A DNA stretch of 64,000 nt from assembly GCA_963667665.2 (NCBI GenBank), contig OY763927.2:768001-832000 (forward strand). Direction: 5' to 3'. Both the position numbers and the translations under genes were made by a program. The notes below the pieces were generated by a model. The model saw only the letters and a program-made list of their open reading frames with translations. It was not told the origin of the DNA and did not search any database. The DNA comes from Nitrosopumilus sp. (lineage in GTDB: Archaea; Thermoproteota; Nitrososphaeria; Nitrososphaerales; Nitrosopumilaceae). Positions within the stretch are counted from its first letter, which is position 1; every line of letters starts with the position of its first letter. Of this stretch, positions 1 through 64,000 are shown piece after piece.

Positions 1-1211
1 TTGACTTGTTTGAAAGTCAGGGTCTTGGTGCAGACTATTATGGATATCACAATATTAATCATGAATTAGAAGTAACATATGTTTCACTTTTAGCTGCAGA
101 ACAAGGCAAAGTACAATTCTCAGATGAAGATATGAAATATCTATTCATTGCAGCATTGTTTCATGACTTTGATCCTGAAAAAAATGTAGACAAACCACAT
201 GAGGAAAGAGTTATAAAATTTATTACAACTGACAAAAAACTTCTTCAATTAATCAACACTACAAATGTTGATTTAGATATTATCAAAGTGTTGATTTTAA
301 GAACAACATATCCTTGGAGTGGAGAGTATAAAAAAAATGCAGAAGAGCAAATTAAAGAATGTTTTCAAAATTCAGATTTAACAAGAAACAATCAACAATA
401 TCAACAACACATTATGGAAATAGGTCAATATCTATCAGTAGTAGACAGAATTAGTGGTTATGCATTAGGTGATTTTACAAAAGCAATGAGTTTGGCTAAG
501 ATGAATGCACATGCACTTGCATGGAGGCCATCACTAATTATTAGAAGTGCAGTTGCATATTTTGAGGAATTATTAAACAAAGAACCAGATATGACAAAAT
601 CTATTCTCAGAATTCTCCCAAAAGAAATGAGAAAGAATTTTTTTGATACTGTATTGTCATTTATGGAAATCAGGCAACAAGAAATCACAATTCAAGCCGA
701 TTATGCTTATGAAAATCTAAAGTTAGTTCCAACAATAGAAAATATGGCAACAAGAAAAGATCCAAATTTTATCAAAACTCTATATGAGATCTTTTTGGAG
801 CTTCCAACACCACTGCAATTTCAAAAAGAAAATTTTGAAAACTCTGTCAAAGATCCACAAATAATCATCAATACACTTAGACTAAATAACAAAAATGGAG
901 AAATTGTAGGATTTGTAAAAGGAGGAGCACTTGAGAAATACAAACTGCGTGAGGAGATTAGAGATGAAAATTATGGATTAGGAAATACAGTATTTCTAGA
1001 ACCACTTGCATTGAAGATGGGATATTGGGGGTTAAAAGGCGGAAGTGAGATGCGCCATATGTTTATCATGCAAGCTTACTCTATGAAGTACAAATACATG
1101 ACAAGTTTTGCCTTACGAGATGTAATCAAAGCAAGAATAGACAAAGAACGTGCAGAGTTTGTTACACAATTTGATCCAGAAAGATGGGATTACTATAGAA
1201 TCAAAATTTGA
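1..1211 (+). CDS. HD-domain protein with GNAT-like C-terminal region (5' end probably outside window)
   Basis: YHNINH...LFHDFD...VVD HD motif; frame is open to the window edge. Confidence 0.7.
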   Translation, partial: DLFESQGLGADYYGYHNINHELEVTYVSLLAAEQGKVQFSDEDMKYLFIAALFHDFDPEKNVDKPHEERVIKFITTDKKLLQLINTTNVDLDIIKVLILRTTYPWSGEYKKNAEEQIKECFQNSDLTRNNQQYQQHIMEIGQYLSVVDRISGYALGDFTKAMSLAKMNAHALAWRPSLIIRSAVAYFEELLNKEPDMTKSILRILPKEMRKNFFDTVLSFMEIRQQEITIQADYAYENLKLVPTIENMATRKDPNFIKTLYEIFLELPTPLQFQKENFENSVKDPQIIINTLRLNNKNGEIVGFVKGGALEKYKLREEIRDENYGLGNTVFLEPLALKMGYWGLKGGSEMRHMFIMQAYSMKYKYMTSFALRDVIKARIDKERAEFVTQFDPERWDYYRIKI

Positions 1212-2671
1212 TTCAGCACATGAAAAAATCAATTCTAAAAACAATACAGTCAATAATTCAAGGTGATGTATATTCACAAAAAGAATTTAGAGAATTTTAT
1301 TCAGTTGATGCTAGTTCGTACAAAATTATTCCAAAGATAATAGTGGTACCAAAAAATGAAAAAGATGTAATCAATATAGTAAAAATTGCAAAAAAATTCA
1401 AAACATCAGTTACTGTACGTGGTGCAGGAACGGGTCTTGTTGGTAGTGCATTAAATAATGGAATCATACTTGAAATGAAAAATTTTGATTCACTCAAACT
1501 TTCAAATGAATTTGTCACGGTAGGTCCAGGCACAATTAAAGGTAAACTTGACAAGAAACTTGAAGAGCAAAAAAAGTTTTTCCCTCCAAACCCATCAATT
1601 GGTTCTTTCTGTTCCATAGGAGGAATGTTGGGAAACAATTCCAGTGGAAGTAGAAGTCTAAAGTATGGAAGTGTGATTGATAATGTAGCAGAAATTACAT
1701 TTATTGATGGAAATGGAGCAAAGATTACTCTTCCAAAAAATAAAAGTGTAGCAAAAAAGATTCTAAAGTTTGCAAAAAGAATTGATGAAAAAAGATTTCC
1801 AAATGTAACAAAGAATTCATCAGGGTATAGAATTGATAAAGTAAGATCAATCAATGATGCTCATAAAATTATTATTGGTTCTGAAGGAACTCTAGGAATT
1901 ATTTTATCAGCAAAATTAAAGATTAAAGATATCCCAAGAAAACGAATTCTATTTGTAATAGGATATGAATCAATTAAAGATGCAATAAAAAACTGTATTG
2001 AAATTAATAAAACAGGACCTTCTGCAATTGAATTTGTAGATAAAACGACACTTACTCAAATAAAATTCAAGTTTGATAAGAAAATTAAATGTCTACTCTT
2101 TGTAGAATTTGATGAGAGAATTGATTCAAGTGAAAAGAAGATAAAATCAATCATTACAAAGAAAATTATCAAGAAATTAAAAAAAGATTCAGATATTTCT
2201 AGATGGTGGAAATACAGAGATTCTTCATTACATTATAGCTTAAAATCAATAAAAAAAGAATGGATGATGCCCTTTGTCATTGAAGATGCAGCAGTTCCTT
2301 TGGAAAATCTTCAAAAATTATTTTCGGTTTTAAACAAGATAAATAAAAAATACAAGACAAGATCAATTGTATATGGACATGCAGGAAATGGAAATATCCA
2401 TATACGTTTAGTAGCAGATAGAAAAAAAATCAAGGTTATCAAAAATATTGCAGTTCAATACTTTGAGGAAGTAATCAAACTTGGAGGCACCATAACTGCA
2501 GAGCATGGAGATGGACTAGCACGATCAGAATTTATCAAAAAGCAATATGGTACCAAAAATTATCAAGTATTCAAAGAAATCAAAAAATTCTTTGATCCAA
2601 AAAATGTGCTCAATCCTGGTAAGATAATCACAAAGAAAAGCAGCATAATAGAAAACCTAGAAAATTTGTAA
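1208..2671 (+). CDS. FAD-binding oxidoreductase, GlcD/D-lactate dehydrogenase family
   Basis: RGAGTG, GSEGTLG, GHAGNGNIH, EHGDG and NPGK motifs. Confidence 0.9.
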   Translation: MIQHMKKSILKTIQSIIQGDVYSQKEFREFYSVDASSYKIIPKIIVVPKNEKDVINIVKIAKKFKTSVTVRGAGTGLVGSALNNGIILEMKNFDSLKLSNEFVTVGPGTIKGKLDKKLEEQKKFFPPNPSIGSFCSIGGMLGNNSSGSRSLKYGSVIDNVAEITFIDGNGAKITLPKNKSVAKKILKFAKRIDEKRFPNVTKNSSGYRIDKVRSINDAHKIIIGSEGTLGIILSAKLKIKDIPRKRILFVIGYESIKDAIKNCIEINKTGPSAIEFVDKTTLTQIKFKFDKKIKCLLFVEFDERIDSSEKKIKSIITKKIIKKLKKDSDISRWWKYRDSSLHYSLKSIKKEWMMPFVIEDAAVPLENLQKLFSVLNKINKKYKTRSIVYGHAGNGNIHIRLVADRKKIKVIKNIAVQYFEEVIKLGGTITAEHGDGLARSEFIKKQYGTKNYQVFKEIKKFFDPKNVLNPGKIITKKSSIIENLENL

Positions 2672-2742
2672 ATAAATTTGAGGCAAAATCAAAAATATCA
2701 ACTCAGAAACGCTTTATTAGTAAAAAAATTGTCCAAGATATC

Positions 2743-3171
2743 GTGTTAGGTAAGGTTATTGGGTTAGTAGGAATTCTACTAGTATTTTCTATCAGTTTTG
2801 TTACAGCATTTGCATTAGATGAATTAGAAAGAGCTTCAATTAGTGACCCAAAATTAGTAAATGCATTTGGCATACCAATAGGAAATAATGTTAATGTAGA
2901 TCAACAAATTCAAATTTCAGCAGATGTTACAAATAATCAAGATAAATCTCAAAACTTTGTATATCTAGTTCAAATAAAAGACAAAAATAATTTTGTTGTG
3001 TCATTTGGATGGTTCAGTGGAAAGTTAAATCCACATCAAAAATGGAATACGTCAGTGTTTTGGATTCCAGACAATGCAGGAGAATTTACTGCAGAAATTT
3101 TTCTATGGGAAGCTCTGATAAATCACAGAGCATTAACAGAATACACTACATTGCAAATTAACGTTAGTTAG
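2743..3171 (+). CDS. Secreted thaumarchaeal Ig-like protein
   Basis: Signal peptide; resembles the C-terminal domain of 57158..58338 (QIQI...NNQ..Q.FVY..QIKD). Confidence 0.7.
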   Translation: MLGKVIGLVGILLVFSISFVTAFALDELERASISDPKLVNAFGIPIGNNVNVDQQIQISADVTNNQDKSQNFVYLVQIKDKNNFVVSFGWFSGKLNPHQKWNTSVFWIPDNAGEFTAEIFLWEALINHRALTEYTTLQINVS

Positions 3172-3368
3172 AATTTTAACAAAATAATTTAGTTCATAAA
3201 TTTGCCAATTATTTAAAAAATTCGAATAATTTATTCCTAAATTGATCAAAAAAATGTCAAATAATAAAAAAATTTGCACATTATGCAATAATTGAGATCA
3301 AGGATTTGCTTAATAGTGTAAAAAATTCAACAAGTTCTCGCTAATATGACCTAGAGCCTAGTGCAATT

Positions 3369-3512
3369 ATGACAATAGGATATTGTGTAAAGTGCCGAGA
3401 TAAACGCGAAATTCAAGGCGCTGGACCATACACCATGAAAAATGGTAAACCTGCAATCAAGGGCACTTGCCCAACTTGTAGTACTGCCATTTTCAGAATC
3501 GGTAGAGGTTAA
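3369..3512 (+). CDS. Small zinc-ribbon protein (DUF5679-like), 47 aa
   Basis: Hand-translated MTIGYCVKCRDKREI...KNGKPAIKGTCPTCSTAIFRIGRG; below the ORF-track cutoff. Confidence 0.8.
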   Translation: MTIGYCVKCRDKREIQGAGPYTMKNGKPAIKGTCPTCSTAIFRIGRG

Positions 3513-3530
3513 ACTTTTCAATAGAGAAGT

Positions 3531-3776
3531 TTAGTACTGCCATTCATCACTAAGGCCATTCCATAGTGAACGCATTGGGGATGGATCTATTTCTTGTGTA
3601 ATTCTATTTTTTAATACAAAAGCAAAATTCTCCAAAGCATCAACTCCACCATCAGCATAAAGTTCATGGCCAATCTCTGTGATTCTTTTATGTTTTTCAG
3701 GCACATCTATAGAATCGGGATTTTGTAGACAAAACGTCATCAAGTCTATCAATTCTTCTTCAAACATAAAATCCAA
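3531..3776 (-). CDS. Hypothetical protein
   Basis: Clean ORF with plausible composition. Confidence 0.65.
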   Translation of the reverse strand: MDFMFEEELIDLMTFCLQNPDSIDVPEKHKRITEIGHELYADGGVDALENFAFVLKNRITQEIDPSPMRSLWNGLSDEWQY

Positions 3777-3829
3777 GTTACTTTATGCAAACTTTAAGTT
3801 GAATTTAGGTATTGAGATCAAAAAAGAAA

Positions 3830-4204
3830 TTATCTTAGACGTTTATAGAGTTCTTTGAATTCAATTGAAATGGTACATGACAAATTAAGCACGTGGGTAA
3901 GTTGATTCATAGATGTCTTGCCATGTGCTAGTTGTCTTAACAATGTCAAAGCTTTTTGTGGAGAATTAACTGTAAGATCACTCGTACCAGACCATGTCTT
4001 AAATGCCTCTTCAACATCCATGCAAAAATTCAGAACAAATTCTTTCCAATGTGGCATTGATTGTAATGCTTTTTCAGTTAAAAGTACTAATGATAATTCA
4101 CGAAATTCAATTACCCTATCCACATATAGCATATCAAGAGCTTGTTGGATTTTTTCGGGTTTGTATTCTGATGTGTTTAGCATATACATTCCAGCAATAC
4201 TCAT
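3830..4204 (-). CDS. Hypothetical protein
   Basis: Clean ORF. Confidence 0.65.
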   Translation of the reverse strand: MSIAGMYMLNTSEYKPEKIQQALDMLYVDRVIEFRELSLVLLTEKALQSMPHWKEFVLNFCMDVEEAFKTWSGTSDLTVNSPQKALTLLRQLAHGKTSMNQLTHVLNLSCTISIEFKELYKRLR

Positions 4205-4325
4205 GAAGTAATATTCTCATAATCAAAGATAAATCAGATTAATGATTCTCTTAAAATTTGTTAGAATTTTTAAATCAGAATTAACAAATGTACAGAATTC
4301 AAAAAAGAAAAAAAGAGATTAGATC

Positions 4326-5726
4326 TTATTGGAATGGATCAATAAATGGACAGTTAACGATATGGTCACTATCCATTGGACGTGCAATGCCAATGTCGAT
4401 CAAGCCAGCTTCTCTGTATGCGTTCATGTCATCTATGGTTTCTAGTAGTTGTGCCTCATCAGGATTATCCCAGCCTATCATGAAGATTCTCCACATTGGA
4501 GAATAGTTTACATCACCAGGAGCTCCTGCTGCTATTCCAGGTTGAAATCCTAGTGGACCAGTACCTTTTAGACCATTTTTGAACTGATACAAATCTACTG
4601 CTGCTGAATTTGCAATCAAGCTTGCAGATGAAGGTGCACTTACAACACCCATCATTCCGGCAGGACCACTTGGAGTAGCATCTGTTACAATGTAATAGAT
4701 TGTGCTACCATCAGGGCCCCATCCACGATGAGCAATGAAAGTTACAGTCATCTCTTCTGTATCGATATCAAGAACTTGACCACCACCATATGGTGTTTCA
4801 TCAGTCAAAGTTTTGTCTTCTTTGACCATCATCTGACCATCAGGCCAAATAATTTGTGGCATATTCAAAACTACATTAACTTCGGTTAAAGTAATTTCTT
4901 CGTTGTCAGCTGCATCCATTATCATTGCATCTGAATCAAGGACTCTTGGTGATTCACCTTCATTCCATGTAACATGTACATGAGAAGCCAATGCACTGTA
5001 CACATCTGCTTGTGCAGGTGTACTTGTAAAGACTTCACCTTGATATCCATGAACACCATCGCCAGTAATGCCGTTGGTAAACATGTAGGTTTTTGAAAGT
5101 GCTTCATCAGGAGCATTTGCCAATAAAGGTGCAAGTTCTACTTGCCAACCTTGATTTTCTGTAATGATTTCTGCATGTGTAGGATCACTAGAATCAGTGA
5201 TGATGAAGTATACATCGCCACCATCATAGTATCCTTGATGCATTGGAATGTCTGTTGGAACATTTGCTCTTGATAATCTAAGTACAGACCCCAAGTCTGC
5301 CTCAGTTACTTCCATCATGGCTTCTTTTTCCATCATGGCTTCTTTTTCCATCATGGCTTCTTTTTCCATCATGGCTTCTTTTTCCATCATGGCTTCTTTT
5401 TCCATCATGGCTTCTTTTTCCATCATGGCTTCTTTTTCCATCATGGCTTCTTTTTCCATCATGGCTTCTTTTTCCATCATGGCTTCTTCTTCAGCAACTG
5501 GCGCTACAGGTGTTGGTGTTTTTTGCTGTTCCATCCATGCAGCTTTACCGCCTGGAATTTCAGAACATAACTGTAATCCACAGATATTTGTACTAGAACC
5601 ATATTGTGAGTTTCTAGTGCCTTGGCTTTTGATAGCATCAGCATCTGTGAAATAGTCAGTTGTCAATCCCGTAGTAAACAAGGGAATAATTGCAAGAAAT
5701 GCAATGTATCTTAGACTCTTATTCAT
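4326..5726 (-). CDS. Secreted protein with Met-rich (AMMEKE)x10 linker and two repeated domains (Y.I.TD..., YS..W/H, VN.P)
   Basis: Signal peptide, internal domain duplication and perfect tandem repeat. Confidence 0.8.
   Translation of the reverse strand: MNKSLRYIAFLAIIPLFTTGLTTDYFTDADAIKSQGTRNSQYGSSTNICGLQLCSEIPGGKAAWMEQQKTPTPVAPVAEEEAMMEKEAMMEKEAMMEKEAMMEKEAMMEKEAMMEKEAMMEKEAMMEKEAMMEKEAMMEVTEADLGSVLRLSRANVPTDIPMHQGYYDGGDVYFIITDSSDPTHAEIITENQGWQVELAPLLANAPDEALSKTYMFTNGITGDGVHGYQGEVFTSTPAQADVYSALASHVHVTWNEGESPRVLDSDAMIMDAADNEEITLTEVNVVLNMPQIIWPDGQMMVKEDKTLTDETPYGGGQVLDIDTEEMTVTFIAHRGWGPDGSTIYYIVTDATPSGPAGMMGVVSAPSSASLIANSAAVDLYQFKNGLKGTGPLGFQPGIAAGAPGDVNYSPMWRIFMIGWDNPDEAQLLETIDDMNAYREAGLIDIGIARPMDSDHIVNCPFIDPFQ
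5311..5487. repeat. Perfect 18-bp coding tandem repeat (tccatcatggcttctttt), about 10 units
   Basis: Directly visible. Confidence 0.97.
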
Positions 5727-5777
5727 TAAAAAATAAATTGATTTTTTCTTTAAAAGAATTTGTCCAAATCAAACAGG

Positions 5778-6401
5778 TTACACAAAAAGTTCTGTGAATC
5801 TATTTTCCACGTAATCCCAGTTGATAACATTCCACCACGCCTTAACATAATCAGGTCTTTTGTTTTGGTATTTCAAATAGTATGCGTGCTCCCAAACATC
5901 CAACCCCAACAAAGGGATTTTTTGAAAGACCCAAGGACTATCTTGGTTCAAAGTTGTAATGATTTCAATTTTATTATATGTCTGATTAAAAACTAACCAA
6001 CACCAACCACTTCCCTGAATTGATATTGCCTTTTCTGAAAAAACTTTTTTGAAATTTTCAAAATTATTGAAATAAACATCAATAGAATCTTCTAGTTTTC
6101 CATCAGGATTACCATTACTGTTAGGAGTCATTGTTTCCCAAAACAATCTATGATTCTCAAAACCCCCACCAAAAAAGTTGATTGCACTTTGTCCAGATTC
6201 AGGAATTGATTTTAGATTAGCAAGAATAGATGAAACATACTGAGGATGTGATGCGCTACCAACTTGTTCAAGTGATTTGTTTAGTCCATCCACATATGCT
6301 TGATGATGTTTTTGGTGATGAATCTTCATTGTTTCAGTATCAATGAATGGTTCTAGTTCATCATATCCATATGATAATTTTGGGAGTTCATATCTAACCA
6401 C
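5778..6401 (-). CDS. sod: Fe/Mn superoxide dismutase
   Basis: HHQKHHQAY, NH.LFW and DVWEHAYY motifs. Confidence 0.95.
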   Translation of the reverse strand: MVRYELPKLSYGYDELEPFIDTETMKIHHQKHHQAYVDGLNKSLEQVGSASHPQYVSSILANLKSIPESGQSAINFFGGGFENHRLFWETMTPNSNGNPDGKLEDSIDVYFNNFENFKKVFSEKAISIQGSGWCWLVFNQTYNKIEIITTLNQDSPWVFQKIPLLGLDVWEHAYYLKYQNKRPDYVKAWWNVINWDYVENRFTELFV

Positions 6402-6450
6402 AAATCAAATTATTTGAATCCACATATATTCTTGGAGACCAATACAAAAT

Positions 6451-7065
6451 ATGAGAAAACTAGGAACAATTGATTTAGAAATTTTAGATTTAGCGATTAA
6501 AGAGAATGGGTTGTTTAATGAAAATAGTCTAGAAAATTCAGAGTTAAAGAGGTTAGGAGTTGGAAGAATTCTAGATGCACTTGCATCACTGAAAGACAGA
6601 AAGATGATATCATTAAATAGTGACGGTTCTTTTTCCATCACAGTTATTGCACGAGAGATTCTTTGGAGTAATAATATTCCAACATGGGCAAAAATTTTGC
6701 GTCTTCTTCAAATAAAGTCTTGTAGTATGGAACAAATTATTGACATTCTTAGAATATCTAAAGATAAACTAATAATAGATGTAGAAAAATTGAGAAAAAC
6801 TCAATTTGTTCTAATGTCACCGCAAAGACAAAAAGAAAAACTTGTCAAAATTTATGAAATTTTACCTGAAGGAATAGTGAAAATTGATAAAACAGAAACT
6901 GAAGGATTTGATAATACTAATTTTGATGAATCCAAATCAGAAGTTGAAATTTTGGAACTAATTGATGAAGTTATAAAAGAACTTAATGACTCTCAGATGG
7001 AACAACTGAAAAAAGATAGCATGACTGAAAAATTATCTAAACTAAAAGAAAAGTTAGAAATTTAG
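6451..7065 (+). CDS. Winged-helix-like hypothetical protein
   Basis: Two wHTH-like segments. Confidence 0.55.
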   Translation: MRKLGTIDLEILDLAIKENGLFNENSLENSELKRLGVGRILDALASLKDRKMISLNSDGSFSITVIAREILWSNNIPTWAKILRLLQIKSCSMEQIIDILRISKDKLIIDVEKLRKTQFVLMSPQRQKEKLVKIYEILPEGIVKIDKTETEGFDNTNFDESKSEVEILELIDEVIKELNDSQMEQLKKDSMTEKLSKLKEKLEI

Positions 7066-7277
7066 GGCGAAGTTATTTTTTTCATTTCTAGACATTTAGA
7101 ATCATATTCATTCAAGAATTGTTTAGTGTTAATTTGAAGTTCTTGAATGTATAATTCACATGTTTTGTAATCTATCAATTTACTAGAATTTTGATCATTA
7201 GTCACATACTGTAATATTAGAATCCCTACAAGTACAATTATCAAAATAACAGGCACCCTTGTTGAATAAATATCCAC
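7062..7277 (-). CDS. Small membrane-anchored protein
   Basis: N-terminal hydrophobic helix. Confidence 0.55.
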   Translation of the reverse strand: MDIYSTRVPVILIIVLVGILILQYVTNDQNSSKLIDYKTCELYIQELQINTKQFLNEYDSKCLEMKKITSP

Positions 7278-7326
7278 AAATTTTGCTATACAATTTTGAA
7301 CTTAAGCGTATTGGAAAATAAGGAGA

Positions 7327-9051
7327 TTATTTTGAGCGAATCTTGTCTTGTATCTGAGCTAAGATTAGTTCTGCTTTGTTTTTGTTTTCATAGTTATCAG
7401 CGGAGTCATCAATTATCGCATCAATCTCAAAACTCTTATCGACCAAAATGTTTGCAACATGATCATCAAGGGTTCCATTTCCAATCAAGTAATATGCAAA
7501 GACAGTGTTCTTCTGACCAATTCTGTGAAGTCTATCTTCTGCTTGTCTATGAATTGCAGGACTCCAATCAAGTTCGGCAAAGATAACATATTTTGCTCTA
7601 GTCAAATTGATTCCAACATTTCCTGCACGAAGACCTGCAATCATTAGTTTTGATTCTCCATTTTGGAATTTGTCAATCTGATCCTGTCTAAATGAATCTG
7701 TTTGCCCTCCAATTATAGCAACAGGAGAAAATTCCTGAAGACTTTGATGAAGTAATTTATGAATTACCTTATGATGGCAAAACACGACAACACTTTCTTC
7801 AATTTCCATAATGTTTTTTACAAAATTAATTACATGAGTAAGTTTTGCAATACCAGCTATCTGTCTTTCACTTTGAATTGCTCGTTGATATGATGCAGAT
7901 TTCGAAAATTCAGTTTCTGCAACTTTTTGTTCTTCTTCAAGCTTCTTCCAGATTTTATCAAGTTCTTCAAGATAATAATCAGTGTCTGCTGCAATGACTT
8001 CTTTGTAACGAACTTTGTCTTTGAGTTCTTTTAAGACATCAGACTTTTTCCGTCTTAGCATAACATGTTTTTGTAATTCATGTCTAAGCGATGCTCGTTT
8101 ATTTTCTAAAACAATAGCCTTGCCTTTTTCATTGACATAGCAAAAGTACTCACAAAATTCTTTAAAACTTCCAAGTAATCCTGGTTTTATGATATCAATA
8201 ATTGGCCAAATTTCTGAACCTCGATTGTATATTGGAGTACCGGAAAGACCGATTCTATACAATACAGAAGGAGGTGCAGCAAGTTTTTTGACTGCCTTGT
8301 ATTTTTGGGTAGTTTTTGACCTTAAATTATGCACCTCATCACAAACTATAGTCTTTAGTCCAAGTTTTGCTAAATCAGGATTTCGTTTGAAAAGTAATTC
8401 ATAGTTGATTACGTAAATGTCAGACTTTGGAAGTTCTTTTAATTTTCCAGTTCGAATTAATGTGACACTTGGAGATTTTGATTCTAGAATTCGTCCATTC
8501 CTACTCTTTTTCTTTAGAAACTTTGCAATCTCTCTCTTCCAGTTTTGTAATGTAACTAAAGGTGCAATAACTAGTACAGGAAATGTTTGTTTTTCAGTAG
8601 CTACATAAGATAATGTTTCCACAGTTTTTCCTAAACCCATCTCATCAGCTAGTAATGCATTACCAGAAGATTTTAGTAAAAAGTCTAATCCTTCTTTTTG
8701 AAAATTTAAAAGCTTTCCACGAAATTGTGCACCAGCTCTTGCGCGTTTCAGTTTATGTTTAATTGGAGGCAAAACAGGTTTTGGCGCATAAGTCTTTATG
8801 ATTTTTCTTTGCCATACATATTTTGATAAAATTTCAAGAGGATATCTATCCATAATTAATTTGAGTTGTTTTACATTTTCAATGCTGTCAGGAATGATTA
8901 CTTCATTTGCATTTTCACCATACCAAGCTTCAGGAACAAGTCTTGAGATCATGTTTACAGCACGATCACCAGTAATTTTCCAACTATAGATTTTTGAATA
9001 TTTATCAAGAACATATTCCAACGTACCGATGGTTTCTAGAGATGTTTCCAT
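7327..9051 (-). CDS. SNF2-family helicase
   Basis: LADEMGLGKT, DEVH, SGTP and QAEDRLHRIGQ motifs. Confidence 0.95.
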   Translation of the reverse strand: METSLETIGTLEYVLDKYSKIYSWKITGDRAVNMISRLVPEAWYGENANEVIIPDSIENVKQLKLIMDRYPLEILSKYVWQRKIIKTYAPKPVLPPIKHKLKRARAGAQFRGKLLNFQKEGLDFLLKSSGNALLADEMGLGKTVETLSYVATEKQTFPVLVIAPLVTLQNWKREIAKFLKKKSRNGRILESKSPSVTLIRTGKLKELPKSDIYVINYELLFKRNPDLAKLGLKTIVCDEVHNLRSKTTQKYKAVKKLAAPPSVLYRIGLSGTPIYNRGSEIWPIIDIIKPGLLGSFKEFCEYFCYVNEKGKAIVLENKRASLRHELQKHVMLRRKKSDVLKELKDKVRYKEVIAADTDYYLEELDKIWKKLEEEQKVAETEFSKSASYQRAIQSERQIAGIAKLTHVINFVKNIMEIEESVVVFCHHKVIHKLLHQSLQEFSPVAIIGGQTDSFRQDQIDKFQNGESKLMIAGLRAGNVGINLTRAKYVIFAELDWSPAIHRQAEDRLHRIGQKNTVFAYYLIGNGTLDDHVANILVDKSFEIDAIIDDSADNYENKNKAELILAQIQDKIRSK

Positions 9052-9246
9052 AATTTGTGGTTAAGATATTTTTTTGCCTTATGAATCTTTCATGTTTCTT
9101 TCGATCAGTGAATAATGAATTAAAATCTACAAGAGTTAAAATATGGGAAATTATAATTAAAGTAAAAATTTAGATTAAATCTCTAGGCTCAACATAGCAC
9201 AGTTTAGAATAACAAATAATTAATCAATAAATCTAACTTTAGGCAT

Positions 9247-9693
9247 ATGGTTGAAGAAGGTTTTTCCTGGATTTATCTGATCTTTTTCTTAATTCCACTA
9301 GTAAGAATTGTTCCTAGGTTAGTAAGAAAATGGAGAAAGGGAAAAGGTACATTTGATGAAAACCAGTTTACACAAAGTAATCCAGAAATAGAGAAAATGC
9401 CTGGGTCATTTGAAAGAACAGAGTCATTTGAAAAGGTAGATTCATTTGAAAAGCCAAAGTCTTTTGATAAACCACAAAACAAAGAGATGCAAGTTTTAGG
9501 GGAATTAAACAAAGGGATAAAAGATTTCAATAAAATTCAAAAAAATCTGGGCATAAGTAATCAAGAGTTAGAGAATATTTTAAAAAATCTAGAAGATCAA
9601 GATTTAATGAAAGTGGTAAAGAGAGGAGGACTAACTGGAACTAAAGTAGAACTATATCCAACTGATAAAGGCTTCAAAAGATATTATACTTGA
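9247..9693 (+). CDS. Membrane-anchored protein with C-terminal winged helix
   Basis: N-terminal TM helix, SFE repeats, wHTH-like tail (LYPTDKG). Confidence 0.65.
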   Translation: MVEEGFSWIYLIFFLIPLVRIVPRLVRKWRKGKGTFDENQFTQSNPEIEKMPGSFERTESFEKVDSFEKPKSFDKPQNKEMQVLGELNKGIKDFNKIQKNLGISNQELENILKNLEDQDLMKVVKRGGLTGTKVELYPTDKGFKRYYT

Positions 9694-9753
9694 GAAGGAC
9701 TCACAAATTTTCAAGTTGCATATGTTTAAAATCGATTGTATTTTAGAAAAATT

Positions 9754-10433
9754 ATGGAGTTTACTCAAAATGAAGACCCAACTGTTGAAAAACCAATTAT
9801 TTTTGCAGCAATGCAAGACATGGGAAACGTTGGAAGTATTGTAATAAATTTTATCAATGATTCTTTGAGAACAAAAACATTCAGAATTGCAAAAAATCCA
9901 TATCCAACATATGTAGTTGATAGAGGGGATATATTGAACTTCCAAATGAGAGTTGGGAATACAAGTATACAGATGACATGATAGTATTTGGGGGAGGAAA
10001 AGGACAGCCAAAAAGTAATAGTGAGATAAACGCTTTGTGTCAGGATGTAATTGATGTTGCAAAAAAATATTCTGCAAAGTTCATCTATACGTTTGGAGGT
10101 TTTCACACTAACAGATTTTTAGATAATAATCCCAAAACATTCATCACTACAACATCTATTGAACTTACAAAACAAATGGAAGGGCTCAATGTAGAGATAA
10201 CTCCTCAAAAATCAATAATTACAGGATTCAACGGATTGATTCTAGGATTTGCAAAGAAAAATGGAATTCATGGAATTGGAATGTATGGAGAATTAAATGA
10301 ACCAGAGTTTCCACAGTATAGAGCAGCAATTAGCATAATCAAAATCCTTGAAAAATTAACTTACAGAAAGTTGGGAGATACAAGCCAGTTAGAAGCAATG
10401 GCACAAGATATTGAAAGAAAATTCAAGAATTGA
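9754..10433 (+). pseudogene. PAC2 (proteasome assembly chaperone) family gene, frameshifted at GGGG 9925-9928
   Basis: ORFs 9736..9981 and 9978..10433 join as DRG-GYIELPNESWEYKY; either a real lesion or an assembly indel. Confidence 0.75.
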
Positions 10434-10435
10434 GA

Positions 10436-10570
10436 TTAGTGAGATTTTCCAGTAGGATGAGGCGCTGTATTCTCATCATGGCAATCACAGGAACATAGAT
10501 GTGTTTTGTGATTATTCATGCAATCAATACACTCGAAGTGCTTTCTTGTCTCACATGCAGCGCAAATCAT
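10436..10570 (-). CDS. Small Cys/His-rich protein, 44 aa
   Basis: Hand-translated MICAACETRKHFECIDCMNNHKTHLCSCDCH... Confidence 0.6.
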   Translation of the reverse strand: MICAACETRKHFECIDCMNNHKTHLCSCDCHDENTAPHPTGKSH

Positions 10571-10729
10571 CTACTAGTCATTAGATATAGGGTGTTTAAG
10601 AATTAGTTGGGATTTAACATATGACTTAGTTTCAAGTACAAAAATGAGTAAAATTACTCAAATTAAATTGAAAAATGGATAATTTTTCTTCATACTTTGT
10701 CTTAACAACAAAAATCAAAAGAATTTCAT

Positions 10730-11650
10730 GTGTTCAATAGCAAGGTAGTACTAATCGGATTATTCTCATTTTTGATGTTATTTTCATTCATTCCAACTTC
10801 AGAAGCAGAACTGTGGGAATTAGTTGTAGATGTGAATGTGGAGAAAGAAGCCATTCAGTACGGAGAAACACTGGTGATTTCAGGAACAATAGTTGACCAC
10901 GCATACAAACCAATGAGAGGTGTAGAAGTATTCATAAGAGCAGGATCAGATACCACGAAAGCATTTACTAATCCAGAAGGAGAGTTCAGAGGAGAAATCA
11001 GAGATTTTCAACGAATTTCAGGAATATACAAAGTTAATGTGATTGCATCATGGTATGGTATGACAGGATTAACAAGCACAGAATTTCGGGTAAATGGGGA
11101 TGTATCTCAAGTTTCTGCATTACAAGAAAAATTATCCACAGATGAAGCAAGAAAATATCTAAGCTCAAATGAAAGTGATTTTGAGAAAAATCCCATTGGT
11201 CAAACTTTATTCAAATACTATCATGGATTACTTGATGAATTAATCCAAGAACAGAAAGAAAGTAGAGAACTAATAGCAGAACAAATTTACCTAGAACAAC
11301 AACGAAGGATTGCCGAAGATCTAAGAAATCAAGCTATTGAATTCTACAATCCAAGTGCTGGAACATATAGCGGATACCAATATGAACAATACATTAACAG
11401 TCTTAATCCAGAAATTAGAGACCTAGTTGCAAGCCAACTCAACTTTACAAAGAACACATTTGAAGAAGCACAAAAAACCAGAGACGAAATTCTTGCCAAT
11501 GGTGGAACATATGAAGAAGCAAGACAGGTATTTCTTAACATGATTTCAATTCCAAAAGAAATGCTTGAGAAATTCAATCAAGAAAGCATAGAGGAAAAAT
11601 CAGAACAAAGTCAGGACGATAATCAAACTGAAGAAGGTTCAGAGAATTAA
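10730..11650 (+). CDS. Secreted protein with carboxypeptidase-regulatory-like beta domain
   Basis: Signal peptide; SGTIVD...TNPEGEF pattern. Confidence 0.7.
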   Translation: MFNSKVVLIGLFSFLMLFSFIPTSEAELWELVVDVNVEKEAIQYGETLVISGTIVDHAYKPMRGVEVFIRAGSDTTKAFTNPEGEFRGEIRDFQRISGIYKVNVIASWYGMTGLTSTEFRVNGDVSQVSALQEKLSTDEARKYLSSNESDFEKNPIGQTLFKYYHGLLDELIQEQKESRELIAEQIYLEQQRRIAEDLRNQAIEFYNPSAGTYSGYQYEQYINSLNPEIRDLVASQLNFTKNTFEEAQKTRDEILANGGTYEEARQVFLNMISIPKEMLEKFNQESIEEKSEQSQDDNQTEEGSEN

Positions 11651-11707
11651 TGAACGATTGATAAATTCTACGCGCGCCTTATATTCAAAATTCCATAACA
11701 TAATTTG

Positions 11708-11875
11708 ATGAAAATAGATATTCCATTACCTTGCCCATCTTGTGGCGGAAAAATGTGTTCTGTAAGTTACGAGTCAGCATTTGCAATTCTTAAGACAAGA
11801 AGTTGGCAAGTATGTAAAGAATGCAATTTCGAGAGAAATTCTGAAGATTTCAAAAAATCTATCTGCTGTGTATAA
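11708..11875 (+). CDS. Small zinc-ribbon protein, 55 aa
   Basis: CPSCGG...CKECNF motifs. Confidence 0.65.
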   Translation: MKIDIPLPCPSCGGKMCSVSYESAFAILKTRSWQVCKECNFERNSEDFKKSICCV

Positions 11876-11932
11876 CAGCATTTTTTATTTTTCTAAACAA
11901 TTTTTAAGCCATTTCAGGCACAAAAAAGGGAA

Positions 11933-12268
11933 TTGAAGATATATCACAAATCAACATGTATCACATGTAAAAAAGCAATCAGTACGATTAAGAGAATGAA
12001 TGCAGATATTGAAAAAAGAGACTTTTTCAAAGACCCATTTTCAGAAATAGAGTTAAAAAAGATCATCAAAATGACAGGAAAAAAGCCTTCAGAACTTCTT
12101 AGAAAAAGAGATAAAATGTTCAAAGAATTAAACTTGGAAAATAACAAAAAGACAGATTCTCAGATAATCAAATTAATGGTAAAATATCCAGGGTTAATTT
12201 TGAGGCCAATTGTAATTATAAAAAACAAAGCATTTGTTGGAAAGATAGATGTAAAGAGTCTGAAATAA
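11933..12268 (+). CDS. ArsC/Spx family protein
   Basis: YH..TCITCKKA and LILRPI motifs. Confidence 0.85.
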   Translation: MKIYHKSTCITCKKAISTIKRMNADIEKRDFFKDPFSEIELKKIIKMTGKKPSELLRKRDKMFKELNLENNKKTDSQIIKLMVKYPGLILRPIVIIKNKAFVGKIDVKSLK

Positions 12269-12269
12269 T

Positions 12270-12515
12270 CTAAGATTGATTTTCTTGTTTGAAGATTCTA
12301 ATTGCTTCCAAGTGAGAGCAATTTGCCTTTAGCCCCTTACCATGATGAAACTTGTAGAAATTTTTGAACCCAAGACATTCACATGTATTAGAGGTTACAA
12401 AATATGACTGGTCAGGATTAGATGAAGATTTTATCTGAAACAAGTCATCTTCAATTTTAACAACACCACCACTTTCAACAAGTTTTTTTGCCTTTTTGAT
12501 AGTATTTGCACTCAT
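12270..12515 (-). CDS. SWIM-type zinc finger protein
   Basis: CEC..F...CSH motif. Confidence 0.7.
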   Translation of the reverse strand: MSANTIKKAKKLVESGGVVKIEDDLFQIKSSSNPDQSYFVTSNTCECLGFKNFYKFHHGKGLKANCSHLEAIRIFKQENQS

Positions 12516-12797
12516 AGTTAGACAAAGATCTTATCATTTTTTATTCTTTAATTTTTATGAATTACCTATTATTCATCATACAAAAATTAGTTCAAAACAG
12601 ATTAGAATATTCTAGTTTCAAATGAAGATATTTTCATAATTTCATAAAATACTTAAATGATATTATGCAGTACATTATTTAGACGAGAGGTTTGCTTTTC
12701 TGCCTAGAAGAGTGCCTAGAGTTCGTACGCTCCCGTCTTTTTTTCTACAAAGTCAAATCTAAGTCATGTGCTAATTGTTATAAACTAATTTCATTAC

Positions 12798-13862
12798 TTG
12801 AGATTGTTGGGTCTGAAGAGATACGTAGCCACAAGAATGGTAACAATGTTTGGAGTTTTGATGATTACACTGCTGATTACAATCGCTCTTGTAGGTTCTA
12901 ACATGGATATAATACTGAAACAAGGAATTGTCTTCCAGGTAAGATCAGAGATAACGGAGGATCCAACTATAGCCCAAAGCTTTTCATCAGTTAAAGAGTT
13001 TGAAGCTTTTGTTCAAAGTCAGATAGATCAAAGAATTCAGATTTTGGGGTTAGATGAACCATGGTATTCTCCTCAAAGAATTGGCGTCACAATGTATAAA
13101 ATACTGCTTCTAGATTTTGGAAATGCAACATTTCTTATTAGTGATTCTGGTTCATCGGATGTCAAAGACATAATCTTAGAGAAACTTCCAAGAACAATTC
13201 TGCTTTTTACAACAGCCACAATAATTATCTCAATTATAGGAATATTTCTTGGCGCATTATCTAGCAGCAAGGTGGGCTCCATTGTGGATAGAGTAACATC
13301 AAGTTTTGCAATAATTAGTTCTAGTTTTCCTGTATGGTGGATTGGAATGTTAATGATATTCCTTTTTGCATTTACGTACCAGATATTTCCTGCAAGGGCA
13401 ACTCCAGATATTCCAGCATCAGATCCAGGATACATCGGTGCATTGTTGTATCACATGACACTACCATTAATTACAATTGTAATGATTGGTTTTGGTTCAT
13501 GGGCATACTTGGTAAGAAATTTCATGGTAGGAATTATGCAAGAAGATTTCATCATGGCAAAAAAAACAATTGGTATCAAGCAAAAAAAAATTATCTACAC
13601 TCATGCTCTAAAAAATGCAGCCCCGCCAATTGTAACAATTTTGGCACTTAGTTTATCAGGCTCACTTGGTGGTGCAATTATCACAGAAGCAGTCTTTGAT
13701 TGGCCAGGTATGGGAAGACTATACTTTGAGGCAATTACAGTAATGGACCTACCAATCATTATTGGCTCCACATACATTCTCACAGTATTTTTCCTTGTAA
13801 GCATATTCATTGCAGACTTACTTTACGGCTATTTTGATCCAAGAGTGAGGACAGGCCAATGA
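12798..13862 (+). CDS. Peptide/nickel ABC transporter permease (DppB/OppB)
   Basis: EAA-like loop; TEAVFDWPGMG and DPR motifs. Confidence 0.92.
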   Translation: MRLLGLKRYVATRMVTMFGVLMITLLITIALVGSNMDIILKQGIVFQVRSEITEDPTIAQSFSSVKEFEAFVQSQIDQRIQILGLDEPWYSPQRIGVTMYKILLLDFGNATFLISDSGSSDVKDIILEKLPRTILLFTTATIIISIIGIFLGALSSSKVGSIVDRVTSSFAIISSSFPVWWIGMLMIFLFAFTYQIFPARATPDIPASDPGYIGALLYHMTLPLITIVMIGFGSWAYLVRNFMVGIMQEDFIMAKKTIGIKQKKIIYTHALKNAAPPIVTILALSLSGSLGGAIITEAVFDWPGMGRLYFEAITVMDLPIIIGSTYILTVFFLVSIFIADLLYGYFDPRVRTGQ

Positions 13863-15226
13863 ATAGTATAAGTCCTCAGGAAATAAAACGAGAATTTCTA
13901 AAAAGTAAGATGGGGATTGCAGGAATTACGATTCTGTCAATACTCATTGTAACATCAATTATTGCCATTATTGCAATTCCACTTGAGACATTTCAAGAAT
14001 GGAACAATCCTGGTCATTGGATTTCATATCCAAAGGTTGCAATTCCAATTTGGGTGAACCTCTTTATGACAGAGAAAATTCCAGAGCATAAAATCTTAGA
14101 AACCCCAAATATTCAAATGAATTCTCAAGGAAATATTTTACTCACATCACACCAGTTTGGGTTGAATTATAATTATGATGAATTTCCAAATGATTTTATC
14201 TATGAATTTTCATCAGAATATTCTGGCTCTCCCTTATTACAAATGACAGTGATTAGGCCTGACGGTATTAAACTAGAATTGATAACAACATCTCTACCAT
14301 TCTCAAATTCAAAAACAATTCATAGTGAAAGAATTTTTTCAACAGATAATGCAATAAAGAAAAACTTGTCATTACAATCAGAACAATTTGCATTTACACT
14401 AGATAAGTTATCAGCTGAAGACATTGTTTTTTCAAAAACTCAAATAAATGAATCTCTAAAAGGAAACTATATTTTTTCAATTGACGTGTATTCAGTAAAT
14501 TCAGATGTACTTATTCCTGAATCAAAACTAATCATTGGAGGTAAAGCTTTTGGAATAATGGGAACTGATGAATTAAGACGTGATTTAGCGATAGGATTGT
14601 TGTGGGGTACGCCACTTGCATTGTTTATTGGCATTGTTGTTGCAATTGCATCAGTCGTTATGGGATTACTCTACGGAGTATATGCAGGATTCAAGGGCAA
14701 AAAAACAGATGAGACAATGATGAGATTTAATGATGTAATCTATGCATTGCCAGTACTTCCATTTCTCATCATACTTTCAGTGACAATTAGTAATAGCATA
14801 TTTGTGATGGTTGGATTTTTGATGATGTTTGGGTGGGTAGGAATTGCAAAAGTATCAAGAAGTATGTCACTTCAAATCAAGACTCGAGGCTATGTTGAAG
14901 CTGCAAACATGATGGGGCAAAAAGACTCCAAAATAATTCTCAAGCACATCGTACCACAATTACTGCCTTATGCATTTGCAAGTATTGCAATATCAGTTCC
15001 TGCTGCAATCACTACAGAAGCTGGTCTTAGTTTTTTGGGATTAGGTGATCCATCGTTTCCAACATGGGGGCAAATACTACATGATGCAAATACATTTGGT
15101 GCAGCAGCAAGAGGATTATGGTGGTGGATAATGCCCCCAGGAGTAATGATTGCCATTACTGGTCTTGCATTTGTCTTTATTGGTAATGCACTTGATGTAA
15201 TAGTGAATCCAAAGTTAAAACGATAA
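13859..15226 (+). CDS. Peptide/nickel ABC transporter permease (DppC/OppC)
   Basis: GTDELRRD, EAA and LSFLGLG motifs. Confidence 0.92.
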   Translation: MNSISPQEIKREFLKSKMGIAGITILSILIVTSIIAIIAIPLETFQEWNNPGHWISYPKVAIPIWVNLFMTEKIPEHKILETPNIQMNSQGNILLTSHQFGLNYNYDEFPNDFIYEFSSEYSGSPLLQMTVIRPDGIKLELITTSLPFSNSKTIHSERIFSTDNAIKKNLSLQSEQFAFTLDKLSAEDIVFSKTQINESLKGNYIFSIDVYSVNSDVLIPESKLIIGGKAFGIMGTDELRRDLAIGLLWGTPLALFIGIVVAIASVVMGLLYGVYAGFKGKKTDETMMRFNDVIYALPVLPFLIILSVTISNSIFVMVGFLMMFGWVGIAKVSRSMSLQIKTRGYVEAANMMGQKDSKIILKHIVPQLLPYAFASIAISVPAAITTEAGLSFLGLGDPSFPTWGQILHDANTFGAAARGLWWWIMPPGVMIAITGLAFVFIGNALDVIVNPKLKR

Positions 15227-15231
15227 TAAAA

Positions 15232-15548
15232 TTAGAGGTCAAATTTTCGAATTAATTCAATAGCACCATCATTCAATTTTATTGAATAGCAGAATGAATT
15301 TTCATCATTGAATGCTGCCAACTTGTTAGCAAATACTTTTTTGCTGTGACCGCCATATGATGCTGTGTCTGATTCATCAAAGCAAATAGTCATTTGTTTC
15401 ATTTTAAGATTATTTTTTAGAAGAAAAGCAATGAACTTTTTGTAATTTTCAGTAACAAACCAGTCTATATTTTTTTCTTGACTTGCTCCAATCCATATCT
15501 CAATAGAGTTTTGGTATAGAACCTTTTTTCTTAATTCTTCTAATGCCA
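15232..15548 (-). CDS. Hypothetical protein
   Basis: ORF; start probably at MALEEL. Confidence 0.6.
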
Positions 15549-15562
15549 TCTTTCTTTCACAA

Positions 15563-15886
15563 TTAAAAATCAGCACGTTGCATCTTTGATCCACATCGTG
15601 GACAAGTACCGCCTTTGTGTTTGTTGTTACAAACTAGACAAACATATTTTACTTTACCAGAACCGTCTTGTGAACCCATTCCAAAGAACCCACCACCTCT
15701 TGTTTCAGAATCACCGCCATAACCACGCATACGATTCATGTATCGTCTTCTTAGAAATAATGGAAATGCAATAAAAATTCCTAGTGCAGCTGCTAAACCA
15801 TATGGAAATGGAAGAACCATTTGTAATCCAATACTAATAACTAGTGAAGCAGCTAAGAAAACCAAATAAGACTTGTAATTAAACAA
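15563..15886 (-). CDS. Two-TM protein with C-terminal zinc ribbon
   Basis: CLVC...CPRCG motifs. Confidence 0.7.
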   Translation of the reverse strand: MFNYKSYLVFLAASLVISIGLQMVLPFPYGLAAALGIFIAFPLFLRRRYMNRMRGYGGDSETRGGGFFGMGSQDGSGKVKYVCLVCNNKHKGGTCPRCGSKMQRADF

Positions 15887-15955
15887 TTCATTAAAAGTAT
15901 CTTAAAAAAGGTTATAAAGCTTTGTCAGTATTTTTTGGATTTTTCATGAAGCATT

Positions 15956-16363
15956 TTACAAATTTTGTATAATTGAAAGAGGAATAGAATTTCCACTACT
16001 ATCCCATGCAAAAATTGAATCATCATCATATGGAGATTTTACAATTAGAGACACTAATCCAAAGAAATTATGCAAGTCAGTTACAGAAGGTTCTGCTGAA
16101 CCACTTGGGTGAGAATGAACAATTCCCAGATAGCTCATATCAAATGGTAAAAAAGAATGAGGAAATCCTGCAAATGTTGGACCAGTCTCACTAAAAGGAG
16201 GAATTACAAGTCCATCTATTTTTATTTCTCCATTTTTGGATTTACCTTTTAATATCAAGATTCCTTCGTTTGGATGTTTCATTTTACAATAAGATAAGAT
16301 ACTATCAAGTACATCTTTTTGTAGTGAGACTTTACGCTCAAATTTTTTCTTCTTGAAAATCAT
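15956..16363 (-). CDS. JAMM/MPN+ metalloprotease
   Basis: E...HSHP.G...PS..D motif. Confidence 0.9.
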   Translation of the reverse strand: MIFKKKKFERKVSLQKDVLDSILSYCKMKHPNEGILILKGKSKNGEIKIDGLVIPPFSETGPTFAGFPHSFLPFDMSYLGIVHSHPSGSAEPSVTDLHNFFGLVSLIVKSPYDDDSIFAWDSSGNSIPLSIIQNL

Positions 16364-16394
16364 AGAAAGTCTTCAGTTTTCAACTAATTTAATT

Positions 16395-17675
16395 TTAAGG
16401 AGACATCACAGAATATTTTGTATTTGAGAATTGTCTTAGTTTATCTTCAATTTCAGATACAAGTTTTGGGATTTTGGAATCAATCTCATCTATTTCGCCA
16501 TGAAAAGTTTCTGATTTGAGTTTTGAGTCTTCCTTAAATGAGAGGTTTTTGGCTAATTCACGTTCCAAAGATACAAGTTCGCTAGGACTAAGTGAATCTA
16601 GATCATGTTTCATTTTTTTATATTCTTCTAAATATTCAGAAATCTGTTTTACAAATCCATCAATTGCTTCCTCAGTTTCTGTAATCAAAGATAACGATTT
16701 ATCAACATCTTTTACAGAAATAGAGCCAGAAGAAATTCCTTTTTTTACATTTTCTAAAATTAAAATAACAGAATCTTTAGTTTCAGGAAGAAGTACATTA
16801 AACGGATCCTTAACTAATTCTGCTAAGATATTTTTTTGGTCTTTGTCTAAAGAAGAGCCATATTCATATCTACTAAGAGGGCGAGAGATTTTTGTAAATT
16901 GTGTATCAATGCCATTTTTTATCTTTGATTTTTTAACACTAAACATATCTAAAGTATTTTTCAAATCAACATATTTTTTGTAATTATCAGAAGACTTTAT
17001 CTCTTCAATTGAATTCTGTAATGTTAAAATTTTTTCATCTAGTGATTGTTCAATCTGATTTGTATTTCCAATCTTTTGACTTTTTTCTAATTGGGTCTCC
17101 TTTAGAGTTTTAATTTGATTTACTGCATCAGTTATTTCATCAGAAGCAGATTTTATAGAATCATAGTTTTTGAGTAGTCTATGAATCTCATCTTGATTTT
17201 TGTTCATAACTTCAAGATTTACTTTTAATTGAGTTGCATATTTTTTTGCAAAAATATGAATTACTCTGGTTTGTCTTCCTAAAACATCACCTATTTTTTT
17301 GAGAATTTGATTTAGTGTAGAGTTTAGTTTTTTTGCATCATCAAACGATAAGATTTCTGGGAGATGTGTAACATCTTTTTTAATAACATCAATTACCTGT
17401 TTTTTACCTCTAACCACAATAGTTGCAAGATGTTTGTCAATATCATCAACATTGAGATTATCTTTTTCAAGAACATTTCCTATTTTCATCAGATCATCTA
17501 TCAGGGGTGCTGTATTGTTTCTCAGGTGTTTTATCTCAGTGAGAAGCTGAGATTGTCGTAATTGAATAAGATCAGTCACAATTTTTTGGACATCAGTAAG
17601 TTGTATCTCTTTGTTTTCAGGAGTTTCTACGATTGATTTTTCTTCTTGTTTCTTTTTCCCCCAGCCAAATACCAT
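16395..17675 (-). CDS. Coiled-coil protein
   Basis: Heptad-rich, no catalytic motif seen. Confidence 0.7.
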   Translation of the reverse strand: MVFGWGKKKQEEKSIVETPENKEIQLTDVQKIVTDLIQLRQSQLLTEIKHLRNNTAPLIDDLMKIGNVLEKDNLNVDDIDKHLATIVVRGKKQVIDVIKKDVTHLPEILSFDDAKKLNSTLNQILKKIGDVLGRQTRVIHIFAKKYATQLKVNLEVMNKNQDEIHRLLKNYDSIKSASDEITDAVNQIKTLKETQLEKSQKIGNTNQIEQSLDEKILTLQNSIEEIKSSDNYKKYVDLKNTLDMFSVKKSKIKNGIDTQFTKISRPLSRYEYGSSLDKDQKNILAELVKDPFNVLLPETKDSVILILENVKKGISSGSISVKDVDKSLSLITETEEAIDGFVKQISEYLEEYKKMKHDLDSLSPSELVSLERELAKNLSFKEDSKLKSETFHGEIDEIDSKIPKLVSEIEDKLRQFSNTKYSVMSP

Positions 17676-17752
17676 TTTCTTTTATTATTTTATGGGGATT
17701 AAAAATGGTTGTACAACTAAAATTTAAAATTCATTAGTTTTCAGGTATTCAT

Positions 17753-18214
17753 ATGACAAAAACTGTAAAAAAATCATCACATACAGGCTCTGTGAAAAAA
17801 ATAATTGTGATTAAAGCATCAAAAGATAAAGTTTGGAGAAAGATTAGCAATATTTCAGGATTGCCAACTTGGGTAGTTGATGTAAAAAAGACAGTTTATC
17901 TTTCTAAAAAGAAAAAGGGCATCGGGGCAATCAGGTTAATTACGTTTGCAGATGGAAGTAAAATAGAAGAACATGTTGTAGCATGGAAAGATAAAGAGTA
18001 TTTTACATATATTGCAACTGAAGGCTTGCCATTAAGGGCATATGTTGCAACAATTTCAATTAAAGTGAAATCAAAAAATCTGATTCAATTAACATGGCAA
18101 TCTTATCTCAACAGTAAAAAGATGTCTGAAAAACAATTCTTGGAGTTTCTTGCATTTATGGGTTCATTTTATGAAGCATCACTTGAAAATCTCAAAGCAT
18201 CACTTGGAAAATAA
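17753..18214 (+). CDS. SRPBCC/polyketide cyclase family protein
   Basis: DKVW..I...LP.W and GAIR...F pattern. Confidence 0.8.
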   Translation: MTKTVKKSSHTGSVKKIIVIKASKDKVWRKISNISGLPTWVVDVKKTVYLSKKKKGIGAIRLITFADGSKIEEHVVAWKDKEYFTYIATEGLPLRAYVATISIKVKSKNLIQLTWQSYLNSKKMSEKQFLEFLAFMGSFYEASLENLKASLGK

Positions 18215-18267
18215 TACTAAAAGATTTTCAAGCTAAAATGTAAATATGATAAATCGAGGAAAAAAAC

Positions 18268-18603
18268 ATGAGCGATATGCGATTTATTATGATTGGTGTT
18301 GTTTTAGTCTTTGGAGGATTTATTATTCTTGGGGTATTTGGACATAATTATCAAGCAGCTACACTAGAATCAAATGAGTTTGGAACATGTTACAAGTATT
18401 CTACAGATAATGCACCAGTTGAAATTGACTGTTCGTTTAAGATAATTGATCAGACACTATTCTTTACATTGATTATTGGATTTTTGGGGGCTGGAATCAC
18501 TGCTTTAGTTAAAGGAGTAAAAGGGAATTGGGACAACAAGGTAAAACCAGAAGATATGGTAGGTCCAGATAGAAAAGACAACGAAGATTCTGATAATGGT
18601 TAA
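18268..18603 (+). CDS. Two-TM membrane protein
   Basis: Two hydrophobic helices. Confidence 0.65.
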   Translation: MSDMRFIMIGVVLVFGGFIILGVFGHNYQAATLESNEFGTCYKYSTDNAPVEIDCSFKIIDQTLFFTLIIGFLGAGITALVKGVKGNWDNKVKPEDMVGPDRKDNEDSDNG

Positions 18604-18784
18604 AGAAACGAGATTAAGAGGATCTTTTAGATTTTAGTTTTTCATAATCTTCAGGATTGTCTTCTTCCAATCTTTGAAAATATACTTCATCATATGGCAT
18701 TTTTATCAACATCTTATTGTAAAATTTGCAAAGCTAATGTTTTCAGTAAAATGATTTTAGAAAAGATAATGTTTTGTGCCTAAA

Positions 18785-19708
18785 TTATCTTCTCTTCAGA
18801 TGACTAGACATTATCTTATCTGCCATATCTATAACTTCAATTCCTTTTTTTGCAGCCAAACTACGTAATTTTCTTGCATTGCTCTTATTCAATAAAATAG
18901 TAACTTTTTGTTGGAGCAATCCGCTTTTTGCTTTTTTGAGTAGTTTAAGATGAGACGACTTTGGACCACGAGACAATACACGAAGATATTCTTTTCTGAG
19001 TTTCTGGTCCAAAGAAATTATTTTCTCTGCAACTTTGATTGCTTTTGATAAATTTGGCAATATCTGATAAAGTCTGGTTGCATCATCACGAGACAATTCC
19101 TTTGGAACATACTGTCGTAGTTTCTCTGGAACTGCTGCAAATCCAAGGTATTTCTTCAGGGTTACAGATGATATTCCCAGGGAACGAGCAGCCTTTGCCT
19201 TTCCAACTGATTCTGCCAAAAACACGCAGGCTGCTGTCATGTCTTTTGTGTTCATTTTGTTGCGATGCAGGTTCTCAACTACAGATGCTGCCTTTGCATC
19301 ATGAACATCATATTTTGTACTCTGAGTAAGTAATAGTACGGGAATCTTTTTTGCACCCAATCTTTTCAGTGCCACTAATCTTCTCTGGCCAGACATGAGA
19401 AGATATTCGTTTTTTCCACTTTTTTGGACCATTGGAGGATTCTGCAATCCTTCATTTTTGATGGATTTTGCCAATTCTGCGATTCCATCTCTGTCTAGTT
19501 TTCTTGCCTGCACATCCTTCCATACCTTGATGTATTTTATTGGAATTTCTCTTAGTCTGTATGCTATTGGGGAATTGTACTTTCTTTTTGTCGTAATGGA
19601 ATAAAGTAATCGATTTTTGTTAAAATGTTTAGTGGTAAATATTTGACAATAAAGTTTGCAATGCCTGATGGTTTTGATCGCAAGATATGACATGATGAAA
19701 ATATTCAT
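18785..19708 (-). CDS. ParB/RepB/Spo0J family protein (true start probably nearer 19600)
   Basis: LA.SI..EGLQNP, SGQRRL and ENLHR motifs plus HTH. Confidence 0.88.
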   Translation of the reverse strand: MNIFIMSYLAIKTIRHCKLYCQIFTTKHFNKNRLLYSITTKRKYNSPIAYRLREIPIKYIKVWKDVQARKLDRDGIAELAKSIKNEGLQNPPMVQKSGKNEYLLMSGQRRLVALKRLGAKKIPVLLLTQSTKYDVHDAKAASVVENLHRNKMNTKDMTAACVFLAESVGKAKAARSLGISSVTLKKYLGFAAVPEKLRQYVPKELSRDDATRLYQILPNLSKAIKVAEKIISLDQKLRKEYLRVLSRGPKSSHLKLLKKAKSGLLQQKVTILLNKSNARKLRSLAAKKGIEVIDMADKIMSSHLKRR

Positions 19709-19769
19709 CCAAAGATGATTTTATCTTAACTTGTGGTGTTTTTAGTCAGATAAACATTTGCAACAAACG

Positions 19770-20024
19770 ATGGCTGGCAAGAAAAAAACCAAAAGAAGAA
19801 AGGCTCCAAAGAGAAAATCAACTTCTAAGAGACGAAAACCAGTAGGAAAAGCCTGTCGCAATGCCAACATGACAGTAACCCGAAGAAAACATGACCACAA
19901 AAAGGCACTAGCTAAAATCAAATCACTCAAAAAGTCTCTCTGTCTTGCTGAAAAATCAGCTACAAAGAAGAGAGACGAAGTCCTAAAGGCACAAAAAAGA
20001 GCCAAAGATATTTGCAGTGGATAA
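19770..20024 (+). CDS. Very basic Lys/Arg-rich small protein
   Basis: MAGKKKTKRRKAPKRKSTSKRRK...; followed by a T-rich terminator-like tract. Confidence 0.65.
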   Translation: MAGKKKTKRRKAPKRKSTSKRRKPVGKACRNANMTVTRRKHDHKKALAKIKSLKKSLCLAEKSATKKRDEVLKAQKRAKDICSG

Positions 20025-20190
20025 TTTTACTGCTTTTTTTATTTTTTTATCTATATTTCAAAAGTGAGTTCAGGTTTGTTTTAATTTAAGAATTTCTTTG
20101 GAAAATACCAGAGCATACTCTCCAGGTCTCACTATGCCTTCCATTATATCATTATTTGATACATACAAAGTCATTCCAAGATCACGTGAA

Positions 20191-20703
20191 TTATTCACCA
20201 GAGGGCCTGTTTGTTTCATTCAAATTAAGTTTTGTTACGCCATCCAATGGATGTTCATCATAAAATTTATTCCATTTTTTATAATGAGACTTGTCTTTGT
20301 CAATTGCATTTGCATCATACATTTTTAATAAAAGTTCATTTGTTGAATTGTTGTTTAAAATTGTATCTAATTTGTCTTCATCACAAACAAAGGTATCTTG
20401 GAGATTATCTGTAAGAATTTTGGCACATTTTTTCTTGAACTGACTCTTAAAATTAAGTAGTTTTTTGGCATTAGGATAATTCAACATAAGTAATGTTTCA
20501 AGTTCTTCAAAGTAAATAGAAAATATGTTTTTATCAAATATGATCAACTCTTCTTTTCGTTTTTTTAATTTATCATTTTGAAATTCACCCACTATGTTTT
20601 GTTCATTTTCAGGAACAAGATATTTATCTATTTTAGCAAAAACAAATATTCGTTTTTCAAGAGTTTTAAATTGGAAACAATAGACATTGCTGGTTTTTTT
20701 CAT
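20191..20703 (-). CDS. Hypothetical protein
   Basis: 170-aa ORF. Confidence 0.55.
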   Translation of the reverse strand: MKKTSNVYCFQFKTLEKRIFVFAKIDKYLVPENEQNIVGEFQNDKLKKRKEELIIFDKNIFSIYFEELETLLMLNYPNAKKLLNFKSQFKKKCAKILTDNLQDTFVCDEDKLDTILNNNSTNELLLKMYDANAIDKDKSHYKKWNKFYDEHPLDGVTKLNLNETNRPSGE

Positions 20704-20910
20704 TTCTTTTATACTGGTAAGTGGTGACAGATCTTCCTGTGTTTCAGATTAATAAGATGGTTTCAACATCATATTGAATTCTTTTTTGTACATTTTTGTT
20801 ACTTTATCTGATGTGAATTTACCGCCAGTTGAGAATCCTCCTAGTTTGGAACAGTGTACTGGAAATGGTTCTGTAAACTCCGGGGTTGCTTTTTTATTTT
20901 TATTCCATTT

Positions 20911-21135
20911 TTAATGATATTTTGATTCCCAGCATTTTTTATGATATCTCTTTCTGCCATTCCTTGTGCTTGTAGTAGTATGAATTGTATCATTAAGGAC
21001 AAATGGCTTTCCGCATTTTACACATTTAGAATTTCTGAATTTTTTTAGTTGTGAATGATTTCTTATTACTGTGTCATTGGTTGCCATCAGTCTACTATGC
21101 CATGATTCAGCAGTATAACTTTGATGTTTAATCAA
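20911..21135 (-). CDS. Small zinc-finger protein
   Basis: CVKCGK...YHKKCW (C2-HC) motif. Confidence 0.6.
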   Translation of the reverse strand: MIKHQSYTAESWHSRLMATNDTVIRNHSQLKKFRNSKCVKCGKPFVLNDTIHTTTSTRNGRKRYHKKCWESKYH

Positions 21136-21342
21136 AAATGATTAAAGTAAAAGACCATCAAAATGAAAACCAAACTTGAGGGGATGGTTAATTGGATACT
21201 GTGTGGCGGTCTTTTACTATACCATGAGTTATGTATGGATCAGATTTATGGTTGGCGATCAGCAATTCAATTCAATTTATGTCATCAATAAATTAAAAAA
21301 TCAAGTTTAAAAGAAAAAAATTCAACAAATAACAGATTTCAA

Positions 21343-21606
21343 ATGAGTAAAAACCAAACAATTTTTGCAGTCAAAATAAATGACATGTCAGCAGAACTGG
21401 AAATAGACAATTCCAAAATCAAATGCATCACTGGAAACACAGTTCATTTTGAAGCATTATTGAGTGATTTGAGGTCGTTTGTACATGTCAAATCAAACCA
21501 AATTTTGTTGAATTTTTACCAAAAAAACCAGCTAGTTCAATGTACCATTACATCAAAGCACTGTCTAAGTATAACCAAATCCATTGAAGAATTCACTCAA
21601 AACTAA
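21343..21606 (+). CDS. Hypothetical protein
   Basis: ORF only. Confidence 0.45.
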   Translation: MSKNQTIFAVKINDMSAELEIDNSKIKCITGNTVHFEALLSDLRSFVHVKSNQILLNFYQKNQLVQCTITSKHCLSITKSIEEFTQN

Positions 21607-22290
21607 ATTTCTTGTTATTTTCTGTAATTATTGTAATGCTTGTACCTTGAATGGCAGGCTCTATTGCAATGATTTTTGATTGTGGTATGTCAGTTAATGA
21701 CTCAAGCGTATTGGTGTCATAAATGACATAACTCTCATCAGGATTTCCATCTATGAATAATTTTTTGATTATAATTGCATCTGTTCCTTGATTCATTACA
21801 TCTATTCGCAATACTGGATTTTCAATAATATCAATTAATTTTAATTGCTCTGAGGCGTATTTTTTCTGCATTTCAACTTTATCATACTGTGAAACACTTT
21901 CAACTTGTAGGGTATACAATACCAAATGTAACAGTAACCATTCCTGCAATTACTATCCATTCAAGTATTTGATTCAAAGTTCTGCCCCTTTGATGCAATC
22001 TGAGATATGATCTTGGTTTGATATTTCAAGAACCATCATTACATCATTTTCAGTAAAATCATCAATTTGAAATTCAATCTCAATGTATGCACCAGGTGCA
22101 ATTGTACCAATAGTCATTTCATTAATCGTAATGACATCATTAAACAAACTAAGGTCATAGTTTTCAATATCATAATCTCCATTGTTTATGGCTATTGCTT
22201 CTGTCCATAAATTATTTTTATCAACTGTATAGATTAATCCATTTTCAAAAACAAGATAATCAACTAAGATATTGAAAAGTATCTCGAATA
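21593..22290 (-). pseudogene. Decayed surface/pilin-like gene fragments
   Basis: N.G...I.I...FIDG and ITENNKKF pilin-like tail; hydrophobic N-terminus lies in another frame; upstream fragment is cut by an IS. Confidence 0.4.
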
Positions 22291-22291
22291 A

Positions 22292-22933
22292 TACACGCGG
22301 TGCTAGAAGAGATCCCGGATGTACATAGTCGTCACACGATGATGATAATGATACAGAATGATCTGTTCAGTGTGCAGATGTTTTGTGTATGCTGATTACT
22401 GCTGTATGATTGCAGGGTCTACAGGTATGATCCGCGGAGGGCGACATGGCCCGTTTTGATTTTTGAGGGCACCTTGCATGTATCCGAACAGTTTGACTAT
22501 GGGCACCTCCCCACTGTGCAACAGCTGCCTGATCCTCTTTTGCAGCTCATCTAACCCCCCCCCCCAAAAAAAAAAAAATATGTCTGCAACTGCGCGCCTT
22601 ATCTTGCTCCATTGTATCTCAGTTGGATTGTGCTGCAGGGTACTGGGAGGCAGAAACCACAAGACGACATCTTGGTGCTTTTGATATATTCGTCCATCTG
22701 TTTGCCGGTGTGGGCTGCCGCGTTGTCAAGTATTACGAACACTCTGCCATACCTGTATCTGAGATACTCCAAAAATGCAATTACGCTCTGGGCATCCGTC
22801 TTTTGATGGAACTGCATATCAAACGTACCCTGTCCCAGCGCCCCTATGATCTTTATGCTCTTTTTTGAAAAATTAATCTGGACCGTGTCCTTTCCGCCTT
22901 TTACACGTATGCCTCGCATCGATGAGGGCGCAT
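22292..22933 (-). mobile_element. IS630-family transposase remnant (5' truncated, frameshifted)
   Basis: VILDNAAAH, LPP...NPTEIQW; GC-richer than flanks. Confidence 0.85.
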
Positions 22934-22959
22934 CCACGGGGATTATAAGGTTTTTAGTG
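22933..22959 (+). repeat. 27-bp direct repeat, copy 1 (tccacggggattataaggtttttagtg)
   Basis: Identical to 23965-23991. Confidence 0.92.
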
Positions 22960-23085
22960 GTTGTTTGAGACCCAAAAAATTTCTAGATTTTGGGTTTTCA
23001 TAATCTCAATAACCATTTTGGGGATGAAAAGGGACGCAGATGAGTATAGAAATTGATTTTAAACATATGTTTAGGATGAAATTCC

Positions 23086-23892
23086 TTGACGAAAAAGAAA
23101 ATCATCATCAGCATATTTGTTGGAATTATTGCAATATTGGGATTAGACGCCTTTGTAATCGAACCCAACATGATCGAAGTTAATGAAATTAATATCTCAA
23201 ATACTGGAACTACAATGAAAATTGGTTTTATTTCTGATTTTCAAAGACAAAATTCTGATCCTGTATTTGTTCAACGTGTTGTAGATATACTAAATGCACA
23301 AGATCTTGATACAGTAATTATTGCAGGTGATTTTATAGATAGAAGTTTAGGTGAATTACCTTCACTGGATCCATTAGGGGAATTAGAAACAAGAAGTGGA
23401 GTATATGGTGTTTTAGGAAATCATGATTATAATGTATATTCTTTGAATCGTAATAATGCTAATTTTGAACTTGCAGAAACTGTAATAGAATATCTTGAAT
23501 CCAATGGTCCAATAGAAATTCTTAGAAATGAGAATGTTGTAATTAATGATGTTGTAATAATCGGTCTTGATTCTTACTGGGCAGGTTTAAGAGATTTAGA
23601 TAAAGCTTTTACAAATACTTCAAATGATTTCAAAATTTTATTTGCACATAATCAAAATGATTTAGAAATTAACAAAGAAATTGCAGATGTGTATTTATTT
23701 GGACACACTCATTGTGGACAAGTTAGACTTCCATATGTTGAATCCATACCAAAAATATTTGGATTTGAAGGGGATTATGACTATAGACATTATATTGTAA
23801 ATGATGCAGATGTCTATACAACATGTGGTTTAACTCCTGCACCAAGATTTTTCAATCCTCCAGAAATTACAATCATAAATTTGTTGGAATAA
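23086..23892 (+). CDS. Membrane-anchored metallophosphoesterase (YkuE-like)
   Basis: SD, GDF, GNHD and GHTH motifs. Confidence 0.88.
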   Translation: MTKKKIIISIFVGIIAILGLDAFVIEPNMIEVNEINISNTGTTMKIGFISDFQRQNSDPVFVQRVVDILNAQDLDTVIIAGDFIDRSLGELPSLDPLGELETRSGVYGVLGNHDYNVYSLNRNNANFELAETVIEYLESNGPIEILRNENVVINDVVIIGLDSYWAGLRDLDKAFTNTSNDFKILFAHNQNDLEINKEIADVYLFGHTHCGQVRLPYVESIPKIFGFEGDYDYRHYIVNDADVYTTCGLTPAPRFFNPPEITIINLLE

Positions 23893-23964
23893 CTGTTTTT
23901 CTTTTAATTGAAAATCAATATTCTATTAATTTAGGCTAAAATGAGCAAAAAGAAAATCCATGTG

Positions 23965-23991
23965 TCCACGGGGATTATAAGGTTTTTAGTG
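23965..23991 (+). repeat. 27-bp direct repeat, copy 2
   Basis: Identical to 22933-22959. Confidence 0.92.
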
Positions 23992-24139
23992 ACTATTTTG
24001 GCACGGTATAAAAATATCAAATACTCTCAATGAACACTTCAAAAGTACCTCTGTTAAGGCATAATCATGTCATTTAAGAGATACAGTTTAACAATTCATT
24101 TAGTTTTACATGGTTTGTAATTGTCACAGTCAAAAATAT

Positions 24140-24754
24140 TTAGTCTATTTTATTCCAATTTAATTTTTCAGCAGTTTCAAGTAAAACACAAGCTAATTTT
24201 CCATTAGGTCTTTCAGCTAATAGCTGCAATTCATTTTTGCATTTGATTTCTTTGATATGAACATTGTTTTCTATTTGTATTTTTAAAGACAATCTAATTA
24301 TTTCAATTTCATTACAATCATTTACAATCTGTGTCACCGTTCTACCAGCAGCCATAGATCCTGAAATAATTTCTATTGCATCAGAATTTCTAACAGGAAT
24401 TACCAAATTATAAAAACAATCTGATTCGGATTGTTTAATTTCTAATCCAGAATGTCCATTAGATTGTTTAGCATGCAAACTAAAACCAAAATCCAAGTTG
24501 GTAGTTCTAGGCATTTCTTTTGGAATTTGTATATGAATAGTGTCAGTGATCACTTTATCAAATACAATTGTTCCTGTTGGTAAAACCCCATTACCCCAAC
24601 TAAGTTTGATATCAGCTACGTTTGAACTGTTTGTGGTTATTGTAAATCCATCTACATCAAAAGATTTTGTTTCTTCAGCATATGCTATAGGAATTAATGT
24701 CACAATTGCTAAAAGAGAAATTATTATTTTATTCATGATTATTTTTTTCATCAT
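24140..24754 (-). CDS. Secreted protein with thaumarchaeal C-terminal module (LK.Q...I.C...G..ACV...AEKL.W)
   Basis: Signal peptide and recognisable Cys-pair module. Confidence 0.7.
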   Translation of the reverse strand: MMKKIIMNKIIISLLAIVTLIPIAYAEETKSFDVDGFTITTNSSNVADIKLSWGNGVLPTGTIVFDKVITDTIHIQIPKEMPRTTNLDFGFSLHAKQSNGHSGLEIKQSESDCFYNLVIPVRNSDAIEIISGSMAAGRTVTQIVNDCNEIEIIRLSLKIQIENNVHIKEIKCKNELQLLAERPNGKLACVLLETAEKLNWNKID

Positions 24755-24794
24755 CAGTATTATTAGTTATTTAGGAATCTAAAGAAAAAAAAGA

Positions 24795-24930
24795 TTAGAA
24801 GCCCCATGTAAGACCACTAAGATAGGTTGTGAATTTATCAGCTTTGACATAAACAGATCCAGTTGAATCATCAGGGTTTTTAGCTACCATAAATCCAAGT
24901 AATTCAGAACCACTTGAATTGAATACGGGA
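24795..24930 (-). pseudogene. C-terminal fragment of a secreted, possibly trypsin-like protein
   Basis: PVFNSSGSELLGFMVA...LTWGF; N-terminal part replaced by the cupin fragment. Confidence 0.35.
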
Positions 24931-25298
24931 ATACGCCAAACGACAATTGGGCAATCATTTGAGTATCCTTCTAATCCTCCAAACATTGATGTTCATTTTA
25001 TTGAGATCTTACCTGGTGCAGAAAGTGGTTGGCATACTCATGACACGCCCTTGGTTGTAACTATTCTACATGGTGAGATTACAATTCATTATTGTAACGA
25101 AGAAATAGAAAATTCTGCAGATAAAGAACAATGTAATGATAAAGGAATTGTCAGAAATTTTCAAGCAGGGGATTCATTTGTTGAGGCAATCAATATAGAA
25201 CATAATGGAGTAAATGATGGAGTGATTCCTGTAAAATGCATGTAATTACGTTGAATCCAGATGAAAACTGGGAAGATATCTATTCTCCAGAGGATTAA
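24930..25298 (+). pseudogene. Cupin-domain gene fragment (5' truncated, frameshift near 25237)
   Basis: PGAESGWHTH, AGD.FVE and H.G.N motifs. Confidence 0.75.
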
Positions 25299-25342
25299 TG
25301 AATGACTAAGATTAAGTGGTTATTTTAGGTACAAAATCATGC

Positions 25343-25545
25343 CAAGTTTTGATTGTAATTAACAAAAATTAGCAATAGAGTTAATGCTAGAATCTTAAAA
25401 TTATCATTGCAATTTCTTAACACTGATTAGCACGTAATGTTTTGCTAGGAATTGATTTTAGTACTTTTTTGTGCGTAACTTTTTTCGTTCCTAGTGCGTA
25501 ATAATTAGAGGTTAGAAATGCTAAATTCTATCAAATTATGCTAAT
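25343..25545 (+). repeat. ~200-bp intergenic repeat, copy A
   Basis: 25436-25485 identical to 26548-26597; TAGCA-N10-TGCTA twice. Confidence 0.9.
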
Positions 25546-25555
25546 GTTATTAATA

Positions 25556-26386
25556 TTACATCAAAATTTCACAGATTTCAATCCATCCACTTTGTTGATC
25601 AAATAGTGCATTTTGAAAGGTTCTTTCTTTTTCCATTGCTTTCATTTCATAATGAGTAAATAATTTTGCATTGATCTTTTTTAGATGTATCTTAATATCT
25701 TCAACATCATATCTTGTAATAGAAGATAGATTAGCATCACGTGAAATTAGATTAAATGGATACTCTGCTATTTCAAGCCATTCATTTGGAATTCTGTTTG
25801 CAGGAAGTAAATACTCTAAAACAACATGATTGTTTTGGTTTTCTGATTTAAACTCACCAATAATTCTCCATAGTTGATCTTCTGACAAATAGTAAGACAA
25901 GCCTTCAATAATTATTAGCGAGGGCATGTTCTTATTCCATCCATGTTTTATCAGATTTGGAATTATTTTATTTGATTCTGACAGATTGAGATCAATACAT
26001 GAAATAGAATCTACAAGTGATAAATGTACATCACGAATCAAATCTCTTTTTACATCCATGTTTTTAGCATCAATTTCAAAAACTCTGTATTTTTTTGAAT
26101 GTGAACATATTTCCAAGGATAATGCATCAAGACCAGCACCAAGAATTACTATCTGTTCAATCTTGTTTTCTAAGATATTATTTTTGGTTAAATCAAGTAT
26201 GCATGATTTTCTGTTCTTGAGAATTTCTGGATAATGTGGCCAAAGTTTTTTGCATTGTTCTAAAATTTCTCGTCCAGAATCTAAATTTAACATGCTAAGA
26301 AATTTCTGAGCAAAATGACTTGTATGAATTTCTCCATTTGTCCACAAAAGAACCAATGCAGAGGTGGAAGAAAGATCTGTCTTCAT
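25556..26386 (-). CDS. Class I SAM methyltransferase (LCM-like)
   Basis: QIVILGAGLD, FEID and EGLSYYL motifs. Confidence 0.85.
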   Translation of the reverse strand: MKTDLSSTSALVLLWTNGEIHTSHFAQKFLSMLNLDSGREILEQCKKLWPHYPEILKNRKSCILDLTKNNILENKIEQIVILGAGLDALSLEICSHSKKYRVFEIDAKNMDVKRDLIRDVHLSLVDSISCIDLNLSESNKIIPNLIKHGWNKNMPSLIIIEGLSYYLSEDQLWRIIGEFKSENQNNHVVLEYLLPANRIPNEWLEIAEYPFNLISRDANLSSITRYDVEDIKIHLKKINAKLFTHYEMKAMEKERTFQNALFDQQSGWIEICEILM

Positions 26387-26464
26387 TCTTGTAAATTACC
26401 TAGTTTAATTCTTAAATTTTTGTTCATATTCATTCTATTTTTAGAATCATGTAATTAATGGTCA

Positions 26465-26650
26465 TAATTTAACAAAAAATTAGCAATAGAGTTAATGCTA
26501 TAATCTTAAAAATCATCATTACAATATTCTAGCACAGACTTACGCACAATGTTTTGCTAGGAATTGATTTTAGTACTTTTTTGTGCGTAACTTTTTTGTT
26601 TTGTTATACGTAAAAAATAAGGTAATGTGTTAGAATCTAGCAGTATTCTA
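26465..26650 (+). repeat. ~200-bp intergenic repeat, copy B
   Basis: Colinear with copy A. Confidence 0.9.
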
Positions 26651-26679
26651 TTATTTTTATAATATGTAATTAAAAAAAT

Positions 26680-28905
26680 CTAACTTAATTCAATTATGTC
26701 CCTTGCTAATGAATCATGATATTCTATTTGTATTACCATGAATCCTTTGAGAATATGTTTTGGTATTTCAATATTGATGTTACCGTATTTGTCATCATAT
26801 GACATTTGCTCATACATTCTTTTACCATCTTGATCAAAAATTGTTAAAAATATAGGTTCACGATATTCTACAAGTTTTGCAATCTTGCCAGTTATTTTTA
26901 CTGTACTATTAATTGCAGATGCATCTATGACAATTTCCGGTGATTGTATAGAGAGATATAATTTTATATTGTTTTTGAATTGTTGAATTGATTCTGTAGC
27001 AGATTGGATTTTTCCACCAGTGAGATCTTGTTTGATTTTATTTATGAGTAATTGAATTTTCCACAATTGTTTTTCAGAACCAGAATTAGTAAATTTCTTT
27101 ACAAAACTTTCTAGACTTTCAAACGTATTTGCTATTTCCATTATTGCAATCTCATCTGAATTAAAGATCATGCTTTGAAGATCATCATCTTGAATTGATA
27201 TTATCTGTGATTCTTTGGCAGAGCCATGATGTATTTCTGCAATATATAATCCAGATTTTATATCACTGTTCCACAAAATTTGAAAGTCACCATATTTTGT
27301 AGTACGTGAATTAAGTTCTACAATTTCATTATTCTGATTAAAAAGATAAAATGAAACCTTATCCCTTGAATTCAAAGAATGTTTGTATACTGCACCTTTG
27401 ATAGTTAGCAGGTTTGAATCAGAGTCATAGAGTATATCCATCATTATTCTGGGATCATGTGGTAAAAACTTCTGACTTGCAAAATCAATAATTTTGTAGA
27501 TTTTTTTATGACCTACCTCAAAATTCCCGTACAGGATGGATGCTTTAGATTCCCGTATTGATTTATGATATTTCTGATAATCTACAGAAGTATGGTTAAT
27601 GTTTAAACTACTCACCAATGTATCTATTTGTGAAATTTGGTTCAGATAGATCTGCTTTTTTTGTGCAGTTGAAATATCGTGTTGCTTGTAAATGGGCGTG
27701 TAATTTCTTATCTCAGGATAAAATCGCTCAAAGTTAATCCATTCCTGTTCTACTGCATCAAGTAATTGTTGTGCATACCTGAAATCATTTAATTCCAAGG
27801 CATTTTTAATGTTAGATACTCGCTTCAGAGTATTTTTTATTTTTGATTCAAATTCTGGCATTTTCTCTAAATGAGATTTGTCGTTTGCTTTATTTTGTAA
27901 TTGAATTACTTTTTGTTCCATCTGATTCTTGTTATCAAGATACAAGCTATATTCTTTGAGATCTGATTTTATCTTTAAATAATTCTGACTTATATTATGT
28001 AAAATTGCCTTTGACTGTACATCATTATCAAACGGATTTGAATTTTTTTCTATCTTTTTTACCATGTTCAAATTTTTGATGTTTTGTTCTATGAGCATAA
28101 GATCTTGAATATTTTCTTGTTTCTTAGCATCATTTTTGAGTGTTGTAATTTTTACTTCCCATTTTGATATTATTTTATCATCTATTTTACCTACTTTTCC
28201 ATGATACTTTGTTGCAATTTTTGTCATATCTGTTATGGATTGAGATTGTGACATTTCCTTTTTGAAATTATCCCATACTGATTTTACATGTGGATCAATT
28301 ATTATGAATACTGGAGAATGTGTATTTTCATTAATTCTTGAATTGTATTTTATTATTTTTCCCATGTTCTCAACATCTGTTTGAAATGATAAGACATCAT
28401 CAACTGTTTTTGATTCTTTTATTTTTGCATGTATTGGTTCCCATATGTAATGCAGGTATATTTTTGAATCCAGAATTTCATTATATCTTAGCATCTGTTT
28501 AATTTTGTTTGAAGAAATCAATATGTCAATTGATTGTTCTAGATATTTTATCTCATTTTGATATGTTGTGATCTGTTTCATTGTTTCTACCTGTCTCAGT
28601 GATGCCCTAAGATCTCTTAATGAATCAATTATTTCTGGATAGTTTTTTTGTTGGTAAATTTCTTCTAATCCATCAATAGAATTTAAGATATTTTTGACTG
28701 TGTATTGTTGTAATTGTGAAGTTGCATTCCAATTACCTTCTACGTCTGCTTTGAATTTATCTTTTAGAATTAGACTCAAAGAATCAATTTGTTCCAACAT
28801 TGCTACATATTGACTTGCATCTGTTGCATAGACGACATTAACTGGGATAAGAGTAACAAATCCAATTAAAAATATTATGATAATAGTAGATTTAGTATAT
28901 CTCAT
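26680..28905 (-). CDS. Large secreted helical protein with two C-terminal beta modules
   Basis: Signal peptide; 741-aa ORF. Confidence 0.7.
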   Translation of the reverse strand: MRYTKSTIIIIFLIGFVTLIPVNVVYATDASQYVAMLEQIDSLSLILKDKFKADVEGNWNATSQLQQYTVKNILNSIDGLEEIYQQKNYPEIIDSLRDLRASLRQVETMKQITTYQNEIKYLEQSIDILISSNKIKQMLRYNEILDSKIYLHYIWEPIHAKIKESKTVDDVLSFQTDVENMGKIIKYNSRINENTHSPVFIIIDPHVKSVWDNFKKEMSQSQSITDMTKIATKYHGKVGKIDDKIISKWEVKITTLKNDAKKQENIQDLMLIEQNIKNLNMVKKIEKNSNPFDNDVQSKAILHNISQNYLKIKSDLKEYSLYLDNKNQMEQKVIQLQNKANDKSHLEKMPEFESKIKNTLKRVSNIKNALELNDFRYAQQLLDAVEQEWINFERFYPEIRNYTPIYKQHDISTAQKKQIYLNQISQIDTLVSSLNINHTSVDYQKYHKSIRESKASILYGNFEVGHKKIYKIIDFASQKFLPHDPRIMMDILYDSDSNLLTIKGAVYKHSLNSRDKVSFYLFNQNNEIVELNSRTTKYGDFQILWNSDIKSGLYIAEIHHGSAKESQIISIQDDDLQSMIFNSDEIAIMEIANTFESLESFVKKFTNSGSEKQLWKIQLLINKIKQDLTGGKIQSATESIQQFKNNIKLYLSIQSPEIVIDASAINSTVKITGKIAKLVEYREPIFLTIFDQDGKRMYEQMSYDDKYGNINIEIPKHILKGFMVIQIEYHDSLARDIIELS

Positions 28906-29140
28906 TTCATGTTTCTAATAGAATGTAAAAACATACAACTTAACGATTACGTAGAAATGATACGGAATGGTTATAACTTTTGATACAAATTTTACAACAT
29001 CTTTAACATCATAACACTCATCATAATGAGTTTTTGTTAAATAATTTATCATGCAAGTAATTTTAATCGCTCGTCACGACATTAAGAGATATCTATAACG
29101 TAGTTGCTTTTTTTCATTATGTCGTGACAAACTTTTCTTA

Positions 29141-29200
29141 TTTCAATTGCAATTAACAAAAGTTAGAATTAATGCTAGAATCATTGAGAACATTTTTCTA
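29141..29200 (+). repeat. Partial, degenerate copy C of the intergenic repeat
   Basis: caattaacaaaa...ttaatgctagaatc matches the start of copy A. Confidence 0.65.
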
Positions 29201-29254
29201 ATTATGTTTAATTACAGTTTGGTTAATATTTCGAAAGATTTGATTTCAGCATAG

Positions 29255-30055
29255 ATGACTACAGTGGACAATACTGCAATAATTTGGTCTGTTGTGATAG
29301 TTATCATTGCTGTAGGATTTACAACTCTAGGCAACACGGCAGAGCAGATTGAATCCAAAATTGTCACACCTACTCCATTTAATGTAAAACTTGATGTTGT
29401 AGAACCATCAATATCATCACAAATAACCGTAAAAACAGGCAAGGAGACATATCTCAAAAATGACAAAATCAAAGTTTCAGGTTTGGTAGATCCTGTATTG
29501 CCTGAGATTCAAGTGACCATGGTGGTTATTTCTCCAGAGGGTAATCTTATTGCAATTGCACAAACGGAACTTGATGATAACAAACAATTTTCTGAAACAA
29601 TTCTTACGAGTGGAGTATTATGGACTAGTGAAGGAGAATACTCTATAGAAATAATTTATGGAAAAACAAACACGGCTCAGATAACTTTTGAGTTTATCAT
29701 GCCAGTTGTTTCTGATTTAGTTGTAGAAAAAGTTGAAATTGAGAATTATGATTTACACTATGATATCACAAGTGGAATGGTTCATGACATTACGCTAGAT
29801 GATAATTGTAACTGCATGAATATAATTATTGATGCACAAGATAACGATGGTGTGTTAGCGTTATACCTGCCAAGAGGATTGATAGATGCAAAAATGAGTA
29901 ATGGTGAAGATGATATGTTTTTTATCTTGATGGATGGCGTTGAAATAGCTTATCAAGAAATTGACAGTACGGATTCAAACCGCACAATTGTAATAAAATT
30001 TGAACAAGGAACATCAGATATAGAAGTCATTGGAATTGATCCAAATTGGAGATAG
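29255..30055 (+). CDS. Thaumarchaeal surface protein of the PEFG-CTERM-associated family, lacking the sorting tail
   Basis: LPRGLIDA...DD.FFIL.DG.E...IEVIG motif. Confidence 0.75.
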   Translation: MTTVDNTAIIWSVVIVIIAVGFTTLGNTAEQIESKIVTPTPFNVKLDVVEPSISSQITVKTGKETYLKNDKIKVSGLVDPVLPEIQVTMVVISPEGNLIAIAQTELDDNKQFSETILTSGVLWTSEGEYSIEIIYGKTNTAQITFEFIMPVVSDLVVEKVEIENYDLHYDITSGMVHDITLDDNCNCMNIIIDAQDNDGVLALYLPRGLIDAKMSNGEDDMFFILMDGVEIAYQEIDSTDSNRTIVIKFEQGTSDIEVIGIDPNWR

Positions 30056-30060
30056 ATGGT

Positions 30061-30280
30061 GTTACCAGAATTTTGTCAAGTTTTAATTACAATTAGCAAA
30101 AAATTAGCAGTCAGACTTAATGCTAGAGTCTTGGAAAAAGTCTAGCAAAATTATAGCACTCAATTACTCGACAACAAAGTGCTACAAACAATTTTAGCAT
30201 TAATTTGTGTGTAATTTTTTTTGTTTCTAGTGCGTAAAAAACAGAGGGTGCAAGTAGGATTCTGTCAAGATATGTCTTGT
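30061..30280 (+). repeat. ~200-bp intergenic repeat, copy D (more diverged)
   Basis: caagtttt..., aaaattagca...ttaatgctag and ctagtgcgtaa shared with copy A. Confidence 0.85.
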
Positions 30281-30296
30281 AATACTAGGTGATTCT

Positions 30297-32338
30297 AGAA
30301 GGAAGGAGTATGCTATACTCCAGAATACATAACAAATTACATTTGTTTGAATACAATTATTCCTCATTTATCCAAATCAAATGCAACATCCATATCAGAA
30401 CTAATCAAAGAGTATGAAAATAACGTCGACGAACTAGAAAAAAAATTTAAAGAAATGAAAATTTTAGATCCAGCTTGTGGTAGTGGAGCATTTTTAGTAA
30501 AAGCAATCGACATATTACTTGAAATTCATAAAGAAATTCAAGATATAAAAGGAAAAAGTGAAAAACATTCAGAAAAACAGTTACAAATTACGCATGAATG
30601 GGATGAAAATAAAGAAGTCAGAGCAATTATTGAAAATAACATCTACGGGGTAGATATTAATCCAGAATCAATAGATATTACAAAATTAAGCTTATTTCTA
30701 AAATTAGCTTCTAACGAAAGAAAGCTGATTGGATTATCTAACAATATCAAAGTTGGGAATAGTCTAGTAGACGATAATACAATCGATTCACATGGTTTTC
30801 TTTATGATAAAGAATTTCCAGAGGTAATGGAACTTGGCAAATTTGATATTATAATTGGAAATCCTCCATACATCAGAGTACAAAGAATCAAACATGAAAT
30901 AATTGATTTTCTTTTAGAAAAATATGAGTGTGCACACAAAAAATTTGATATTTCATTAATGTTTTTTGAAAAAAGTCTAGAATTGATAAATGAAGATGGA
31001 TTAATAGGCTTCATCTCATCATCACAATGGCTTAACACAGATTATGGTGAAAAATTACGTGAGATGTTGTCAAAAGGTTTGATAAAAGAGATCATAGATT
31101 TTGGAAGTTTACCAATTTTTGAAGATGCTTCTACATATCCAGCCATATTCATTCTAAGTAAAGATATTCAGAAGAGATTACAATACAAAAAAATTAAAGA
31201 TCAATCAAAACTTTCCTTAGAAGGAATAACATCATCAAAAGGCATCCCAATGCAATATTCAAAATTTGGGAAAAAATCATGGTCATTTAATGAATTTGAT
31301 TTAATTTCTCACTTAGAAAAAAATAAAATAAATTGGAATTTACTCTCAACTCATGGTAATTTCTATTATGGAACAATTTCGGGTCAAGATGAAGTATTCA
31401 TTGTCAGTATTGACATAGTTCAAGCAAACAATCTGGAACAAAAATTTCTTTTTCCGTATGCATATCAAGGAAGAGAAGTTAAGAAATTTCTAAAAACAAT
31501 TCCATCCGAAATGATTATCTATCCATACAAATCAGATTCAGATGGAAAGGCAATTTTGATGAAAGAGGATGAATTGAAGTCCAAAGCGCCTAACATTCAC
31601 AATTATTTACTCAAACACAAACCAAAGTTACTTGAAAGAAAAGATTCTCGAAAATTTTATGCAAAAGGAGAGAATTGGTTTAAACTTGTTAGACAAGGAA
31701 ATTTTAACTTAATCTATCCAAAAAAACTTTTGATAAAAGGCATAGAAAAAGAATCAGTTGTAGGCTTTTTATCAGAAAATACTGCTTTTAGTGGGGCAAA
31801 TTCACCTGCATTCATACTTGAAAATGAGAAATATGACTGGAAGGTGTTCTTGTGCATTTTAAATTCAACATTAATTTCACAATATCTACAATCAATTTGT
31901 CCTGCAAAATTACACGGATTCTTTAGATTTAACACAAACAGTCTCAACACAATTCCAATACCTGAATATATTAACAAATCCGAGATTCAGGAATTGGAGA
32001 AAACAGCTCAAGAAATAATAGACATAACATCAAAATTCCATTTAAAACAAAGAAAATTCTTTAATAGAGTGTTAGACAATTTTGAATTAGAACAAATTCC
32101 ACAAAAGATTAACAAAATAATAAATATAGATTTTAAAATATTCTTAAACACAATAACAAAAAGTACTAAGAAAAAACTTTCACTAAAAGAACAAGAAGAA
32201 TGGGAAGAATATTTTGAAGATTGTAGAAATGAATTAATAAAATTTGAAGAAAGCATTCGAAAAGACAAATTAAATATAGATGAAATTGTTTTTAGAATTT
32301 ATCATATTTCTAATATCCAAAAAAATATTAAAAAATAA
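30297..32338 (+). pseudogene. Type IIG (Eco57I-like) restriction-modification gene, N-terminal nuclease part missing
   Basis: EGVCYTPEYIT, DPACGSGAFL, GNPPY and TaqI-C-like TRD. Confidence 0.85.
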
Positions 32339-32672
32339 TGAATTTTGAATAGTTTTCAAACAAAAATGATTAAAACAAGGAATCTAAAATAGTATGTAAA
32401 AATGGAAGAGACAACTAGTCTACCTTAACAAATAAATTATTTTGGAACCTAAAAAAGGACATCACAGTAGCAAATTCTTTTAGATTAGATATGATTATTC
32501 CAACATATTTTCTTTTGATTGATCTTCTTCAAACTGTTTAACGCTTTCAGAAATATTATCCCAGCTTAATCCTTTTGATTCTCCAAGTGCCTCGGTAATT
32601 TCTTTCCTACTTGGATTTCCTTTTTTGAATTTTTTCCAGATTTTTTTCTTTTCACTCTCTGATGCCCTGCCT

Positions 32673-33953
32673 TCAAACCAAAGTGGAATTGCAAAATTGA
32701 AGAATCTGCTTGTGAGACTCGTCTGCAGCTAAACGACCCTTTTCATACTGAGAACGACGTGCCTCTAAACCGTATTCCAAATTATCTATTCTGTCATGCA
32801 AGTTTTGAATCACTTCATCTTTTTGCTCTAGTTTTTCAATGTCTTCTTGCTTTTCAGCAGCTTCCAGTCTAAGTCTTTCCTCATCAGATATTGTAAGAAA
32901 AGGAATTGCCTTTTGGTATTTGGGGAATCGCTCAAAATCTTCTTCTTGGTATCGCTCATATGCTTGCTCTAATCCTACCTTGTGACCCATCATGTCTTCT
33001 TTGTCCAGATAGTTTACCTTTGCACGCCTCATCATTGTATTGAAATATTTTCTGAATCCGTGATCTAGTTTTACCTCGTATCGTCTCTGGTTTTTCTTTA
33101 TTTCATCGCGTAATCCAATTTTTGTTACAATCTTGTCCACTCTGGAACGTACACCTTTTGATTGTAGACGTACTGGTACATCAAATCGAGTTGATGCAAT
33201 TAGTGGATCATCATTGGTTGGATACTTTAGGAATCTTGATTTCCATTCTTCTTTGTATAATGTTAATGCATAACATGCTTCAGGAGTTATGAATGTCCAG
33301 TACTCTTCTGGATCTCCTCTGTACACTCTTAGTGCAGCTCCTGTGTATTGTTGAGTTTTATCTTTGAAAAATATTACATCTTTCCAACAAAAATAATCCC
33401 ATGACTCTAATCGAAATCCAGCTGATGAGAACATTAGAATTATTACCTTGTCTGTAATGTCGGTACAACACTCAATCATCTTGTGAATTTCTTCTCTGGT
33501 GTATGCACGGTCTTCGCTTTTTGTTCTACGTGGTAACATCTTGTTGATTAGTTTCCAAGATACATCAACTTCATTTGCAGATAGTAATGCCTTGATTGGT
33601 TTTAGTCTGTTTGATACTGTGTTTGGAGAGATTTGATTAGAGTTTACTTCTTGTTTTACTTCTCTAACATATGATTTTAGAATAGATTTTGTTACAGTGA
33701 TATCTTTTCTTGCCAAGTCAATAAATAATTGAGACATTTCTTTTACATCCCTTGACTGGGGTTTTTCCCCCAAATATTGCTCAAAAATATAATCTGGAAC
33801 CATATTCAAGAATCGTGTCAGATTTCTGGTATATCCTCGTCGGGTCTCATCACTTCTGATTGATTCTACAAAGTTCGTATATGCGTCATTTTCTGTTATA
33901 TCCAATTCTATCTTCATGTATTTTCTTGTAGTACTTGGGTCTATTTCAGTCAC
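32673..33953 (-). CDS. Tyrosine recombinase/integrase
   Basis: GFR, HGFRK, MGH and Tyr catalytic set intact; tail probably continues in another frame to 32495. Confidence 0.92.
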   Translation of the reverse strand: MTEIDPSTTRKYMKIELDITENDAYTNFVESIRSDETRRGYTRNLTRFLNMVPDYIFEQYLGEKPQSRDVKEMSQLFIDLARKDITVTKSILKSYVREVKQEVNSNQISPNTVSNRLKPIKALLSANEVDVSWKLINKMLPRRTKSEDRAYTREEIHKMIECCTDITDKVIILMFSSAGFRLESWDYFCWKDVIFFKDKTQQYTGAALRVYRGDPEEYWTFITPEACYALTLYKEEWKSRFLKYPTNDDPLIASTRFDVPVRLQSKGVRSRVDKIVTKIGLRDEIKKNQRRYEVKLDHGFRKYFNTMMRRAKVNYLDKEDMMGHKVGLEQAYERYQEEDFERFPKYQKAIPFLTISDEERLRLEAAEKQEDIEKLEQKDEVIQNLHDRIDNLEYGLEARRSQYEKGRLAADESHKQILQFCNSTLV

Positions 33954-33962
33954 TAAAAGGGA

Positions 33963-34795
33963 ATGGGCCCACTAGGGTACCAAGCAAGCATCGGCTCAAC
34001 TGATGCAGGTAGTCCATTTTATTCCCCACTATGGAGAATACAGACTGCAACTTGGGATAACCCATCTATGGCAACTATGATAAAAGATACCAAGGGCATA
34101 ACCAAAGTTTCATCAAATGGTAGTTTAGAAACAGGTCTCGCAGGCTTTGTAGTTAATTGCCCATTTGTAGAAATGCCTGATGCCATGATGATGATGGATA
34201 ACATGATGATGGATAACATGATGGAAGATACCATGATGATGGATAACATGATGGAAGATACCATGATGATGGATAACATGATGGAAGATACCATGATGAT
34301 GGACGACATGATGATGGATAAAGACATGATGATGGACGACGACATGATGATGATGGACGATGACATGATGATGGATGATACCATGATGGACGATTCTATG
34401 ATGGATGACGACATGATGATGATGGATGACATGATGATGTCAGCAGATATGACAGGAAAACTAACTGCTCCAAAAGGTGAAATGCCATTTGGCGGTAAAA
34501 CAACTGGCTCATATTCCATCCAAGTAGATGGCAGTGGACACACCAACATAACCACACACATGAAAAGCATGTCACCAAACATGGTCCTTGAAGGCTGGTT
34601 AGTGGATACGGATACAGGTTACAAGCTAAGTCTTGGTAAATCCCATGACGATCGTAAATTAGCATTTGCACAAGCAGTGGTAAATCCTTGGATTTATGAC
34701 GCAATTGTAATGACTGAGGAACCAATTGGGGATACAGATCCTAGACCAACGTACCTGTAGGCGGAGTAAAACTAGATGTTCCATTTGGACACTAG
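33963..34795 (+). pseudogene. 5'-truncated paralogue of 4326..5726 with Met/Asp-rich linker and extra C-terminal domain
   Basis: GPLGYQ..YSPLWR..W...VVNCPF; frameshift near 34748. Confidence 0.75.
34183..34440. repeat. Degenerate atg/gat-rich coding tandem repeat including ~3 copies of a 30-bp unit
   Basis: atggaagataccatgatgatggataacatg. Confidence 0.9.
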
Positions 34796-34889
34796 TCCAT
34801 TTTTTATTTTTTTAAAATCTATGCTTTAGTACTGTACTACACTACACATCCAAGCCTGTACCTATACATCATTTCCAATTTTGGCAGGA

Positions 34890-34913
34890 TTATCTTATAA
34901 GATAAAGTAGGAT
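34890..34913. promoter_or_regulatory. 16-bp perfect palindrome ttatcttataagataa overlapping gataaagtaggat (candidate operator)
   Basis: Just upstream of an RHH gene; the 13-mer recurs at 35155-35167. Confidence 0.55.
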
Positions 34914-34922
34914 TACATCTTT

Positions 34923-35066
34923 ATAGACAAGCAAAAAATCAGTGTTACAGTATCCCCTGACCTTCTAAAATGGCTTGACTCTAAGATAAATAAAAAGATA
35001 TTTTCCAGCAGATCACATGGAATGGATTACTGTATCAATTTTACAAAAAACAAGACCAAAAAATAA
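34923..35066 (+). CDS. Ribbon-helix-helix (CopG-like) regulator, ATA start
   Basis: KQKISVTVSPDLLKWLD...FSSRSH pattern. Confidence 0.7.
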   Translation: MDKQKISVTVSPDLLKWLDSKINKKIFSSRSHGMDYCINFTKNKTKK

Positions 35067-35215
35067 TTATTAACTAATTGATTTTGTTTTAATCAATACA
35101 ATCTAATTGCATTCAATATAATTTTCACAATTCTATAATGTTATTCTATCACATGATAAAGTAGGATAAAGTAATAGAGAATATATAGTTGAATATTATC
35201 GTGTTTAATAATAAC

Positions 35216-35683
35216 ATGAAAAATGTAAAAACACTTGTATTTGCAATGCTCATTCTTAGCATAGTTATTCCAATAACTGGCTATAGTTTGGCAGAAGCAG
35301 ACGCAACAAACGAAGTGCTTGAAAACATACGAGAATTAAAAGAACAAGCCAAAGAACAAGCTAATAGTCTGACAGCTCCAGAAGATATTGATGTGAATCA
35401 AAAATATTTGGAGCGATTGACACTTGCAGAGGAATTAATCACCTTGCAAATCAATGACGAAGGCGATAGTGAAAAAGCAAGAGAACTGGAACAGAAACTA
35501 ATTTCTGAATTGGAAAAACTCCCAAAAACAGAAATGCGTTATGATGACGTTCCTGCTGAAATTGGTCCAGGAGATACAAATGATGTTGAAGAATATGATA
35601 GAATTTATGGGCCTAAAGCTCATGCTACATCAACTAATTATGATACTTCAAATGTATTGAGAACTGACTGTAGTTCATCATCA
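35216..35683 (+). pseudogene. Secreted protein (MKNVKTLVFA...IP family) interrupted by IS630
   Basis: ORF runs into the IS terminal repeat. Confidence 0.7.
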
Positions 35684-37212
35684 TATAGCAATGCGCATAA
35701 GTTTCTGTACATGATATTTTAGGACCATCATAGGCATAATGCCTCTTGTCTGGGGAATACACCAAAAGCACAAAACAAAATGCATGGAAAATTAAAATTC
35801 AGATTCATGTATGGCTATACATATCACATTGGAAAAAAATGCAGGCACCAACATGATACATACAGAAGATCAAACTATTCGTACAATCATTGTTTTTGTG
35901 CAGGTTTAGACGATACCTGGTGTGATACAATGTCGGGATTTGGCGGATCATCCATCTTTATGAATGGCCGCATGATTCCTTTGGGCGGTTTTCTCTTCCA
36001 GAATTTCTTAAAATTATAATCAAACTTGTGTACCCTGATAAATTCATACACTGCTGCCAGATGTGCATCCTTGTCTGCATAACGTATGGAATGATTCATT
36101 ACACGTTTGAGTACGCTCCATACTTCCTCTACGGGATTCAGATATGGATGTCCGATAGGATACCACAGGACAATAATGTCGCGCTCTGCAAAGAATCTTT
36201 TCGTCTCCTTGGATATATGCCACGGTGCCTTGTCTAGTATCAGGACCATCTTGCCTACCTCCATGTACACCTTGTCCATATGTTCTAGAAAGGAAGCGGT
36301 ATTGACAGTCTGACAGTGATTAAAAAACTGTCTGCCGTCTTGTGTCATGCTGCATATCATTGAGAATCTATGAAATCCTCCGCTCCATAACATGAATATG
36401 CGTAGGCACAGTTTTGCCCAATATTTTGCAGACATTGCAGCGTCCTTAAAGTGTGATTCATCTTGTGTTACAATTGTATATCGCATCTTTGTGTATCTTG
36501 CAATCTTTTGATACAGGCTGGCTCTCCATTTGTTCACCTCTTCTATTGGTGTTCTACTAACCATGATTGGCTGTGTCTTTTTTCTAGAGTATCCCCACTG
36601 TCTGGCATATCGCCTTATCTGCGAGATGCCAAGGTTTTTTCCAGACATCTCTTCTAGTGTCGTGCAGTTCTACGGGTGTAAATGCGCGTTTCTCGCACCA
36701 ATGCCTTGCTTTGTTTAGAATTTTTCTGTCTATCTTGGGTGGACGTCCTGACCGTGGTTTGTCTGAGAGGGCCTGCCATATTCCATGAAATGATTTTGCA
36801 GCACATGCAAACCTGCAATGTTACATGGCAACAGTACGACGATCACAACAAGATATTTTGGCAGTATTGACAAATGTTTTGATTACCATAAATGCCAACA
36901 GCATGGATAACCGACGTGATATACAGCCTACATGTTCTACTTTTTGCACTTGTTTTAGCATTTTATGTCCATGCATGTGTACATTTAGTGAAACAAATTT
37001 TTGACTTTTCCTATTTAGTAACAGTACGGTTAAATTGACGTTCGTGTGAAATGCCAAGATAGTTCTAGTTTACAAATTTGTGTGAAAAAAATACGTTGAA
37101 GGTATACAGATGCTGTTCGGAATGCAGGAGACGATGATTTACAAAGATGTGATGATCAAGGGACGACGATGCCCAGAAATTGGCTGTACAGAAACTTATG
37201 CGCATTGCTATA
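35684..37212 (-). mobile_element. IS630-family element, copy 1 (1529 bp including flanking TA)
   Basis: 28-bp TIR tatagcaatgcgcataagtttctgtaca; DES, LDKAPWH and LNPVEEVW motifs. Confidence 0.95.
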
Positions 37213-37386
37213 GGCCATAGGGCATTTATTGCAGGCAAGCATGGTGCTGTAATTCACATGATAGATCATAAAACAGGCCAAATAGTGAAAAAGGCTTTTG
37301 CCAAAGGTGCTGTTGTAAATGTAATTGGTGGTGTAGTTAGTTTTCTTGAACATCAAGTGTTAGGTGGACTGTTGAGCGAATTATAA
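37213..37386 (+). pseudogene. Small paralogue 1 (5' end cut by IS)
   Basis: FIAGKHGA...D.KTG..V.KAF.KG. Confidence 0.7.
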
Positions 37387-37622
37387 TGCCTCTAGTTCCT
37401 GGAAGAATAACATCAGTTGATTCAAACTGGTTAGATGTTGGTCATCCTGGCAGTCCTGTATTTATTGCAAAAAACCATGGTGCAAGGGCATCCATAATAG
37501 ATGAAAGAACTGGTGAGAGAGTAGTCAAGGCTTTCAAAAAAGGTGGTGTACTAGGGGCAATAGGAGGAGTGGTCAGGTTTGCAGAAAATGATATCGTTAA
37601 GGCACTGGAGAATTTACTATAA
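37386..37622 (+). CDS. Small paralogue 2
   Basis: FIAKNHGA...DERTG..VKAFKKGG; TAATG coupling. Confidence 0.75.
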   Translation: MPLVPGRITSVDSNWLDVGHPGSPVFIAKNHGARASIIDERTGERVVKAFKKGGVLGAIGGVVRFAENDIVKALENLL

Positions 37623-37921
37623 TGGCCACATCAATTAATGGTAATGTAGTGTACAAAAGTCCAGGGGAGTGGATAACTAATGGTCATGTACATACAGTTA
37701 CCAGACATGGTGCAGTAATGAAGGCAGTAGATAAAAACACAGGCAAAGTCCATACACATAATTTTAACTCTGGCGGTTCCTTTGTACAGCTGCAAGATAT
37801 AATATCGTTTTTCAAAAAAGATGTGGTTCCAGAAGTAGAAACTCTTGCAGAAGATATTGTACCAGTTGTAGAGGAGGCATTACCAGTAATAGAAGAATTG
37901 GCTCCACTAATTGCGTTATAG
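37622..37921 (+). CDS. Small paralogue 3 with acidic amphipathic tail
   Basis: RHGA...DKNTG..H.F.SGG; TAATG coupling. Confidence 0.75.
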   Translation: MATSINGNVVYKSPGEWITNGHVHTVTRHGAVMKAVDKNTGKVHTHNFNSGGSFVQLQDIISFFKKDVVPEVETLAEDIVPVVEEALPVIEELAPLIAL

Positions 37922-38047
37922 TCTAGTTTTCTTTTTCTAATTATAATAACTGATATTTCTTTTTCTATATTTCCAAACTACAATTGACGTTATAATTATT
38001 ACAGATATAATTAGGATTAAAAGTGGTACTACCACATATGCAGAATC

Positions 38048-38620
38048 TCACCAAATTTCACATTTTTGTGTTTCTTGACTAAATTTATGAGTTGTAATTG
38101 GGCAATCTAATCCAAACTGAGGAGAAGTAATTTCTTTATCTGATTCATAAGATTCAGGATTTTTTGAAATGCATTTAAAAATTTCCGAACCCTTCTGACA
38201 TACAGGTGGATTAAACTCTGGACTAATCTTAAAGGATTCATCAAATGTGGAAATAGAGTCACCTTTTTGATAATCAAAGGATATCTGTACTTTTATTCCA
38301 GGAGGTAACGAATCTCTTGTACTTATTGATGGGTAAATTAACAAAGTATCTTTGATGGCATAATCATCATACAAATCCCAATTATTTACAAATTCTTTGG
38401 CCGTGTGTATGGTATAGTTAAGCCAGTTTAGATCGTATCCTAATTTGTCAATATCATTTTCATTCAAATTCAAATCAATTACGGCCCTACAGAAAAAAAT
38501 ATCTGGATTAATTTCTGATAATTTTTCTTCATATCCATTAAAATCAGCATAACATGAGTCAATCCATTGATTTGATTTGTTTCCTTGAAGTACAAATAAC
38601 ATTAAAAATAATTCAAACAT
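38048..38620 (-). CDS. Hypothetical protein, Cys-containing, N-terminal hydrophobic stretch
   Basis: ORF. Confidence 0.55.
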   Translation of the reverse strand: MFELFLMLFVLQGNKSNQWIDSCYADFNGYEEKLSEINPDIFFCRAVIDLNLNENDIDKLGYDLNWLNYTIHTAKEFVNNWDLYDDYAIKDTLLIYPSISTRDSLPPGIKVQISFDYQKGDSISTFDESFKISPEFNPPVCQKGSEIFKCISKNPESYESDKEITSPQFGLDCPITTHKFSQETQKCEIW

Positions 38621-38629
38621 AAAAAAAAA

Positions 38630-38908
38630 TTATGGAATAATTTCAGGACGTTTAATCACTGCACTCCAATGATTTGTTTTTGATTCTTCCTCCATTTGTT
38701 TAATTAAATTTTGAATTGCTTTTACAGTTTCATTTTCTTCATCAAGTTTGAATTCTCCTTTTATTCTTGTCTTAAATCTGACTTTTCCATCAGGTCCTTT
38801 TTGAAGAACTAAATTTAAGTTAGCAATTCCACCAGGTATTTTTTGATTTGTTTCAGAAGCACTTTTTCTCATGTTTTTTGTTCTGAGCCATTCAATAAGA
38901 TTCATCAT
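38630..38908 (-). CDS. Hypothetical protein
   Basis: ORF. Confidence 0.5.
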   Translation of the reverse strand: MMNLIEWLRTKNMRKSASETNQKIPGGIANLNLVLQKGPDGKVRFKTRIKGEFKLDEENETVKAIQNLIKQMEEESKTNHWSAVIKRPEIIP

Positions 38909-38985
38909 TATTTCACTACTAATTTCATATTTAAATTCATAAGAAAAAAAAGATTAGGATATGGAATATAGTACCATATCATAAC

Positions 38986-39777
38986 TTACTTTACCATTTT
39001 GTTCGGAAAACCACCAGGAACTGATGTGAAACCTTTAGTTTTCCATGAAGTTGAGGCATCATTGATAATTACATTGTTTTGATAAACAATTGTATCACCA
39101 CCTGCATCTGTTGTTTCATAGTCTACTTCAAATGTGGCACCCGTTGCACCCCCATGAGCCAAATAATCCACAAATGGATAAATGGTTTGAGAGTAATCAT
39201 CCAGTACTACTGTATCACTACCACCTAATGTTTTAGAGTAGGATATATGATCACTACTTCCAAACACAGTATGTTTCCATAGTCCCCAATGTGTATAGTA
39301 CACATAACCACCAACAAAATCTACGTGTTTACCACTGCAAGAACAGGCATATGTAATTCCTGTATCAGGATTATACATAACACTTGTTGTAGATACTGTT
39401 TCGGTAACTTCAGAAGGATTTGTATCCCAAATAGGAATACCTGTTTCAATAGTATTTTCTAATTGGTCAAAAGTCATGTATCCTCTTGCATTAAGTTTGC
39501 CTAAATCAAGTGCTCTATCTATTTCTGCATTGTTTTTAGATTCTCTTGTTGCTTCAGATTTATCATTCTTCTGTTTGAGTTCTTTTACTTTGGTGTCTTT
39601 TTCATGATATTCCTTTGCTAAGTCATAATCATTGCTAAATATTGCTTGGAGTTGCTCCTTACTTTTTTCAGAACTTGCTCCAAAAGCTTCGGTATTCATT
39701 CCACTAAATGGAAGAATCATTGCAACAATTAATCCAACAAACAATATTGTCTGTGTCTTTTTTGATATATTTTTCAT
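38986..39777 (-). CDS. Secreted protein (KTILF..LIVAMILPFS family)
   Basis: Signal peptide, helical region and beta-rich C-terminal domain. Confidence 0.75.
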   Translation of the reverse strand: MKNISKKTQTILFVGLIVAMILPFSGMNTEAFGASSEKSKEQLQAIFSNDYDLAKEYHEKDTKVKELKQKNDKSEATRESKNNAEIDRALDLGKLNARGYMTFDQLENTIETGIPIWDTNPSEVTETVSTTSVMYNPDTGITYACSCSGKHVDFVGGYVYYTHWGLWKHTVFGSSDHISYSKTLGGSDTVVLDDYSQTIYPFVDYLAHGGATGATFEVDYETTDAGGDTIVYQNNVIINDASTSWKTKGFTSVPGGFPNKMVK

Positions 39778-39805
39778 GTTATTATTAAACACAATAATAT
39801 TCCAC

Positions 39806-41334
39806 TATAGCAATGCGCATAAGTTTCTGTACAGCCAATTTCTGGGCATCGTCGTCCCTTGATCATCACATCTTTGTAAATCATCGTCTCCTGCATTCCG
39901 AACAGCATCTGTATACCTTCAACGTATTTTTTTCACACAAATTTGTAAACTAGAACTATCTTGGCATTTCACACGAACGTCAATTTAACCGTACTGTTAC
40001 TAAATAGGAAAAGTCAAAAATTTGTTTCACTAAATGTACACATGCATGGACATAAAATGCTAAAACAAGTGCAAAAAGTAGAACATGTAGGCTGTATATC
40101 ACGTCGGTTATCCATGCTGTTGGCATTTATGGTAATCAAAACATTTGTCAATACTGCCAAAATATCTTGTTGTGATCGTCGTACTGTTGCCATGTAACAT
40201 TACAGGTTTGCATGTGCTGCAAAATCATTTCATGGAATATGGCAGGCCCTCTCAGACAAACCACGGTCAGGACGTCCACCCAAGATAGACAGAAAAATTC
40301 TAAACAAAGCAAGGCATTGGTGCGAGGAACGCGCATTTACACCCGTAGAACTGCACGACACTAGAAGAGATGTCTGGAAAAAACCTTGGCATCTCGCAGA
40401 TAAGGCGATATGCCAGACAGTGGGGATACTCTAGAAAAAAGACACAGCCAATCATGGTTAGTAGAACACCAATAGAAGAGGTGAACAAATGGAGGGCCAG
40501 CCTGTATCAAAAGATTGCAAGATACACAAAGATGCGATATACAATTGTAACACAAGATGAATCACACTTTAAGGACGCTGCAATGTCTGCAAAATATTGG
40601 GCAAAACTGTGCCTACGCATATTCATGTTATGGAGCGGAGGATTTCATAGATTCTCAATGATATGCAGCATGACACAAGACGGCAGACAGTTTTTTAATC
40701 ACTGTCAGACTGTCAATACCGCTTCCTTTCTAGAACATATGGACAAGGTGTACATGGAGGTAGGCAAGATGGTCCTGATACTAGACAAGGCACCGTGGCA
40801 TATATCCCAGGAGACGAAAAGATTCTTTGCAGAGCGCGACATTATTGTCCTGTGGTATCCTATCGGACATCCATATCTGAATCCCGTAGAGGAAGTATGG
40901 AGCGTACTCAAACGTGTAATGAATCATTCCATACGTTATGCAGACAAGGATGCACATCTGGCAGCAGTGTATGAATTTATCAGGGTACACAAGTTTGATT
41001 ATAATTTTAAGAAATTCTGGAAGAGAAAACCGCCCAAAGGAATCATGCGGCCATTCATAAAGATGGATGATCCGCCAAATCCCGACATTGTATCACACCA
41101 GGTATCGTCTAAACCTGCACAAAAACAATGATTGTACGAATAGTTTGATCTTCTGTATGTATCATGTTGGTGCCTGCATTTTTTTCCAATGTGATATGTA
41201 TAGCCATACATGAATCTGAATTTTAATTTTCCATGCATTTTGTTTTGTGCTTTTGGTGTATTCCCCAGACAAGAGGCATTATGCCTATGATGGTCCTAAA
41301 ATATCATGTACAGAAACTTATGCGCATTGCTATA
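39806..41334 (+). mobile_element. IS630-family element, copy 2 (inverted, near-identical to copy 1)
   Basis: Same TIRs and length; only a few substitutions. Confidence 0.95.
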
Positions 41335-41432
41335 TATCAAAAAAATTATGTGCATCAGCTTGTAAAATTATGCGCAAAAAACTTGTTTGAGGGTACATTT
41401 TCAACTTCTGACATGTATAGGACGAGTTTTAG

Positions 41433-42956
41433 CTACTCTACATCATCTAATGAGGGTATTTCTGCCGTAAGGGATTCGGACTCTATATAATATCCGGATC
41501 CGAATATGTACCCGTCATGCAATACAAACAGCGACCATTTTATCTGCTCTGTTCCGGTTGTAGGATTTTCAAACGTGTATTTTACCCACGTATGGCCTTC
41601 AAGAAGATCCGAACGGATTACATCAAACGGCCTATCCAGTTCTACAATGGATGTGCTTAAAACATTTACAAGTTCGGGATTTGATCCATGGGCCACAATA
41701 ACACCGGTGTCATAATCAAGAACAAACGGGTATGACGGGTCAGTAGCCATCATTGAGGTAATCTGTTCAAAGGCATTATCAGGATCAGAGTCGTAAAGTG
41801 CAATGATGCCATCTACAACGCCCATTACAATAGATTCCGGTGTGAGATCAACATCTGTTGGCGTTGATATCATATCATACCAGCCTGTGATCTTTTCCTG
41901 TGGAATCTGATCCAATGTCTTTTGCATAATGGAGCCCAGGATTGGAAGATCGTTTCTGTATCCTACGGTAAGATCGTACTGGTGCCCCGTAGAGCCGGCA
42001 TTGTATATGCTCTCAACTCCAGATAGTTTTGAGTAATGGACTACGCTAGGCCACGTGCTTGCAAATGCGTTAGCACCGCCTGCCTGAAGAACCTCAAAGA
42101 CCTCTGACTGGCTGTCCACTGAGACGTACTGCGTGTCAGGATGGTTCTCATCAAGCCAGGACTCTATGGCATAGCCTCTGATTGTAACCAGTACAAGACC
42201 GTCATCATCAATATTTAACGGAGCATCATTCAGAGATGCCATGTATGTCTTCAGGGAATAATGTGAGGATGTAAAGCTCATGTATTCCAGCCTTTCAGGT
42301 GCAGAGGCCACTATGAACATGATGTCAGATTCTCTGTCCTTGATTGTCTTTAACGTCTCAGCCCAGGTCTCCACTATTGGACCCTGTACCAGATCTGCAC
42401 CTGAGATGGCCTCAAACTCTGCAATGTAGTCCAGTGTGACGCCCTGAAGGACGCCTGAGCCATCAAGATACTCTATTGGTACCAGCCCAGGGTCATAAGA
42501 GACACGTATGGCGGGATTGTTTTCCAGCCATTCGATCTCTTCAGATGAGAATATGTCTGCTGGCAAGAAGAATGCAGGTGCAAGTTCTATACCTCTGCTC
42601 TGCATAACATCGTATGTCTCAGCATAGAGACAGACAGGCGTTTGGGATTGGCGGATATAGAGTTCTCGTGGTTCGTTGCATTGGATATCGTTTATTGCTG
42701 TGCCGCTTTCAAGCTGTTTTGCAGGTGGCAGATAAACCTTAGATTTCATGTGTTGGTCTGATTGGGCATGTGCGGCATTTACAAGATTTAAAGCAAGATA
42801 GCCATCAGTATCTTCTGTCAAATACGCGTCTGAGACAGACGATCCCATGCTAGGAAATATGATTGCCGCACTGAGAACAAGCAGGCTACCAAGAGTAAGA
42901 AAGGAACCGTGTTTAATCATGCAACATCTCCGTTTGAGCATATGGGTAAAGATCAT
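41433..42956 (-). CDS. Secreted family-3 solute-binding protein fused to a single Cache domain
   Basis: EEIEWL..NP.IRV, ERLEYM.FT; YPFVLD...AHG, WVKY.F.NP.TG, FGSGYY. Confidence 0.8.
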   Translation of the reverse strand: MIFTHMLKRRCCMIKHGSFLTLGSLLVLSAAIIFPSMGSSVSDAYLTEDTDGYLALNLVNAAHAQSDQHMKSKVYLPPAKQLESGTAINDIQCNEPRELYIRQSQTPVCLYAETYDVMQSRGIELAPAFFLPADIFSSEEIEWLENNPAIRVSYDPGLVPIEYLDGSGVLQGVTLDYIAEFEAISGADLVQGPIVETWAETLKTIKDRESDIMFIVASAPERLEYMSFTSSHYSLKTYMASLNDAPLNIDDDGLVLVTIRGYAIESWLDENHPDTQYVSVDSQSEVFEVLQAGGANAFASTWPSVVHYSKLSGVESIYNAGSTGHQYDLTVGYRNDLPILGSIMQKTLDQIPQEKITGWYDMISTPTDVDLTPESIVMGVVDGIIALYDSDPDNAFEQITSMMATDPSYPFVLDYDTGVIVAHGSNPELVNVLSTSIVELDRPFDVIRSDLLEGHTWVKYTFENPTTGTEQIKWSLFVLHDGYIFGSGYYIESESLTAEIPSLDDVE

Positions 42957-43075
42957 AATGACGTATCTGTACGCTACTAAAAAATGCCATTATTCAGTGT
43001 TAAATATTCATGTATATTAAGATTTTTAAAATGTCAATAGATTGTGGTATATGAAAAGTAGTTCCCCCTCCCACC

Positions 43076-43562
43076 TTATTTGACATGATATTCCTCCCCT
43101 GTTTGCTTGTCAACTACGGTTTCTCCTCTAGGCGGCATCTTACGTATGAACGCATGTGCCGGAGTCTCGTTCTCCCCGTCTACACCAAGAGACATGTGCG
43201 GTCTCCTGTGGTTGTACCATTCCATAAACAGATCCACGGGATCACTCTTGCGCATCATGATTGCCTCAAACTCTGGCAGCTTACGCTGAATCTCGCCGTG
43301 CAGCCTCTCCAGCTTGCCGTTGGTTTGTGGATGTCTGACGCCTGCCAGGATCTGTTTTATTCCAAGCTCGACCAGCCTTTTCTCAAAGACCGATGCCCCC
43401 TTCTTCTTTGCCTCTGAGGCGTTGGCGTAGAACTGGGATCCTCTGTCAGTCATTATGGATGCAGGCTTACCGTGGTTTTTTATGGCCTCCTCAAGCACGG
43501 CCAACGCGTTTTCGGTAGTGGCGTGCTCAAACATGCTGTACCCGGTGACAAAACGTGATGCG
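43076..43562 (-). mobile_element. IS481-family (rve) transposase, 3' remnant
   Basis: ASRF, TDRGSQF, PQTNGKLER and YN.RRPH.SL motifs. Confidence 0.85.
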
Positions 43563-44982
43563 TAGTACCGGCCAGTAAGATCCGCTCACTTTGGCCGTCT
43601 GCGGCATCACGTCCGTCCAAACCGAAAGATTTTGATCGATCCTCCCATAACAAATACACATGAGGGCCTCAAACGGACGTGGATGGAGCAGGCCCGGTAC
43701 CCTGCCGACGGGCAATGATTTCCTGCCCGATACAGACGCACAGATCCTTCTGGAGATGATTGCAGCCTGCCCACCGGGGAAGGTAAGGGACATCCTGAGA
43801 GCATGCTACGAGAGGAAGATCAACGCGAGCATACGCAGGATATGGGATCTGCTGATGCGGCCGTACTCTACCGTGCGGGAGTGGCTTTGGAGGGTGCACG
43901 AGCGCGGACTGGACAACATATCTGACAGAAAGCCGCCGGGCGCAAGGGGCATACTGGGACCGGAGGAGATCGAGATTGTCAGGGAGACACTGCGCCAGCC
44001 ACCGACCGAACACGGATTCGAGCAAGGGGCATGGCTCCTGCGCATGATCGCAGAGGTCATCACAAAAAAGCTGAAAAAACATTGCAGGCCACGTACCATA
44101 CGGAGGCTCCTGCGTAGGATGGGATTCTCGTACGTAAAGCCTAGAACCGTTCCGCACAAGTCCGCCTCCAAAATGGAGCAGGAAGAGTTTATGCAGCAGT
44201 GCAAACAGCTGGTCAGTGAAAAGTCAGCAGAGGATTACACAATGCTGGCACAGGACGAGGCAGGCGTGCGGTTGGGAGCCTGCGGCGGGTACGGCTGGCG
44301 GTTCAAAGCCGACGGGTGCGAGGTCGGCGTCGGATTCTCCACCAAGGAGACAAGAATCATCGGAGCAGTTGGCCCTGACGCAGTCCACGTAAAGGTGGTT
44401 GAGAGCGTAAACGCCGACACCTTCATAGAGTTTCTCAAGGAAATGCGGCAGATATACAAAAAATTCGTCATGTTCCTTGACAATCTTTCTGCGCACAAGG
44501 CTGTCAAGGTGTCAGAGTACGTCGAGTCCGCTGGAGGAGACATTGTTTTGATGTACCTGCCCAAGTACACCCCGCAGCTTAACCCCATGGAGATCCAGTG
44601 GAATGTGCTCAAGAACATGCTTGCCCAGCGATGCTTTAAGAATGCCGAGGAACTTGCCAAGTCAATCCGGATTCTGGTAGATACCGGACAGCTCTTGCCG
44701 GTCAAGCAGATGGATTACATGATTCCGTAATCAGGATTTTTTGCACCGGCGTTCAAGATTATTTTTATGCACGTCAGTTGCCCACGCATTTTTTCACGCC
44801 GCACCTGATTCATGCGCGTCAGTTCCGCATGTTACTTGGATTTACACGACAGTTGCTCGCAGTCTCGTGCCTGCAACGCAGACAAAAGACATCAACTCCA
44901 CCTCACTTGGATTTGCACGACAGTTGCCAGGCCCAAAGTCAAGGACGCGTAAAAAGTGAGCGGATCTTACTGGCCGGTACTA
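43563..44982 (+). mobile_element. IS630-family element with intact-looking transposase
   Basis: 30-bp TIR tagtaccggccagtaagatccgctcacttt including TA ends. Confidence 0.95.
43660..44730 (+). CDS. IS630 transposase
   Basis: QDE, LDNLSAH and YTPQLNPME motifs; N-terminal HTH. Confidence 0.92.
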   Translation: MRASNGRGWSRPGTLPTGNDFLPDTDAQILLEMIAACPPGKVRDILRACYERKINASIRRIWDLLMRPYSTVREWLWRVHERGLDNISDRKPPGARGILGPEEIEIVRETLRQPPTEHGFEQGAWLLRMIAEVITKKLKKHCRPRTIRRLLRRMGFSYVKPRTVPHKSASKMEQEEFMQQCKQLVSEKSAEDYTMLAQDEAGVRLGACGGYGWRFKADGCEVGVGFSTKETRIIGAVGPDAVHVKVVESVNADTFIEFLKEMRQIYKKFVMFLDNLSAHKAVKVSEYVESAGGDIVLMYLPKYTPQLNPMEIQWNVLKNMLAQRCFKNAEELAKSIRILVDTGQLLPVKQMDYMIP

Positions 44983-45078
44983 TGCATCTTCCGATCAATT
45001 AAAAACAATCCGCACCGGATTCGGAGTTGTGCAACTAACATGATTCTCGTATACTTGGCTAATGATCATGTGTTATTA

Positions 45079-46791
45079 TTAAACAACTAGTATTCCTTGT
45101 TGGATCAAAAACTGGATGCTTTGGATAAAGGTGGTATCATCTATTATGCCGTCTGCCCACCATTTGGCACTGGTCTTAACCCAGCTTGGAATTGTACCTG
45201 ACTCTGATTCGGATTCTTGGTCGGTACTGCTAACGTCTGTCTCAGAAATCTTGATAATGTCATTTTGAATCAAAAACTGGATGCTTTGGATAAAGGTGGT
45301 ATCATCTATTATGCCGTCTGCCCACCATTTGGCGTTGTTTTTAATCCAGCTGGGAATTGATGTCGTTTCAGGTACGGATGCTGTCAAGCCGGAACCTATG
45401 TCTAAGAATACCGTACCAATCCCTGCATATTTTTGGTCATAGTCAAGTCCAACCCCGTAAACTAGGACGTCGATTCTGACAATACCCTGGGATGGGATGT
45501 AGATATCTTGGACATCCAGTCCCTCAATGGCTACAATTCCGGGAGTCGCCGTATCATCATAGCCTCCGCGTGCCAATTCTTGTCGGGATTCGTCATAAGC
45601 AACATAGGCGTATCTTATATCCGGAATTAGTGTCTTATTTTCATTAAAGAATGCAAACTCAAACGGTATCTCCTGATCGGCGCTGTATGTGCTGTCGTAT
45701 GAAACAGATACGTCGGTTGGAACCCGTCGTTCCACGTCTTCAAGGCCGACAAGATAAAAATCGCCAGATATCGCCTCAATCTCAGGTGACGGAACTATTT
45801 TCAGATTCATTACTTTGTTTGAATAGTTGTCCGGACCAAGCAAGTCATTGATCTTTTTTAACGTCTTGTCTGTGATAAGGAAATGAAGGATGTTTGTATT
45901 GTCAATAGAATACGGATCAGATATCAATCCCCTTTGATCAAGCTCTATGCTGTTTACATAGCCTGTAAACTGTTTGCCTGGGACGTATGGCTCAAACGAG
46001 TCCGGAATCCTAACCTCCTCATGTACCAGCGGAACCAAGCTGATGTAGTCTGGATCCCAGTCAAACGGCATCTCAAAGCTGATTGAATTGTCAGACGCGT
46101 CAAATTCAAAGCTTTCAATATCATCATAGTACGTCTTGACAACTACTGGAACCTCCGCACTGGCAGTCTGAATCAGGAAATCCTGATTTTTTACAATACT
46201 GACAAATGTATCGTAGCTGAGTCTTTCAGACAGCAAGATCTTTGGACTGGTGGCACCTTCAACATCTATGCGAATGTTATACAGTCCGCCTTGAACAAAC
46301 ACCGGACCGGTGATTGTAGGCCTTCCACAGACATCTAGGTTTTCATCAGTGCACGCTACGCCTTGCACATAGAGTGTACCTGGCGCATCGGGGTGTTCAG
46401 AACCGCCGTAAATAGTGCATCGCCATAGCTCATTTTCATTACAGTTAGATGAAGGGCGTATCTCTACATCCAGTCTGCCATCGTCGTCATAAAAGAGACT
46501 TCTTGCAAGCAGTTCCTCACTTTTCCAGATTTCAACTCTATATGTTACCTGATCCAAGGTCAAGTCCGTGTCGACATCAAAAAATCTTATCTTCATGTTC
46601 ACCTCATCAATATCTCCCAGCGTAAGGTCGTAAGGAGTCAAGTCAGTGCGAACCGTAACGTTCATGTCTCCAAAGGATAGCGGTTCGGCCTGATCTCCGC
46701 CCGGACTGTGTGCAAATGCGTTGGGAAGAGCGGCAGCAGAGGCTGCGAGAATGCTTACGGCAACAAGAAATAATGTTAGTCTGTTATACAA
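45079..46791 (-). CDS. Secreted thaumarchaeal protein with duplicated IP.W.K..A.WWADG C-terminal module
   Basis: Signal peptide; FEMPFDW, HEEV..P and two tail modules. Confidence 0.8.
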
Positions 46792-47198
46792 TATAACATT
46801 TTGGTTAATTCCGTATTTAAAGCTGATTTCAGTTTTAGCGTCTGGTTAAATACATGTAAAAATATCCTCGTCGTAGTCCAAGTGATGGATCAACCTCTGT
46901 AACTGTACTTCGCGTACTTTATCTTGAATGGGGCAATAACCCGGGCTGATGCGTTCCTGTGCTTCGCGCACTGTAGGTCCGAAGTTGACCGCAAGAAAAT
47001 TTTGTCATATGCAGGAAACCAAAAGCAATAAGGTGCAGATAAAGTGACACCAGACAGGCCTGAAAAACCAAGATTTGGACAACGCCCCTAGAGACAAAAA
47101 ACCTAAAACTTATACAGTAGGACATCTTGAAAAATCAAAAGATTAGGAGAGCCAAAACATAAACTGTATACAAGGAGTTTCATACAAAATAAAAATCA

Positions 47199-50100
47199 TC
47201 AAGGTGCATACACAGTCACTGTGACTATCTTCTCTACCAACCAGTCATAATCTGATGCTGCAAACCTGAAAGTCAAAACAGTCGTTCCTGATTCCACAAT
47301 CGGTGCCCTGTCGGTGCGAGTAAACGTGTCGCCGTCATTGAAACTGTCAATAGAGGTTGTTGACATGCCATCGGTCTGAGACCACCACGCGTTTGCGTCT
47401 TCATCGCTGTCATTCAATGTACCAGATAACGTAAAAGTTGAATTGGAAGCCACACTGATTGAAGACTGATCTACGTTCACGACTGGTTTGTTGTTGTTAG
47501 TTATGTCGATTCGGAACGCGACCACGTCTGTAAGTGCACCGTCCGTAACTTCGAGAATCATGTATACCGTGTTTTCAAATCTATTGTCACCGACCACAGG
47601 TGCAATGAAAGATACACGCTCACCACTTCCTAATATCAACACTTCAGGACCAAAATCGGCTATCCATTCATATGATAGATCATCGTTGTCAGGATCATAT
47701 GATCTGGACGCATCTAGAACGACTCGATCGCCTGCTACTACAAACAGGTGTTTTTCAAGCACGACTACAGGTGATTGGTTTTCACGCACGCTGACAGTTA
47801 TTGTATCGGAATTAGTTCCACCTTCATTGTCCATCACTACGAGTTTTATCACAATTGTCTGTGTACCGCTAACATTTGGAGCTATAAAATACGGAGTCGA
47901 TGTACGATCGTCATAAATGAACACGTTTGGACCGCTTTCGTGGCTCCATTGGTATGACAACTCAGTGTTGTCTGGATCATCTGCAAATCCTCTCAGGTCA
48001 ACTTTTTCACCCGATTTTACATGTTTATCTGCGCCCGCTCCAACACTCGGTGCGTCGTTACCATCTACAGTCACTGTAATTGTGTCCGAGTCACTATATG
48101 CACCGTTAGTAACTGTTAGTTTAAACGTTAAAACCGCATCATTATCTGGTGACACGAACCCAGCAATCGAAGAATCAATATCTTCAATCTCTACTGTATC
48201 ACCTCTAGTCTGCGTCCACAAGTAATCTGTGTATCCAGCTCCCTCTGTCGATCCACTACCATCTAACCTCACATATGTGCCTGACTTTACAGTCTGGTCA
48301 ACGCTAGCATCAGCAGTCGGCTCTAAAAATACGACAGTCACGCTCACGCTGTCTGTGCCGACGTTGCCGTCACCGTCTGTTACAGTTAGCTCAAAGATCA
48401 GCACTTCTTGCATGACGTTAGGCGACCTAAATGATGGTGTGGATCCTAACATGCCTGAGAGACTTACATCTGTCCCGCTCGTCTGCGTCCATAAATACCT
48501 TAATGTGTTACTGTCAGGATCATATGAGGATCCGCCATCTAGGTTAACTATGACTCCAGGCTCTACGCTCTGATTGGATCCTGCATCTGCCACTGGAAGT
48601 GTTGATTCCACCGTGATGTCTATTGAATCACTCCCAGCCTGTCCTGTAGAGTCAACGACTGTTAGCATAAATGTCAGCGTGCCTATAAGATTGGGTGCTG
48701 TAAACGACGCAGAGGCTTTGTCGGAATTCGTCAAAATCACGTCGTGTCCACCAGTCTGCGTCCATGAATATGATATTTTATCGTTGTCAGGATCGGATCC
48801 ACTACCTAATAGATTCACAGTCTCTCTTGGCCTGACAGTCATATCAGTTCCGGCATCTGCGGAAGGCGGATCGTTACTGTTATCTATAATGGTTATTTTA
48901 ACGCTATCATTATTAGTGTTATTACCGGAACTGACGGCTAGATTAAATATTAGAACGGATGGCGTTGAGGGAGTCATGAACGTAGGTGAGGCGATGCTAC
49001 TGTTGGAAAGGGTTATCGATGGACCGCTAGTCTTCGTCCATGAATATAAAAGCCCTGTACCTACGGATGATTCGCCGTCGAGATGCACCGTACCATCAAC
49101 GTATGCTGTCTGATCGTGTCCGGCATCTGCCACTACGCTTGGAACTTGAGACTCATTATCCAACACGCTCACCATCATTCTGTCCGTGGCAGAATTGCCT
49201 CCTGGATCCATAACTGTAAATATAAATGAAAGTTCACTCGACATGCTTGGAGTAATAAAGGACGCTACAGAAGAATCAGGATTACTCAAAGTCACGTCGT
49301 GTCCGCCAGTCTGCATCCATGAATATGACAATGCACGGCTTTCTGGATCGCTACCAGATCCTCTTAAAATAACATATGAATTCACGAATGCGTTGATGTT
49401 ATATCCAGCGTCCGCTGTTGGTGGAGCGTCATGCCCAACTGTGATGCGTATACGATCACTGTCAAATACACCTGTAGAATCCATCACTGTAAGCATAAAA
49501 CCCAACATAATTTGACTAGATGTGTCTGGAGCTATAAATGACGGCATTGCCGTATTTGAATCACTTAACGTAACATGCGTGCCTGTGGACTGTTGCCAGT
49601 CATAAGACAGACCATTTCCGACGGAGCCTGTACCATCAAGTGTCACATTTGCACCGCCATCGACACGCATGTTACTACCAGCGTCCGCTGTCGGCTTTAT
49701 GCTTTGTAGCACCACGTGGACATTTACTTCATCTTTATCCAACGTCGGGTATGCTTCTACCGTCAGACTGAACGAAAGAGTCTTGGTGACGTTTGTGGTG
49801 GCAGGTGCCGTAAACGTAGCAACTGCCTCTGTACTGTTAACCAAATTCACCGTCTCGCCTACAGTCTGTGTCCATAAATAAACAAGATCGCCTCCAGCAG
49901 GATTAACAGATGCACTCCCATTCAGTATCACTGTTGTGCCTGGTCTTACCTCAATGTCGCGTCCGGCATCCGCCACTGGGTAGAATATGCCATCGATTGC
50001 TATGACCAGCCTTACCTTGTCAGAATTCCCAATAGTGTCGCTTACACTCAGTTCAAATTCAAGCAGGGAGGCGTATGAGCCAATTTCTGTTTTGAAAGTC

Positions 50101-51542
50101 GCGGCTGGTTCGTAGGCGTTGTTCAACTGTACATCTACACCGCTAATTTGCCTCCATTCATATGTCAAACCGTCCAGACCTGTCGAACTGCTACCATTGA
50201 GTACGAACACTACTCCGCGAGGTGCTGCATAATCTGCACCGTCTGGCATGAATCCTGTTGTATACACATTTTCGTCTTCTTTGGCTACGTGGCCGAACGC
50301 GTACGCGTGTGGAGGGGAACCTTTGTGGAAGTAAACAGATACAGTATCTACATTGGTAAATATACCGTCAAATACTGATAATTGAAATTTTGCAAACCGA
50401 TCTATATCATTCATGACAACTGGAACTATAAATGATGCCGTTGGGGATCTGGCGTTGGAGATAATGACCGTTTCGCCCTCTGTCTGCGTCCATTTATATG
50501 TAAGGCGGTCGTTGTCACGATCTGTAGTGCGAGAACCATTCAATATAACAATCTCGCCTGCCTCTACATCAACCACAGGTAATATTCTGGCATTCGGTGG
50601 CGAATTCTCCACCACTCTTACAGACACTGAATCTGTGGCATCGTACTGAGTGTCATTCACAATCAGTCTGAATTCAAGATCGCTGGCAGATGCCGGTGCA
50701 CTGAACTCGATACTTCTTGAGTTGTTAAAATTAACCATGATGCCAGAGACCTGTTCCCACAAATATGACAAACTGCCATCGCGGTCGCTTGAACCTCTGG
50801 CATCCAACGTCACACTGGTGCCATTAGTTACTATCTGGTCTAAACCGGCATCAGCCGTTGGGCTACTGTTTTGTACCGTGACTGATACAGTGTCTTCCCC
50901 CGTTAGAACGCCGTCCGTGGCACTGAGTTTGAACACCAGCACTTTTTCGCCTTTCGTGACTGTGGGGGTCGTAAATTCGAGAGAATATCCTGTTGTTTGA
51001 GTATACACAACAGTAGGTCCTGATACTTGTATCCATTCATGCGAAACATGGTCATTGTTAGGATCCAATATAATTCCCACTAGTGTAACTTTTTCGTTGC
51101 TAAGAGATATGATGTTGCTTCCAGCATCGACTCGCGGAGCACCGTTGCCAGGTATGGCTACAGTTAGTGTATCGCTGGCTACTATATAGGATCCGCCACC
51201 TTCTGCACGCCGTTCGAAATCACGTGCCTCTATCTTCCAAATTAGACTGTCACCAGCAGAAGCACCGTACATGTGATTCAAAAAATACGATGTATCGTCA
51301 CTGCTTATCTGTATTTCTGTGCTGGCTGATTTTAATATCAACGCGTAATACGTGACGTTATCTGTTTGTGAAACGTCATTCCAGCTAAATAGGATAGTAG
51401 TGCCACGGATCTCTGCATCGAGGTGTATAGACGCAGCGTATGCATCGTCTGTGTATACAAATATTACTCCTATTACTAATAGAAAAAATAGACCCGCTAA
51501 CTTTCCACAGGAGTTGTACTGGAGCATAACTTTTTGTTCCAT
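47199..51542 (-). CDS. Large surface protein with ~14 PKD/Ig-like repeats
   Basis: Repeated P.ADAG..Q.V....V.LDG..S....Y.W.Q..G units. Confidence 0.9.
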   Translation of the reverse strand: MEQKVMLQYNSCGKLAGLFFLLVIGVIFVYTDDAYAASIHLDAEIRGTTILFSWNDVSQTDNVTYYALILKSASTEIQISSDDTSYFLNHMYGASAGDSLIWKIEARDFERRAEGGGSYIVASDTLTVAIPGNGAPRVDAGSNIISLSNEKVTLVGIILDPNNDHVSHEWIQVSGPTVVYTQTTGYSLEFTTPTVTKGEKVLVFKLSATDGVLTGEDTVSVTVQNSSPTADAGLDQIVTNGTSVTLDARGSSDRDGSLSYLWEQVSGIMVNFNNSRSIEFSAPASASDLEFRLIVNDTQYDATDSVSVRVVENSPPNARILPVVDVEAGEIVILNGSRTTDRDNDRLTYKWTQTEGETVIISNARSPTASFIVPVVMNDIDRFAKFQLSVFDGIFTNVDTVSVYFHKGSPPHAYAFGHVAKEDENVYTTGFMPDGADYAAPRGVVFVLNGSSSTGLDGLTYEWRQISGVDVQLNNAYEPAATFKTEIGSYASLLEFELSVSDTIGNSDKVRLVIAIDGIFYPVADAGRDIEVRPGTTVILNGSASVNPAGGDLVYLWTQTVGETVNLVNSTEAVATFTAPATTNVTKTLSFSLTVEAYPTLDKDEVNVHVVLQSIKPTADAGSNMRVDGGANVTLDGTGSVGNGLSYDWQQSTGTHVTLSDSNTAMPSFIAPDTSSQIMLGFMLTVMDSTGVFDSDRIRITVGHDAPPTADAGYNINAFVNSYVILRGSGSDPESRALSYSWMQTGGHDVTLSNPDSSVASFITPSMSSELSFIFTVMDPGGNSATDRMMVSVLDNESQVPSVVADAGHDQTAYVDGTVHLDGESSVGTGLLYSWTKTSGPSITLSNSSIASPTFMTPSTPSVLIFNLAVSSGNNTNNDSVKITIIDNSNDPPSADAGTDMTVRPRETVNLLGSGSDPDNDKISYSWTQTGGHDVILTNSDKASASFTAPNLIGTLTFMLTVVDSTGQAGSDSIDITVESTLPVADAGSNQSVEPGVIVNLDGGSSYDPDSNTLRYLWTQTSGTDVSLSGMLGSTPSFRSPNVMQEVLIFELTVTDGDGNVGTDSVSVTVVFLEPTADASVDQTVKSGTYVRLDGSGSTEGAGYTDYLWTQTRGDTVEIEDIDSSIAGFVSPDNDAVLTFKLTVTNGAYSDSDTITVTVDGNDAPSVGAGADKHVKSGEKVDLRGFADDPDNTELSYQWSHESGPNVFIYDDRTSTPYFIAPNVSGTQTIVIKLVVMDNEGGTNSDTITVSVRENQSPVVVLEKHLFVVAGDRVVLDASRSYDPDNDDLSYEWIADFGPEVLILGSGERVSFIAPVVGDNRFENTVYMILEVTDGALTDVVAFRIDITNNNKPVVNVDQSSISVASNSTFTLSGTLNDSDEDANAWWSQTDGMSTTSIDSFNDGDTFTRTDRAPIVESGTTVLTFRFAASDYDWLVEKIVTVTVYAP

Positions 51543-51832
51543 ATAATAATATATGATTATTATACATAAAAGGCATTCGTCAATAATCCATCTTTTTCAG
51601 CTCATCCATACATCCGTCACACAAATGATTTCCACGAAACAATGTCATGTCCGCTTTTGGATTTGGCATCTTGCACGTACTGCATGCTGTCAAATCGGCC
51701 TTTACAATGCAACTGTTGCAGTACGGTTACCCGTCATCCCAATGCCCGCCGTCGGTGGCATCATTACCGCATATTACGCATGTTGTCATATGGTTATGAT
51801 GTATAAACGGTATAAGGGGTCAGGGTGTGCCC

Positions 51833-52171
51833 TCATATGCAGTCACTGCACAGACGTGTTGCATCTGCCAGTACGGACCTAAAATGACCGCATCTCCTGC
51901 AACTATCAAGTACGGTTTTTGGTTCAGACGACATACCATTGCTGACGTCTGTGTTGCCAGGCGGTCCGTCAAAACCGACAAACGGGGCATTCGGGTTCAT
52001 CCTACACCTGTCGCATTGAACATGTTCGCCATCTTTACTGCCACATCGTACGCACGCCCTGTCAATATATCGCCGTTCTTTCAGCTCCATACAGATTACA
52101 TGTTGGTCATGTGAACATAGTTCATGTTCTGCCAGACACGGTTTATTACAATACACGCAGTCAAAACTCAT
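51833..52171 (-). CDS. Cys-rich multi-zinc-finger protein
   Basis: Several CxxC pairs. Confidence 0.55.
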   Translation of the reverse strand: MSFDCVYCNKPCLAEHELCSHDQHVICMELKERRYIDRACVRCGSKDGEHVQCDRCRMNPNAPFVGFDGPPGNTDVSNGMSSEPKTVLDSCRRCGHFRSVLADATRLCSDCI

Positions 52172-52211
52172 AATTGATTTATGGTTGTTTTTTATTTAAA
52201 CAGGCTGTTTT

Positions 52212-52724
52212 TTACAAAGTCTGCATATCATTATGCCAGTCAGGTGTCGAACCGTGTCTGTCGGTGTCTGGCAGATCAGTATATTCAGAAAAATGTGTAC
52301 GTATTATGTTTAATATTTCCACAGAAGTGTGGGTTTCGAGTTCCTCGCGTATGCGTTCCAAATTATTTTTTGTTTTCTCTGGAAGCGCTTTGAATCTATC
52401 CTTGATGTAATTCATTCCGTTAAACGATATTATTACTGCAAAGTTATTGGAAGATTTTTTGCCTATTCCTACAAGGTGGTTTGAAAAAACCAGTTCGTCT
52501 ATCATTATTCCAACCTGTTTGCTGTATGGGCCACCACGATGTTTTTCGAAACGGACTGCGGGATATATGGTCATGTTCTCAAAGACAGTCTTTATTGCCA
52601 GAAATATCTCATTTTGCTGTCTTGTTCTGCCCTTAATTGGCTTGCGTCTGGCATAGAATATCAGTAAGATTACATCCTTTGGTGTACAAGTTTGGTTTGA
52701 CCTGGATCTTGCAGACGGGTTCAA
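52212..52724 (-). CDS. YwgA/Panacea(DUF4065)-like winged-helix protein
   Basis: I.GRTR.Q..IFL...F....GPYS..V pattern. Confidence 0.6.
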   Translation of the reverse strand: MNPSARSRSNQTCTPKDVILLIFYARRKPIKGRTRQQNEIFLAIKTVFENMTIYPAVRFEKHRGGPYSKQVGIMIDELVFSNHLVGIGKKSSNNFAVIISFNGMNYIKDRFKALPEKTKNNLERIREELETHTSVEILNIIRTHFSEYTDLPDTDRHGSTPDWHNDMQTL

Positions 52725-53134
52725 AGGCGACCTCTTTCAAGCTTCCTTTTCAAAAACTCAGCCTGTTTATAATACAGCAGATTAAGATCAACTATTGACA
52801 TGTTATAATTCTGACCCGCTGCGACATCAAGTATTGCATTTTCAACGACACTGTCAAATGGCATGCTTGCCTCTACGTAAAATTCCCCCATGTTTCCTAT
52901 TCGCACTACACCTAACGACAAAAGATAGTACACCTGGTTCATGCCACCACAGTCAATTCCAATGGATTTTACAATGTTCTCTGCAACAGTACTGTGATCT
53001 GGCTCAATAAAATATACCGATCCGTTTGGGAAAACAAATCCAAACTCGTCAGTACCAGTCCGGGCATATTTTTTCATCTCTGTCTCTATTTTTGTGAGCA
53101 ATTTCCTGTTGGGTTTTTGTACACTGGCGATCAA
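52721..53134 (-). CDS. Hypothetical protein, paralogue of 53136..53588
   Basis: FGFVFPNG.VY...HS.VAE...IDCG...LG.VRIG. Confidence 0.7.
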   Translation of the reverse strand: MIASVQKPNRKLLTKIETEMKKYARTGTDEFGFVFPNGSVYFIEPDHSTVAENIVKSIGIDCGGMNQVYYLLSLGVVRIGNMGEFYVEASMPFDSVVENAILDVAAGQNYNMSIVDLNLLYYKQAEFLKRKLERGRL

Positions 53135-53135
53135 A

Positions 53136-53588
53136 TCAGCAGTCAGTCATCCCTTTTTCAAGCTTTCTTTTTAGAGACTCACCGTGCCTCCAGCTCCACA
53201 TATCAACTAGGACCAGTTTGTATCTGCAACCGACAGCAGTATCAAGTATCGCATTTTCGGCTGTTCTGCCAAGAGGTGTGTGTGACTCAACGTAGAACGC
53301 CCCCTGCATAAATCCGATTCTTACTATGCCCAGTTTCATAAAATAATGTAAAGGTTGTAGATCACCGCAGTCTATTTTGAGTACCCGTATGATCTTTTCT
53401 GCCACAAACGAGTGATAGTTTTCAACATGGTACACGGCACCGTTTGGAAAGACAAATCCGAACACATTGTATTTTTTGTCCGCATATTTCCTTTTCATGA
53501 TTTTCTCGATTTTTGCAATCAATGTTGTATTTTTTGGTACATGTGTGTTACGCATAATGATTATGCCGTCAGAATTACGTGTAGTCAT
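53136..53588 (-). CDS. Hypothetical protein, paralogue of 52721..53134
   Basis: Same motifs. Confidence 0.7.
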   Translation of the reverse strand: MTTRNSDGIIIMRNTHVPKNTTLIAKIEKIMKRKYADKKYNVFGFVFPNGAVYHVENYHSFVAEKIIRVLKIDCGDLQPLHYFMKLGIVRIGFMQGAFYVESHTPLGRTAENAILDTAVGCRYKLVLVDMWSWRHGESLKRKLEKGMTDC

Positions 53589-53806
53589 GATGTCCTCTCA
53601 AAGATTAATTTGGACTCGCCAATAGTGTAATCATCAAACTCGTCTATATTGTAGAAACCCGGCTTGAAATAAATATCAGGAAACTCATTATAGACTCTAA
53701 CAATTACTGGACTGAGTATAGTAATAGCATCTGATATACCTTTTACAGTATGAACTATTATTATTTCTGGTTCTGTGAAGTTATCGAGACCTAGGTTATG
53801 GATCTT
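53585..53806 (-). pseudogene. 5'-truncated first gene of the operon
   Basis: Open frame ...VYNEFPDIYFKPGFY...ERTS*, overlapping the next start (ATGA). Confidence 0.4.
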
Positions 53807-53824
53807 CTAAGGGTTAAAATTTGA

Positions 53825-54595
53825 TTATCTAATTGTAAATGATTCTGAATACAAATATCTGTCAGAGTGACTTCCAATTGGAGATGATTGATGCGTGTAA
53901 CTGATTTTATGAACACCAGCTGTAAAATCACCTGTTATTTCAAAACTACCCGTAAATACACCATCATGTATGTTGCATTCTGTTCTTTTATCGATAGTAT
54001 GATGATAGTATTTGCCAAACTCAATAGGAGTTTCATAATCTCTCCAATTGTTAATTTCTACGGGATACTGTGTTTCATCATAAGGATAGTATCCCATACA
54101 CCCACCAAGTCCATCTATAGTTTTTCTTTCATTTTCTGGCGTTATTATTATAATATTGATATTTTCCTGAGAGGGATAAATCACAGTTCCGTTTATCAGT
54201 TGTTTTGTAAGTGCGCCCATCAATTTCCCTGTCACATAAACAGTATCACCTAAACTGTAATCTTGCTTATCCGTAGTAATATATGGTAATTCTACATTCT
54301 GATGTTTTATTTCTTGTTGTGGTTGAGTAATATCATCTGTTTGAATAACACTCTTTTCTTCTTCAAGATGTTCTATTTCTTGTTTCAATTCAAACACTTC
54401 TTTTTCTAAGTTATGGATATTTTTCTCATAAATTTGGAATTTATTTTCTACCCATTTCTTGTATTTTTCCATGTAATCTTTGTATGATTCAAGATAGTCT
54501 TTCCATTCTTGTAACATATCACGTTCGGCATAGGCATCACTTGTTGCAGGAATGAAGAATAAAATCAGTAATGGGATAACTATTTTTTTATTCAA
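53825..54595 (-). CDS. Secreted protein with coiled coil and Ig-like domain
   Basis: Signal peptide; TDKQDY.LGD.V.VTG motif. Confidence 0.65.
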   Translation of the reverse strand: MNKKIVIPLLILFFIPATSDAYAERDMLQEWKDYLESYKDYMEKYKKWVENKFQIYEKNIHNLEKEVFELKQEIEHLEEEKSVIQTDDITQPQQEIKHQNVELPYITTDKQDYSLGDTVYVTGKLMGALTKQLINGTVIYPSQENINIIIITPENERKTIDGLGGCMGYYPYDETQYPVEINNWRDYETPIEFGKYYHHTIDKRTECNIHDGVFTGSFEITGDFTAGVHKISYTHQSSPIGSHSDRYLYSESFTIR

Positions 54596-54599
54596 TTCA

Positions 54600-54836
54600 T
54601 CAAGAGTCTATAATATCCAAATAGATTATATCATCAGAACGAGAATACATTGCTTTGTAGTCCTTATTGCTTCCCATTATAGTTCCTTGTGCATTCATGA
54701 CTTCTTCTCCTGTTGCATTAACATCTAAAAATTTCAACCATACACGATTAAAACAAAGCATAAAATGTTCTTGACTTGAAGATCCTAATTCGTGAAATTT
54801 AGAGCTGAAATCTTTTGGCTTTTCTAGATTAACCAT
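54600..54836 (-). CDS. Hypothetical protein
   Basis: ORF. Confidence 0.5.
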   Translation of the reverse strand: MVNLEKPKDFSSKFHELGSSSQEHFMLCFNRVWLKFLDVNATGEEVMNAQGTIMGSNKDYKAMYSRSDDIIYLDIIDS

Positions 54837-54898
54837 CTCTGAGTTCGGCTACAAAATCTTTAAAACAATTTGACTTTGTAGTATCCCCTAGTGTTTTT

Positions 54899-55306
54899 TT
54901 GAAAGCTTCTAATTCTTCTTTTGTGCTGGATTCAAATATTTCTCACATAGATAGCCCATTTTTTCCCAATCGAAATTTACTCCTTCTTACAATTGCTGCA
55001 TCATATGCATATCAAAATTCCATAAACATTGTTTCTATAGGATTATTAGATAATATGATTTTTCCAGACCAAAATAAGGAGTTTGTAAGTAATGCTGAAA
55101 AAACCATATCAATAAGTCTTGGACAAGAAATTAAAATTCTCACACCGTTAATTGAATTAGATAAAAGAGAAGTGGTGGGTTTAGCAAAAAAACATAAAAT
55201 TCCATTAGAATTTACTTATTCTTGTTACTCAGGAAAATCACTACCATGTGGCAACTGTAAAGCATGTGTAGAAAGAAAGTTAGCTATGAATGAACCAGTT
55301 TTATAA
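54899..55306 (+). pseudogene. QueC-family gene, C-terminal half only
   Basis: PNRN, FPDQ, TYSCY and CGNCKAC motifs; SGGxDS loop absent. Confidence 0.85.
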
Positions 55307-55341
55307 AAAAATTCTATATACTTTGTATTTAGATAAATAAT

Positions 55342-55563
55342 ATGGGAGCATCAGGAAGTTTTCATTATGATCCAAATTCAAATTCATCAGAAAAGAAATT
55401 TGATTCAGCTACATCAGATGCTGAAAGATTTTCTGATCGCCCATCAGGAACAAGAAATGTTTTCATTAGTTTTCATGTTGAAGACGAATCACAAGTGAGA
55501 TTTTTTACAACAATTGAGATAGTTCTAGATCTTGTCACACTACAAATCTTAAACAATGATTAA
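55342..55563 (+). pseudogene. TIR-like (MTH538/ThsB-type) gene, 3' truncated
   Basis: RNVFISFH.ED...V first strand and helix, then similarity is lost near 55505. Confidence 0.65.
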
Positions 55564-55603
55564 AAAAGATATAGTATGAATTGTAGGAATCAATACTTCT
55601 AAT

Positions 55604-55780
55604 CTATTTATTGAGAAATTCCTTGATTTTCTTTAGATTTGTAACATTTGATTCATGAAACATTACCATAGATTCTGCAAGTGAGTTTGGTAAGACATTT
55701 TTAAGATTGGCAACGAGTTCATCGCCGCCAGTAATCATATTATCAATGAGTTTTTCAATCTCATTTTTCTCATCAGCCAT
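55604..55780 (-). CDS. Small helical protein, 58 aa
   Basis: Hand-translated MADEKNEIEKLIDNMI...KEFLNK. Confidence 0.6.
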   Translation of the reverse strand: MADEKNEIEKLIDNMITGGDELVANLKNVLPNSLAESMVMFHESNVTNLKKIKEFLNK

Positions 55781-55802
55781 TTGAGGTATATAGGCACTAA
55801 TC

Positions 55803-56036
55803 CTAATTATCTTTTTTTATAAGAGTTGCAGTAGAACGAACTTTTGGTAATTTTTGAATATTCCAAGAAACAATCTCTCTTATTTTTTCAAAATTATCTG
55901 CTTGTAATTTTACCATCATATCATGAGTTCCAATTGTTTCAAAGACATCTTTAACTTCTTCAAGTTCTTTTAGTTTTTCAATAATTTCAGCTTCTGCACC
56001 TAACTCACAATTTAACATCACATATGCATCAGTCAT
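55803..56036 (-). CDS. Lrp/AsnC ligand-binding (RAM) domain protein
   Basis: AYV.LN...G.HD...K...V.ST.TL pattern. Confidence 0.85.
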   Translation of the reverse strand: MTDAYVMLNCELGAEAEIIEKLKELEEVKDVFETIGTHDMMVKLQADNFEKIREIVSWNIQKLPKVRSTATLIKKDN

Positions 56037-56085
56037 GAATTAAACCAATATTCATGATTATTTAAATCAGGAGAATTTTAGAATC

Positions 56086-56742
56086 TTACCAGGTTACATG
56101 AACTAGATCTTTGAGGTTTCGTCTGGGTTTTGGGAATTTTGTTTGTTCTGGATATCCAATACACAAAACAGATGATGGAACTAAATCGGTTTCAATAATA
56201 TCCATTACCTTTTGTTCATCAAACATACCAATCCAGATTGAGCTTAATCCTAATGCTTGAGCTGCTAACTGAGAATACCCCGCAGCCAAGGTTGCATCTT
56301 GTATGGCAAATTTTTTAAGAACATAATCAGGAAAATCAAATTTTACTCTAGACGGATTTTTACAGAAAATCAACACAACAGGGGCGTTAACATAAGGTTG
56401 TTTATTACATGCCTCAACTAGAAGTTTTTTCTTTTCTGGACTTTTAAGATAAAAGATTTCAAATCCCTGATAGTTTCCAGCAGTAGGTGCAGTATCAGCT
56501 GCTGCAATTACTTTGTCAATTTTTGTGGTTTCAACGGGTTTATCTGAAAATTTTCTTGTTGAGCGTCTCTTTGCCATGACTGCAAACAAATCGGTGTTTA
56601 CAACTTCTTCAGTTGGACCAGACTTTAAAATAAAGTCAAGTAAGTGGTTTCTTACATCGTGATCAGTTGATTCAGGGGATTCTTGAGGTTCATAACCTTG
56701 AGGATATATTTTATCACCAGTTTTTTTTGCATCCATAAACAA
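56086..56742 (-). CDS. Nitroreductase family protein
   Basis: RRSTRKF, APTAGN.Q, GL.S.WIG and IGYP motifs. Confidence 0.9.
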   Translation of the reverse strand: MFMDAKKTGDKIYPQGYEPQESPESTDHDVRNHLLDFILKSGPTEEVVNTDLFAVMAKRRSTRKFSDKPVETTKIDKVIAAADTAPTAGNYQGFEIFYLKSPEKKKLLVEACNKQPYVNAPVVLIFCKNPSRVKFDFPDYVLKKFAIQDATLAAGYSQLAAQALGLSSIWIGMFDEQKVMDIIETDLVPSSVLCIGYPEQTKFPKPRRNLKDLVHVTW

Positions 56743-56780
56743 TTTACAAAATATATCGTATTAAAGACTTGAAAACTAAA

Positions 56781-56966
56781 TCATTCAGCTTCAAAACTAT
56801 CACAACCGGAATTACATGGTTTGTTCATTACACCCTCACATTTTCCTAATTCATTATGCATTATTCTATGATGCCCACAGATTTTACATTTTTCTCGAAA
56901 ATGTGCAATTAGTTCAGCAGTAGAAATTTTTGATTCCTGTATCCTTGATTCGGTTTGTTGTGTCAT
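56781..56966 (-). CDS. Small Cys/His protein
   Basis: C..CGH...H....C.....C..C..F pattern. Confidence 0.55.
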   Translation of the reverse strand: MTQQTESRIQESKISTAELIAHFREKCKICGHHRIMHNELGKCEGVMNKPCNSGCDSFEAE

Positions 56967-57014
56967 ACAATATCACTAATACTATTCATCAAATGATTGT
57001 AAATAAAAAGATCA

Positions 57015-57033
57015 ACGCCGGGAAAGAGACTTG
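57015..57033. repeat. Degenerate copy of the tRNA-Ser 3' end (att-like)
   Basis: acgccgggaaagagacttg vs acgccgggaaagggattcg at 60744. Confidence 0.55.
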
Positions 57034-57157
57034 CTCAATTTGTTCAACGCCCTTGCCATATTACAAAGTTTCTAGGCGTGAATTTATTCAATATCATCAC
57101 AATTATGGTTCATAGATCAAGAGTTGTTTAGCGAATATTGGATAATCTTGTATAGAT

Positions 57158-58338
57158 TATTGAATTAAGTAAGACATAGCAGAATTTGGTGAAAGACTAG
57201 TTTGATCCTGTAGTGAATTCCAAACAAAGGTCTCAACTGTATAGTTCCCAAATTCTGTTGGAGTCCATGATTGAGACAACTCTAGACTCTGATTTGATGT
57301 TAGTTCTCCTAGAATCCAGGACAAGAAAACCACCGCTTCTTCTTGATCTTTTATCTGTATAATGTATACAAAGGGTTGATCATAATTTTGATTGTTACGA
57401 ATCATGCCAACAACTTGAATCTGTTCGTTAATTATTGGTTCTATTGGAATACCTAAACTATCAGCAAAGAAAACATCTTCAACTGAAATTCTTTGAATAG
57501 GGGGAACTTCTGATTCAAGTTTTGACTTTATTTGTATATCCAAGTCGTCTTGTATGCTATATGGGGAAGGAAGTGTGTTATCTTCGTATTTTGCATAAAT
57601 TGAATCATTTGGAATAGCAAATAACCGATTGCCACTTGAGACACTAGTCTGTGTAAAAGAAATTAAAGCTTCAAACAATCCCGAATCATCTTCTGTCTCT
57701 ATTGCATCAACAAGAATTCCTGCCACATCAGAATCAGATGAAACTTTTACTTCAATTCGGTCTATAGCCTCTGGATTAAGATTCATATCAAGATCAATTA
57801 CTTTAATTTTAGCAGTCTCTCCAACCAAGAAGATTGATTTGTCAAAAATTATTTCTCCTATATTCCAACTTATCATTGCAGAATGAGTTAGAACAACACC
57901 ATCTGCAAATTCAAATGATACCGTTATTCCTCCATCTCGCTCAACCTCCAAGAAACCATTAGTTGGACCAGTTCCAACTGTACGTGGGTTAGTATCTGAA
58001 TTTCCGTCATCATCAACATCATGTAAAAAACCAGTAAGAATTATCTCACCTGTAAATACACCACTATTTGGTTCAGTTTCTGTTAATTTGTATGGTTCAA
58101 GTGAATGTTTAGCAGTGTAAATCTTGATCAAGTGACCATCTTGAGTACCTATAGAATCAATACCATACTTGTTGGCATTCCAACTTGGTGCAACCACTGT
58201 TATGGATATTTTATCAGTCCAAGTGTATACTTCCTTATCGGTAAAAATTGGGGCATAGGGATTAAAATAATCAGGAACTTCTTCTGCGAATGCCGATAAT
58301 ACAAGAAATGGTAACACTGAGAGAGTAATTACTAACAA
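57158..58338 (-). CDS. Secreted thaumarchaeal S-layer-like protein
   Basis: ET...SG.F motif twice; DLDMNLNP. Confidence 0.75.
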
Positions 58339-58713
58339 TTTTCTAGAATTAATTTATCACAATTTGATTTAATGGTTTACCAAATTGTTAATCCTGTATA
58401 GATTATCCAAAATAATTCATTATACAATTATGATGGGATTCTATTTTCTTCTTATCCAATCCCATTCAGGACGTTCATTTTGTTCAGGTTCTATTCCAAG
58501 AACTCTTTCATGGAATTCATAGATAAATTCGTCTAGATCTTCATCATCCATATGATTTTCATAATAATTTTAGTATATAACAAGTATTATGTTCAAAACA
58601 TGACACACATTATTAGCTATTTTTACCGTTTTGAAATTTGAAAATGTTACAAATTAGAGTTTAGAATCTAAAGCTTGTAACGTACCACTAAAACAATTTC
58701 AAATTCAGACAAG

Positions 58714-59583
58714 TTATGTTTCTCCTGATGAGTAAAGCACTTCAGAAATTATTCTAGAAGCCAAATGAGACGTTCTATCTTTTATATCAAAGCTGGGACA
58801 AACTTCCATAACATCCATTCCTACAATTCCTTTCTTTGCTATTTCTTTTAACAGATAAACCGCATCTGTACTACTCAAACCCATAGGGACTGGAACTGAA
58901 ACACCTGGAGCATAGGCAGGATCAACACAATCCATATCAAATGAAATGTACACTTTATCACCTAATTTGTTCAGGATTGAATTTGCTACTTGTTTGATTC
59001 CTTTCTTTTGTATATCAAAAGGAGTAATTACTTCTAGATTGAATTTGTTAATATTATCCAATTCTTCTTGCTCGGGAGTTCTAATTCCTATTTGAACACT
59101 AGAGGCAATTTCAACATTTGAAAGTATATCATTTACCACAGAGCCATAGTAGTTTGTCATTGAACTTACAAAGTCAGGATGAGCATCAAAATATACCAAA
59201 GAAATTTTCCCATGTTTTTTTGTTATTGCATTAATTATTTGTCGAGTAATGGAATGATCACCTCCAATCGAAATAGGAATTTTTGAAGATGCAGATATCT
59301 TATCATAAATGCTTTCAATCTGAGAACGAGTAATGTTTCCAAAGTCATGAACTTTTTTTTCAGAGCCTTGAAAGGGACGCCCAAGAGAGATTTTTCCATC
59401 TCGTTCAAAAGAGTCACGGAGATTGGAGATTTGACGAATTTTGAATGGTGCTTCTTCTGTTCCTTTTCTTAACGCATGTGACTGTGATTCATCAGGAATG
59501 CCAATGATAACAAATTCAGATTGTTCAAAATCATCTGTATTTGCCCAACAAATTTTTTCCATAATATTATAATTGATGTTCAA
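58714..59583 (-). CDS. Agmatinase/arginase (ureohydrolase) family
   Basis: GGDHS, DAHPD, SFDMDCVDP..APG and EV.P motifs. Confidence 0.9.
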   Translation of the reverse strand: MNINYNIMEKICWANTDDFEQSEFVIIGIPDESQSHALRKGTEEAPFKIRQISNLRDSFERDGKISLGRPFQGSEKKVHDFGNITRSQIESIYDKISASSKIPISIGGDHSITRQIINAITKKHGKISLVYFDAHPDFVSSMTNYYGSVVNDILSNVEIASSVQIGIRTPEQEELDNINKFNLEVITPFDIQKKGIKQVANSILNKLGDKVYISFDMDCVDPAYAPGVSVPVPMGLSSTDAVYLLKEIAKKGIVGMDVMEVCPSFDIKDRTSHLASRIISEVLYSSGET

Positions 59584-59772
59584 TCAGCATTTAACTCAAA
59601 TCTCTCTGCAAAAATTTTGGATTCTATTGAGTGTTGCTCAAAAATAATTAACATTCAAAGACATTCTAGATATAAATTAAAAAAAATGTGAAAAAGAGTT
59701 TAGAATCTAGATTACAATAAAAAATGAGACGTTTAACGTCCTTATTACTTAGAAATTAAACGAGAATCATTA

Positions 59773-60027
59773 TTAGAATCCAATTTTATCTAGTAAAAAA
59801 TTTAGAATATAACTACTTTTTACATTTGTTCTATGAACGGACACTGACGCCATTTGGTGACATTTGTTCTCCATAGGCATTTCATAGAATCCCTGTTTTG
59901 TTTTTTGGATATTTCTGAATTGTTCTTTTTTTATTGCCATCTCTAAATCTATGATTATCCTTTCTTCTTTTAACATCTTTCTTAATTTTTGTTCTGGTGA
60001 TCGTATTTTTGACTTGCCTGGCATCAT
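59773..60027 (-). CDS. Hypothetical protein
   Basis: ORF only. Confidence 0.4.
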   Translation of the reverse strand: MMPGKSKIRSPEQKLRKMLKEERIIIDLEMAIKKEQFRNIQKTKQGFYEMPMENKCHQMASVSVHRTNVKSSYILNFLLDKIGF

Positions 60028-60744
60028 ATTTCCTAATTCAGTAAATACAACTTAAGACCATGTCTGTCTCAAAAAAAACAGTACAGATTGAAAAACAGTG
60101 TTTAGAATCTAATCTTTTAGATTACTGAAAAAGAAATACCAAAAATGATATCTATTATCAGTAGAACAATTCCTAGCTTTAGACAATTCTTAGCCTTAAT
60201 TGGATCATCTTCTTTTATTACAAACCATGCTATGACACCACCAATAATACCGAAAAGTATTGGTAAAAGATACCATAAACCTGAGACCTTCTTTTTTCAT
60301 CACTCATTTCCTTTTCACACAACCCAATAACGTGAATCTTTTACTTAACTTGGATCACAATTATTACAGGTTTCATTCCTTAGTATACACTCCACATTTA
60401 CTGCATCTAGGAATAAATAAAAATCAATCCTATTACAGCAAGAGCAACTCCAACAATTGTAATTATTTGATTTTTATCCAATGAATTGATTTGAATTGTA
60501 CGGGTTTAAGCTTAACCGAAAGATCTTTTGATCAATAGTTTCTACAATAACTAGTGCGATAATTATTACAGTTTCATATTTTTCAAAGAGTCTGTATTCA
60601 GGAGCTGTAACTATTTTCTTTAGTTCCCTAAACTGATTTGTAAGTCTGCTCTTGTAGTAGTAATCGCTAACTGGTTTCTGGTTCTTGCTCTTCTGCTTCA
60701 TAGTTGATCTATAGGGGAGTAAGGGCGTTTAACTGAATATGTTA

Positions 60745-60826
60745 CGCCGGGAAAGGGATTCGAGCCCCTGCACGCTTGCGCGTAGCCGTTTTCGAGACGG
60801 CCGCCTTACCACTTGGCTACCCCGGC
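60745..60826 (-). tRNA. tRNA-Ser(CGA)
   Basis: Cloverleaf; anticodon stem gccgt-ctCGAaa-acggc; long variable arm. Confidence 0.93.
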
Positions 60827-60908
60827 ATCTAGTCTGAGATTTTCTCTATAATAAAACAAGTCAAATGTGAAGGACAAACACAAAATAGCATAAATTACAA
60901 CGAATTCT

Positions 60909-61931
60909 ATGGGACTAAATCTAAAAGACTTGGTAGTAAGAGAGAAAACAAACCTAGAAGCATTTTCAACTAAAATAATTGCAATTGATGCATACAATGC
61001 GATCTATCAATTCTTAGCAAGCATTAGAGGCCCAGATGGATTACAGTTATCTGATTCTGAAGGTAGAATCACTAGTCATCTAAGTGGTCTGCTTTACAGA
61101 AATGTCAACTTTCTATCTTTAGGAATAAAACCAGTTTATGTATTTGATGGTAAACCACCGTCACTAAAAACAGCAGAAATTGAACGTAGAAAACAAATTA
61201 AAAAAGATGCAACTATCAAATATGAAAAAGCAATCGCTGATAGAAACATGGAAGATGCAAGAAAATATGCACAGCAAACAACCAGTATGAAAGATGGAAT
61301 GGTAAAAGAATCAAAACAACTTCTAACATGTTTTGGAATTCCATTCATAGAAGCAGCATCAGAAGGGGAAGCAACAGCTGCACATCTAACTAACACAGGA
61401 CAAGCATATGCCTCAGCAAGTCAGGACTATGACTCTATTTTATGTGGTGCAAAAAGATTGGTAAGAAATTTCACTAATAGTGGAAGAAGAAAATTACCAA
61501 ATAGAAACACCTACATCGATATTGTTCCAGAGATTATTGAAACCCAAAAAACACTTGATTCATTAGGATTTACAAGAGAACAGCTTGTGGATGTTGGAAT
61601 TTTGATTGGTACAGATTTTAATCCAAATGGTTTTGAAAGAATTGGTCCAAAGACTGCACTAAAAATGATCAAACAACATTCAAGATTAGAGGACATACCT
61701 CAAATTCAAGAACAATTGCAAGAAATTGAATTTCAACAGATACGAAAAATCTTTTTGGAACCAAAAGTCACAGAAGTAGATGAGATTATTTTTGATAAAG
61801 TAGACTATGAAGCAATAACAAACTATCTTGTAAAAGAGAGAAGTTTTTCAGAAGATAGAATTCAGTCAACCTTGAATAGATTAAAAAAAGCATTAGAGAA
61901 AAAGAGTCAAAATCTAGATCAGTGGTTTTAA
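60909..61931 (+). CDS. fen: Flap endonuclease 1
   Basis: TSHLSG, EGEA, SQDYD, GTDFN and C-terminal PIP box QNLDQWF. Confidence 0.97.
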
Positions 61932-61961
61932 TTTAATAACTAGTCGATCTAATTTTAAAAA

Positions 61962-62492
61962 ATGCCTCAAACTGAAGCAAGAAAAACTCTCAAAGATGCA
62001 CCAATAATGTGGAGAAGGATAAACTCCATTGGAATAATTCTTGATTGTAATTCCACATATGCTGCAAACTTAGGATATGCAAAGTCAGAGATTTTAGGCA
62101 AACCAATCTTTGAACACGTGCCTAAGGAAGCATGGGAAGTAATGAATGACTCTCTAAAAACTTGGTTTGAGACAGGAAAAGTAACGGATAAAAAGATCAC
62201 ATTCAAGAAACTAGATGGAACTACCTTTGCAGGATTATTACAAGCAACAAGTCTTTATGATGAAAATAAAAATCTGCTTGGAAGTAATACGGTAATTTTT
62301 GATTTGACAAATATTACTGATGAAAAAATAAAAGAATATGAAGAATTTTTTAGAGAATCAAATATCAAACTAGATGAAATCAAAGAAAATGATTACGAAC
62401 AACTAGATGAAAACTCAAAATCAGAATATGATGGACTAAAAGAAATGTTTGAAATGCTTTCTGCAATTAATTTAAAAGAATTAAAACAATAA
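61962..62492 (+). CDS. PAS-domain protein
   Basis: N..YA..LGY.K.EILG and KK.DG.TF motifs. Confidence 0.8.
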   Translation: MPQTEARKTLKDAPIMWRRINSIGIILDCNSTYAANLGYAKSEILGKPIFEHVPKEAWEVMNDSLKTWFETGKVTDKKITFKKLDGTTFAGLLQATSLYDENKNLLGSNTVIFDLTNITDEKIKEYEEFFRESNIKLDEIKENDYEQLDENSKSEYDGLKEMFEMLSAINLKELKQ

Positions 62493-62493
62493 A

Positions 62494-64000
62494 TTATTTT
62501 GATTTTTCTTTAATTGATTTTTGAAGTTCTGCAAATACACTTTGAACTTCAGTTACGGCTGTACCATCCTCCAAAGTACTGACATCACCAATTGTTTCAT
62601 TATTTGCAATTGCTTTTAGTAATCTTCTCATAATTTTTCCACTTCGTGTCTTTGGAAGTTTTGAAACAAAATAGATTTGTTTAGGTGTTGCAATTGCACC
62701 AATATCATTACGTATTTTCTGTGAAAGTTCTTTTTCTAAATCATTAGAATTTTTTTTAACTCCATCTTTAAGAACAACAAACGCAATAATCACTTCACCT
62801 TTAATTTCATCAGGAATCCCACATACTGCAGACTCTGCAACATGCTTATGAGATACAATGCAGCTTTCAAGTTCTGCAGTTCCAATTTTATGACCTGCAA
62901 CTTTTAGAGCATCGTCTGCACGTCCAAGTATCCAAAGATACCCATCCTCATCTTTTAATGCATAATCGCCAGAATAGTAATAGTTTTCATATTTTGACCA
63001 ATACACATCTTTGTATTTTTCATCATCTCCCCACAATGTCAAAAGCATCCCAGGCCAAGGATTCTTGATTACAAGATATCCCTTTGTATTTGGAGATACA
63101 TCAGACCCATTTTCATCAACCACAGAGATATTTACGCCTGGAATTGGGTATGTTCCAGATCCAGGCTTTAGAGGAATTGTCTCTAATCCAGGTAATGGAG
63201 ATATCAGCATACCTCCAGTTTCAGTTTGCCACCAAGTATCAATAATTGGGCAATTTTCTTTTCCAATAATTTTAAAATACCATCTCCAAACTTCGGGATT
63301 AATTGGTTCTCCTACTGTTCCAAGTAAGCGAAGCGAAGAAAGATCAAAAGAGTTTGGAATATCATCCCCAAATTTCATAAACATTCTTAGAGCAGTAGGT
63401 GTTGTATAGAAAATTGTAACTTTGTATTTTTGTAAAATATCCCACATTCTTGATACATCAGGATAATCAGGTGCACCCTCATACATTATCTCAGTTGCAC
63501 CATGAAGTAATGGAGCATAGACAACATAACTGTGACCCGTAACCCAGCCAATATCAGCAGTACAGAAAAATACATCAGAATCTTTAATGTCAAATGCCCA
63601 CTTGAAAGTAGAATACAAATGTGTTAGATAACCACCAGTTCCATGTAAAACTCCTTTTGGTTTTCCAGTAGTTCCTGATGTGTATAAAATGTAAAGAGGA
63701 TGAGTGCTATCTAATTTTTCTGCATCACAATGATTAGATGCATCCTTCATCAAGTCATTCCAAAGTTTATCTTTTAATGTCATTGAAATTTCATTTTTTG
63801 TCCTCTCAAGAACTACAATATGCTCTACAAAATCAAAGTCTCTTATTGCTTCATCAACTACTTCTTTGAGTTTGACAATTTTGCCTCTTCTATATCCACC
63901 ATCAGCAGTAATGACTACTTTGGATTTAGAATCATCAATTCGATCTCTAATAGATACTGCACTAAAACCTGAAAAGACTACTGTATGTATTGCACCAATT
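62494..64000 (-). CDS. acs: Acetyl-CoA synthetase (AMP-forming), 5' end outside window
   Basis: [20 protein letters not shown] and [11 protein letters not shown] motifs; frame open to the edge. Confidence 0.93.

Follow-up and report, generated by a model that had tools for sequence, protein, structure and literature searches.

Two copies of a 27-bp repeat in a Nitrosopumilus genome as probable ends of stacked integrated elements with a tRNA-Val-derived core

A stretch of 64,000 nucleotides from Nitrosopumilus sp. (contig OY763927.2, positions 768,001 to 832,000; hereafter the window, whose numbering is used throughout) carries two copies of a 27-bp sequence on either side of a metallophosphoesterase (MPE) gene, and a related half-site at the start of an integrase gene some 10 kb away. 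This arrangement raises the question of whether the 27-mers bound a single-gene cassette mobilised by that integrase or have another origin. We consider it likely that they are the ends of a Nitrosopumilus integrated element with a tRNA-Val-derived core, and that the copies mark stacked element remnants rather than a cassette. The features of the locus are as follows:

22241..22937, minus strand: IS630-family remnant (Pfam DDE_3, E 1.4e-7), the transposase part after the first catalytic region
22934..33972, minus strand: whole composite element of 11,039 bp, inserted in the IS630 gene, with CCAC as the only flanking repeat
22933..22959, minus strand: 27-mer copy 1, composed of CACTAAAA (inverted-repeat arm), ACCTTAT (spacer), AATCCCCGTGG (left part of the tRNA-Val core) and A
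22945..23005, minus strand: 'type I' integrase-distal arm region, matching, with the half core (23005-22934), positions 1375-1446 of relative G387 at 85% over 72 nt
23012..23052, minus strand: integrase-distal arm remnant of a 'type II' element subfamily, lying immediately 5' of the MPE gene
23086..23892, plus strand: MPE, YaeI/LpxG-like, with an N-terminal hydrophobic stretch (Pfam Metallophos, E 1e-12)
23960..23991, minus strand: 27-mer copy 2 (23965-23991) with the rest of a variant core, reading AATCCCCGTGGACACAT
23984..23994, plus strand: TTTTAGTGACT, an 11-bp inverted repeat of the integrase-side arm (33958-33948, minus strand)
24140..32338: cargo region of the integrase-bearing element
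32498..33953, minus strand: tyrosine-recombinase integrase, starting at GTG 33953 or ATG 33917
33941..33972, minus strand: integrase-side att junction (attL type), composed of GTGGGCCCATT (right part of the tRNA-Val core, 33972-33962), CCC and TTTTAGTGACTGAAATAG (conserved arm)
33963..34760, plus strand: 5'-truncated DUF7482 gene, with the last 51 domain positions and a Met/Asp-rich repeat tail

The 27-mer (TCCACGGGGATTATAAGGTTTTTAGTG) occurs exactly at 22933-22959 and 23965-23991 of the plus strand, 1032 bp apart. The window holds no further match at up to three mismatches (0 of 100 shuffles had any), the whole genome (1.89 Mb) holds these two copies only, and the sequence was found neither in 300 genomes of the family (up to three mismatches) nor, as an exact match, in the genome-contig collection. 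Between the copies the single ORF of at least 60 aa with a family match is the MPE, for which the NCBIfam YaeI/LpxG matches are below cut-off; the preliminary description of an identical pair enclosing only this gene is thus confirmed. In the public runs X1 and X3 copy 1 is altered at 22945, so the identity of the two 27-mers is not universal. Copy 1 reads on into TTTTAGTG-GTTGTTTGA-GACCCAA and copy 2 into TTTTAGTGACT, while the integrase start (minus strand, 33958-33935) reads TTTTAGTG-ACTGAAATA-GACCCAA, all as originally described and with the shared spacing; the half-site, however, is inverted with respect to both 27-mers: rather than a third direct copy, it is the opposite arm of an inverted repeat. 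The pattern TTTAGTG-N9-GACCCAA is present twice in the genome, in copy 1 and at the integrase site (about 0.01 estimated from composition). The 11-mer TTTTAGTGACT has three genome occurrences, near the composition expectation, and is therefore weak evidence by itself. When arms were compared as inverted repeats with the integrase-side arm, copy 1 matched at 18/24 positions (26 of 2000 shuffles equal), copy 2 at 11/11 (2 of 2000) and the arm of G387 at 19/24 (4 of 2000); the test failed for G375a, with 1009 of 2000 shuffles equal.

Using blastn-short, we found that positions 71-81 of the genome's own tRNA-Val(UAC) (AATCCCCGTGG) match 22944-22934 and 23976-23966, and that positions 78-88 (GTGGGCCCATT) match 33972-33962. 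The 27-mer and the integrase site thus each hold 11 nt that are overlapping halves of the 3' end of this tRNA and, overlapped at GTGG, the two half-cores account for 18/18 nt of the tRNA end plus 2 flanking nt. One base past the tRNA match is common to both 27-mers, as would happen by chance in one case of four, and we take it for a coincidence. Reverse-complemented, the 27-mer begins with an element arm, after which comes AATCCCCGTGG; on the integrase side GTGGGCCCATT stands first and the inverted arm after it. Joining the halves at GTGG rebuilds an attP whose 18-nt core coincides with the 3' terminus of the tRNA-Val(UAC) that the genome itself encodes, and the site is therefore tRNA-derived. 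This attP has the order arm, core, arm, with CACTAAAA...ACCTTAT and CCC...TTTTAGTGACTGAAATAG flanking the core AATCCCCGTGGGCCCATT, which copies the tRNA-Val(UAC) end. Read in this way, the 27-mer is an attR-type junction, left at the far end of the element and made up of the integrase-distal arm and the left-hand portion of the core; the integrase half-site is its attL-type counterpart, in which the right-hand portion of the core meets the other arm.

The environment of homologous integrases points in the same direction. Our survey gave 109 loci, 69 of them assessable: a same-strand tRNA ends 1-33 nt before the integrase start in 56 (including 3 that also list a second tRNA) and none does in the remaining 13. 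In the closest homologues (L004, L005 and L008) TTTAGTGACTGAAATAG directly follows the tRNA, and a motif like the integrase-side ACTGAAATAG is found in 40/69 assessable loci; the presence of this half-motif beside homologous integrases favours an att role. The family is one of tyrosine recombinases, the elements of which enter tRNA gene 3' ends. These positions directly behind tRNA genes, together with the match of both halves to the tRNA-Val(UAC) end, contradict the earlier statement that the site is not tRNA-derived; the accompanying proposal that the 27-mer is the att site of this integrase holds insofar as it is part of the attachment apparatus of the element family, and falls short in that one arm and the left core are an incomplete site. 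The integrase of the window is frameshifted: its ORF (32673-33953, 426 aa) stops early because 2 bp are missing at 32718, and the C-terminal 74 aa of the intact form (499 aa) are encoded in another frame (32719-32498); 4/4 other public runs have TA behind 32718.

Arms and cores of the same kind are found in relatives. Elements at tRNA-Val(UAC) have the direct repeat AATCCCCGTGGGCCCAT in G387, G311 and G201, and the same core with one G inserted in G375b. In G387 this 17-bp core bounds a 1.3-kb mini-element behind tRNA-Val(UAC), and the segment matched by the type I region (1375-1446) is the arm preceding the core at the end of the mini-element; copy 2 with its flank (23998-23959) aligns over 40 nt with the arm and core of G387 (87.5%), its own core being full-length and variant (2 mismatches to the tRNA core). 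The type II arm matches G387 14976-15004 (97% over 29 nt) and G201 11850-11890 (85% over 41 nt), both directly adjoining attR cores, so that the 1032-bp unit holds the remains of two different element arms. Nucleotide homologues of the MPE gene (72-88%) are present in 8/150 other genomes of the genus. In G379 a type II arm plus degenerate core precedes the gene, which lies between them and tRNA-Val(UAC) itself with core-like repeats on either side, and the tRNA-Val locus of our genome is unbroken where G379 has 2.4 kb extra. This position beside the tRNA, between core-like repeats, identifies the MPE unit as an old element remnant, of which the MPE would be the cargo, the integrase having been lost. 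Copy 2 would then be an attR-type junction inside the composite, at which the integrase-bearing element meets the MPE remnant, and copy 1 the outer, integrase-distal end of the 11-kb composite. The cargo of the integrase-bearing element comprises a WING-49-domain protein, a cupin, an LCM-type methyltransferase, a type IIG-like DNA methyltransferase from which the N-terminal part of this enzyme type is missing, and 741-aa and 266-aa proteins of no known family; no cargo protein is shared with the elements examined in seven relatives. A repeat of about 180 nt occurs in four copies between the cargo genes.

Copy 1 abuts the cut IS630-family gene, in agreement with the preliminary description. The remnant, itself frameshifted, is cut at its upstream end inside ...GCGCATCCAC and, over 701 nt, is 87% identical in nucleotides to two intact G287 copies, which continue GCGCATCTAC/AAAGGCTGCGGC... 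and serve as empty sites, a class of evidence that the earlier proposal had called for. The missing IS630 half was not found in the genome itself, but contigs of X18 (180 nt) and X3 (12 nt) run from 33972 into AAAGGCTGCGAC..., the native IS630 continuation, and the left junction is spanned by contigs from X15, X18 and X3; P0001, a 99%-identical 499-aa integrase, begins MWTSQPLWAH, the translation of the integrase/IS630 junction. As contigs of other runs join the integrase end to the missing IS630 half, 22934-33972 was inserted as one composite unit of 11 kb. The IS630 target resembles the core at GT(A/G)G only (about 9/26 surrounding positions match, by manual count), so that a role of the integrase is deduced solely from junctions that fall at one point of the core. 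On the integrase side of the window, the truncated DUF7482 gene abuts the site and replaces its left half, as had been noticed. Intact DUF7482 genes carry an att look-alike exactly at the truncation point, CCTAGTGGACCAGTACCTTTTAG or similar (the paralogue at 4549-4571 has CCTAGTGGACCAGTACCTTTTAG), and this site and the junction have 20/24 positions in common. Among the matches listed, a minority of the records, no contig bridges 33972 into the DUF7482 fragment; the evidence for this junction is thus the assembly, together with the lack of the other IS630 half.

We propose that a tandem array would have consisted of an integrase-bearing element of about 10 kb (copy 2 to the integrase), an old integrase-less remnant retaining the MPE gene alone and, last, some 60 nt of arm left by another, deleted element (copy 1). 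The array would have arisen at the tRNA-Val(UAC) gene and left as one unit via its outermost sites, and the integrase would have re-inserted it into a poorly matching secondary site in the IS630 transposase gene, with the crossover at GTGG. In a second event in this genome, the other IS630 half would have been lost and the integrase-side junction joined to the DUF7482 look-alike, again at GTGG. We infer the order of these events, catalysis by the integrase and strand exchange at GTGG from the anatomy of the locus; both 27-mer copies are candidates for the end that first belonged with this integrase.

Dif modules have paired XerC/XerD half-sites and integron cassettes have folded attC sites, and the earlier proposal saw in the 1-kb unit a minimal excisable cassette in the style of the former: the 27-mer would be a complete, non-tRNA att site, and the integrase would move the MPE gene alone. 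The likeness lies in one gene between two recombinase-related site copies. Both identical direct repeats include the presumed crossover GTGG, recombination of a matching circle with a resident 27-mer is conceivable, and the G379 gene is also placed between att-core-like repeats. The two sites here, however, are in direct repeat and each joins a single element arm to part of a tRNA-derived core, the unit contains relics of two different arms and appears to be a decay product, and relatives have the gene flanked by other arms and by the tRNA itself. The absence of the 27-mer from the 300 family genomes and the contig collection argues against such a cassette family among those searched, and the change at 22945 in X1 and X3 likewise counts against this reading. 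Contigs of 4/4 runs contain both 27-mers with the MPE between them, and among the contig matches listed for these runs none skips the 1032 bp, which counts for little as contigs drop rare variants; no allele without the unit was seen in the contigs of other public runs, nor was a circular or excised form. With the 27-mers moved together in the 11-kb insertion, we regard an excisable cassette as very improbable.

Ordinary homologous processes acting on two diverged element ends would instead explain the identity of the 27-mers by gene conversion or by duplication through unequal recombination, and the IS630 and DUF7482 junctions by deletions or insertions at microhomology, without the integrase. 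In keeping with this, 27 nt are identical although the flanks beyond are diverged homologues, the 20/24 match at the DUF7482 site is enough for short-homology recombination, and the IS630 site has little in common with the core. Yet the breakpoints of two separate events fall at GTGG, the middle of the 18-nt core, and at the IS630 gene the two junctions form a clean reciprocal pair that encloses a complete element, integrase included; we judge this explanation unlikely, if less so than a cassette. That the 27-mer is mainly a promoter (BRE/TATA-like AAAACCTTATAAT, minus strand), duplicated before two transcription units and only secondarily att-like, seems to us very improbable: an A/T-rich TATA-like stretch is there, but the genome has only two copies and the 300 relatives searched have none, and on the minus strand both point outward, copy 1 to the cut IS630 gene and copy 2 antisense to the tail end of the MPE, neither heading a gene. 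The 27-mer may nonetheless contain a promoter, as the preliminary description cautioned. On the integrase side ACTGAAATAG lies about 27 nt ahead of ATG 33917; the TTTTAGTGACTGAAATAG arm is possibly also the integrase promoter and, with the similar motif in 40/69 loci, att arms in this integrase family may double as promoters.

Stacked remnants of elements that target tRNA-Val, the reading that we prefer, have close counterparts. For thaumarchaeal elements, Krupovic et al. 2019 (PMC6563490; 74 elements in its supplementary tables) give a median att length of 17 bp and 39/68 elements in tRNA genes, and describe site re-use leading to arrays, nested elements and transposon insertions. The present element resembles these cryptic integrated elements in its tyrosine integrase at one end, tRNA 3' target, short core (17-18 bp here), cargo of restriction-modification and unknown-function genes, arrays, nesting and interplay with insertion sequences; it differs in lying away from its tRNA, in an IS630 gene with a 4-bp flanking repeat only, and in being a composite of one live-looking element and two remnants. 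For tRNA-integrated tandem arrays of archaea and bacteria, module exchange and joint excision of neighbours have been proposed (PMC8371274). Repeated att cores between elements and older members without an integrase are common to these and to our array, whose joint movement is documented here by both secondary-site junctions and not just proposed. The pTN3 integrase of Thermococcus nautili, as quoted in PMC8371274, is likewise credited with recombination off its normal att site that rearranges the chromosome; it needs identical segments of about 100 bp or more for this low-specificity activity, whereas the present integrase, which may be unrelated, would have acted on a common sequence of 4 bp (IS630) or 20/24 bp (DUF7482). 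The tests set out in the preliminary description thus mostly favour an att role, in the direction of ordinary tRNA-targeting integrative elements and not of dif-like modules: stacked element remnants are an ordinary pattern for archaeal integrative elements, and not a new single-gene cassette system.

The 27-mer TCCACGGGGATTATAAGGTTTTTAGTG occurs identically, as the preliminary description had stated, at 22933-22959 (copy 1) and 23965-23991 (copy 2), and these are its only copies in the whole genome (1.89 Mb, 34% GC); no third copy was found in the window with up to 3 mismatches allowed, and 100 shuffles also gave none. The sole sizeable gene between the two copies encodes a metallophosphoesterase (MPE; 23086-23892, Pfam Metallophos, E 1e-12). 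The half-site claimed at the 5' end of the integrase gene is likewise present and reads TTTTAGTG-ACTGAAATA-GACCCAA on the minus strand, and the sequence continues from copy 1 as TTTTAGTG-GTTGTTTGA-GACCCAA and from copy 2 as TTTTAGTGACT. Genome-wide, the motif TTTAGTG-N9-GACCCAA is found in two places, the integrase 5' end and copy 1, and the 11-mer TTTTAGTGACT has 3 occurrences, about the number expected from composition. The integrase-side site is inverted with respect to both 27-mers, a point not weighed earlier. Searches for the 27-mer in 300 genomes of the family (up to 3 mismatches) and, as an exact match, across a database of genome contigs gave 0 matches, as did an Rfam scan of 22000-35000 with E up to 0.1. 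In two of the public sequencing runs, X1 and X3, copy 1 is unlike copy 2 at position 22945.

Both kinds of site carry part of a tRNA gene end. The 3' end of the genome's own tRNA-Val(UAC) reads ...GGTTCAAATCCCCGTGGGCCCA|TT; using short-word BLAST, tRNA positions 71-81 (AATCCCCGTGG) match the minus strand of both 27-mers (22944-22934 and 23976-23966), and positions 78-88 (GTGGGCCCATT) match 33972-33962, directly upstream of the integrase-side motif. The features concerned are as follows.

Integrase gene and attachment sites
32673-33953, minus strand: integrase ORF, 426 aa, tyrosine recombinase
22933-22959 and 23965-23991, read on the minus strand: 27-mer, CACTAAAA-ACCTTAT-AATCCCCGTGG-A
from 33972, read on the minus strand: integrase-side site, GTGGGCCCATT-CCC-TTTTAGTGACTGAAATAG

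The two 11-nt halves overlap in GTGG and give an 18-nt core, 18/18 nt of which are identical to the end of the own tRNA-Val(UAC) with two flank bases, and this rebuilt core sits between the inverted arms CACTAAAA and TTTTAGTG. Since the split halves rebuild a tRNA end, the att site is derived from a tRNA gene, and the 18/18-nt match contradicts the earlier view that it was not. That the 27-mer is related to an att site stands; it is not a complete one, as it holds only the integrase-distal arm and the left part of the core. By its anatomy, the 27-mer is an attR-type junction, made of these two parts, and the integrase "half-site" is an attL-type junction with the other arm and the right part of the core. 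The attP of a circular form would comprise the arm of copy 1 or copy 2, then AATCCCCGTGGGCCCATT, then CCCTTTTAGTG.

The integrase matches the NCBIfam archaeal XerA profile (E 1.7e-11, residues 46-338, below the curated cut-off), the PHROG 1 integrase (E 3.1e-9) and Pfam Phage_integrase (E 0.0019, below cut-off), and its R (SAGFR), H-x-x-R (DHGFRK), H (MMGH) and Y (YERY) lie opposite the residues of XerA 4a8e in a weak alignment (E 0.067); the element thus encodes a tyrosine recombinase with its catalytic residues. All four public runs have TA inserted behind 32718, which is missing from the window copy; with TA the gene encodes a 499-aa form, the last 74 residues of which are 100% conserved in the window but in another frame, and therefore the window integrase is either frameshifted by a strain mutation or affected by an assembly error at 32718. 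The frameshift falls after codon 426, downstream of the aligned catalytic residues.

Relatives of the integrase number 623 at E <=0.001, the named ones coming from Nitrosopumilus and Nitrosopumilaceae, and a homologue (E <=1e-60) is encoded by 17 of 120 other genomes of the genus; a metagenome scan for integrase loci gave none above 73% identity over a near-full-length match. Among 109 homologue loci examined (29 genomic and 80 metagenomic, L008 and L026 being one site within the counts), 40 were left out, 33 too near a contig end and 7 with an unaligned N-terminus. In 56 of the 69 assessable loci a same-strand tRNA gene ends 1-33 nt before the integrase start position, with none in the other 13, and the tRNAs targeted are, among others, Val(UAC), Val(CAC), Pro, Lys, Arg and Met. 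The homologues nearest to this integrase (66-81% identity) show the tRNA end, about 5 nt and then TTTAGTGACTGAAATAG..CCA. This is not the SSV-type ("suicidal") arrangement with attP inside the ORF: the core ends before the integrase ORF, and homologues stand unsplit behind the tRNA (56/69). At the genus loci L013, L014, L023 and L009, L017, integrase homologues lie behind conserved non-tRNA sequences (...GGGGAGACTAGTCGGCTCC... or ...AAACGGGCCCAAAGGG...), possibly small RNA genes of another kind or alternative targets.

Direct repeats of a 17-bp core, AATCCCCGTGGGCCCAT, end elements behind tRNA-Val(UAC) in three relatives (G387, G311 and G201), and the core repeat of G375b has one G inserted. 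Immediately after the tRNA, G387 also contains a mini-element of 1.3 kb, whose integrase fragment is 81-85% identical, and the terminal arm and core of this mini-element align with window 23005-22934 (copy 1 and flank; 85% over 72 nt) and with 23998-23959 (copy 2 and flank; 87.5% over 40 nt). In the alignment with G387, copy 2 retains a full-length core that differs by two substitutions, having GTGGACACAT in place of GTGGGCCCAT. Compared with shuffled sequences, the arms of copy 1, copy 2 and G387 form inverted repeats with the integrase-side arm.

Inverted-repeat tests of the arms (shuffles as good, out of 2000)
copy 1 arm against integrase-side arm: 18/24, 26/2000
copy 2 arm against integrase-side arm: 11/11, 2/2000
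G387 arm: 19/24, 4/2000
G375a arm: not significant, 1009/2000

The cargo proteins of 22.9-34 kb have no homologue in the 7 relatives' elements compared, the sole match to these being a DUF7482 fragment that lies outside the element.

Copy 1 adjoins a cut IS630-family gene, and intact copies of this gene in the relative G287 read ...GCGCATCTAC|AAAGGCTGCGGCGTCCACACATAC... over that point. The check for empty sites was positive, as the IS630 gene is uninterrupted across the insertion point in G287 and the own tRNA-Val(UAC) locus, at a distance of 556 kb, runs on without a break at the point where the relative G379 has 2.4 kb of MPE-array remnants. Logan contigs from three studies, four public runs in all, were aligned to 20500-35600. 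The path from the IS630 remnant through copy 1 and the MPE gene to copy 2 is spanned by contigs of X15, X18 and X3, and rightward from 33972 contigs run on into the missing IS630 half (AAAGGCTGCGACGTCCACACATAC...), for 180 nt in X18 and for 12 nt in X3. P0001, a 99%-identical integrase homologue of 499 aa, starts MWTSQPLWAHSLLVTEI, which is the exact translation of the 33972-IS630 junction. With both IS630 junctions in contigs and this start of P0001, 22934-33972 (11,039 bp) is therefore one insertion in the IS630 gene, flanked by CCAC only.

Composite insertion, 22934-33972, in order from the integrase side
integrase element, about 10 kb
copy 2
MPE remnant
about 60 nt of further arm
copy 1

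CCAC is the sole flanking repeat at this present secondary site, where full or variant cores are internal (copy 2); canonical cores flanking elements are found in relatives and not at the window locus. As the simplest origin of the 11-kb unit we infer that a tandem array would first have formed at a tRNA-Val(UAC), then left by excision through the outermost of its sites and entered a secondary site in the IS630 gene; excision would restore this gene as GCGCATC.AC|AAAGGCTGCG. PMC6563490 and PMC8371274 describe element arrays and nested elements in Thaumarchaeota and other archaea. Two other arrangements were dropped, namely an inversion producing copy 2 and the integrase site, and integration of the ~10-kb element between the MPE gene and the DUF7482 fragment at a rebuilt CCCTAGTGGACACAT; neither was kept, since comparison with relatives identifies ACACAT as a variant tRNA core and other runs contain the IS630 junction.

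The 1032-bp MPE unit had been proposed to be a single-gene cassette in the style of dif modules. A second kind of arm lies at 23012-23052, between the copy 1 arm and the MPE gene, and matches, at 97% identity over 29 nt, the G387 sequence immediately before the attR core in a second subfamily of elements; with the G201 equivalent the identity is 85% over 41 nt. The MPE region 23012-23946 has nucleotide homologues (72-88%) in 8 of 150 other genomes of the genus. In G379 the tRNA-Val(UAC) 3' end is about 60 nt from the MPE gene, on the other side of which are a degenerate core (ATGGGTTCACGGGATT) and an arm like 23012-23052, and G177 has two more degenerate cores with arms behind the MPE gene. 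As the MPE gene lies beside the tRNA in G379 and the own locus is contiguous, the single gene between core-like repeats is a leftover from the decay of an integrated element; the cassette proposal thus gives way to a remnant that carries different arms in relatives and was moved inside the 11-kb unit. Among the contigs listed for the four runs there is no joint skipping 1032 bp and none skipping the 10-11-kb element; contigs drop rare forms, and for this reason the lack of such joints is weak evidence on the 1032-bp skip and does not show that either form is absent. PADLOC gave matches only to the methyltransferase of the cargo and, weakly (E 1.8e-4), to the MPE protein.

A dif module is a gene between paired XerC/XerD-type sites and is Xer-dependent, whereas the sites in the window are direct 27-nt repeats composed of an element arm and AATCCCCGTGG of the tRNA core, and the recombinase is the element's integrase, of a tRNA-adjoining family. 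An integron cassette has an attC with a folded imperfect inverted repeat, and IntI lies beside attI and the cassette promoter; the 27-mer is arm plus tRNA core and is absent from the 300 relatives, both of which argue against an integron cassette. The repeat is att-related and tRNA-derived; it marks the stacked ends of ordinary cryptic integrated elements of the tRNA-targeting thaumarchaeal type, and no new type of cassette is revealed. The arms may double as promoters: ACTGAAATAG lies about 27 nt before the ATG at 33917, and a similar motif is found in 40 of the 69 assessable homologue loci.

In the window itself, 33972 is followed by a 5'-truncated DUF7482 gene and not by IS630; neither the missing IS630 half nor the reciprocal DUF7482 junction was found in the own genome assembly. 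A paralogue at 4549-4571 reads CCTAGTGGACCAGTACCTTTTAG against CCTAGTGGGCCCATTCCCTTTTAG at the window junction (20/24, one gap), and intact DUF7482 genes, also in five relatives, have a junction look-alike at the truncation point. A later deletion in the window genome would have joined attL to such a look-alike, again breaking at GTGG. That two independent breaks fall midway in the 18-nt core suggests strand exchange at GTGG, catalysed by the integrase; alternatively, short-homology recombination may have made the IS630 and DUF7482 breaks instead. Among the contigs listed for the four runs none bridges 33972 into the DUF7482 fragment, so that a misassembly at this junction is possible. The wider proposal, that the integrase recombines its att site with targets sharing only GTGG or a loose look-alike and thereby mobilises integrase-less remnants and sculpts the chromosome, is a tentative one that we consider rather doubtful. 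If true, two low-specificity events would be recorded here, the entry of the 11-kb composite into the IS630 gene and the deletion at the DUF7482 gene; the MPE unit would be a passenger mobilised by the integrase, and the internal 27-mer would permit different excision outcomes, either the 10-kb element on its own or the loss of the 1-kb MPE unit.

Within the cargo, a family of ~180-nt repeats (71-89% identity; 25340-25520, 26469-26597, 29146-29182 and 30074-30247) occupies four successive intergenic gaps and is found nowhere else in the genome. A low-depth (3.6) contig of X3 joins 25374 to 26487 with GT between them, skipping 1112 bp that comprise an LCM-type methyltransferase gene between two copies of the repeat, a real repeat-bracketed single-gene polymorphism. 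A contig of X18 turns from 30188 to 24931, 5258 bp backwards, and may reflect either a duplication or a circle. The cupin gene region 24931-25305 is 97% identical to a stretch of G274 and about 80% to stretches of G177 and G410, and several contigs break at 24930/24931; the element thus has inside it a boundary between modules or a segment exchanged recently. The DNA methyltransferase (30347-32338) matches a type IIG restriction-modification profile only from position 375 (of 1011), lacking the N-terminal part, and so could be an orphan methylase or act together with an adjacent gene.

Beyond the element, the DUF7482 fragment ends (34179-34452) in tandem units of 15 to 18 nt (ATGATGATGGATAAC-like) that encode a Met/Asp-rich tail, and similar arrays have many matches in relatives, e.g. 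seven overlapping ones in G329. Two inverted 1.5-kb IS630-family copies (35684-37213 and 39805-41318; 99.7% identical, 28-nt terminal repeats) lie 2.6 kb apart, and the genome has no fewer than 5 full copies and 3 partial ones; the adjoining genes, 35189-35722 and 38986-39792, are paralogous and share a 44-nt inverted repeat where they start, an arrangement that suggests IS-mediated inversion or parallel insertions. The region 40000-53000 has 40-53% GC, against 31-34% for the genome, and contains a full IS630-like transposase gene (43660-44730), an rve integrase-core fragment (43076-43534) and a gene for a PKD-repeat protein of 1447 aa (47199-51542); the region is probably of foreign origin. 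A QueC fragment at 54899-55306 (profile positions 86-207 of 210 only) is located at the right edge of the variable region.

Of modest interest is that a live element moved jointly with its decayed neighbours to a new, non-tRNA site, inside an IS, and that two secondary-site junctions point to a crossover at GTGG. For one common Nitrosopumilus integrase clade the att core, 17-18 bp of tRNA-Val(UAC), is now given together with its arm repeats, and a puzzling repeat becomes a legible record of how mobile elements piled up in an ammonia-oxidising archaeon. This core and arm anatomy aids the correct annotation of islands and supplies substrates for a first biochemistry of a thaumarchaeal integrase.

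Follow-up and report, generated by a model that had tools for sequence, protein, structure and literature searches.

The repeated element that makes up this array appears, from its sequence, to be the degenerate 3' end of a PEFG-CTERM surface-protein gene together with its 3' flank. Some 30 terminal codons, for the PEFG motif, membrane anchor and basic tail, would come first, with ~150 nt of AT-rich flank and its oligo-T runs after them. The explanation we lean towards, tentatively and with somewhat less than even confidence, is that the orphan copies of this gene tail mark the junctions of successive insertions at a single gene tail, which is an established way of integrating, and that they have since decayed. 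The window is the whole stretch of DNA that was analysed (64,000 nucleotides), and within it the array sits in a 37-kb island rich in IS copies and truncated genes. The features of the array and its surroundings, in window coordinates, are these:

22396..22937, minus strand: GC-rich DDE_3 (IS630-type) transposase fragment without its N-terminus (Pfam DDE_3 positions 21-103 of 146)
22933..22975, plus strand: E1, a 'module 0' repeat, to the right of the 5'-truncated DDE_3 transposase fragment (nhmmer E 4.8e-13)
23086..23892, plus strand: metallophosphoesterase gene (Pfam)
23965..24005, plus strand: E2, the other 'module 0' copy, following the metallophosphoesterase gene (nhmmer E 4.5e-12)
24140..24754, minus strand: gene for a secreted WING-49 domain protein (NCBIfam)
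24919..25245, plus strand: cupin gene (Pfam)
25300..25555, plus strand: copy A of the putative tail-derived element, between the cupin stop and the methyltransferase stop (nhmmer/cmsearch E 1e-62 to 1e-50)
25556..26386, minus strand: LCM-type SAM methyltransferase gene, intact (Pfam and NCBIfam)
26423..26679 (start approximate), plus strand: copy B, flanked by the start of the methyltransferase gene and the stop of the 741-aa gene (nhmmer/cmsearch)
26680..28905, minus strand: gene for the 741-aa protein, which has a hydrophobic segment at its N-terminus and is distantly paralogous to a ~990-aa family
29128..29254, plus strand: copy C, partial and the most diverged, reaching the start codon of the 266-aa gene (A/B/D model and alignment)
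29255..30055, plus strand: PEFG-CTERM family gene, 266 aa, disabled by an in-frame TAG within an 18-nt insert
30041..30298, plus strand: copy D, whose initial ~90 nt extend the reading frame of the 266-aa PEFG-family gene and whose 3' end adjoins the truncated R-M gene
30299..32338, plus strand: Type IIG R-M / PglX-like methyltransferase gene without ~400 N-terminal residues (Pfam/NCBIfam)
32673..33953, minus strand: tyrosine recombinase gene, with R, HxxR and Y present, its start adjoining a 5'-truncated DUF7482 gene

A preliminary description had placed one element, always in the same orientation, in four consecutive spacers. This was confirmed for A, B and D and for the partial C, and its gene calls between and around the copies (LCM-type methyltransferase, 741-aa protein, PEFG-family protein, cupin, R-M fragment and integrase) also held. 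The homology is longer than first noted, with A 25322-25582 aligning with B 26432-26694 and with C extending over 29128-29249. Copies A, B and D are AT-rich, non-coding units of ~255 nt each (A ~256, D 258) that are alike along their whole length in profile searches and alignments, identity among the ~255-nt copies being about 66-89%. Small ORFs inside the copies were considered and rejected, since every frame has stops and nothing is conserved. The identical 50 bp reported for A and B proved to be an exact 50-mer (25436 and 26548); the longest exact runs for A-C and A-D are 14 and 11 nt, respectively. Two blocks are conserved above the remainder in every pairwise comparison, and no block is invariant, nor any exact core common, across all five copies (A-D and the copy in genome G352, described below). 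The block AGANTTAATGCTANANTC occurs exactly four times in the window, once per copy, with a fifth occurrence at 14723 carrying 2 mismatches; in the shuffle control the mean was 0.43 matches and 0/100 shuffles reached 5. A, B, D and the G352 copy share about one 3' end position in the element, after which come four different genes: the methyltransferase stop (A), the stop of the 741-aa gene (B), the truncated R-M gene (D) and an Mrr stop (G352).

Searching the 1.89-Mb genome with an A/B/D profile in nhmmer gave exactly 3 matches (E 1.5e-62, 6.9e-57 and 1.1e-54), and BLAST of the genome found A, B, D plus copy C. With filters off, C matched the A/B/D model at 29134-29254 (E 1.5e-4), and its comparison with A gave a shuffle z of 8.4. 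The element is absent elsewhere in the genome, all copies, E1 and E2 included, lying within 22.9-30.3 kb of the window; genome-wide scatter of the copies, which the preliminary description had regarded as evidence against its reading, was thus not seen. The same description had raised a known IS end as another such outcome. The copies are unlike the IS ends examined in the window, and an IS-end origin was rejected, as only a 7-mer is in common with the ends of the 35.7-kb IS, the sole IS whose ends were read. Elsewhere in the window, BLAST with the copies as queries returned chance-level short matches only. E1 and E2 share an exact 27-mer, the pair running 22933-22969 and 23965-24001. Module 0 is contiguous with the element in the G352 homologue; it was not detected upstream of A, B or D, and sequence past ~22975, beyond E1, has no significant likeness to the element. 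An extension of E1/E2 by eye to full copies or native gene tails was withdrawn (shuffle p 0.1-0.99).

The gene-tail assignment comes from the 5' third of the element, which aligns with the sorting-signal tail, the remainder being AT-rich downstream flank. In tblastn, three paralogues stay aligned in frame beyond the stop of the 266-aa gene, ending at 30094-30130 and taking in V-L-P-E-F, and a DNA alignment of copy D with a paralogue tail agrees with this read-through. The TAG that disables the 266-aa gene stands just before the PEFG motif. Against 15 functional tails the G352 copy scored 21, where shuffles gave 13.2 +/- 1.6 and 0/100 reached 21. Taken singly at the DNA level, A, B, C and D were not significant against functional tails (p 0.12-0.52), a result that counts against the tail-insertion reading. 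The PEFG-CTERM model (TIGR04296), which scores the paralogues at 47-49 bits, gave no match at E <= 1 to the copy D read-through (stop as X), and copy D would be a decayed relative of the PEFG-CTERM sorting domain, not a member. Copy D is the sole copy in register on a gene; A, B, C and the G352 copy are orphans with different genes on both sides. A match of the element to a decayed ORF had been named in the preliminary description as telling against its proposal, and such a match was found, to the C-terminal sorting-signal end of a PEFG-CTERM gene with its 3' flank. The DUF7482 fragment was considered as a displaced PEFG tail and rejected, since it belongs to a different family.

The TAGCA-N10/11-TGCTA palindromes first reported in the element are present. 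Copies A and B contain all 3 genomic occurrences of the N10 form (genome expectation ~1.3 per spacing), and D has the N11 form. The TAGCA enrichment of the element is attributable to the functional tails, because these carry CTAGCAGTAGCA, and the "palindromes" would be Leu/Val-Ala codons of the former membrane anchor. The 10-bp inverted pair of copy B is likewise real, and its stem is not kept in A, D or the G352 copy. Folds of whole copies as DNA and RNA gave z of -0.4 to -2.9, with structures differing among copies, DNA folds of sub-segments gave z of +0.6 to -1.8, and an Rfam search of the element returned no match. A structured RNA or attC-like hairpin was therefore rejected, the folds being no better than shuffles and Rfam empty; the earlier statement that the element is not attC-like in sequence holds, and no stable or conserved hairpin was found. 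A genome-wide operator was also rejected, since the dyad is confined to the copies and other TAGCA-dense windows are coding. Where short palindromes cluster in AT-rich spacer DNA, they can be what is left of membrane-helix codons and do not necessarily mark protein-binding sites.

An integrase gene does lie ~2.4 kb past copy D, as first described. Its product is 426 aa long, and its R, HxxR and Y align with those of XerA 4a8e. It scored 44.8 bits with the NCBIfam XerA/integron-integrase model, against a cut-off of 220, and E 0.0019 with Pfam Phage_integrase, below the cut-off of that model; the protein does not appear to be IntI-like. The gene is transcribed towards the array, with the truncated R-M gene separating it from D. 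Because both flanks of the integrase gene are gene-truncation breakpoints, linkage between the integrase and D is only putative. Two results here count against the tail-insertion reading: no second tail copy was found beyond the integrase, and other island junctions, e.g. 24931 and integrase/DUF7482, are without the element. Clustering of the element near this integrase family, proposed earlier as a check, was not seen at the loci examined: around 12 related integrases there is no PEFG tail, no match to the element and no comparable array, and the element is absent from the 5 searched genomes with integrases 51-71% identical, including the closest, G106 (71%). Among 15 ORFs from 19.7-46.8 kb of the island there were no phage-family matches apart from the integrase.

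At least 90% of the words of the stretch occur in 14 runs from 6 studies, and no RNA run is listed among those containing it. Contigs from other samples were compared with the window, and parts without cover in runs X15, X16 and X17 were left out of evidence. Contigs of run X14 span the junctions at C, D, E1 and E2 and follow the window colinearly there; at A and B the contigs of this run break off within the 50-mer that the two copies share. One contig of run X16 follows the window colinearly over 27533-33164, a span that includes C and D. A contig of run X15 departs from the window sequence at 24931, so that gene content beside the array differs between samples; the junction polymorphic among samples, 24931, carries no element. 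The segment 24931-25299, which takes in cupin sequence, is also on a high-depth foreign contig in run X16, and the left limit of copy A, 25299/25300, is the point where the foreign contig diverges. Repeat-gene junctions in reads had been suggested as a further check; the other-sample contigs gave no well-supported joint between repeats, all putative joints having sides of <=21 nt, and the joints 23068>26477, 20344>33086 and 28360>30939 were treated as spurious on that account.

A homologue of the element was found in 1 of ~290 related species genomes, G352. This copy, of ~257 nt, is in a genomic island ~8.8 kb upstream of integrase fragments that belong to the same subfamily (54% identity) and have the same relative orientation to the copy. 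The copies of the present genome and of G352 share the flank and departures from functional tails, in different islands, which suggests that the unit is portable. The G352 copy lacks the dyads, there is no PEFG gene at the left border of its island, and the flanks of the copy have no counterpart in 29 of its relatives. Neither the locus nor an empty site was found among the 150 genus and 150 family genomes searched, and weak model matches in other genomes (E ~1e-3) were dismissed as coding or unrelated. Patterns for the two conserved blocks and module 0 gave 0 matches in public genome, viral and metagenome contigs, an exact-pattern search that may overlook diverged relatives; BLAST searches of phage and plasmid records, with the same limit for diverged relatives, gave no match.

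From the tail homology, the register of copy D, the common orientation, the single locus, the variable flanks and the nearby recombinase, we infer a mechanism, an enzyme and an order of events. Incoming circular DNA carrying a copy of the tail would cross over once with the resident tail, a crossover for which either the neighbouring tyrosine recombinase or homologous recombination may have been responsible. Such a single crossover would duplicate the tail in direct orientation and place the cargo between the copies, and repeated use of the site would build a co-oriented array. Later IS activity and deletions would have scrambled the island while the copies decayed. Thaumarchaeal elements integrate in 3'-distal parts of protein genes (14/68), supplying an alternative gene end, and arrays arise by re-use of an integration site in Thaumarchaeota (PMC6563490). 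Further observations weigh against this reading. With its sole in-register gene body close to its right end, the array does not lend itself to a simple attL-element-attR order; no exact core is common to all copies, the PEFG-CTERM model does not score the copy D read-through, the 12 loci of related integrases offer no counterpart, and no empty site was found. A left-arm/right-arm att model that puts the crossover at the PEFG motif was set aside as unsupported speculation.

Apart from repeated insertion, the copies might be a passive relic of a former tandem PEFG-CTERM array with homogenised tails, whose gene bodies were lost or overwritten by insertions and rearrangements and whose tails had no recombination role. 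PEFG genes are multi-copy in 200/201 family genomes, and tandem PEFG genes elsewhere have near-identical tails every 930-1370 nt, compared with 1112 nt here from A to B and about 930 nt from C to D. The end of copy C coincides exactly with the start codon of the remaining PEFG gene, the position expected for the tail of a preceding paralogue, and the IS copies and truncated genes of the island fit such a history. We nevertheless consider a relic rather unlikely, given that no PEFG gene-body remnant was found upstream of A, B or C (all other tblastn matches E > 0.5), that three or more replacements would be needed, each sparing the tail, and that derived, non-functional features and the flank are common to a copy at a different locus in another species' island. 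Another explanation is a MITE-like, non-autonomous unit of ~257 nt, derived from the gene tail, that inserted at nearby sites, inter-copy recombination then joining gene fragments. Similar unit lengths between differing flanks, the truncated R-M and transposase genes adjoining D and E1, and a possible 7-nt direct repeat flanking the G352 copy (by eye) are consistent with this. It is improbable all the same, as terminal inverted repeats were not found and the ends are not consistently inverted, no dispersed copies exist in the genome, all being co-oriented within 5 kb, and no partner transposase is evident, the 35.7-kb IS included.

The preliminary description read the array as integron-like in layout. 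In its strongest form this would be an active platform in which tail units serve as recombination sites and a non-IntI tyrosine recombinase captures and reshuffles single-gene cassettes. Co-oriented units do part unrelated single genes, their 3' ends lie directly at ORF ends, the recombinase is close by, and the X15 contig indicates sample-variable gene content beside the array. Set against these are the absence of conserved structure, the mixed orientation of the cargo, the overall divergence of the copies, to 66-75%, the colinearity of the X14 and X16 contigs across C and D with putative joints too short-sided to trust, the polymorphic junction without an element, and the lack of a counterpart near related integrases; we regard an active platform as distinctly improbable. 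We give as little credence to the variant in which the sites evolved from the sorting-signal end of a surface-protein gene and the array is a slowly turning-over example. Of the cassette reading, the co-oriented, sharp-ended units separating unrelated genes and the intact recombinase nearby stand, whereas the decayed ORF match, the missing hairpin, the non-IntI integrase, the want of arrays at the 12 related loci, the presence of the element in 1 other genome and the lack of joints go against it. Highly improbable, finally, is a shared regulatory module (operator, promoter or terminator) travelling with the genes. The better conserved blocks, the dyads and the oligo-T runs would suit one, but the copies occupy convergent, divergent and tandem spacers alike, the dyads are lost in G352 and accounted for by anchor-helix codons, TAGCA-N10-TGCTA is nowhere else in the genome, and by eye an AT-rich TATA-like stretch lies between copy B and the methyltransferase start codon. 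What explains the element best is still a past role as a recombination junction, and this fits known site re-use in a gene 3' end, not a new cassette system.

Tandem PEFG-CTERM (TIGR04296) arrays of Nitrosopumilaceae resemble the present array in spacing and in the sorting-signal tail that forms the 5' third of the repeat, but here one gene body is left, the tails are non-functional, and unrelated genes lie between them. MITEs resemble it as discrete, non-coding units with differing flanks, and differ in that here there are no inverted ends or dispersed copies and there is a single orientation and one locus per genome. In T4-type phages, repeated intergenic promoter/stem-loop modules called PeSL, which are mobile regulatory cassettes, flank single variable genes and are thought to promote recombinational shuffling; PeSL are promoter/stem-loop modules in phage genomes, whereas the module here is a decayed gene tail in an archaeal chromosome. 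The arrays formed by site re-use share with the present one direct repeats from the 3' end of a target gene, one copy in register supplying a new end, a tyrosine recombinase nearby, and unrelated DNA between co-oriented copies. They differ in having short exact cores (median 17 bp) rather than repeats of ~255 nt at 66-89% identity, and here single genes without their own integrase lie between copies and there is no clean attL/attR pair; PEFG-CTERM genes are absent from the targets named in the parts of that source seen (PMC6563490). Integrons, with IntI, attI and attC cassettes, have been reported in archaeal MAGs (PMC9668308). As described there, they likewise have co-oriented repeated sites, alike within a genome, with mostly single genes between them and a tyrosine recombinase beside. 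In contrast, the recombinase here is non-IntI, attC hairpin architecture is absent, the repeat is derived from coding sequence, cargo genes are on both strands, no attI was found, and a truncated R-M gene lies between D and the integrase.

If the insertion reading is correct, PEFG-CTERM surface-protein genes, which are very abundant, have a conserved tail that is, or once was, a landing site where ammonia-oxidising archaea receive foreign DNA, like tRNA gene ends elsewhere, which would help explain the growth of flexible islands in these small genomes. The genome studied here appears to come from a host-associated lineage. As to neighbouring genes, the cupin had no match among solved structures, and the metallophosphoesterase gene has 74% nt identity to a gene of genome G014, where the context is different and without E1/E2. 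The WING-49 gene is inverted relative to its G014 arrangement. Homologues of the methyltransferase span residues 4-274 of 276 and are present in 26/151 family genomes, including this one.

The preliminary description had reported four consecutive spacers carrying one co-oriented AT-rich element, and nhmmer, BLAST and R1, a search model built from copies A, B and D, bore this out. A scan of the whole 1.89-Mb genome (34% G+C), in which the window spans 768001-832000, with a profile from A, B and D returned exactly those three (nhmmer, E 1.5e-62 to 1.1e-54); copy C was recovered besides these by BLAST, and by the sequence-only R1 with filters off at E 1.5e-4. The repeats and the genes near them are as follows.

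22933-22975 and 23965-24005: E1 and E2, two copies of a short repeat, module 0
25300-25555, ~26423-26679 and 30041-30298: copies A, B and D of the element
29128-29254: copy C, partial
Near the copies: a transposase fragment
Near the copies: a metallophosphoesterase gene
Near the copies: a WING-49 protein gene
Near the copies: a cupin gene
Near the copies: an intact LCM-type methyltransferase gene, sporadic (26 of 151 family genomes, this one counted)
Near the copies: a gene for a 741-aa protein
Adjoining C and D: a gene for a 266-aa protein of the PEFG-CTERM family, of which 200 of 201 family genomes carry several copies, a tally that includes genomes flagged unpublished
From 30299 (start of homology): a type IIG R-M methyltransferase lacking ~400 N-terminal residues (homologues 1050-1100 aa)
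Beyond it: a tyrosine recombinase whose catalytic residues are present, its start adjoining a 5'-truncated DUF7482 gene

Each copy has the block AGANTTAATGCTANANTC just once; another match, two mismatches away, lies at 14723 (shuffle mean, 0.43 matches). The identity reported between A and B is an exact 50-mer, and the reported TAGCA palindromes are there too, TAGCA-N10-TGCTA occurring three times genome-wide and always in A or B. A more sensitive self-comparison gave longer limits, with A (25322-25582) and B (26432-26694) 75% alike, A and D 69% alike across 212 nt, and C (29128-29249) 66% alike to A. All six frames of the copies hold stops; a search of Rfam gave no match, and folding did not go beyond shuffled controls.

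The 266-aa protein stops exactly where its paralogues go on into the PEFG-CTERM sorting signal. With three paralogues as queries, tblastn aligned in frame past the stop codon to 30094-30130, recovering V-L-P-E-F, and the DNA of the gene differs from that of a paralogue by an 18-nt insert with TAG, which makes the first ~90 nt of D the degenerate tail of this gene itself. The copy in a second genome, G352, aligned to 15 functional tails with a score of 21 (shuffles 13.2 +/- 1.6; 0/100 reached 21), starting at the PEFG-motif codons. A four-copy profile placed its best matches in 27.6 kb of paralogue loci at tail positions, although these were not significant (E 0.6 and 2). Since A, B, C and D each alone showed no significant likeness to functional tails (p 0.12-0.52), and the curated PEFG-CTERM model gave no score on the D read-through, the tail origin rests on the register of D, the G352 copy and the mutual homology of all copies. 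In functional tails, Leu-Ala-Val-Ala of the anchor helix is encoded by CTAGCAGTAGCA, and this explains the TAGCA density that resembled a set of binding sites; further TAGCA-dense windows of the genome are coding as well. In the alignment the stop of the paralogue comes at about model position 95-100, which makes the other ~120-160 nt, two T6 runs included, former downstream flank. The observations of the preliminary description were confirmed and extended. Its interpretation found only partial support, and the element matches a decayed ORF, the tail of a PEFG-CTERM gene, an outcome it had itself named as counting against an integron-like reading. In two further genomes (L053 in G232, L054 in G202), PEFG-CTERM genes in tandem repeat a nearly identical tail-coding segment of ~110 nt every 930-1370 nt, a pattern resembling concerted evolution at the sorting-signal end.

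Against 150 other genomes of the genus, R1 gave one true match, G352:C1:454708-454836 (E 6e-13); weaker matches were coding or unrelated sequence. Nothing was found by R1 in 150 genomes of the family, spread over 27 genera (nine genomes of the same genus), nor in five genomes with integrases 51-71% identical, including the closest, G106 (71%). Pattern scans of large sequence collections, and BLAST of the element against phage and plasmid records, were empty. The copy in G352 belongs to another island, ~3.2 kb to the right of where synteny with relatives stops, and at its 3' end abuts the stop of a gene for an Mrr-type nuclease; next come an unknown gene, a SNF2 helicase, a transposase gene and fragments of an integrase. 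These fragments belong to the subfamily of the window integrase (54% identity) and lie on the opposite strand ~8.8 kb from the copy; the relative orientation of copy and integrase is the same in both genomes. This proximity is suggestive but weak, because the subfamily has three loci in the 2.6 Mb of G352, two with fragments only. Gaplessly 5' of the G352 copy is module 0 (~37 nt), which flanks the metallophosphoesterase gene in the window (22933-22969 and 23965-24001). Beyond module 0 these two sites resemble neither the element nor gene tails, and no module 0 could be detected upstream of A, B or D. A possible 7-nt direct repeat around the ~257-nt G352 copy (L066, 9962-9972 and 10228-10238; 8/9 with neighbouring bases) could be a target duplication or short att core. 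In another genome, ~400 nt (L058, G291:C1:~30.8-31.2 kb) hold more than 15 copies of the motifs CTTGACAG / CTGTCAAG in both orientations, with the look of an iteron array or an origin-like one.

This is no integron: integrase, site structure and cassette orientation each failed the corresponding test. Canonical integrons with bacterial-type attC are described from some archaeal MAGs (PMC9668308). Loci around integrase homologues, 12 in 11 genomes, gave no interspersed repeat array and no R1 match (0/12), nor did any PEFG tail lie within 10 kb. The stretch is near-intact (>=90% of words) in 14 runs from six studies, sponge metagenomes included, and contigs of four runs were compared with the window. 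Those of run X14 are colinear across E1, E2, C and D, their only breaks falling within the 50-mer identical in A and B, one X16 contig is colinear over 27533-33164, and no repeat-to-repeat joint in the four runs had a shorter side above 21 nt. The genes next to the array do vary, but at a junction, 24931, that carries no element: there an X15 contig departs from the window sequence, and a very high-depth X16 contig (~3900) matches only 24931-25299 (97% alike), both its flanks being unlike the window. This shared cupin segment suggests a recent transfer between the archaeon and a far more abundant member of the X16 sample.

Although they lie in different islands, the copies of the window and of G352 have the flank in common and depart alike from functional tails. 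The unit is of nearly equal length in A, D and the G352 copy (256-258 nt, within limits that we set), and its 3' end meets four different genes. All this favours the copying or transport of a tail-plus-flank that was already degenerate over its being left in place four times. Integrative elements targeting a host gene carry a mimic of that gene's 3' end. Thaumarchaeal elements are described as integrating into 3'-distal parts of protein genes, supplying an alternative gene end and building arrays by site re-use (PMC6563490). Given a portable degenerate tail and this mode of integration, we tentatively favour the reading, at somewhat under an even chance, that the copies are junction duplicates. 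Repeated single-crossover insertions at a PEFG gene tail would have left tail duplicates as junctions, D being the gene-side junction of a segment with the R-M fragment and recombinase, and the duplicates would later have decayed and been scrambled. Its weak points are that neither an exact core common to the copies nor a second junction beyond the integrase was found, that the copy order is unlike a simple attL-element-attR, and that the 12 other integrase loci give no support. Site re-use arrays at gene 3' ends are the closest known system, from which this one differs in its long diverged repeats, single-gene segments and unreported target family, PEFG-CTERM.

The copies might instead be passive relics of a tandem PEFG array. 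Their spacing matches that of such arrays, but tblastn found no gene-body remnants, and we consider this unlikely. A MITE-like unit is improbable, and an active integron-like platform is slightly more so; a regulatory module seems the least probable.

In at least ten genus relatives, a few hundred bases at most lie between the core gene matching 18000-18731 and the one matching 55489-56957 that comes after it, so that ~37 kb of the window (~18750-55500) is a flexible, strain- or species-specific island. Its borders gave no direct repeat above 12 nt; QueC, at the right edge (54899-55306), is truncated and matches only profile positions 86-207 of 210. The integrase apart, 15 ORFs tested between 19.7 and 46.8 kb gave no phage-family match. 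A 1.53-kb IS630/DDE_3 element with 28-bp inverted ends, of which the genome has fragments and at least five near-full-length copies, brackets 37.2-39.8 kb in mutually inverted copies (35684-37214 and 39805-41335), and the island also holds DDE_3 and rve fragments and a large PKD-repeat protein. Two GC-rich, transposase-bearing stretches in this 34% G+C genome, 22300-22940 and 43540-44860, are probably foreign DNA; a C9-A13 homopolymer junction lies inside one of them, near 22557-22580. Set against the genome G014, the window shows further rearrangements near E1 and E2: the metallophosphoesterase gene has lost the operon partner that lay upstream of it, and the WING-49 gene has been inverted. 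The truncated DUF7482 gene (33933-34760) has Met/Asp-rich tandem repeats of 15-18 nt, and its full paralogue at 4404-5225 has an 18-nt tandem repeat beside it at 5274-5543.

Follow-up and report, generated by a model that had tools for sequence, protein, structure and literature searches.

The window, the whole stretch of 64,000 nucleotides analysed here (Nitrosopumilus sp., contig OY763927.2, positions 768,001 to 832,000), carries what is left of an operon of five genes (TGT, OGG, QueC, ThsB-type TIR and 8xMP protein), which related archaea possess in intact form. The operon probably encodes a Thoeris-type defence against viruses, and a 7-deazaguanine is predicted to be attached to Gly2 of its TIR; we give this reading a probability of about three in four. 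The copy in the window is a doubly truncated remnant of 580 bp and is likely dead.

A truncated queC–TIR pair at the edge of a genomic island

The queC part lies in a plus-strand ORF (54899-55306; 135 aa from a TTG) that carries FPNRN, FPDQ, TYSCY and CGNCKAC. Pfam QueC covers it over model positions 86-207 of 210 (the last 60%, E 1.5e-31), in agreement with the preliminary description, which had recognised a QueC C-terminal half from PNRN, FPDQ, TYSCY and CxxCxxC, and the PADLOC QueC model PDLC00911 matches the same ORF (E 6e-22). The fragment retains PxRN, FPDQ and the Zn-binding cysteines; the loss of residues 1-80 has removed the ATP loop (SGGxDS) and a portion of the cleft on which the partner docks. 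A full-length protein, P0123, contains the same 125 residues, and a natural full-length QueC, P0002, is 99.2% identical to the fragment.

A second ORF (55342-55563) begins 35 bp past the queC stop and reads MGASGSFHY...RNVFISFHVED, as had been observed before together with its TIR-like RNVFISFH strand. Taken alone, this ORF had no Pfam or PADLOC match. Over 58 aa it shares 81% identity with an intact ThsB_TIR protein from a relative (G291), which bears out its earlier reading as a TIR protein. Its first ~56 codons correspond to a ThsB-type TIR start and its last ~17 codons to foreign DNA in frame, such that the TIR stops at about residue 56 and Glu114, invariant in 31 intact homologues, is missing. 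We take Glu114 to be the catalytic glutamate of these TIRs. The MGASGS start is not a chance feature, since only 2 of the 2685 ORFs of at least 70 aa in the same genome, the relic TIR included, start with MG[GAS][GAST][GAST]. By analogy with CdnD, Gly2 of this tail is the predicted deazaguanylation site. Within the tail, contigs from all four metagenome runs carry 6 extra bases after 55372 relative to the window (coordinates of the features in Table 1).

Table 1. Features of the remnant and its surroundings, in window coordinates
Feature	Position	Strand	Remarks
Island of ~37 kb replacing a 126-aa gene	18731..55500	.	The relic is its right end
Foreign in-frame lead to the queC fragment	54899..54928	+	TTG and 9 codons; only lengthens the apparent ORF
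cap9-like queC, 3' part	54929..55306	+	Codons 81-205 of a 205-aa gene; last 125 codons
thsB-like TIR gene, 5' third	55342..55510	+	Gly/Ser tail, helix, first beta strand
Gly/Ser-rich tail MGASGSFHYDPNSN	55342..55383	+	From the sequence and its conservation across homologues
Tail helix, residues 15-31	55384..55434	+	From the co-fold; predicted docking on the QueC cleft
TIR beta-1 strand RNVFISFH	55453..55476	+	R40 and V42-F46 unchanged in all 31 homologues aligned
Right breakpoint, 10-base overlap TTTTTTACAA	55501..55510	.	Present both in the native gene and in the TIR gene of intact operons
Native 126-aa gene, first ~12 codons (VTRSRTISIVVK)	55501..55538	-	Conserved gene

The pair had been placed at the edge of an island, and it does terminate an insert of ~37 kb (about 18730-55500). 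In six relatives the genes flanking the island (window positions 17753-18603 and 55604-55780) are adjacent, with one 126-aa gene where the window has the insert. Native DNA stops at 18730 on the left; on the right, the TIR ORF closes within the opposite strand of the native gene's start. The remainder of this native gene was not found in the window's own genome (G000). The island cargo includes a ParB-domain gene (18785-19708), an Eco57I-type methylase ORF (30347-32338), DDE transposases and a 1447-aa PKD-repeat protein (47199-51542). A 426-aa ORF without a Pfam match (32673-33953) contains HGFRKYF, presumably an integrase-like motif. GC content reaches 0.40-0.53 at 40-53 kb vs about 0.31 elsewhere in the window. 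Closer to the relic, three small minus-strand ORFs occupy 52212-53588, two of them paralogues with a common FGFVFPNG and one with a weak PADLOC DarG match (E 9e-5), and a minus-strand coding-like remnant with interrupted frames (54600-54928) lies at the left joint. A tRNA-Ser(CGA) gene (60744-60827) lies 5 kb right of the island, away from its edge.

Intact five-gene operons in relatives

The TIR start was matched in seven of 300 other genomes of the family, and all seven (7/7) carry five genes in the order TGT (Cap10-like), OGG (Cap11-like), QueC (Cap9-like), ThsB-type TIR and 8xMP membrane protein, with families assigned by Pfam and PADLOC in two of the seven. The products measure 326-347 aa (TGT), 241-245 aa (Ogg-HhH glycosylase), 197-209 aa (QueC), 161-164 aa (TIR) and 167-175 aa (8xMP, PF24838), and the TIRs of the intact relatives match PF08937 with E-values of 1e-16 to 2e-17. 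The suggestion that the relic points to intact systems elsewhere is thus borne out. Beyond the QueC-TIR pair, which was all that the window could show, the intact module also has a TGT, an OGG and an effector gene. At the genus level the TIR profile matches 11 of 150 genomes, among which G195, G244, G291 and G706 have the five genes. Beside the operon of G291 (L009), a class III nucleotide cyclase gene with weak PycC matches (11414-12589) is divergently oriented, and a NurA gene lies on the other side.

A GTDB scan with the TIR alignment returned 61 loci, six of them identical to loci of the family search; as these were gathered by TIR-alignment patterns, the set is biased to the relic's clade and holds many kin. 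QueC is present in 55/61 loci and TGT, OGG and QueC together in 53/61 (profiles from five operons), showing that the synteny of QueC and TIR is conserved. An 8xMP gene occurs in 24/61, adjacent to the TIR in all of L016-L039 (archaea and one Brocadia); the other 37 loci are bacterial and without 8xMP. In the one annotated bacterial example (L089), the effector gene after the TIR is instead a SLATT gene. Many proteobacterial loci have no obvious effector directly after the TIR. In archaea and bacteria alike, the TIR starts ~70 bp or less past the upstream stop and the order is fixed. The archaeal effector is matched by 8xMP only in Pfam and by no NCBIfam model. The Cap10-like gene is longer in bacteria (L040-L076), and in L089 (3912-5312) the TGT begins with a TIR_2 domain. 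Further genes for ThsB without a tail, SLATT and TPR-S are found near the bacterial loci.

Layouts other than the five-gene operon also exist. G322 (L143:2440-4675) has TGT-QueC-TIR with no OGG or 8xMP match, and a Heimdallarchaeote (L032:3133-6522) has 8xMP-TIR-QueC-TGT-TIR with no OGG. G110 (L141:7281-8543) and G714 (L142:6336-7284) have a tail-less TIR(-TIR)-8xMP unit, and about 7 kb of its surroundings contain no helper operon; from their gene content, TIR and 8xMP look like a Thoeris core of their own. Searches of viral contigs confirmed no relatives of the TIR start (0 of 27 pattern matches) and none of 8xMP (0 of 6).

Breakpoints and reality of the truncation

Between 54928 and 55508 the DNA aligns to the G291 operon at 85% identity, and the alignment has sharp ends. 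On the left the breakpoint falls at 54928/54929: the G291 alignment begins at 54928, and contigs of the metagenomic samples X3 and X9 branch off at or before 54929 into an intact queC. On the right, TIR-type contigs match through 55510-55512 and native-type contigs from 55501, which suggests a deletion at a 10-base microhomology. The left flank (54590-54935) gave just 26-46-base matches at chance level in 3/250 family genomes, and X3 and X9 contigs have 3 extra bases at 54700 relative to the window.

The stretch is present in sponge metagenomes among others, and the relic's ends and open frames are identical in sponge-metagenome assemblies from three studies, which confirms that both genes are cut, queC at its 5' end and the TIR gene at its 3' end, as had been proposed. 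X3 and X9 also contain contigs of lower depth that diverge at 54929 and at 55510/55512 into intact queC and TIR sequence, and the left-diverging intact contig encodes residues found in P0002. Given these branching contigs and the identity to P0123, the loss appears recent, with intact queC and TIR start co-occurring in the X3 and X9 samples. In G000 (99.97% complete), tblastn at E 0.01 detected no OGG, no 8xMP and no operon-type TGT; the sole TGT match is 24% identical and located elsewhere. Because G000 is without the helpers, a whole TIR and the effector, the pair is a remnant and not a working member of the system. In one RNA run, 0.05 of the stretch's words were present.

The simplest reading of this history is an island insertion followed by deletions: the operon would have arrived on the 37-kb island and been reduced recently, on the right at the 10-base microhomology. 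The 580-bp piece may also have been captured from a co-resident strain. That the truncation is instead an assembly chimera, joining a co-resident strain's operon to the host chromosome, would suit the cut and intact forms branching at identical places in X3 and X9, but has next to no chance of being correct: X12 has a single 12.6-kb contig across the whole relic stretch (4 runs, three studies), X3 contigs bridge both joints and X9 contigs the right one, and truncated products of 127 aa and shorter are recorded on several other contigs. Nor is it at all probable that the relic has been retained for a function, for example with its 73-aa tail peptide occupying the helper enzymes of an incoming element, whether as decoy or as substrate. 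Both the tail and the docking helix are complete and the model docks them, and the same ends and open frames recur in three studies, although near-identity to the intact parent leaves too little time for decay and so makes the open frames uninformative. The upstream operon and promoter are gone, no Cap9 or Cap10 partner was found in the genome, and promoter sites number 3 against 7.8 expected (a sigma-70 scan, of little value in archaea).

Classification of the QueC and TGT proteins

In two QueC trees (46 and 34 rows) the window fragment falls beside G291, within a single TIR-linked branch (support 98/95 and 97/92). In the 34-row tree, 20 TIR-linked QueC proteins group together, apart from 11 housekeeping-type and 3 CBASS Cap9 proteins. 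Near-copies were thinned, the long-branched L032 was omitted from the second tree, and QatC was outside both; CBASS Cap9 contributed 2 and 3 rows. Since the trees are unrooted, a shared origin of the two defence QueC groups is not read from them. The QueC is therefore of the defence type that had been suspected, separate from the housekeeping proteins, including the copy of its own genome.

At the position of the canonical YPDC, or YxDC in Cap9, TIR-linked QueC proteins read FPDQ or similar. They depart in this from the Cap9 signature H(x)4YxDCxxxF (~185 aa) given in the accessible text of PMC13329287. Their catalytic residues are conserved. The best PDB sequence match of the intact QueC is Cap9 (9nto, E 5e-16), narrowly ahead of QueC, and that of the intact TGT is Cap10 (9ntn, E 4e-5), narrowly ahead of archaeosine TGT. 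Cap10 H226 and D248 correspond to conserved residues of the operon TGTs, and the nucleobase-reading DSG is conserved in 9/9 aligned TGTs. Archaeal operon TGTs keep a C-terminal CxCxxC Zn motif that is absent from CBASS Cap10, and the PADLOC Cap10 model (E 1e-12) matched only G195 among 401 genomes of the phylum. Against TIGR00364 the QueC scores 143 bits (cut-off 150), and the TGT has weak DpdA and archaeosine-TGT matches.

The preliminary description found no other que genes. This is true around the locus but not of the genome, which has a housekeeping-type queC beside folE (C1:1503038-1503673) and a queE match (C1:1.503-1.505 Mb); queD was not found in G000 with one query. The substrate CDG is likely available, given the housekeeping queC and the queE match. 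A separate housekeeping queC is present in 5/5 genomes.

The glycine tail and its predicted docking on QueC

Taking the last ATG before the first beta strand as the start, a rule that is blind to sequence, residue 2 of the 55 QueC-linked TIRs is Gly in 45, Ser in 2 and another residue in 3; of the five without an ATG, four read V/L followed by a Gly-rich tail and one has no in-frame start. The first start codon after the upstream stop gives Gly2 in 37/55, several of its picks falling a few codons before MGG. Gly2 and the neighbourhood are hence both conserved among TIR homologues, as the proposal of a tagged TIR had foreseen. The tail is absent from 18 second-TIR matches in the same loci, 12 of which start MGLPRT directly at beta-1. 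The TIR tree is weakly resolved, with QueC-linked, QueC-less and plain TIRs interleaved.

Tail and QueC are not strictly coupled, since four archaeal TIR + 8xMP loci (L028, L030, L037, L039) have an MGGG tail and no QueC within 6 kb. Three of the four genomes, which are incomplete MAGs, gave only housekeeping-like QueC. These loci are possibly a variant of the system. Each has an upstream ORF of 270-327 aa (L028:5148-5960, L030:3351-4244, L037:3455-4438, L039:4897-5874; similar to L012:3312-4202) with no Pfam match. It weakly resembles TGT (35% probability by hhalign, E 4e-4), and the leads from Atlas are DUF4417 for 55% of members and DpdA for 17%, at score 0.86. A CARF-like gene lies divergently upstream in L030 and L039. 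The genome with L039 (G675, Methanosarcina hadiensis) also contains L122, which has the type IV CBASS layout with a Cap9-like protein of 191 aa, a Cap10-like protein of 326 aa and a CD-NTase-like ORF starting MGGSGGG; it is possible that the L039 TIR is tagged in trans by this Cap9. The profiles of the TIR tails and of 3 CD-NTase tails align in 20 Gly-rich columns only (E 1e-4, probability 53%) and point to no shared ancestry beyond their composition.

We modelled full-length P0002 with residues 2-56 of the window TIR, ATP and Zn. The co-fold scored 0.87, the best of 3 controls scoring 0.00; the mark applied is reached by 116/157 solved and 2/215 mismatched pairs, counts that apply to this case only approximately. 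At least 72% of contacts recur between runs, and the partner pLDDT is at least 59. The predicted TIR interface comprises residues 15-17, 19-20, 23-24, 26-28 and 30-31, and QueC interface residues 26 and 114 correspond by alignment to Cap9 M29 and L104, which lie in its CdnD-binding cleft. A triple mutant in this cleft abolishes defence, according to the available text of 10.1101/2025.04.06.647259. The pass may reflect likeness, because the Cap9-CdnD complex has already been solved. Of the N-terminal peptide, the helix of residues 15-31 is predicted to dock on QueC, but the confident contacts exclude residues 2-14, and Gly2 is not confidently placed in the active site. With the co-fold and the analogy to Cap9 and CdnD, the earlier proposal that the TIR is the substrate seems likely.

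Proposed mechanism and alternatives

We infer that the system works like the priming of type IV CBASS, applied to a Thoeris TIR. By analogy with type IV CBASS, Met1 would be removed, and QueC would dock the tail helix, adenylate host-made CDG and join it to Gly2 of the TIR. The TGT-like protein might then bind the tagged tail and hold or transfer the TIR, and the OGG-like protein might reset it. On infection, if the Thoeris model applies, the TIR would make an ADP-ribose-derived signal from NAD+, and this signal would open an 8xMP membrane oligomer and stop the cell.

The operon could be antiviral and act in another way, the TIR draining NAD+ directly or serving only as a scaffold, or the tail binding QueC or TGT without a covalent tag. 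The Gly-tailed TIR + 8xMP loci without QueC, the low confidence with which the model places Gly2 in the active site and the proteobacterial loci lacking an obvious effector right after the TIR would all fit, as would the QatC reaction being called unresolved in the available text of PMC13279940. We consider this unlikely nonetheless: 8xMP lies beside the TIR in 24/24 loci (L016-L039), the two-part layout of signalling Thoeris, the QueC catalytic residues and the DSG of the TGT are conserved, and the tail fits the CdnD acceptor M(G/S)G(G/S)GG. More improbable still is that QueC and TGT act with the glycosylase to modify nucleic acids, making preQ0 and inserting it into DNA or tRNA in a Dpd-like manner, with TIR-8xMP a mere defence-island neighbour. 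The near-threshold TIGR00364 score, the weak DpdA and archaeosine-TGT matches and the Zn motif of the archaeal TGTs point that way; against it stand the fixed order and close spacing across archaea and bacteria, the separate housekeeping queC kept in every genome compared, the FPDQ that replaces YPDC in a separate QueC clade, and the occurrence of the tail mainly where helpers are present.

A wider hypothesis extends the preferred reading of a deazaguanine-tagged Thoeris TIR, and we offer it tentatively, with the odds somewhat against it. Archaea (ammonia oxidisers, Bathyarchaeia, Thermoplasmata and Asgard) would have a separate branch of Thoeris primed by deazaguanylation, with 8xMP as a pore effector not described before and with a new signal; the Gly tail and helix (about 35 aa) would be a transferable tag through which TIRs and CD-NTases come under Cap9/Cap10 control or leave it; and in some archaea a version without QueC but with a divergent TGT-like gene would receive its tag in trans, from a Cap9 encoded at another locus. 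If deazaguanylation of the TIR is real, this modification would serve as a switch for immune enzymes in general, and the TIR, with 160 aa, would provide a small second substrate for the question of Cap10's transfer target. The archaeal 8xMP branch offers compact five-gene operons, to which this locus serves as a pointer, and the occurrence of truncated beside intact forms in individual sponge metagenomes suggests that a symbiont is losing a defence operon.

Comparison with known systems

The relic's enzyme shares with housekeeping QueC the fold family, PxRN and the Zn motif; it differs in lacking YPDC and any queD/E linkage and in occupying a separate branch. Identity with housekeeping QueC was rejected on FPDQ, the separate clade and the genome's own housekeeping copy elsewhere. 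QatABCD likewise combines a QueC-family enzyme with a partner requiring Gly2 (QatB, MGTS; PMC13279940 and PMC13376578, as far as their available text goes), but the present QueC has about 200 aa against about 400 for QatC, and the operon has no QatA or QatD. Identity with QatC was also dismissed (NF041925 19.5 bits vs a cut-off of 280; the operon genes belong to other families). Type VII Thoeris (ThsB + SLATT ThsH, cADPR) is resembled by a Neorhizobium helper-TIR operon with SLATT after the TIR, whereas the relic's archaeal branch has 8xMP and no SLATT.

In type IV CBASS, Cap9 attaches 7-amido-7-deazaguanine to the CD-NTase at Gly2, the tail so modified is bound by Cap10, and defence requires both proteins, according to the accessible text of Wassarman et al. 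(10.1101/2025.04.06.647259). The present operons appear, from their sequences, to share the same three helper families, a Gly2 tail followed by a docking helix, and conserved catalytic residues. They differ in that a ThsB TIR replaces the CD-NTase and the QueC (195-223 aa) belongs to a separate FPDQ clade: true type IV CBASS loci (L090, L108, L122) have a CD-NTase after queC, where the relic's relatives have ThsB_TIR. We rejected identity with type IV CBASS on the lack of a CD-NTase (SMODS) as signalling enzyme and of the Cap9 signature.

The closest counterpart is Thoeris with cap9/10/11. The preliminary description did not recognise the combination of QueC and TIR as described; such operons are already reported, in silico only, in the available part of Yirmiya et al. 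(10.64898/2025.12.03.692087, Fig. 6G, S10B), where the predicted binding of the TIR to Cap9 resembles that of the CD-NTase, the modelled example being from a Pseudomonadales bacterium. The accessible text of that preprint does not contain 8xMP, PF24838 or RipA, which its figures and supplements may include, and 10.64898/2025.12.08.692795 makes no mention of QueC or Cap9. The literature searched, covering few subscription papers, contained no experiment on any TIR version and nothing relevant on 8xMP, PF24838 or RipA as a defence effector. As in cap9/10/11 Thoeris, the intact relatives have a TIR, an effector and cap9, cap10 and cap11; unlike it, the window has a two-gene remnant, and the effector of the archaeal relatives is the PF24838 8xMP. 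The additions made here are modest: a branch in archaea whose effector is 8xMP, an intact parent that is nearly identical to the relic, and the anatomy of the breakpoints.
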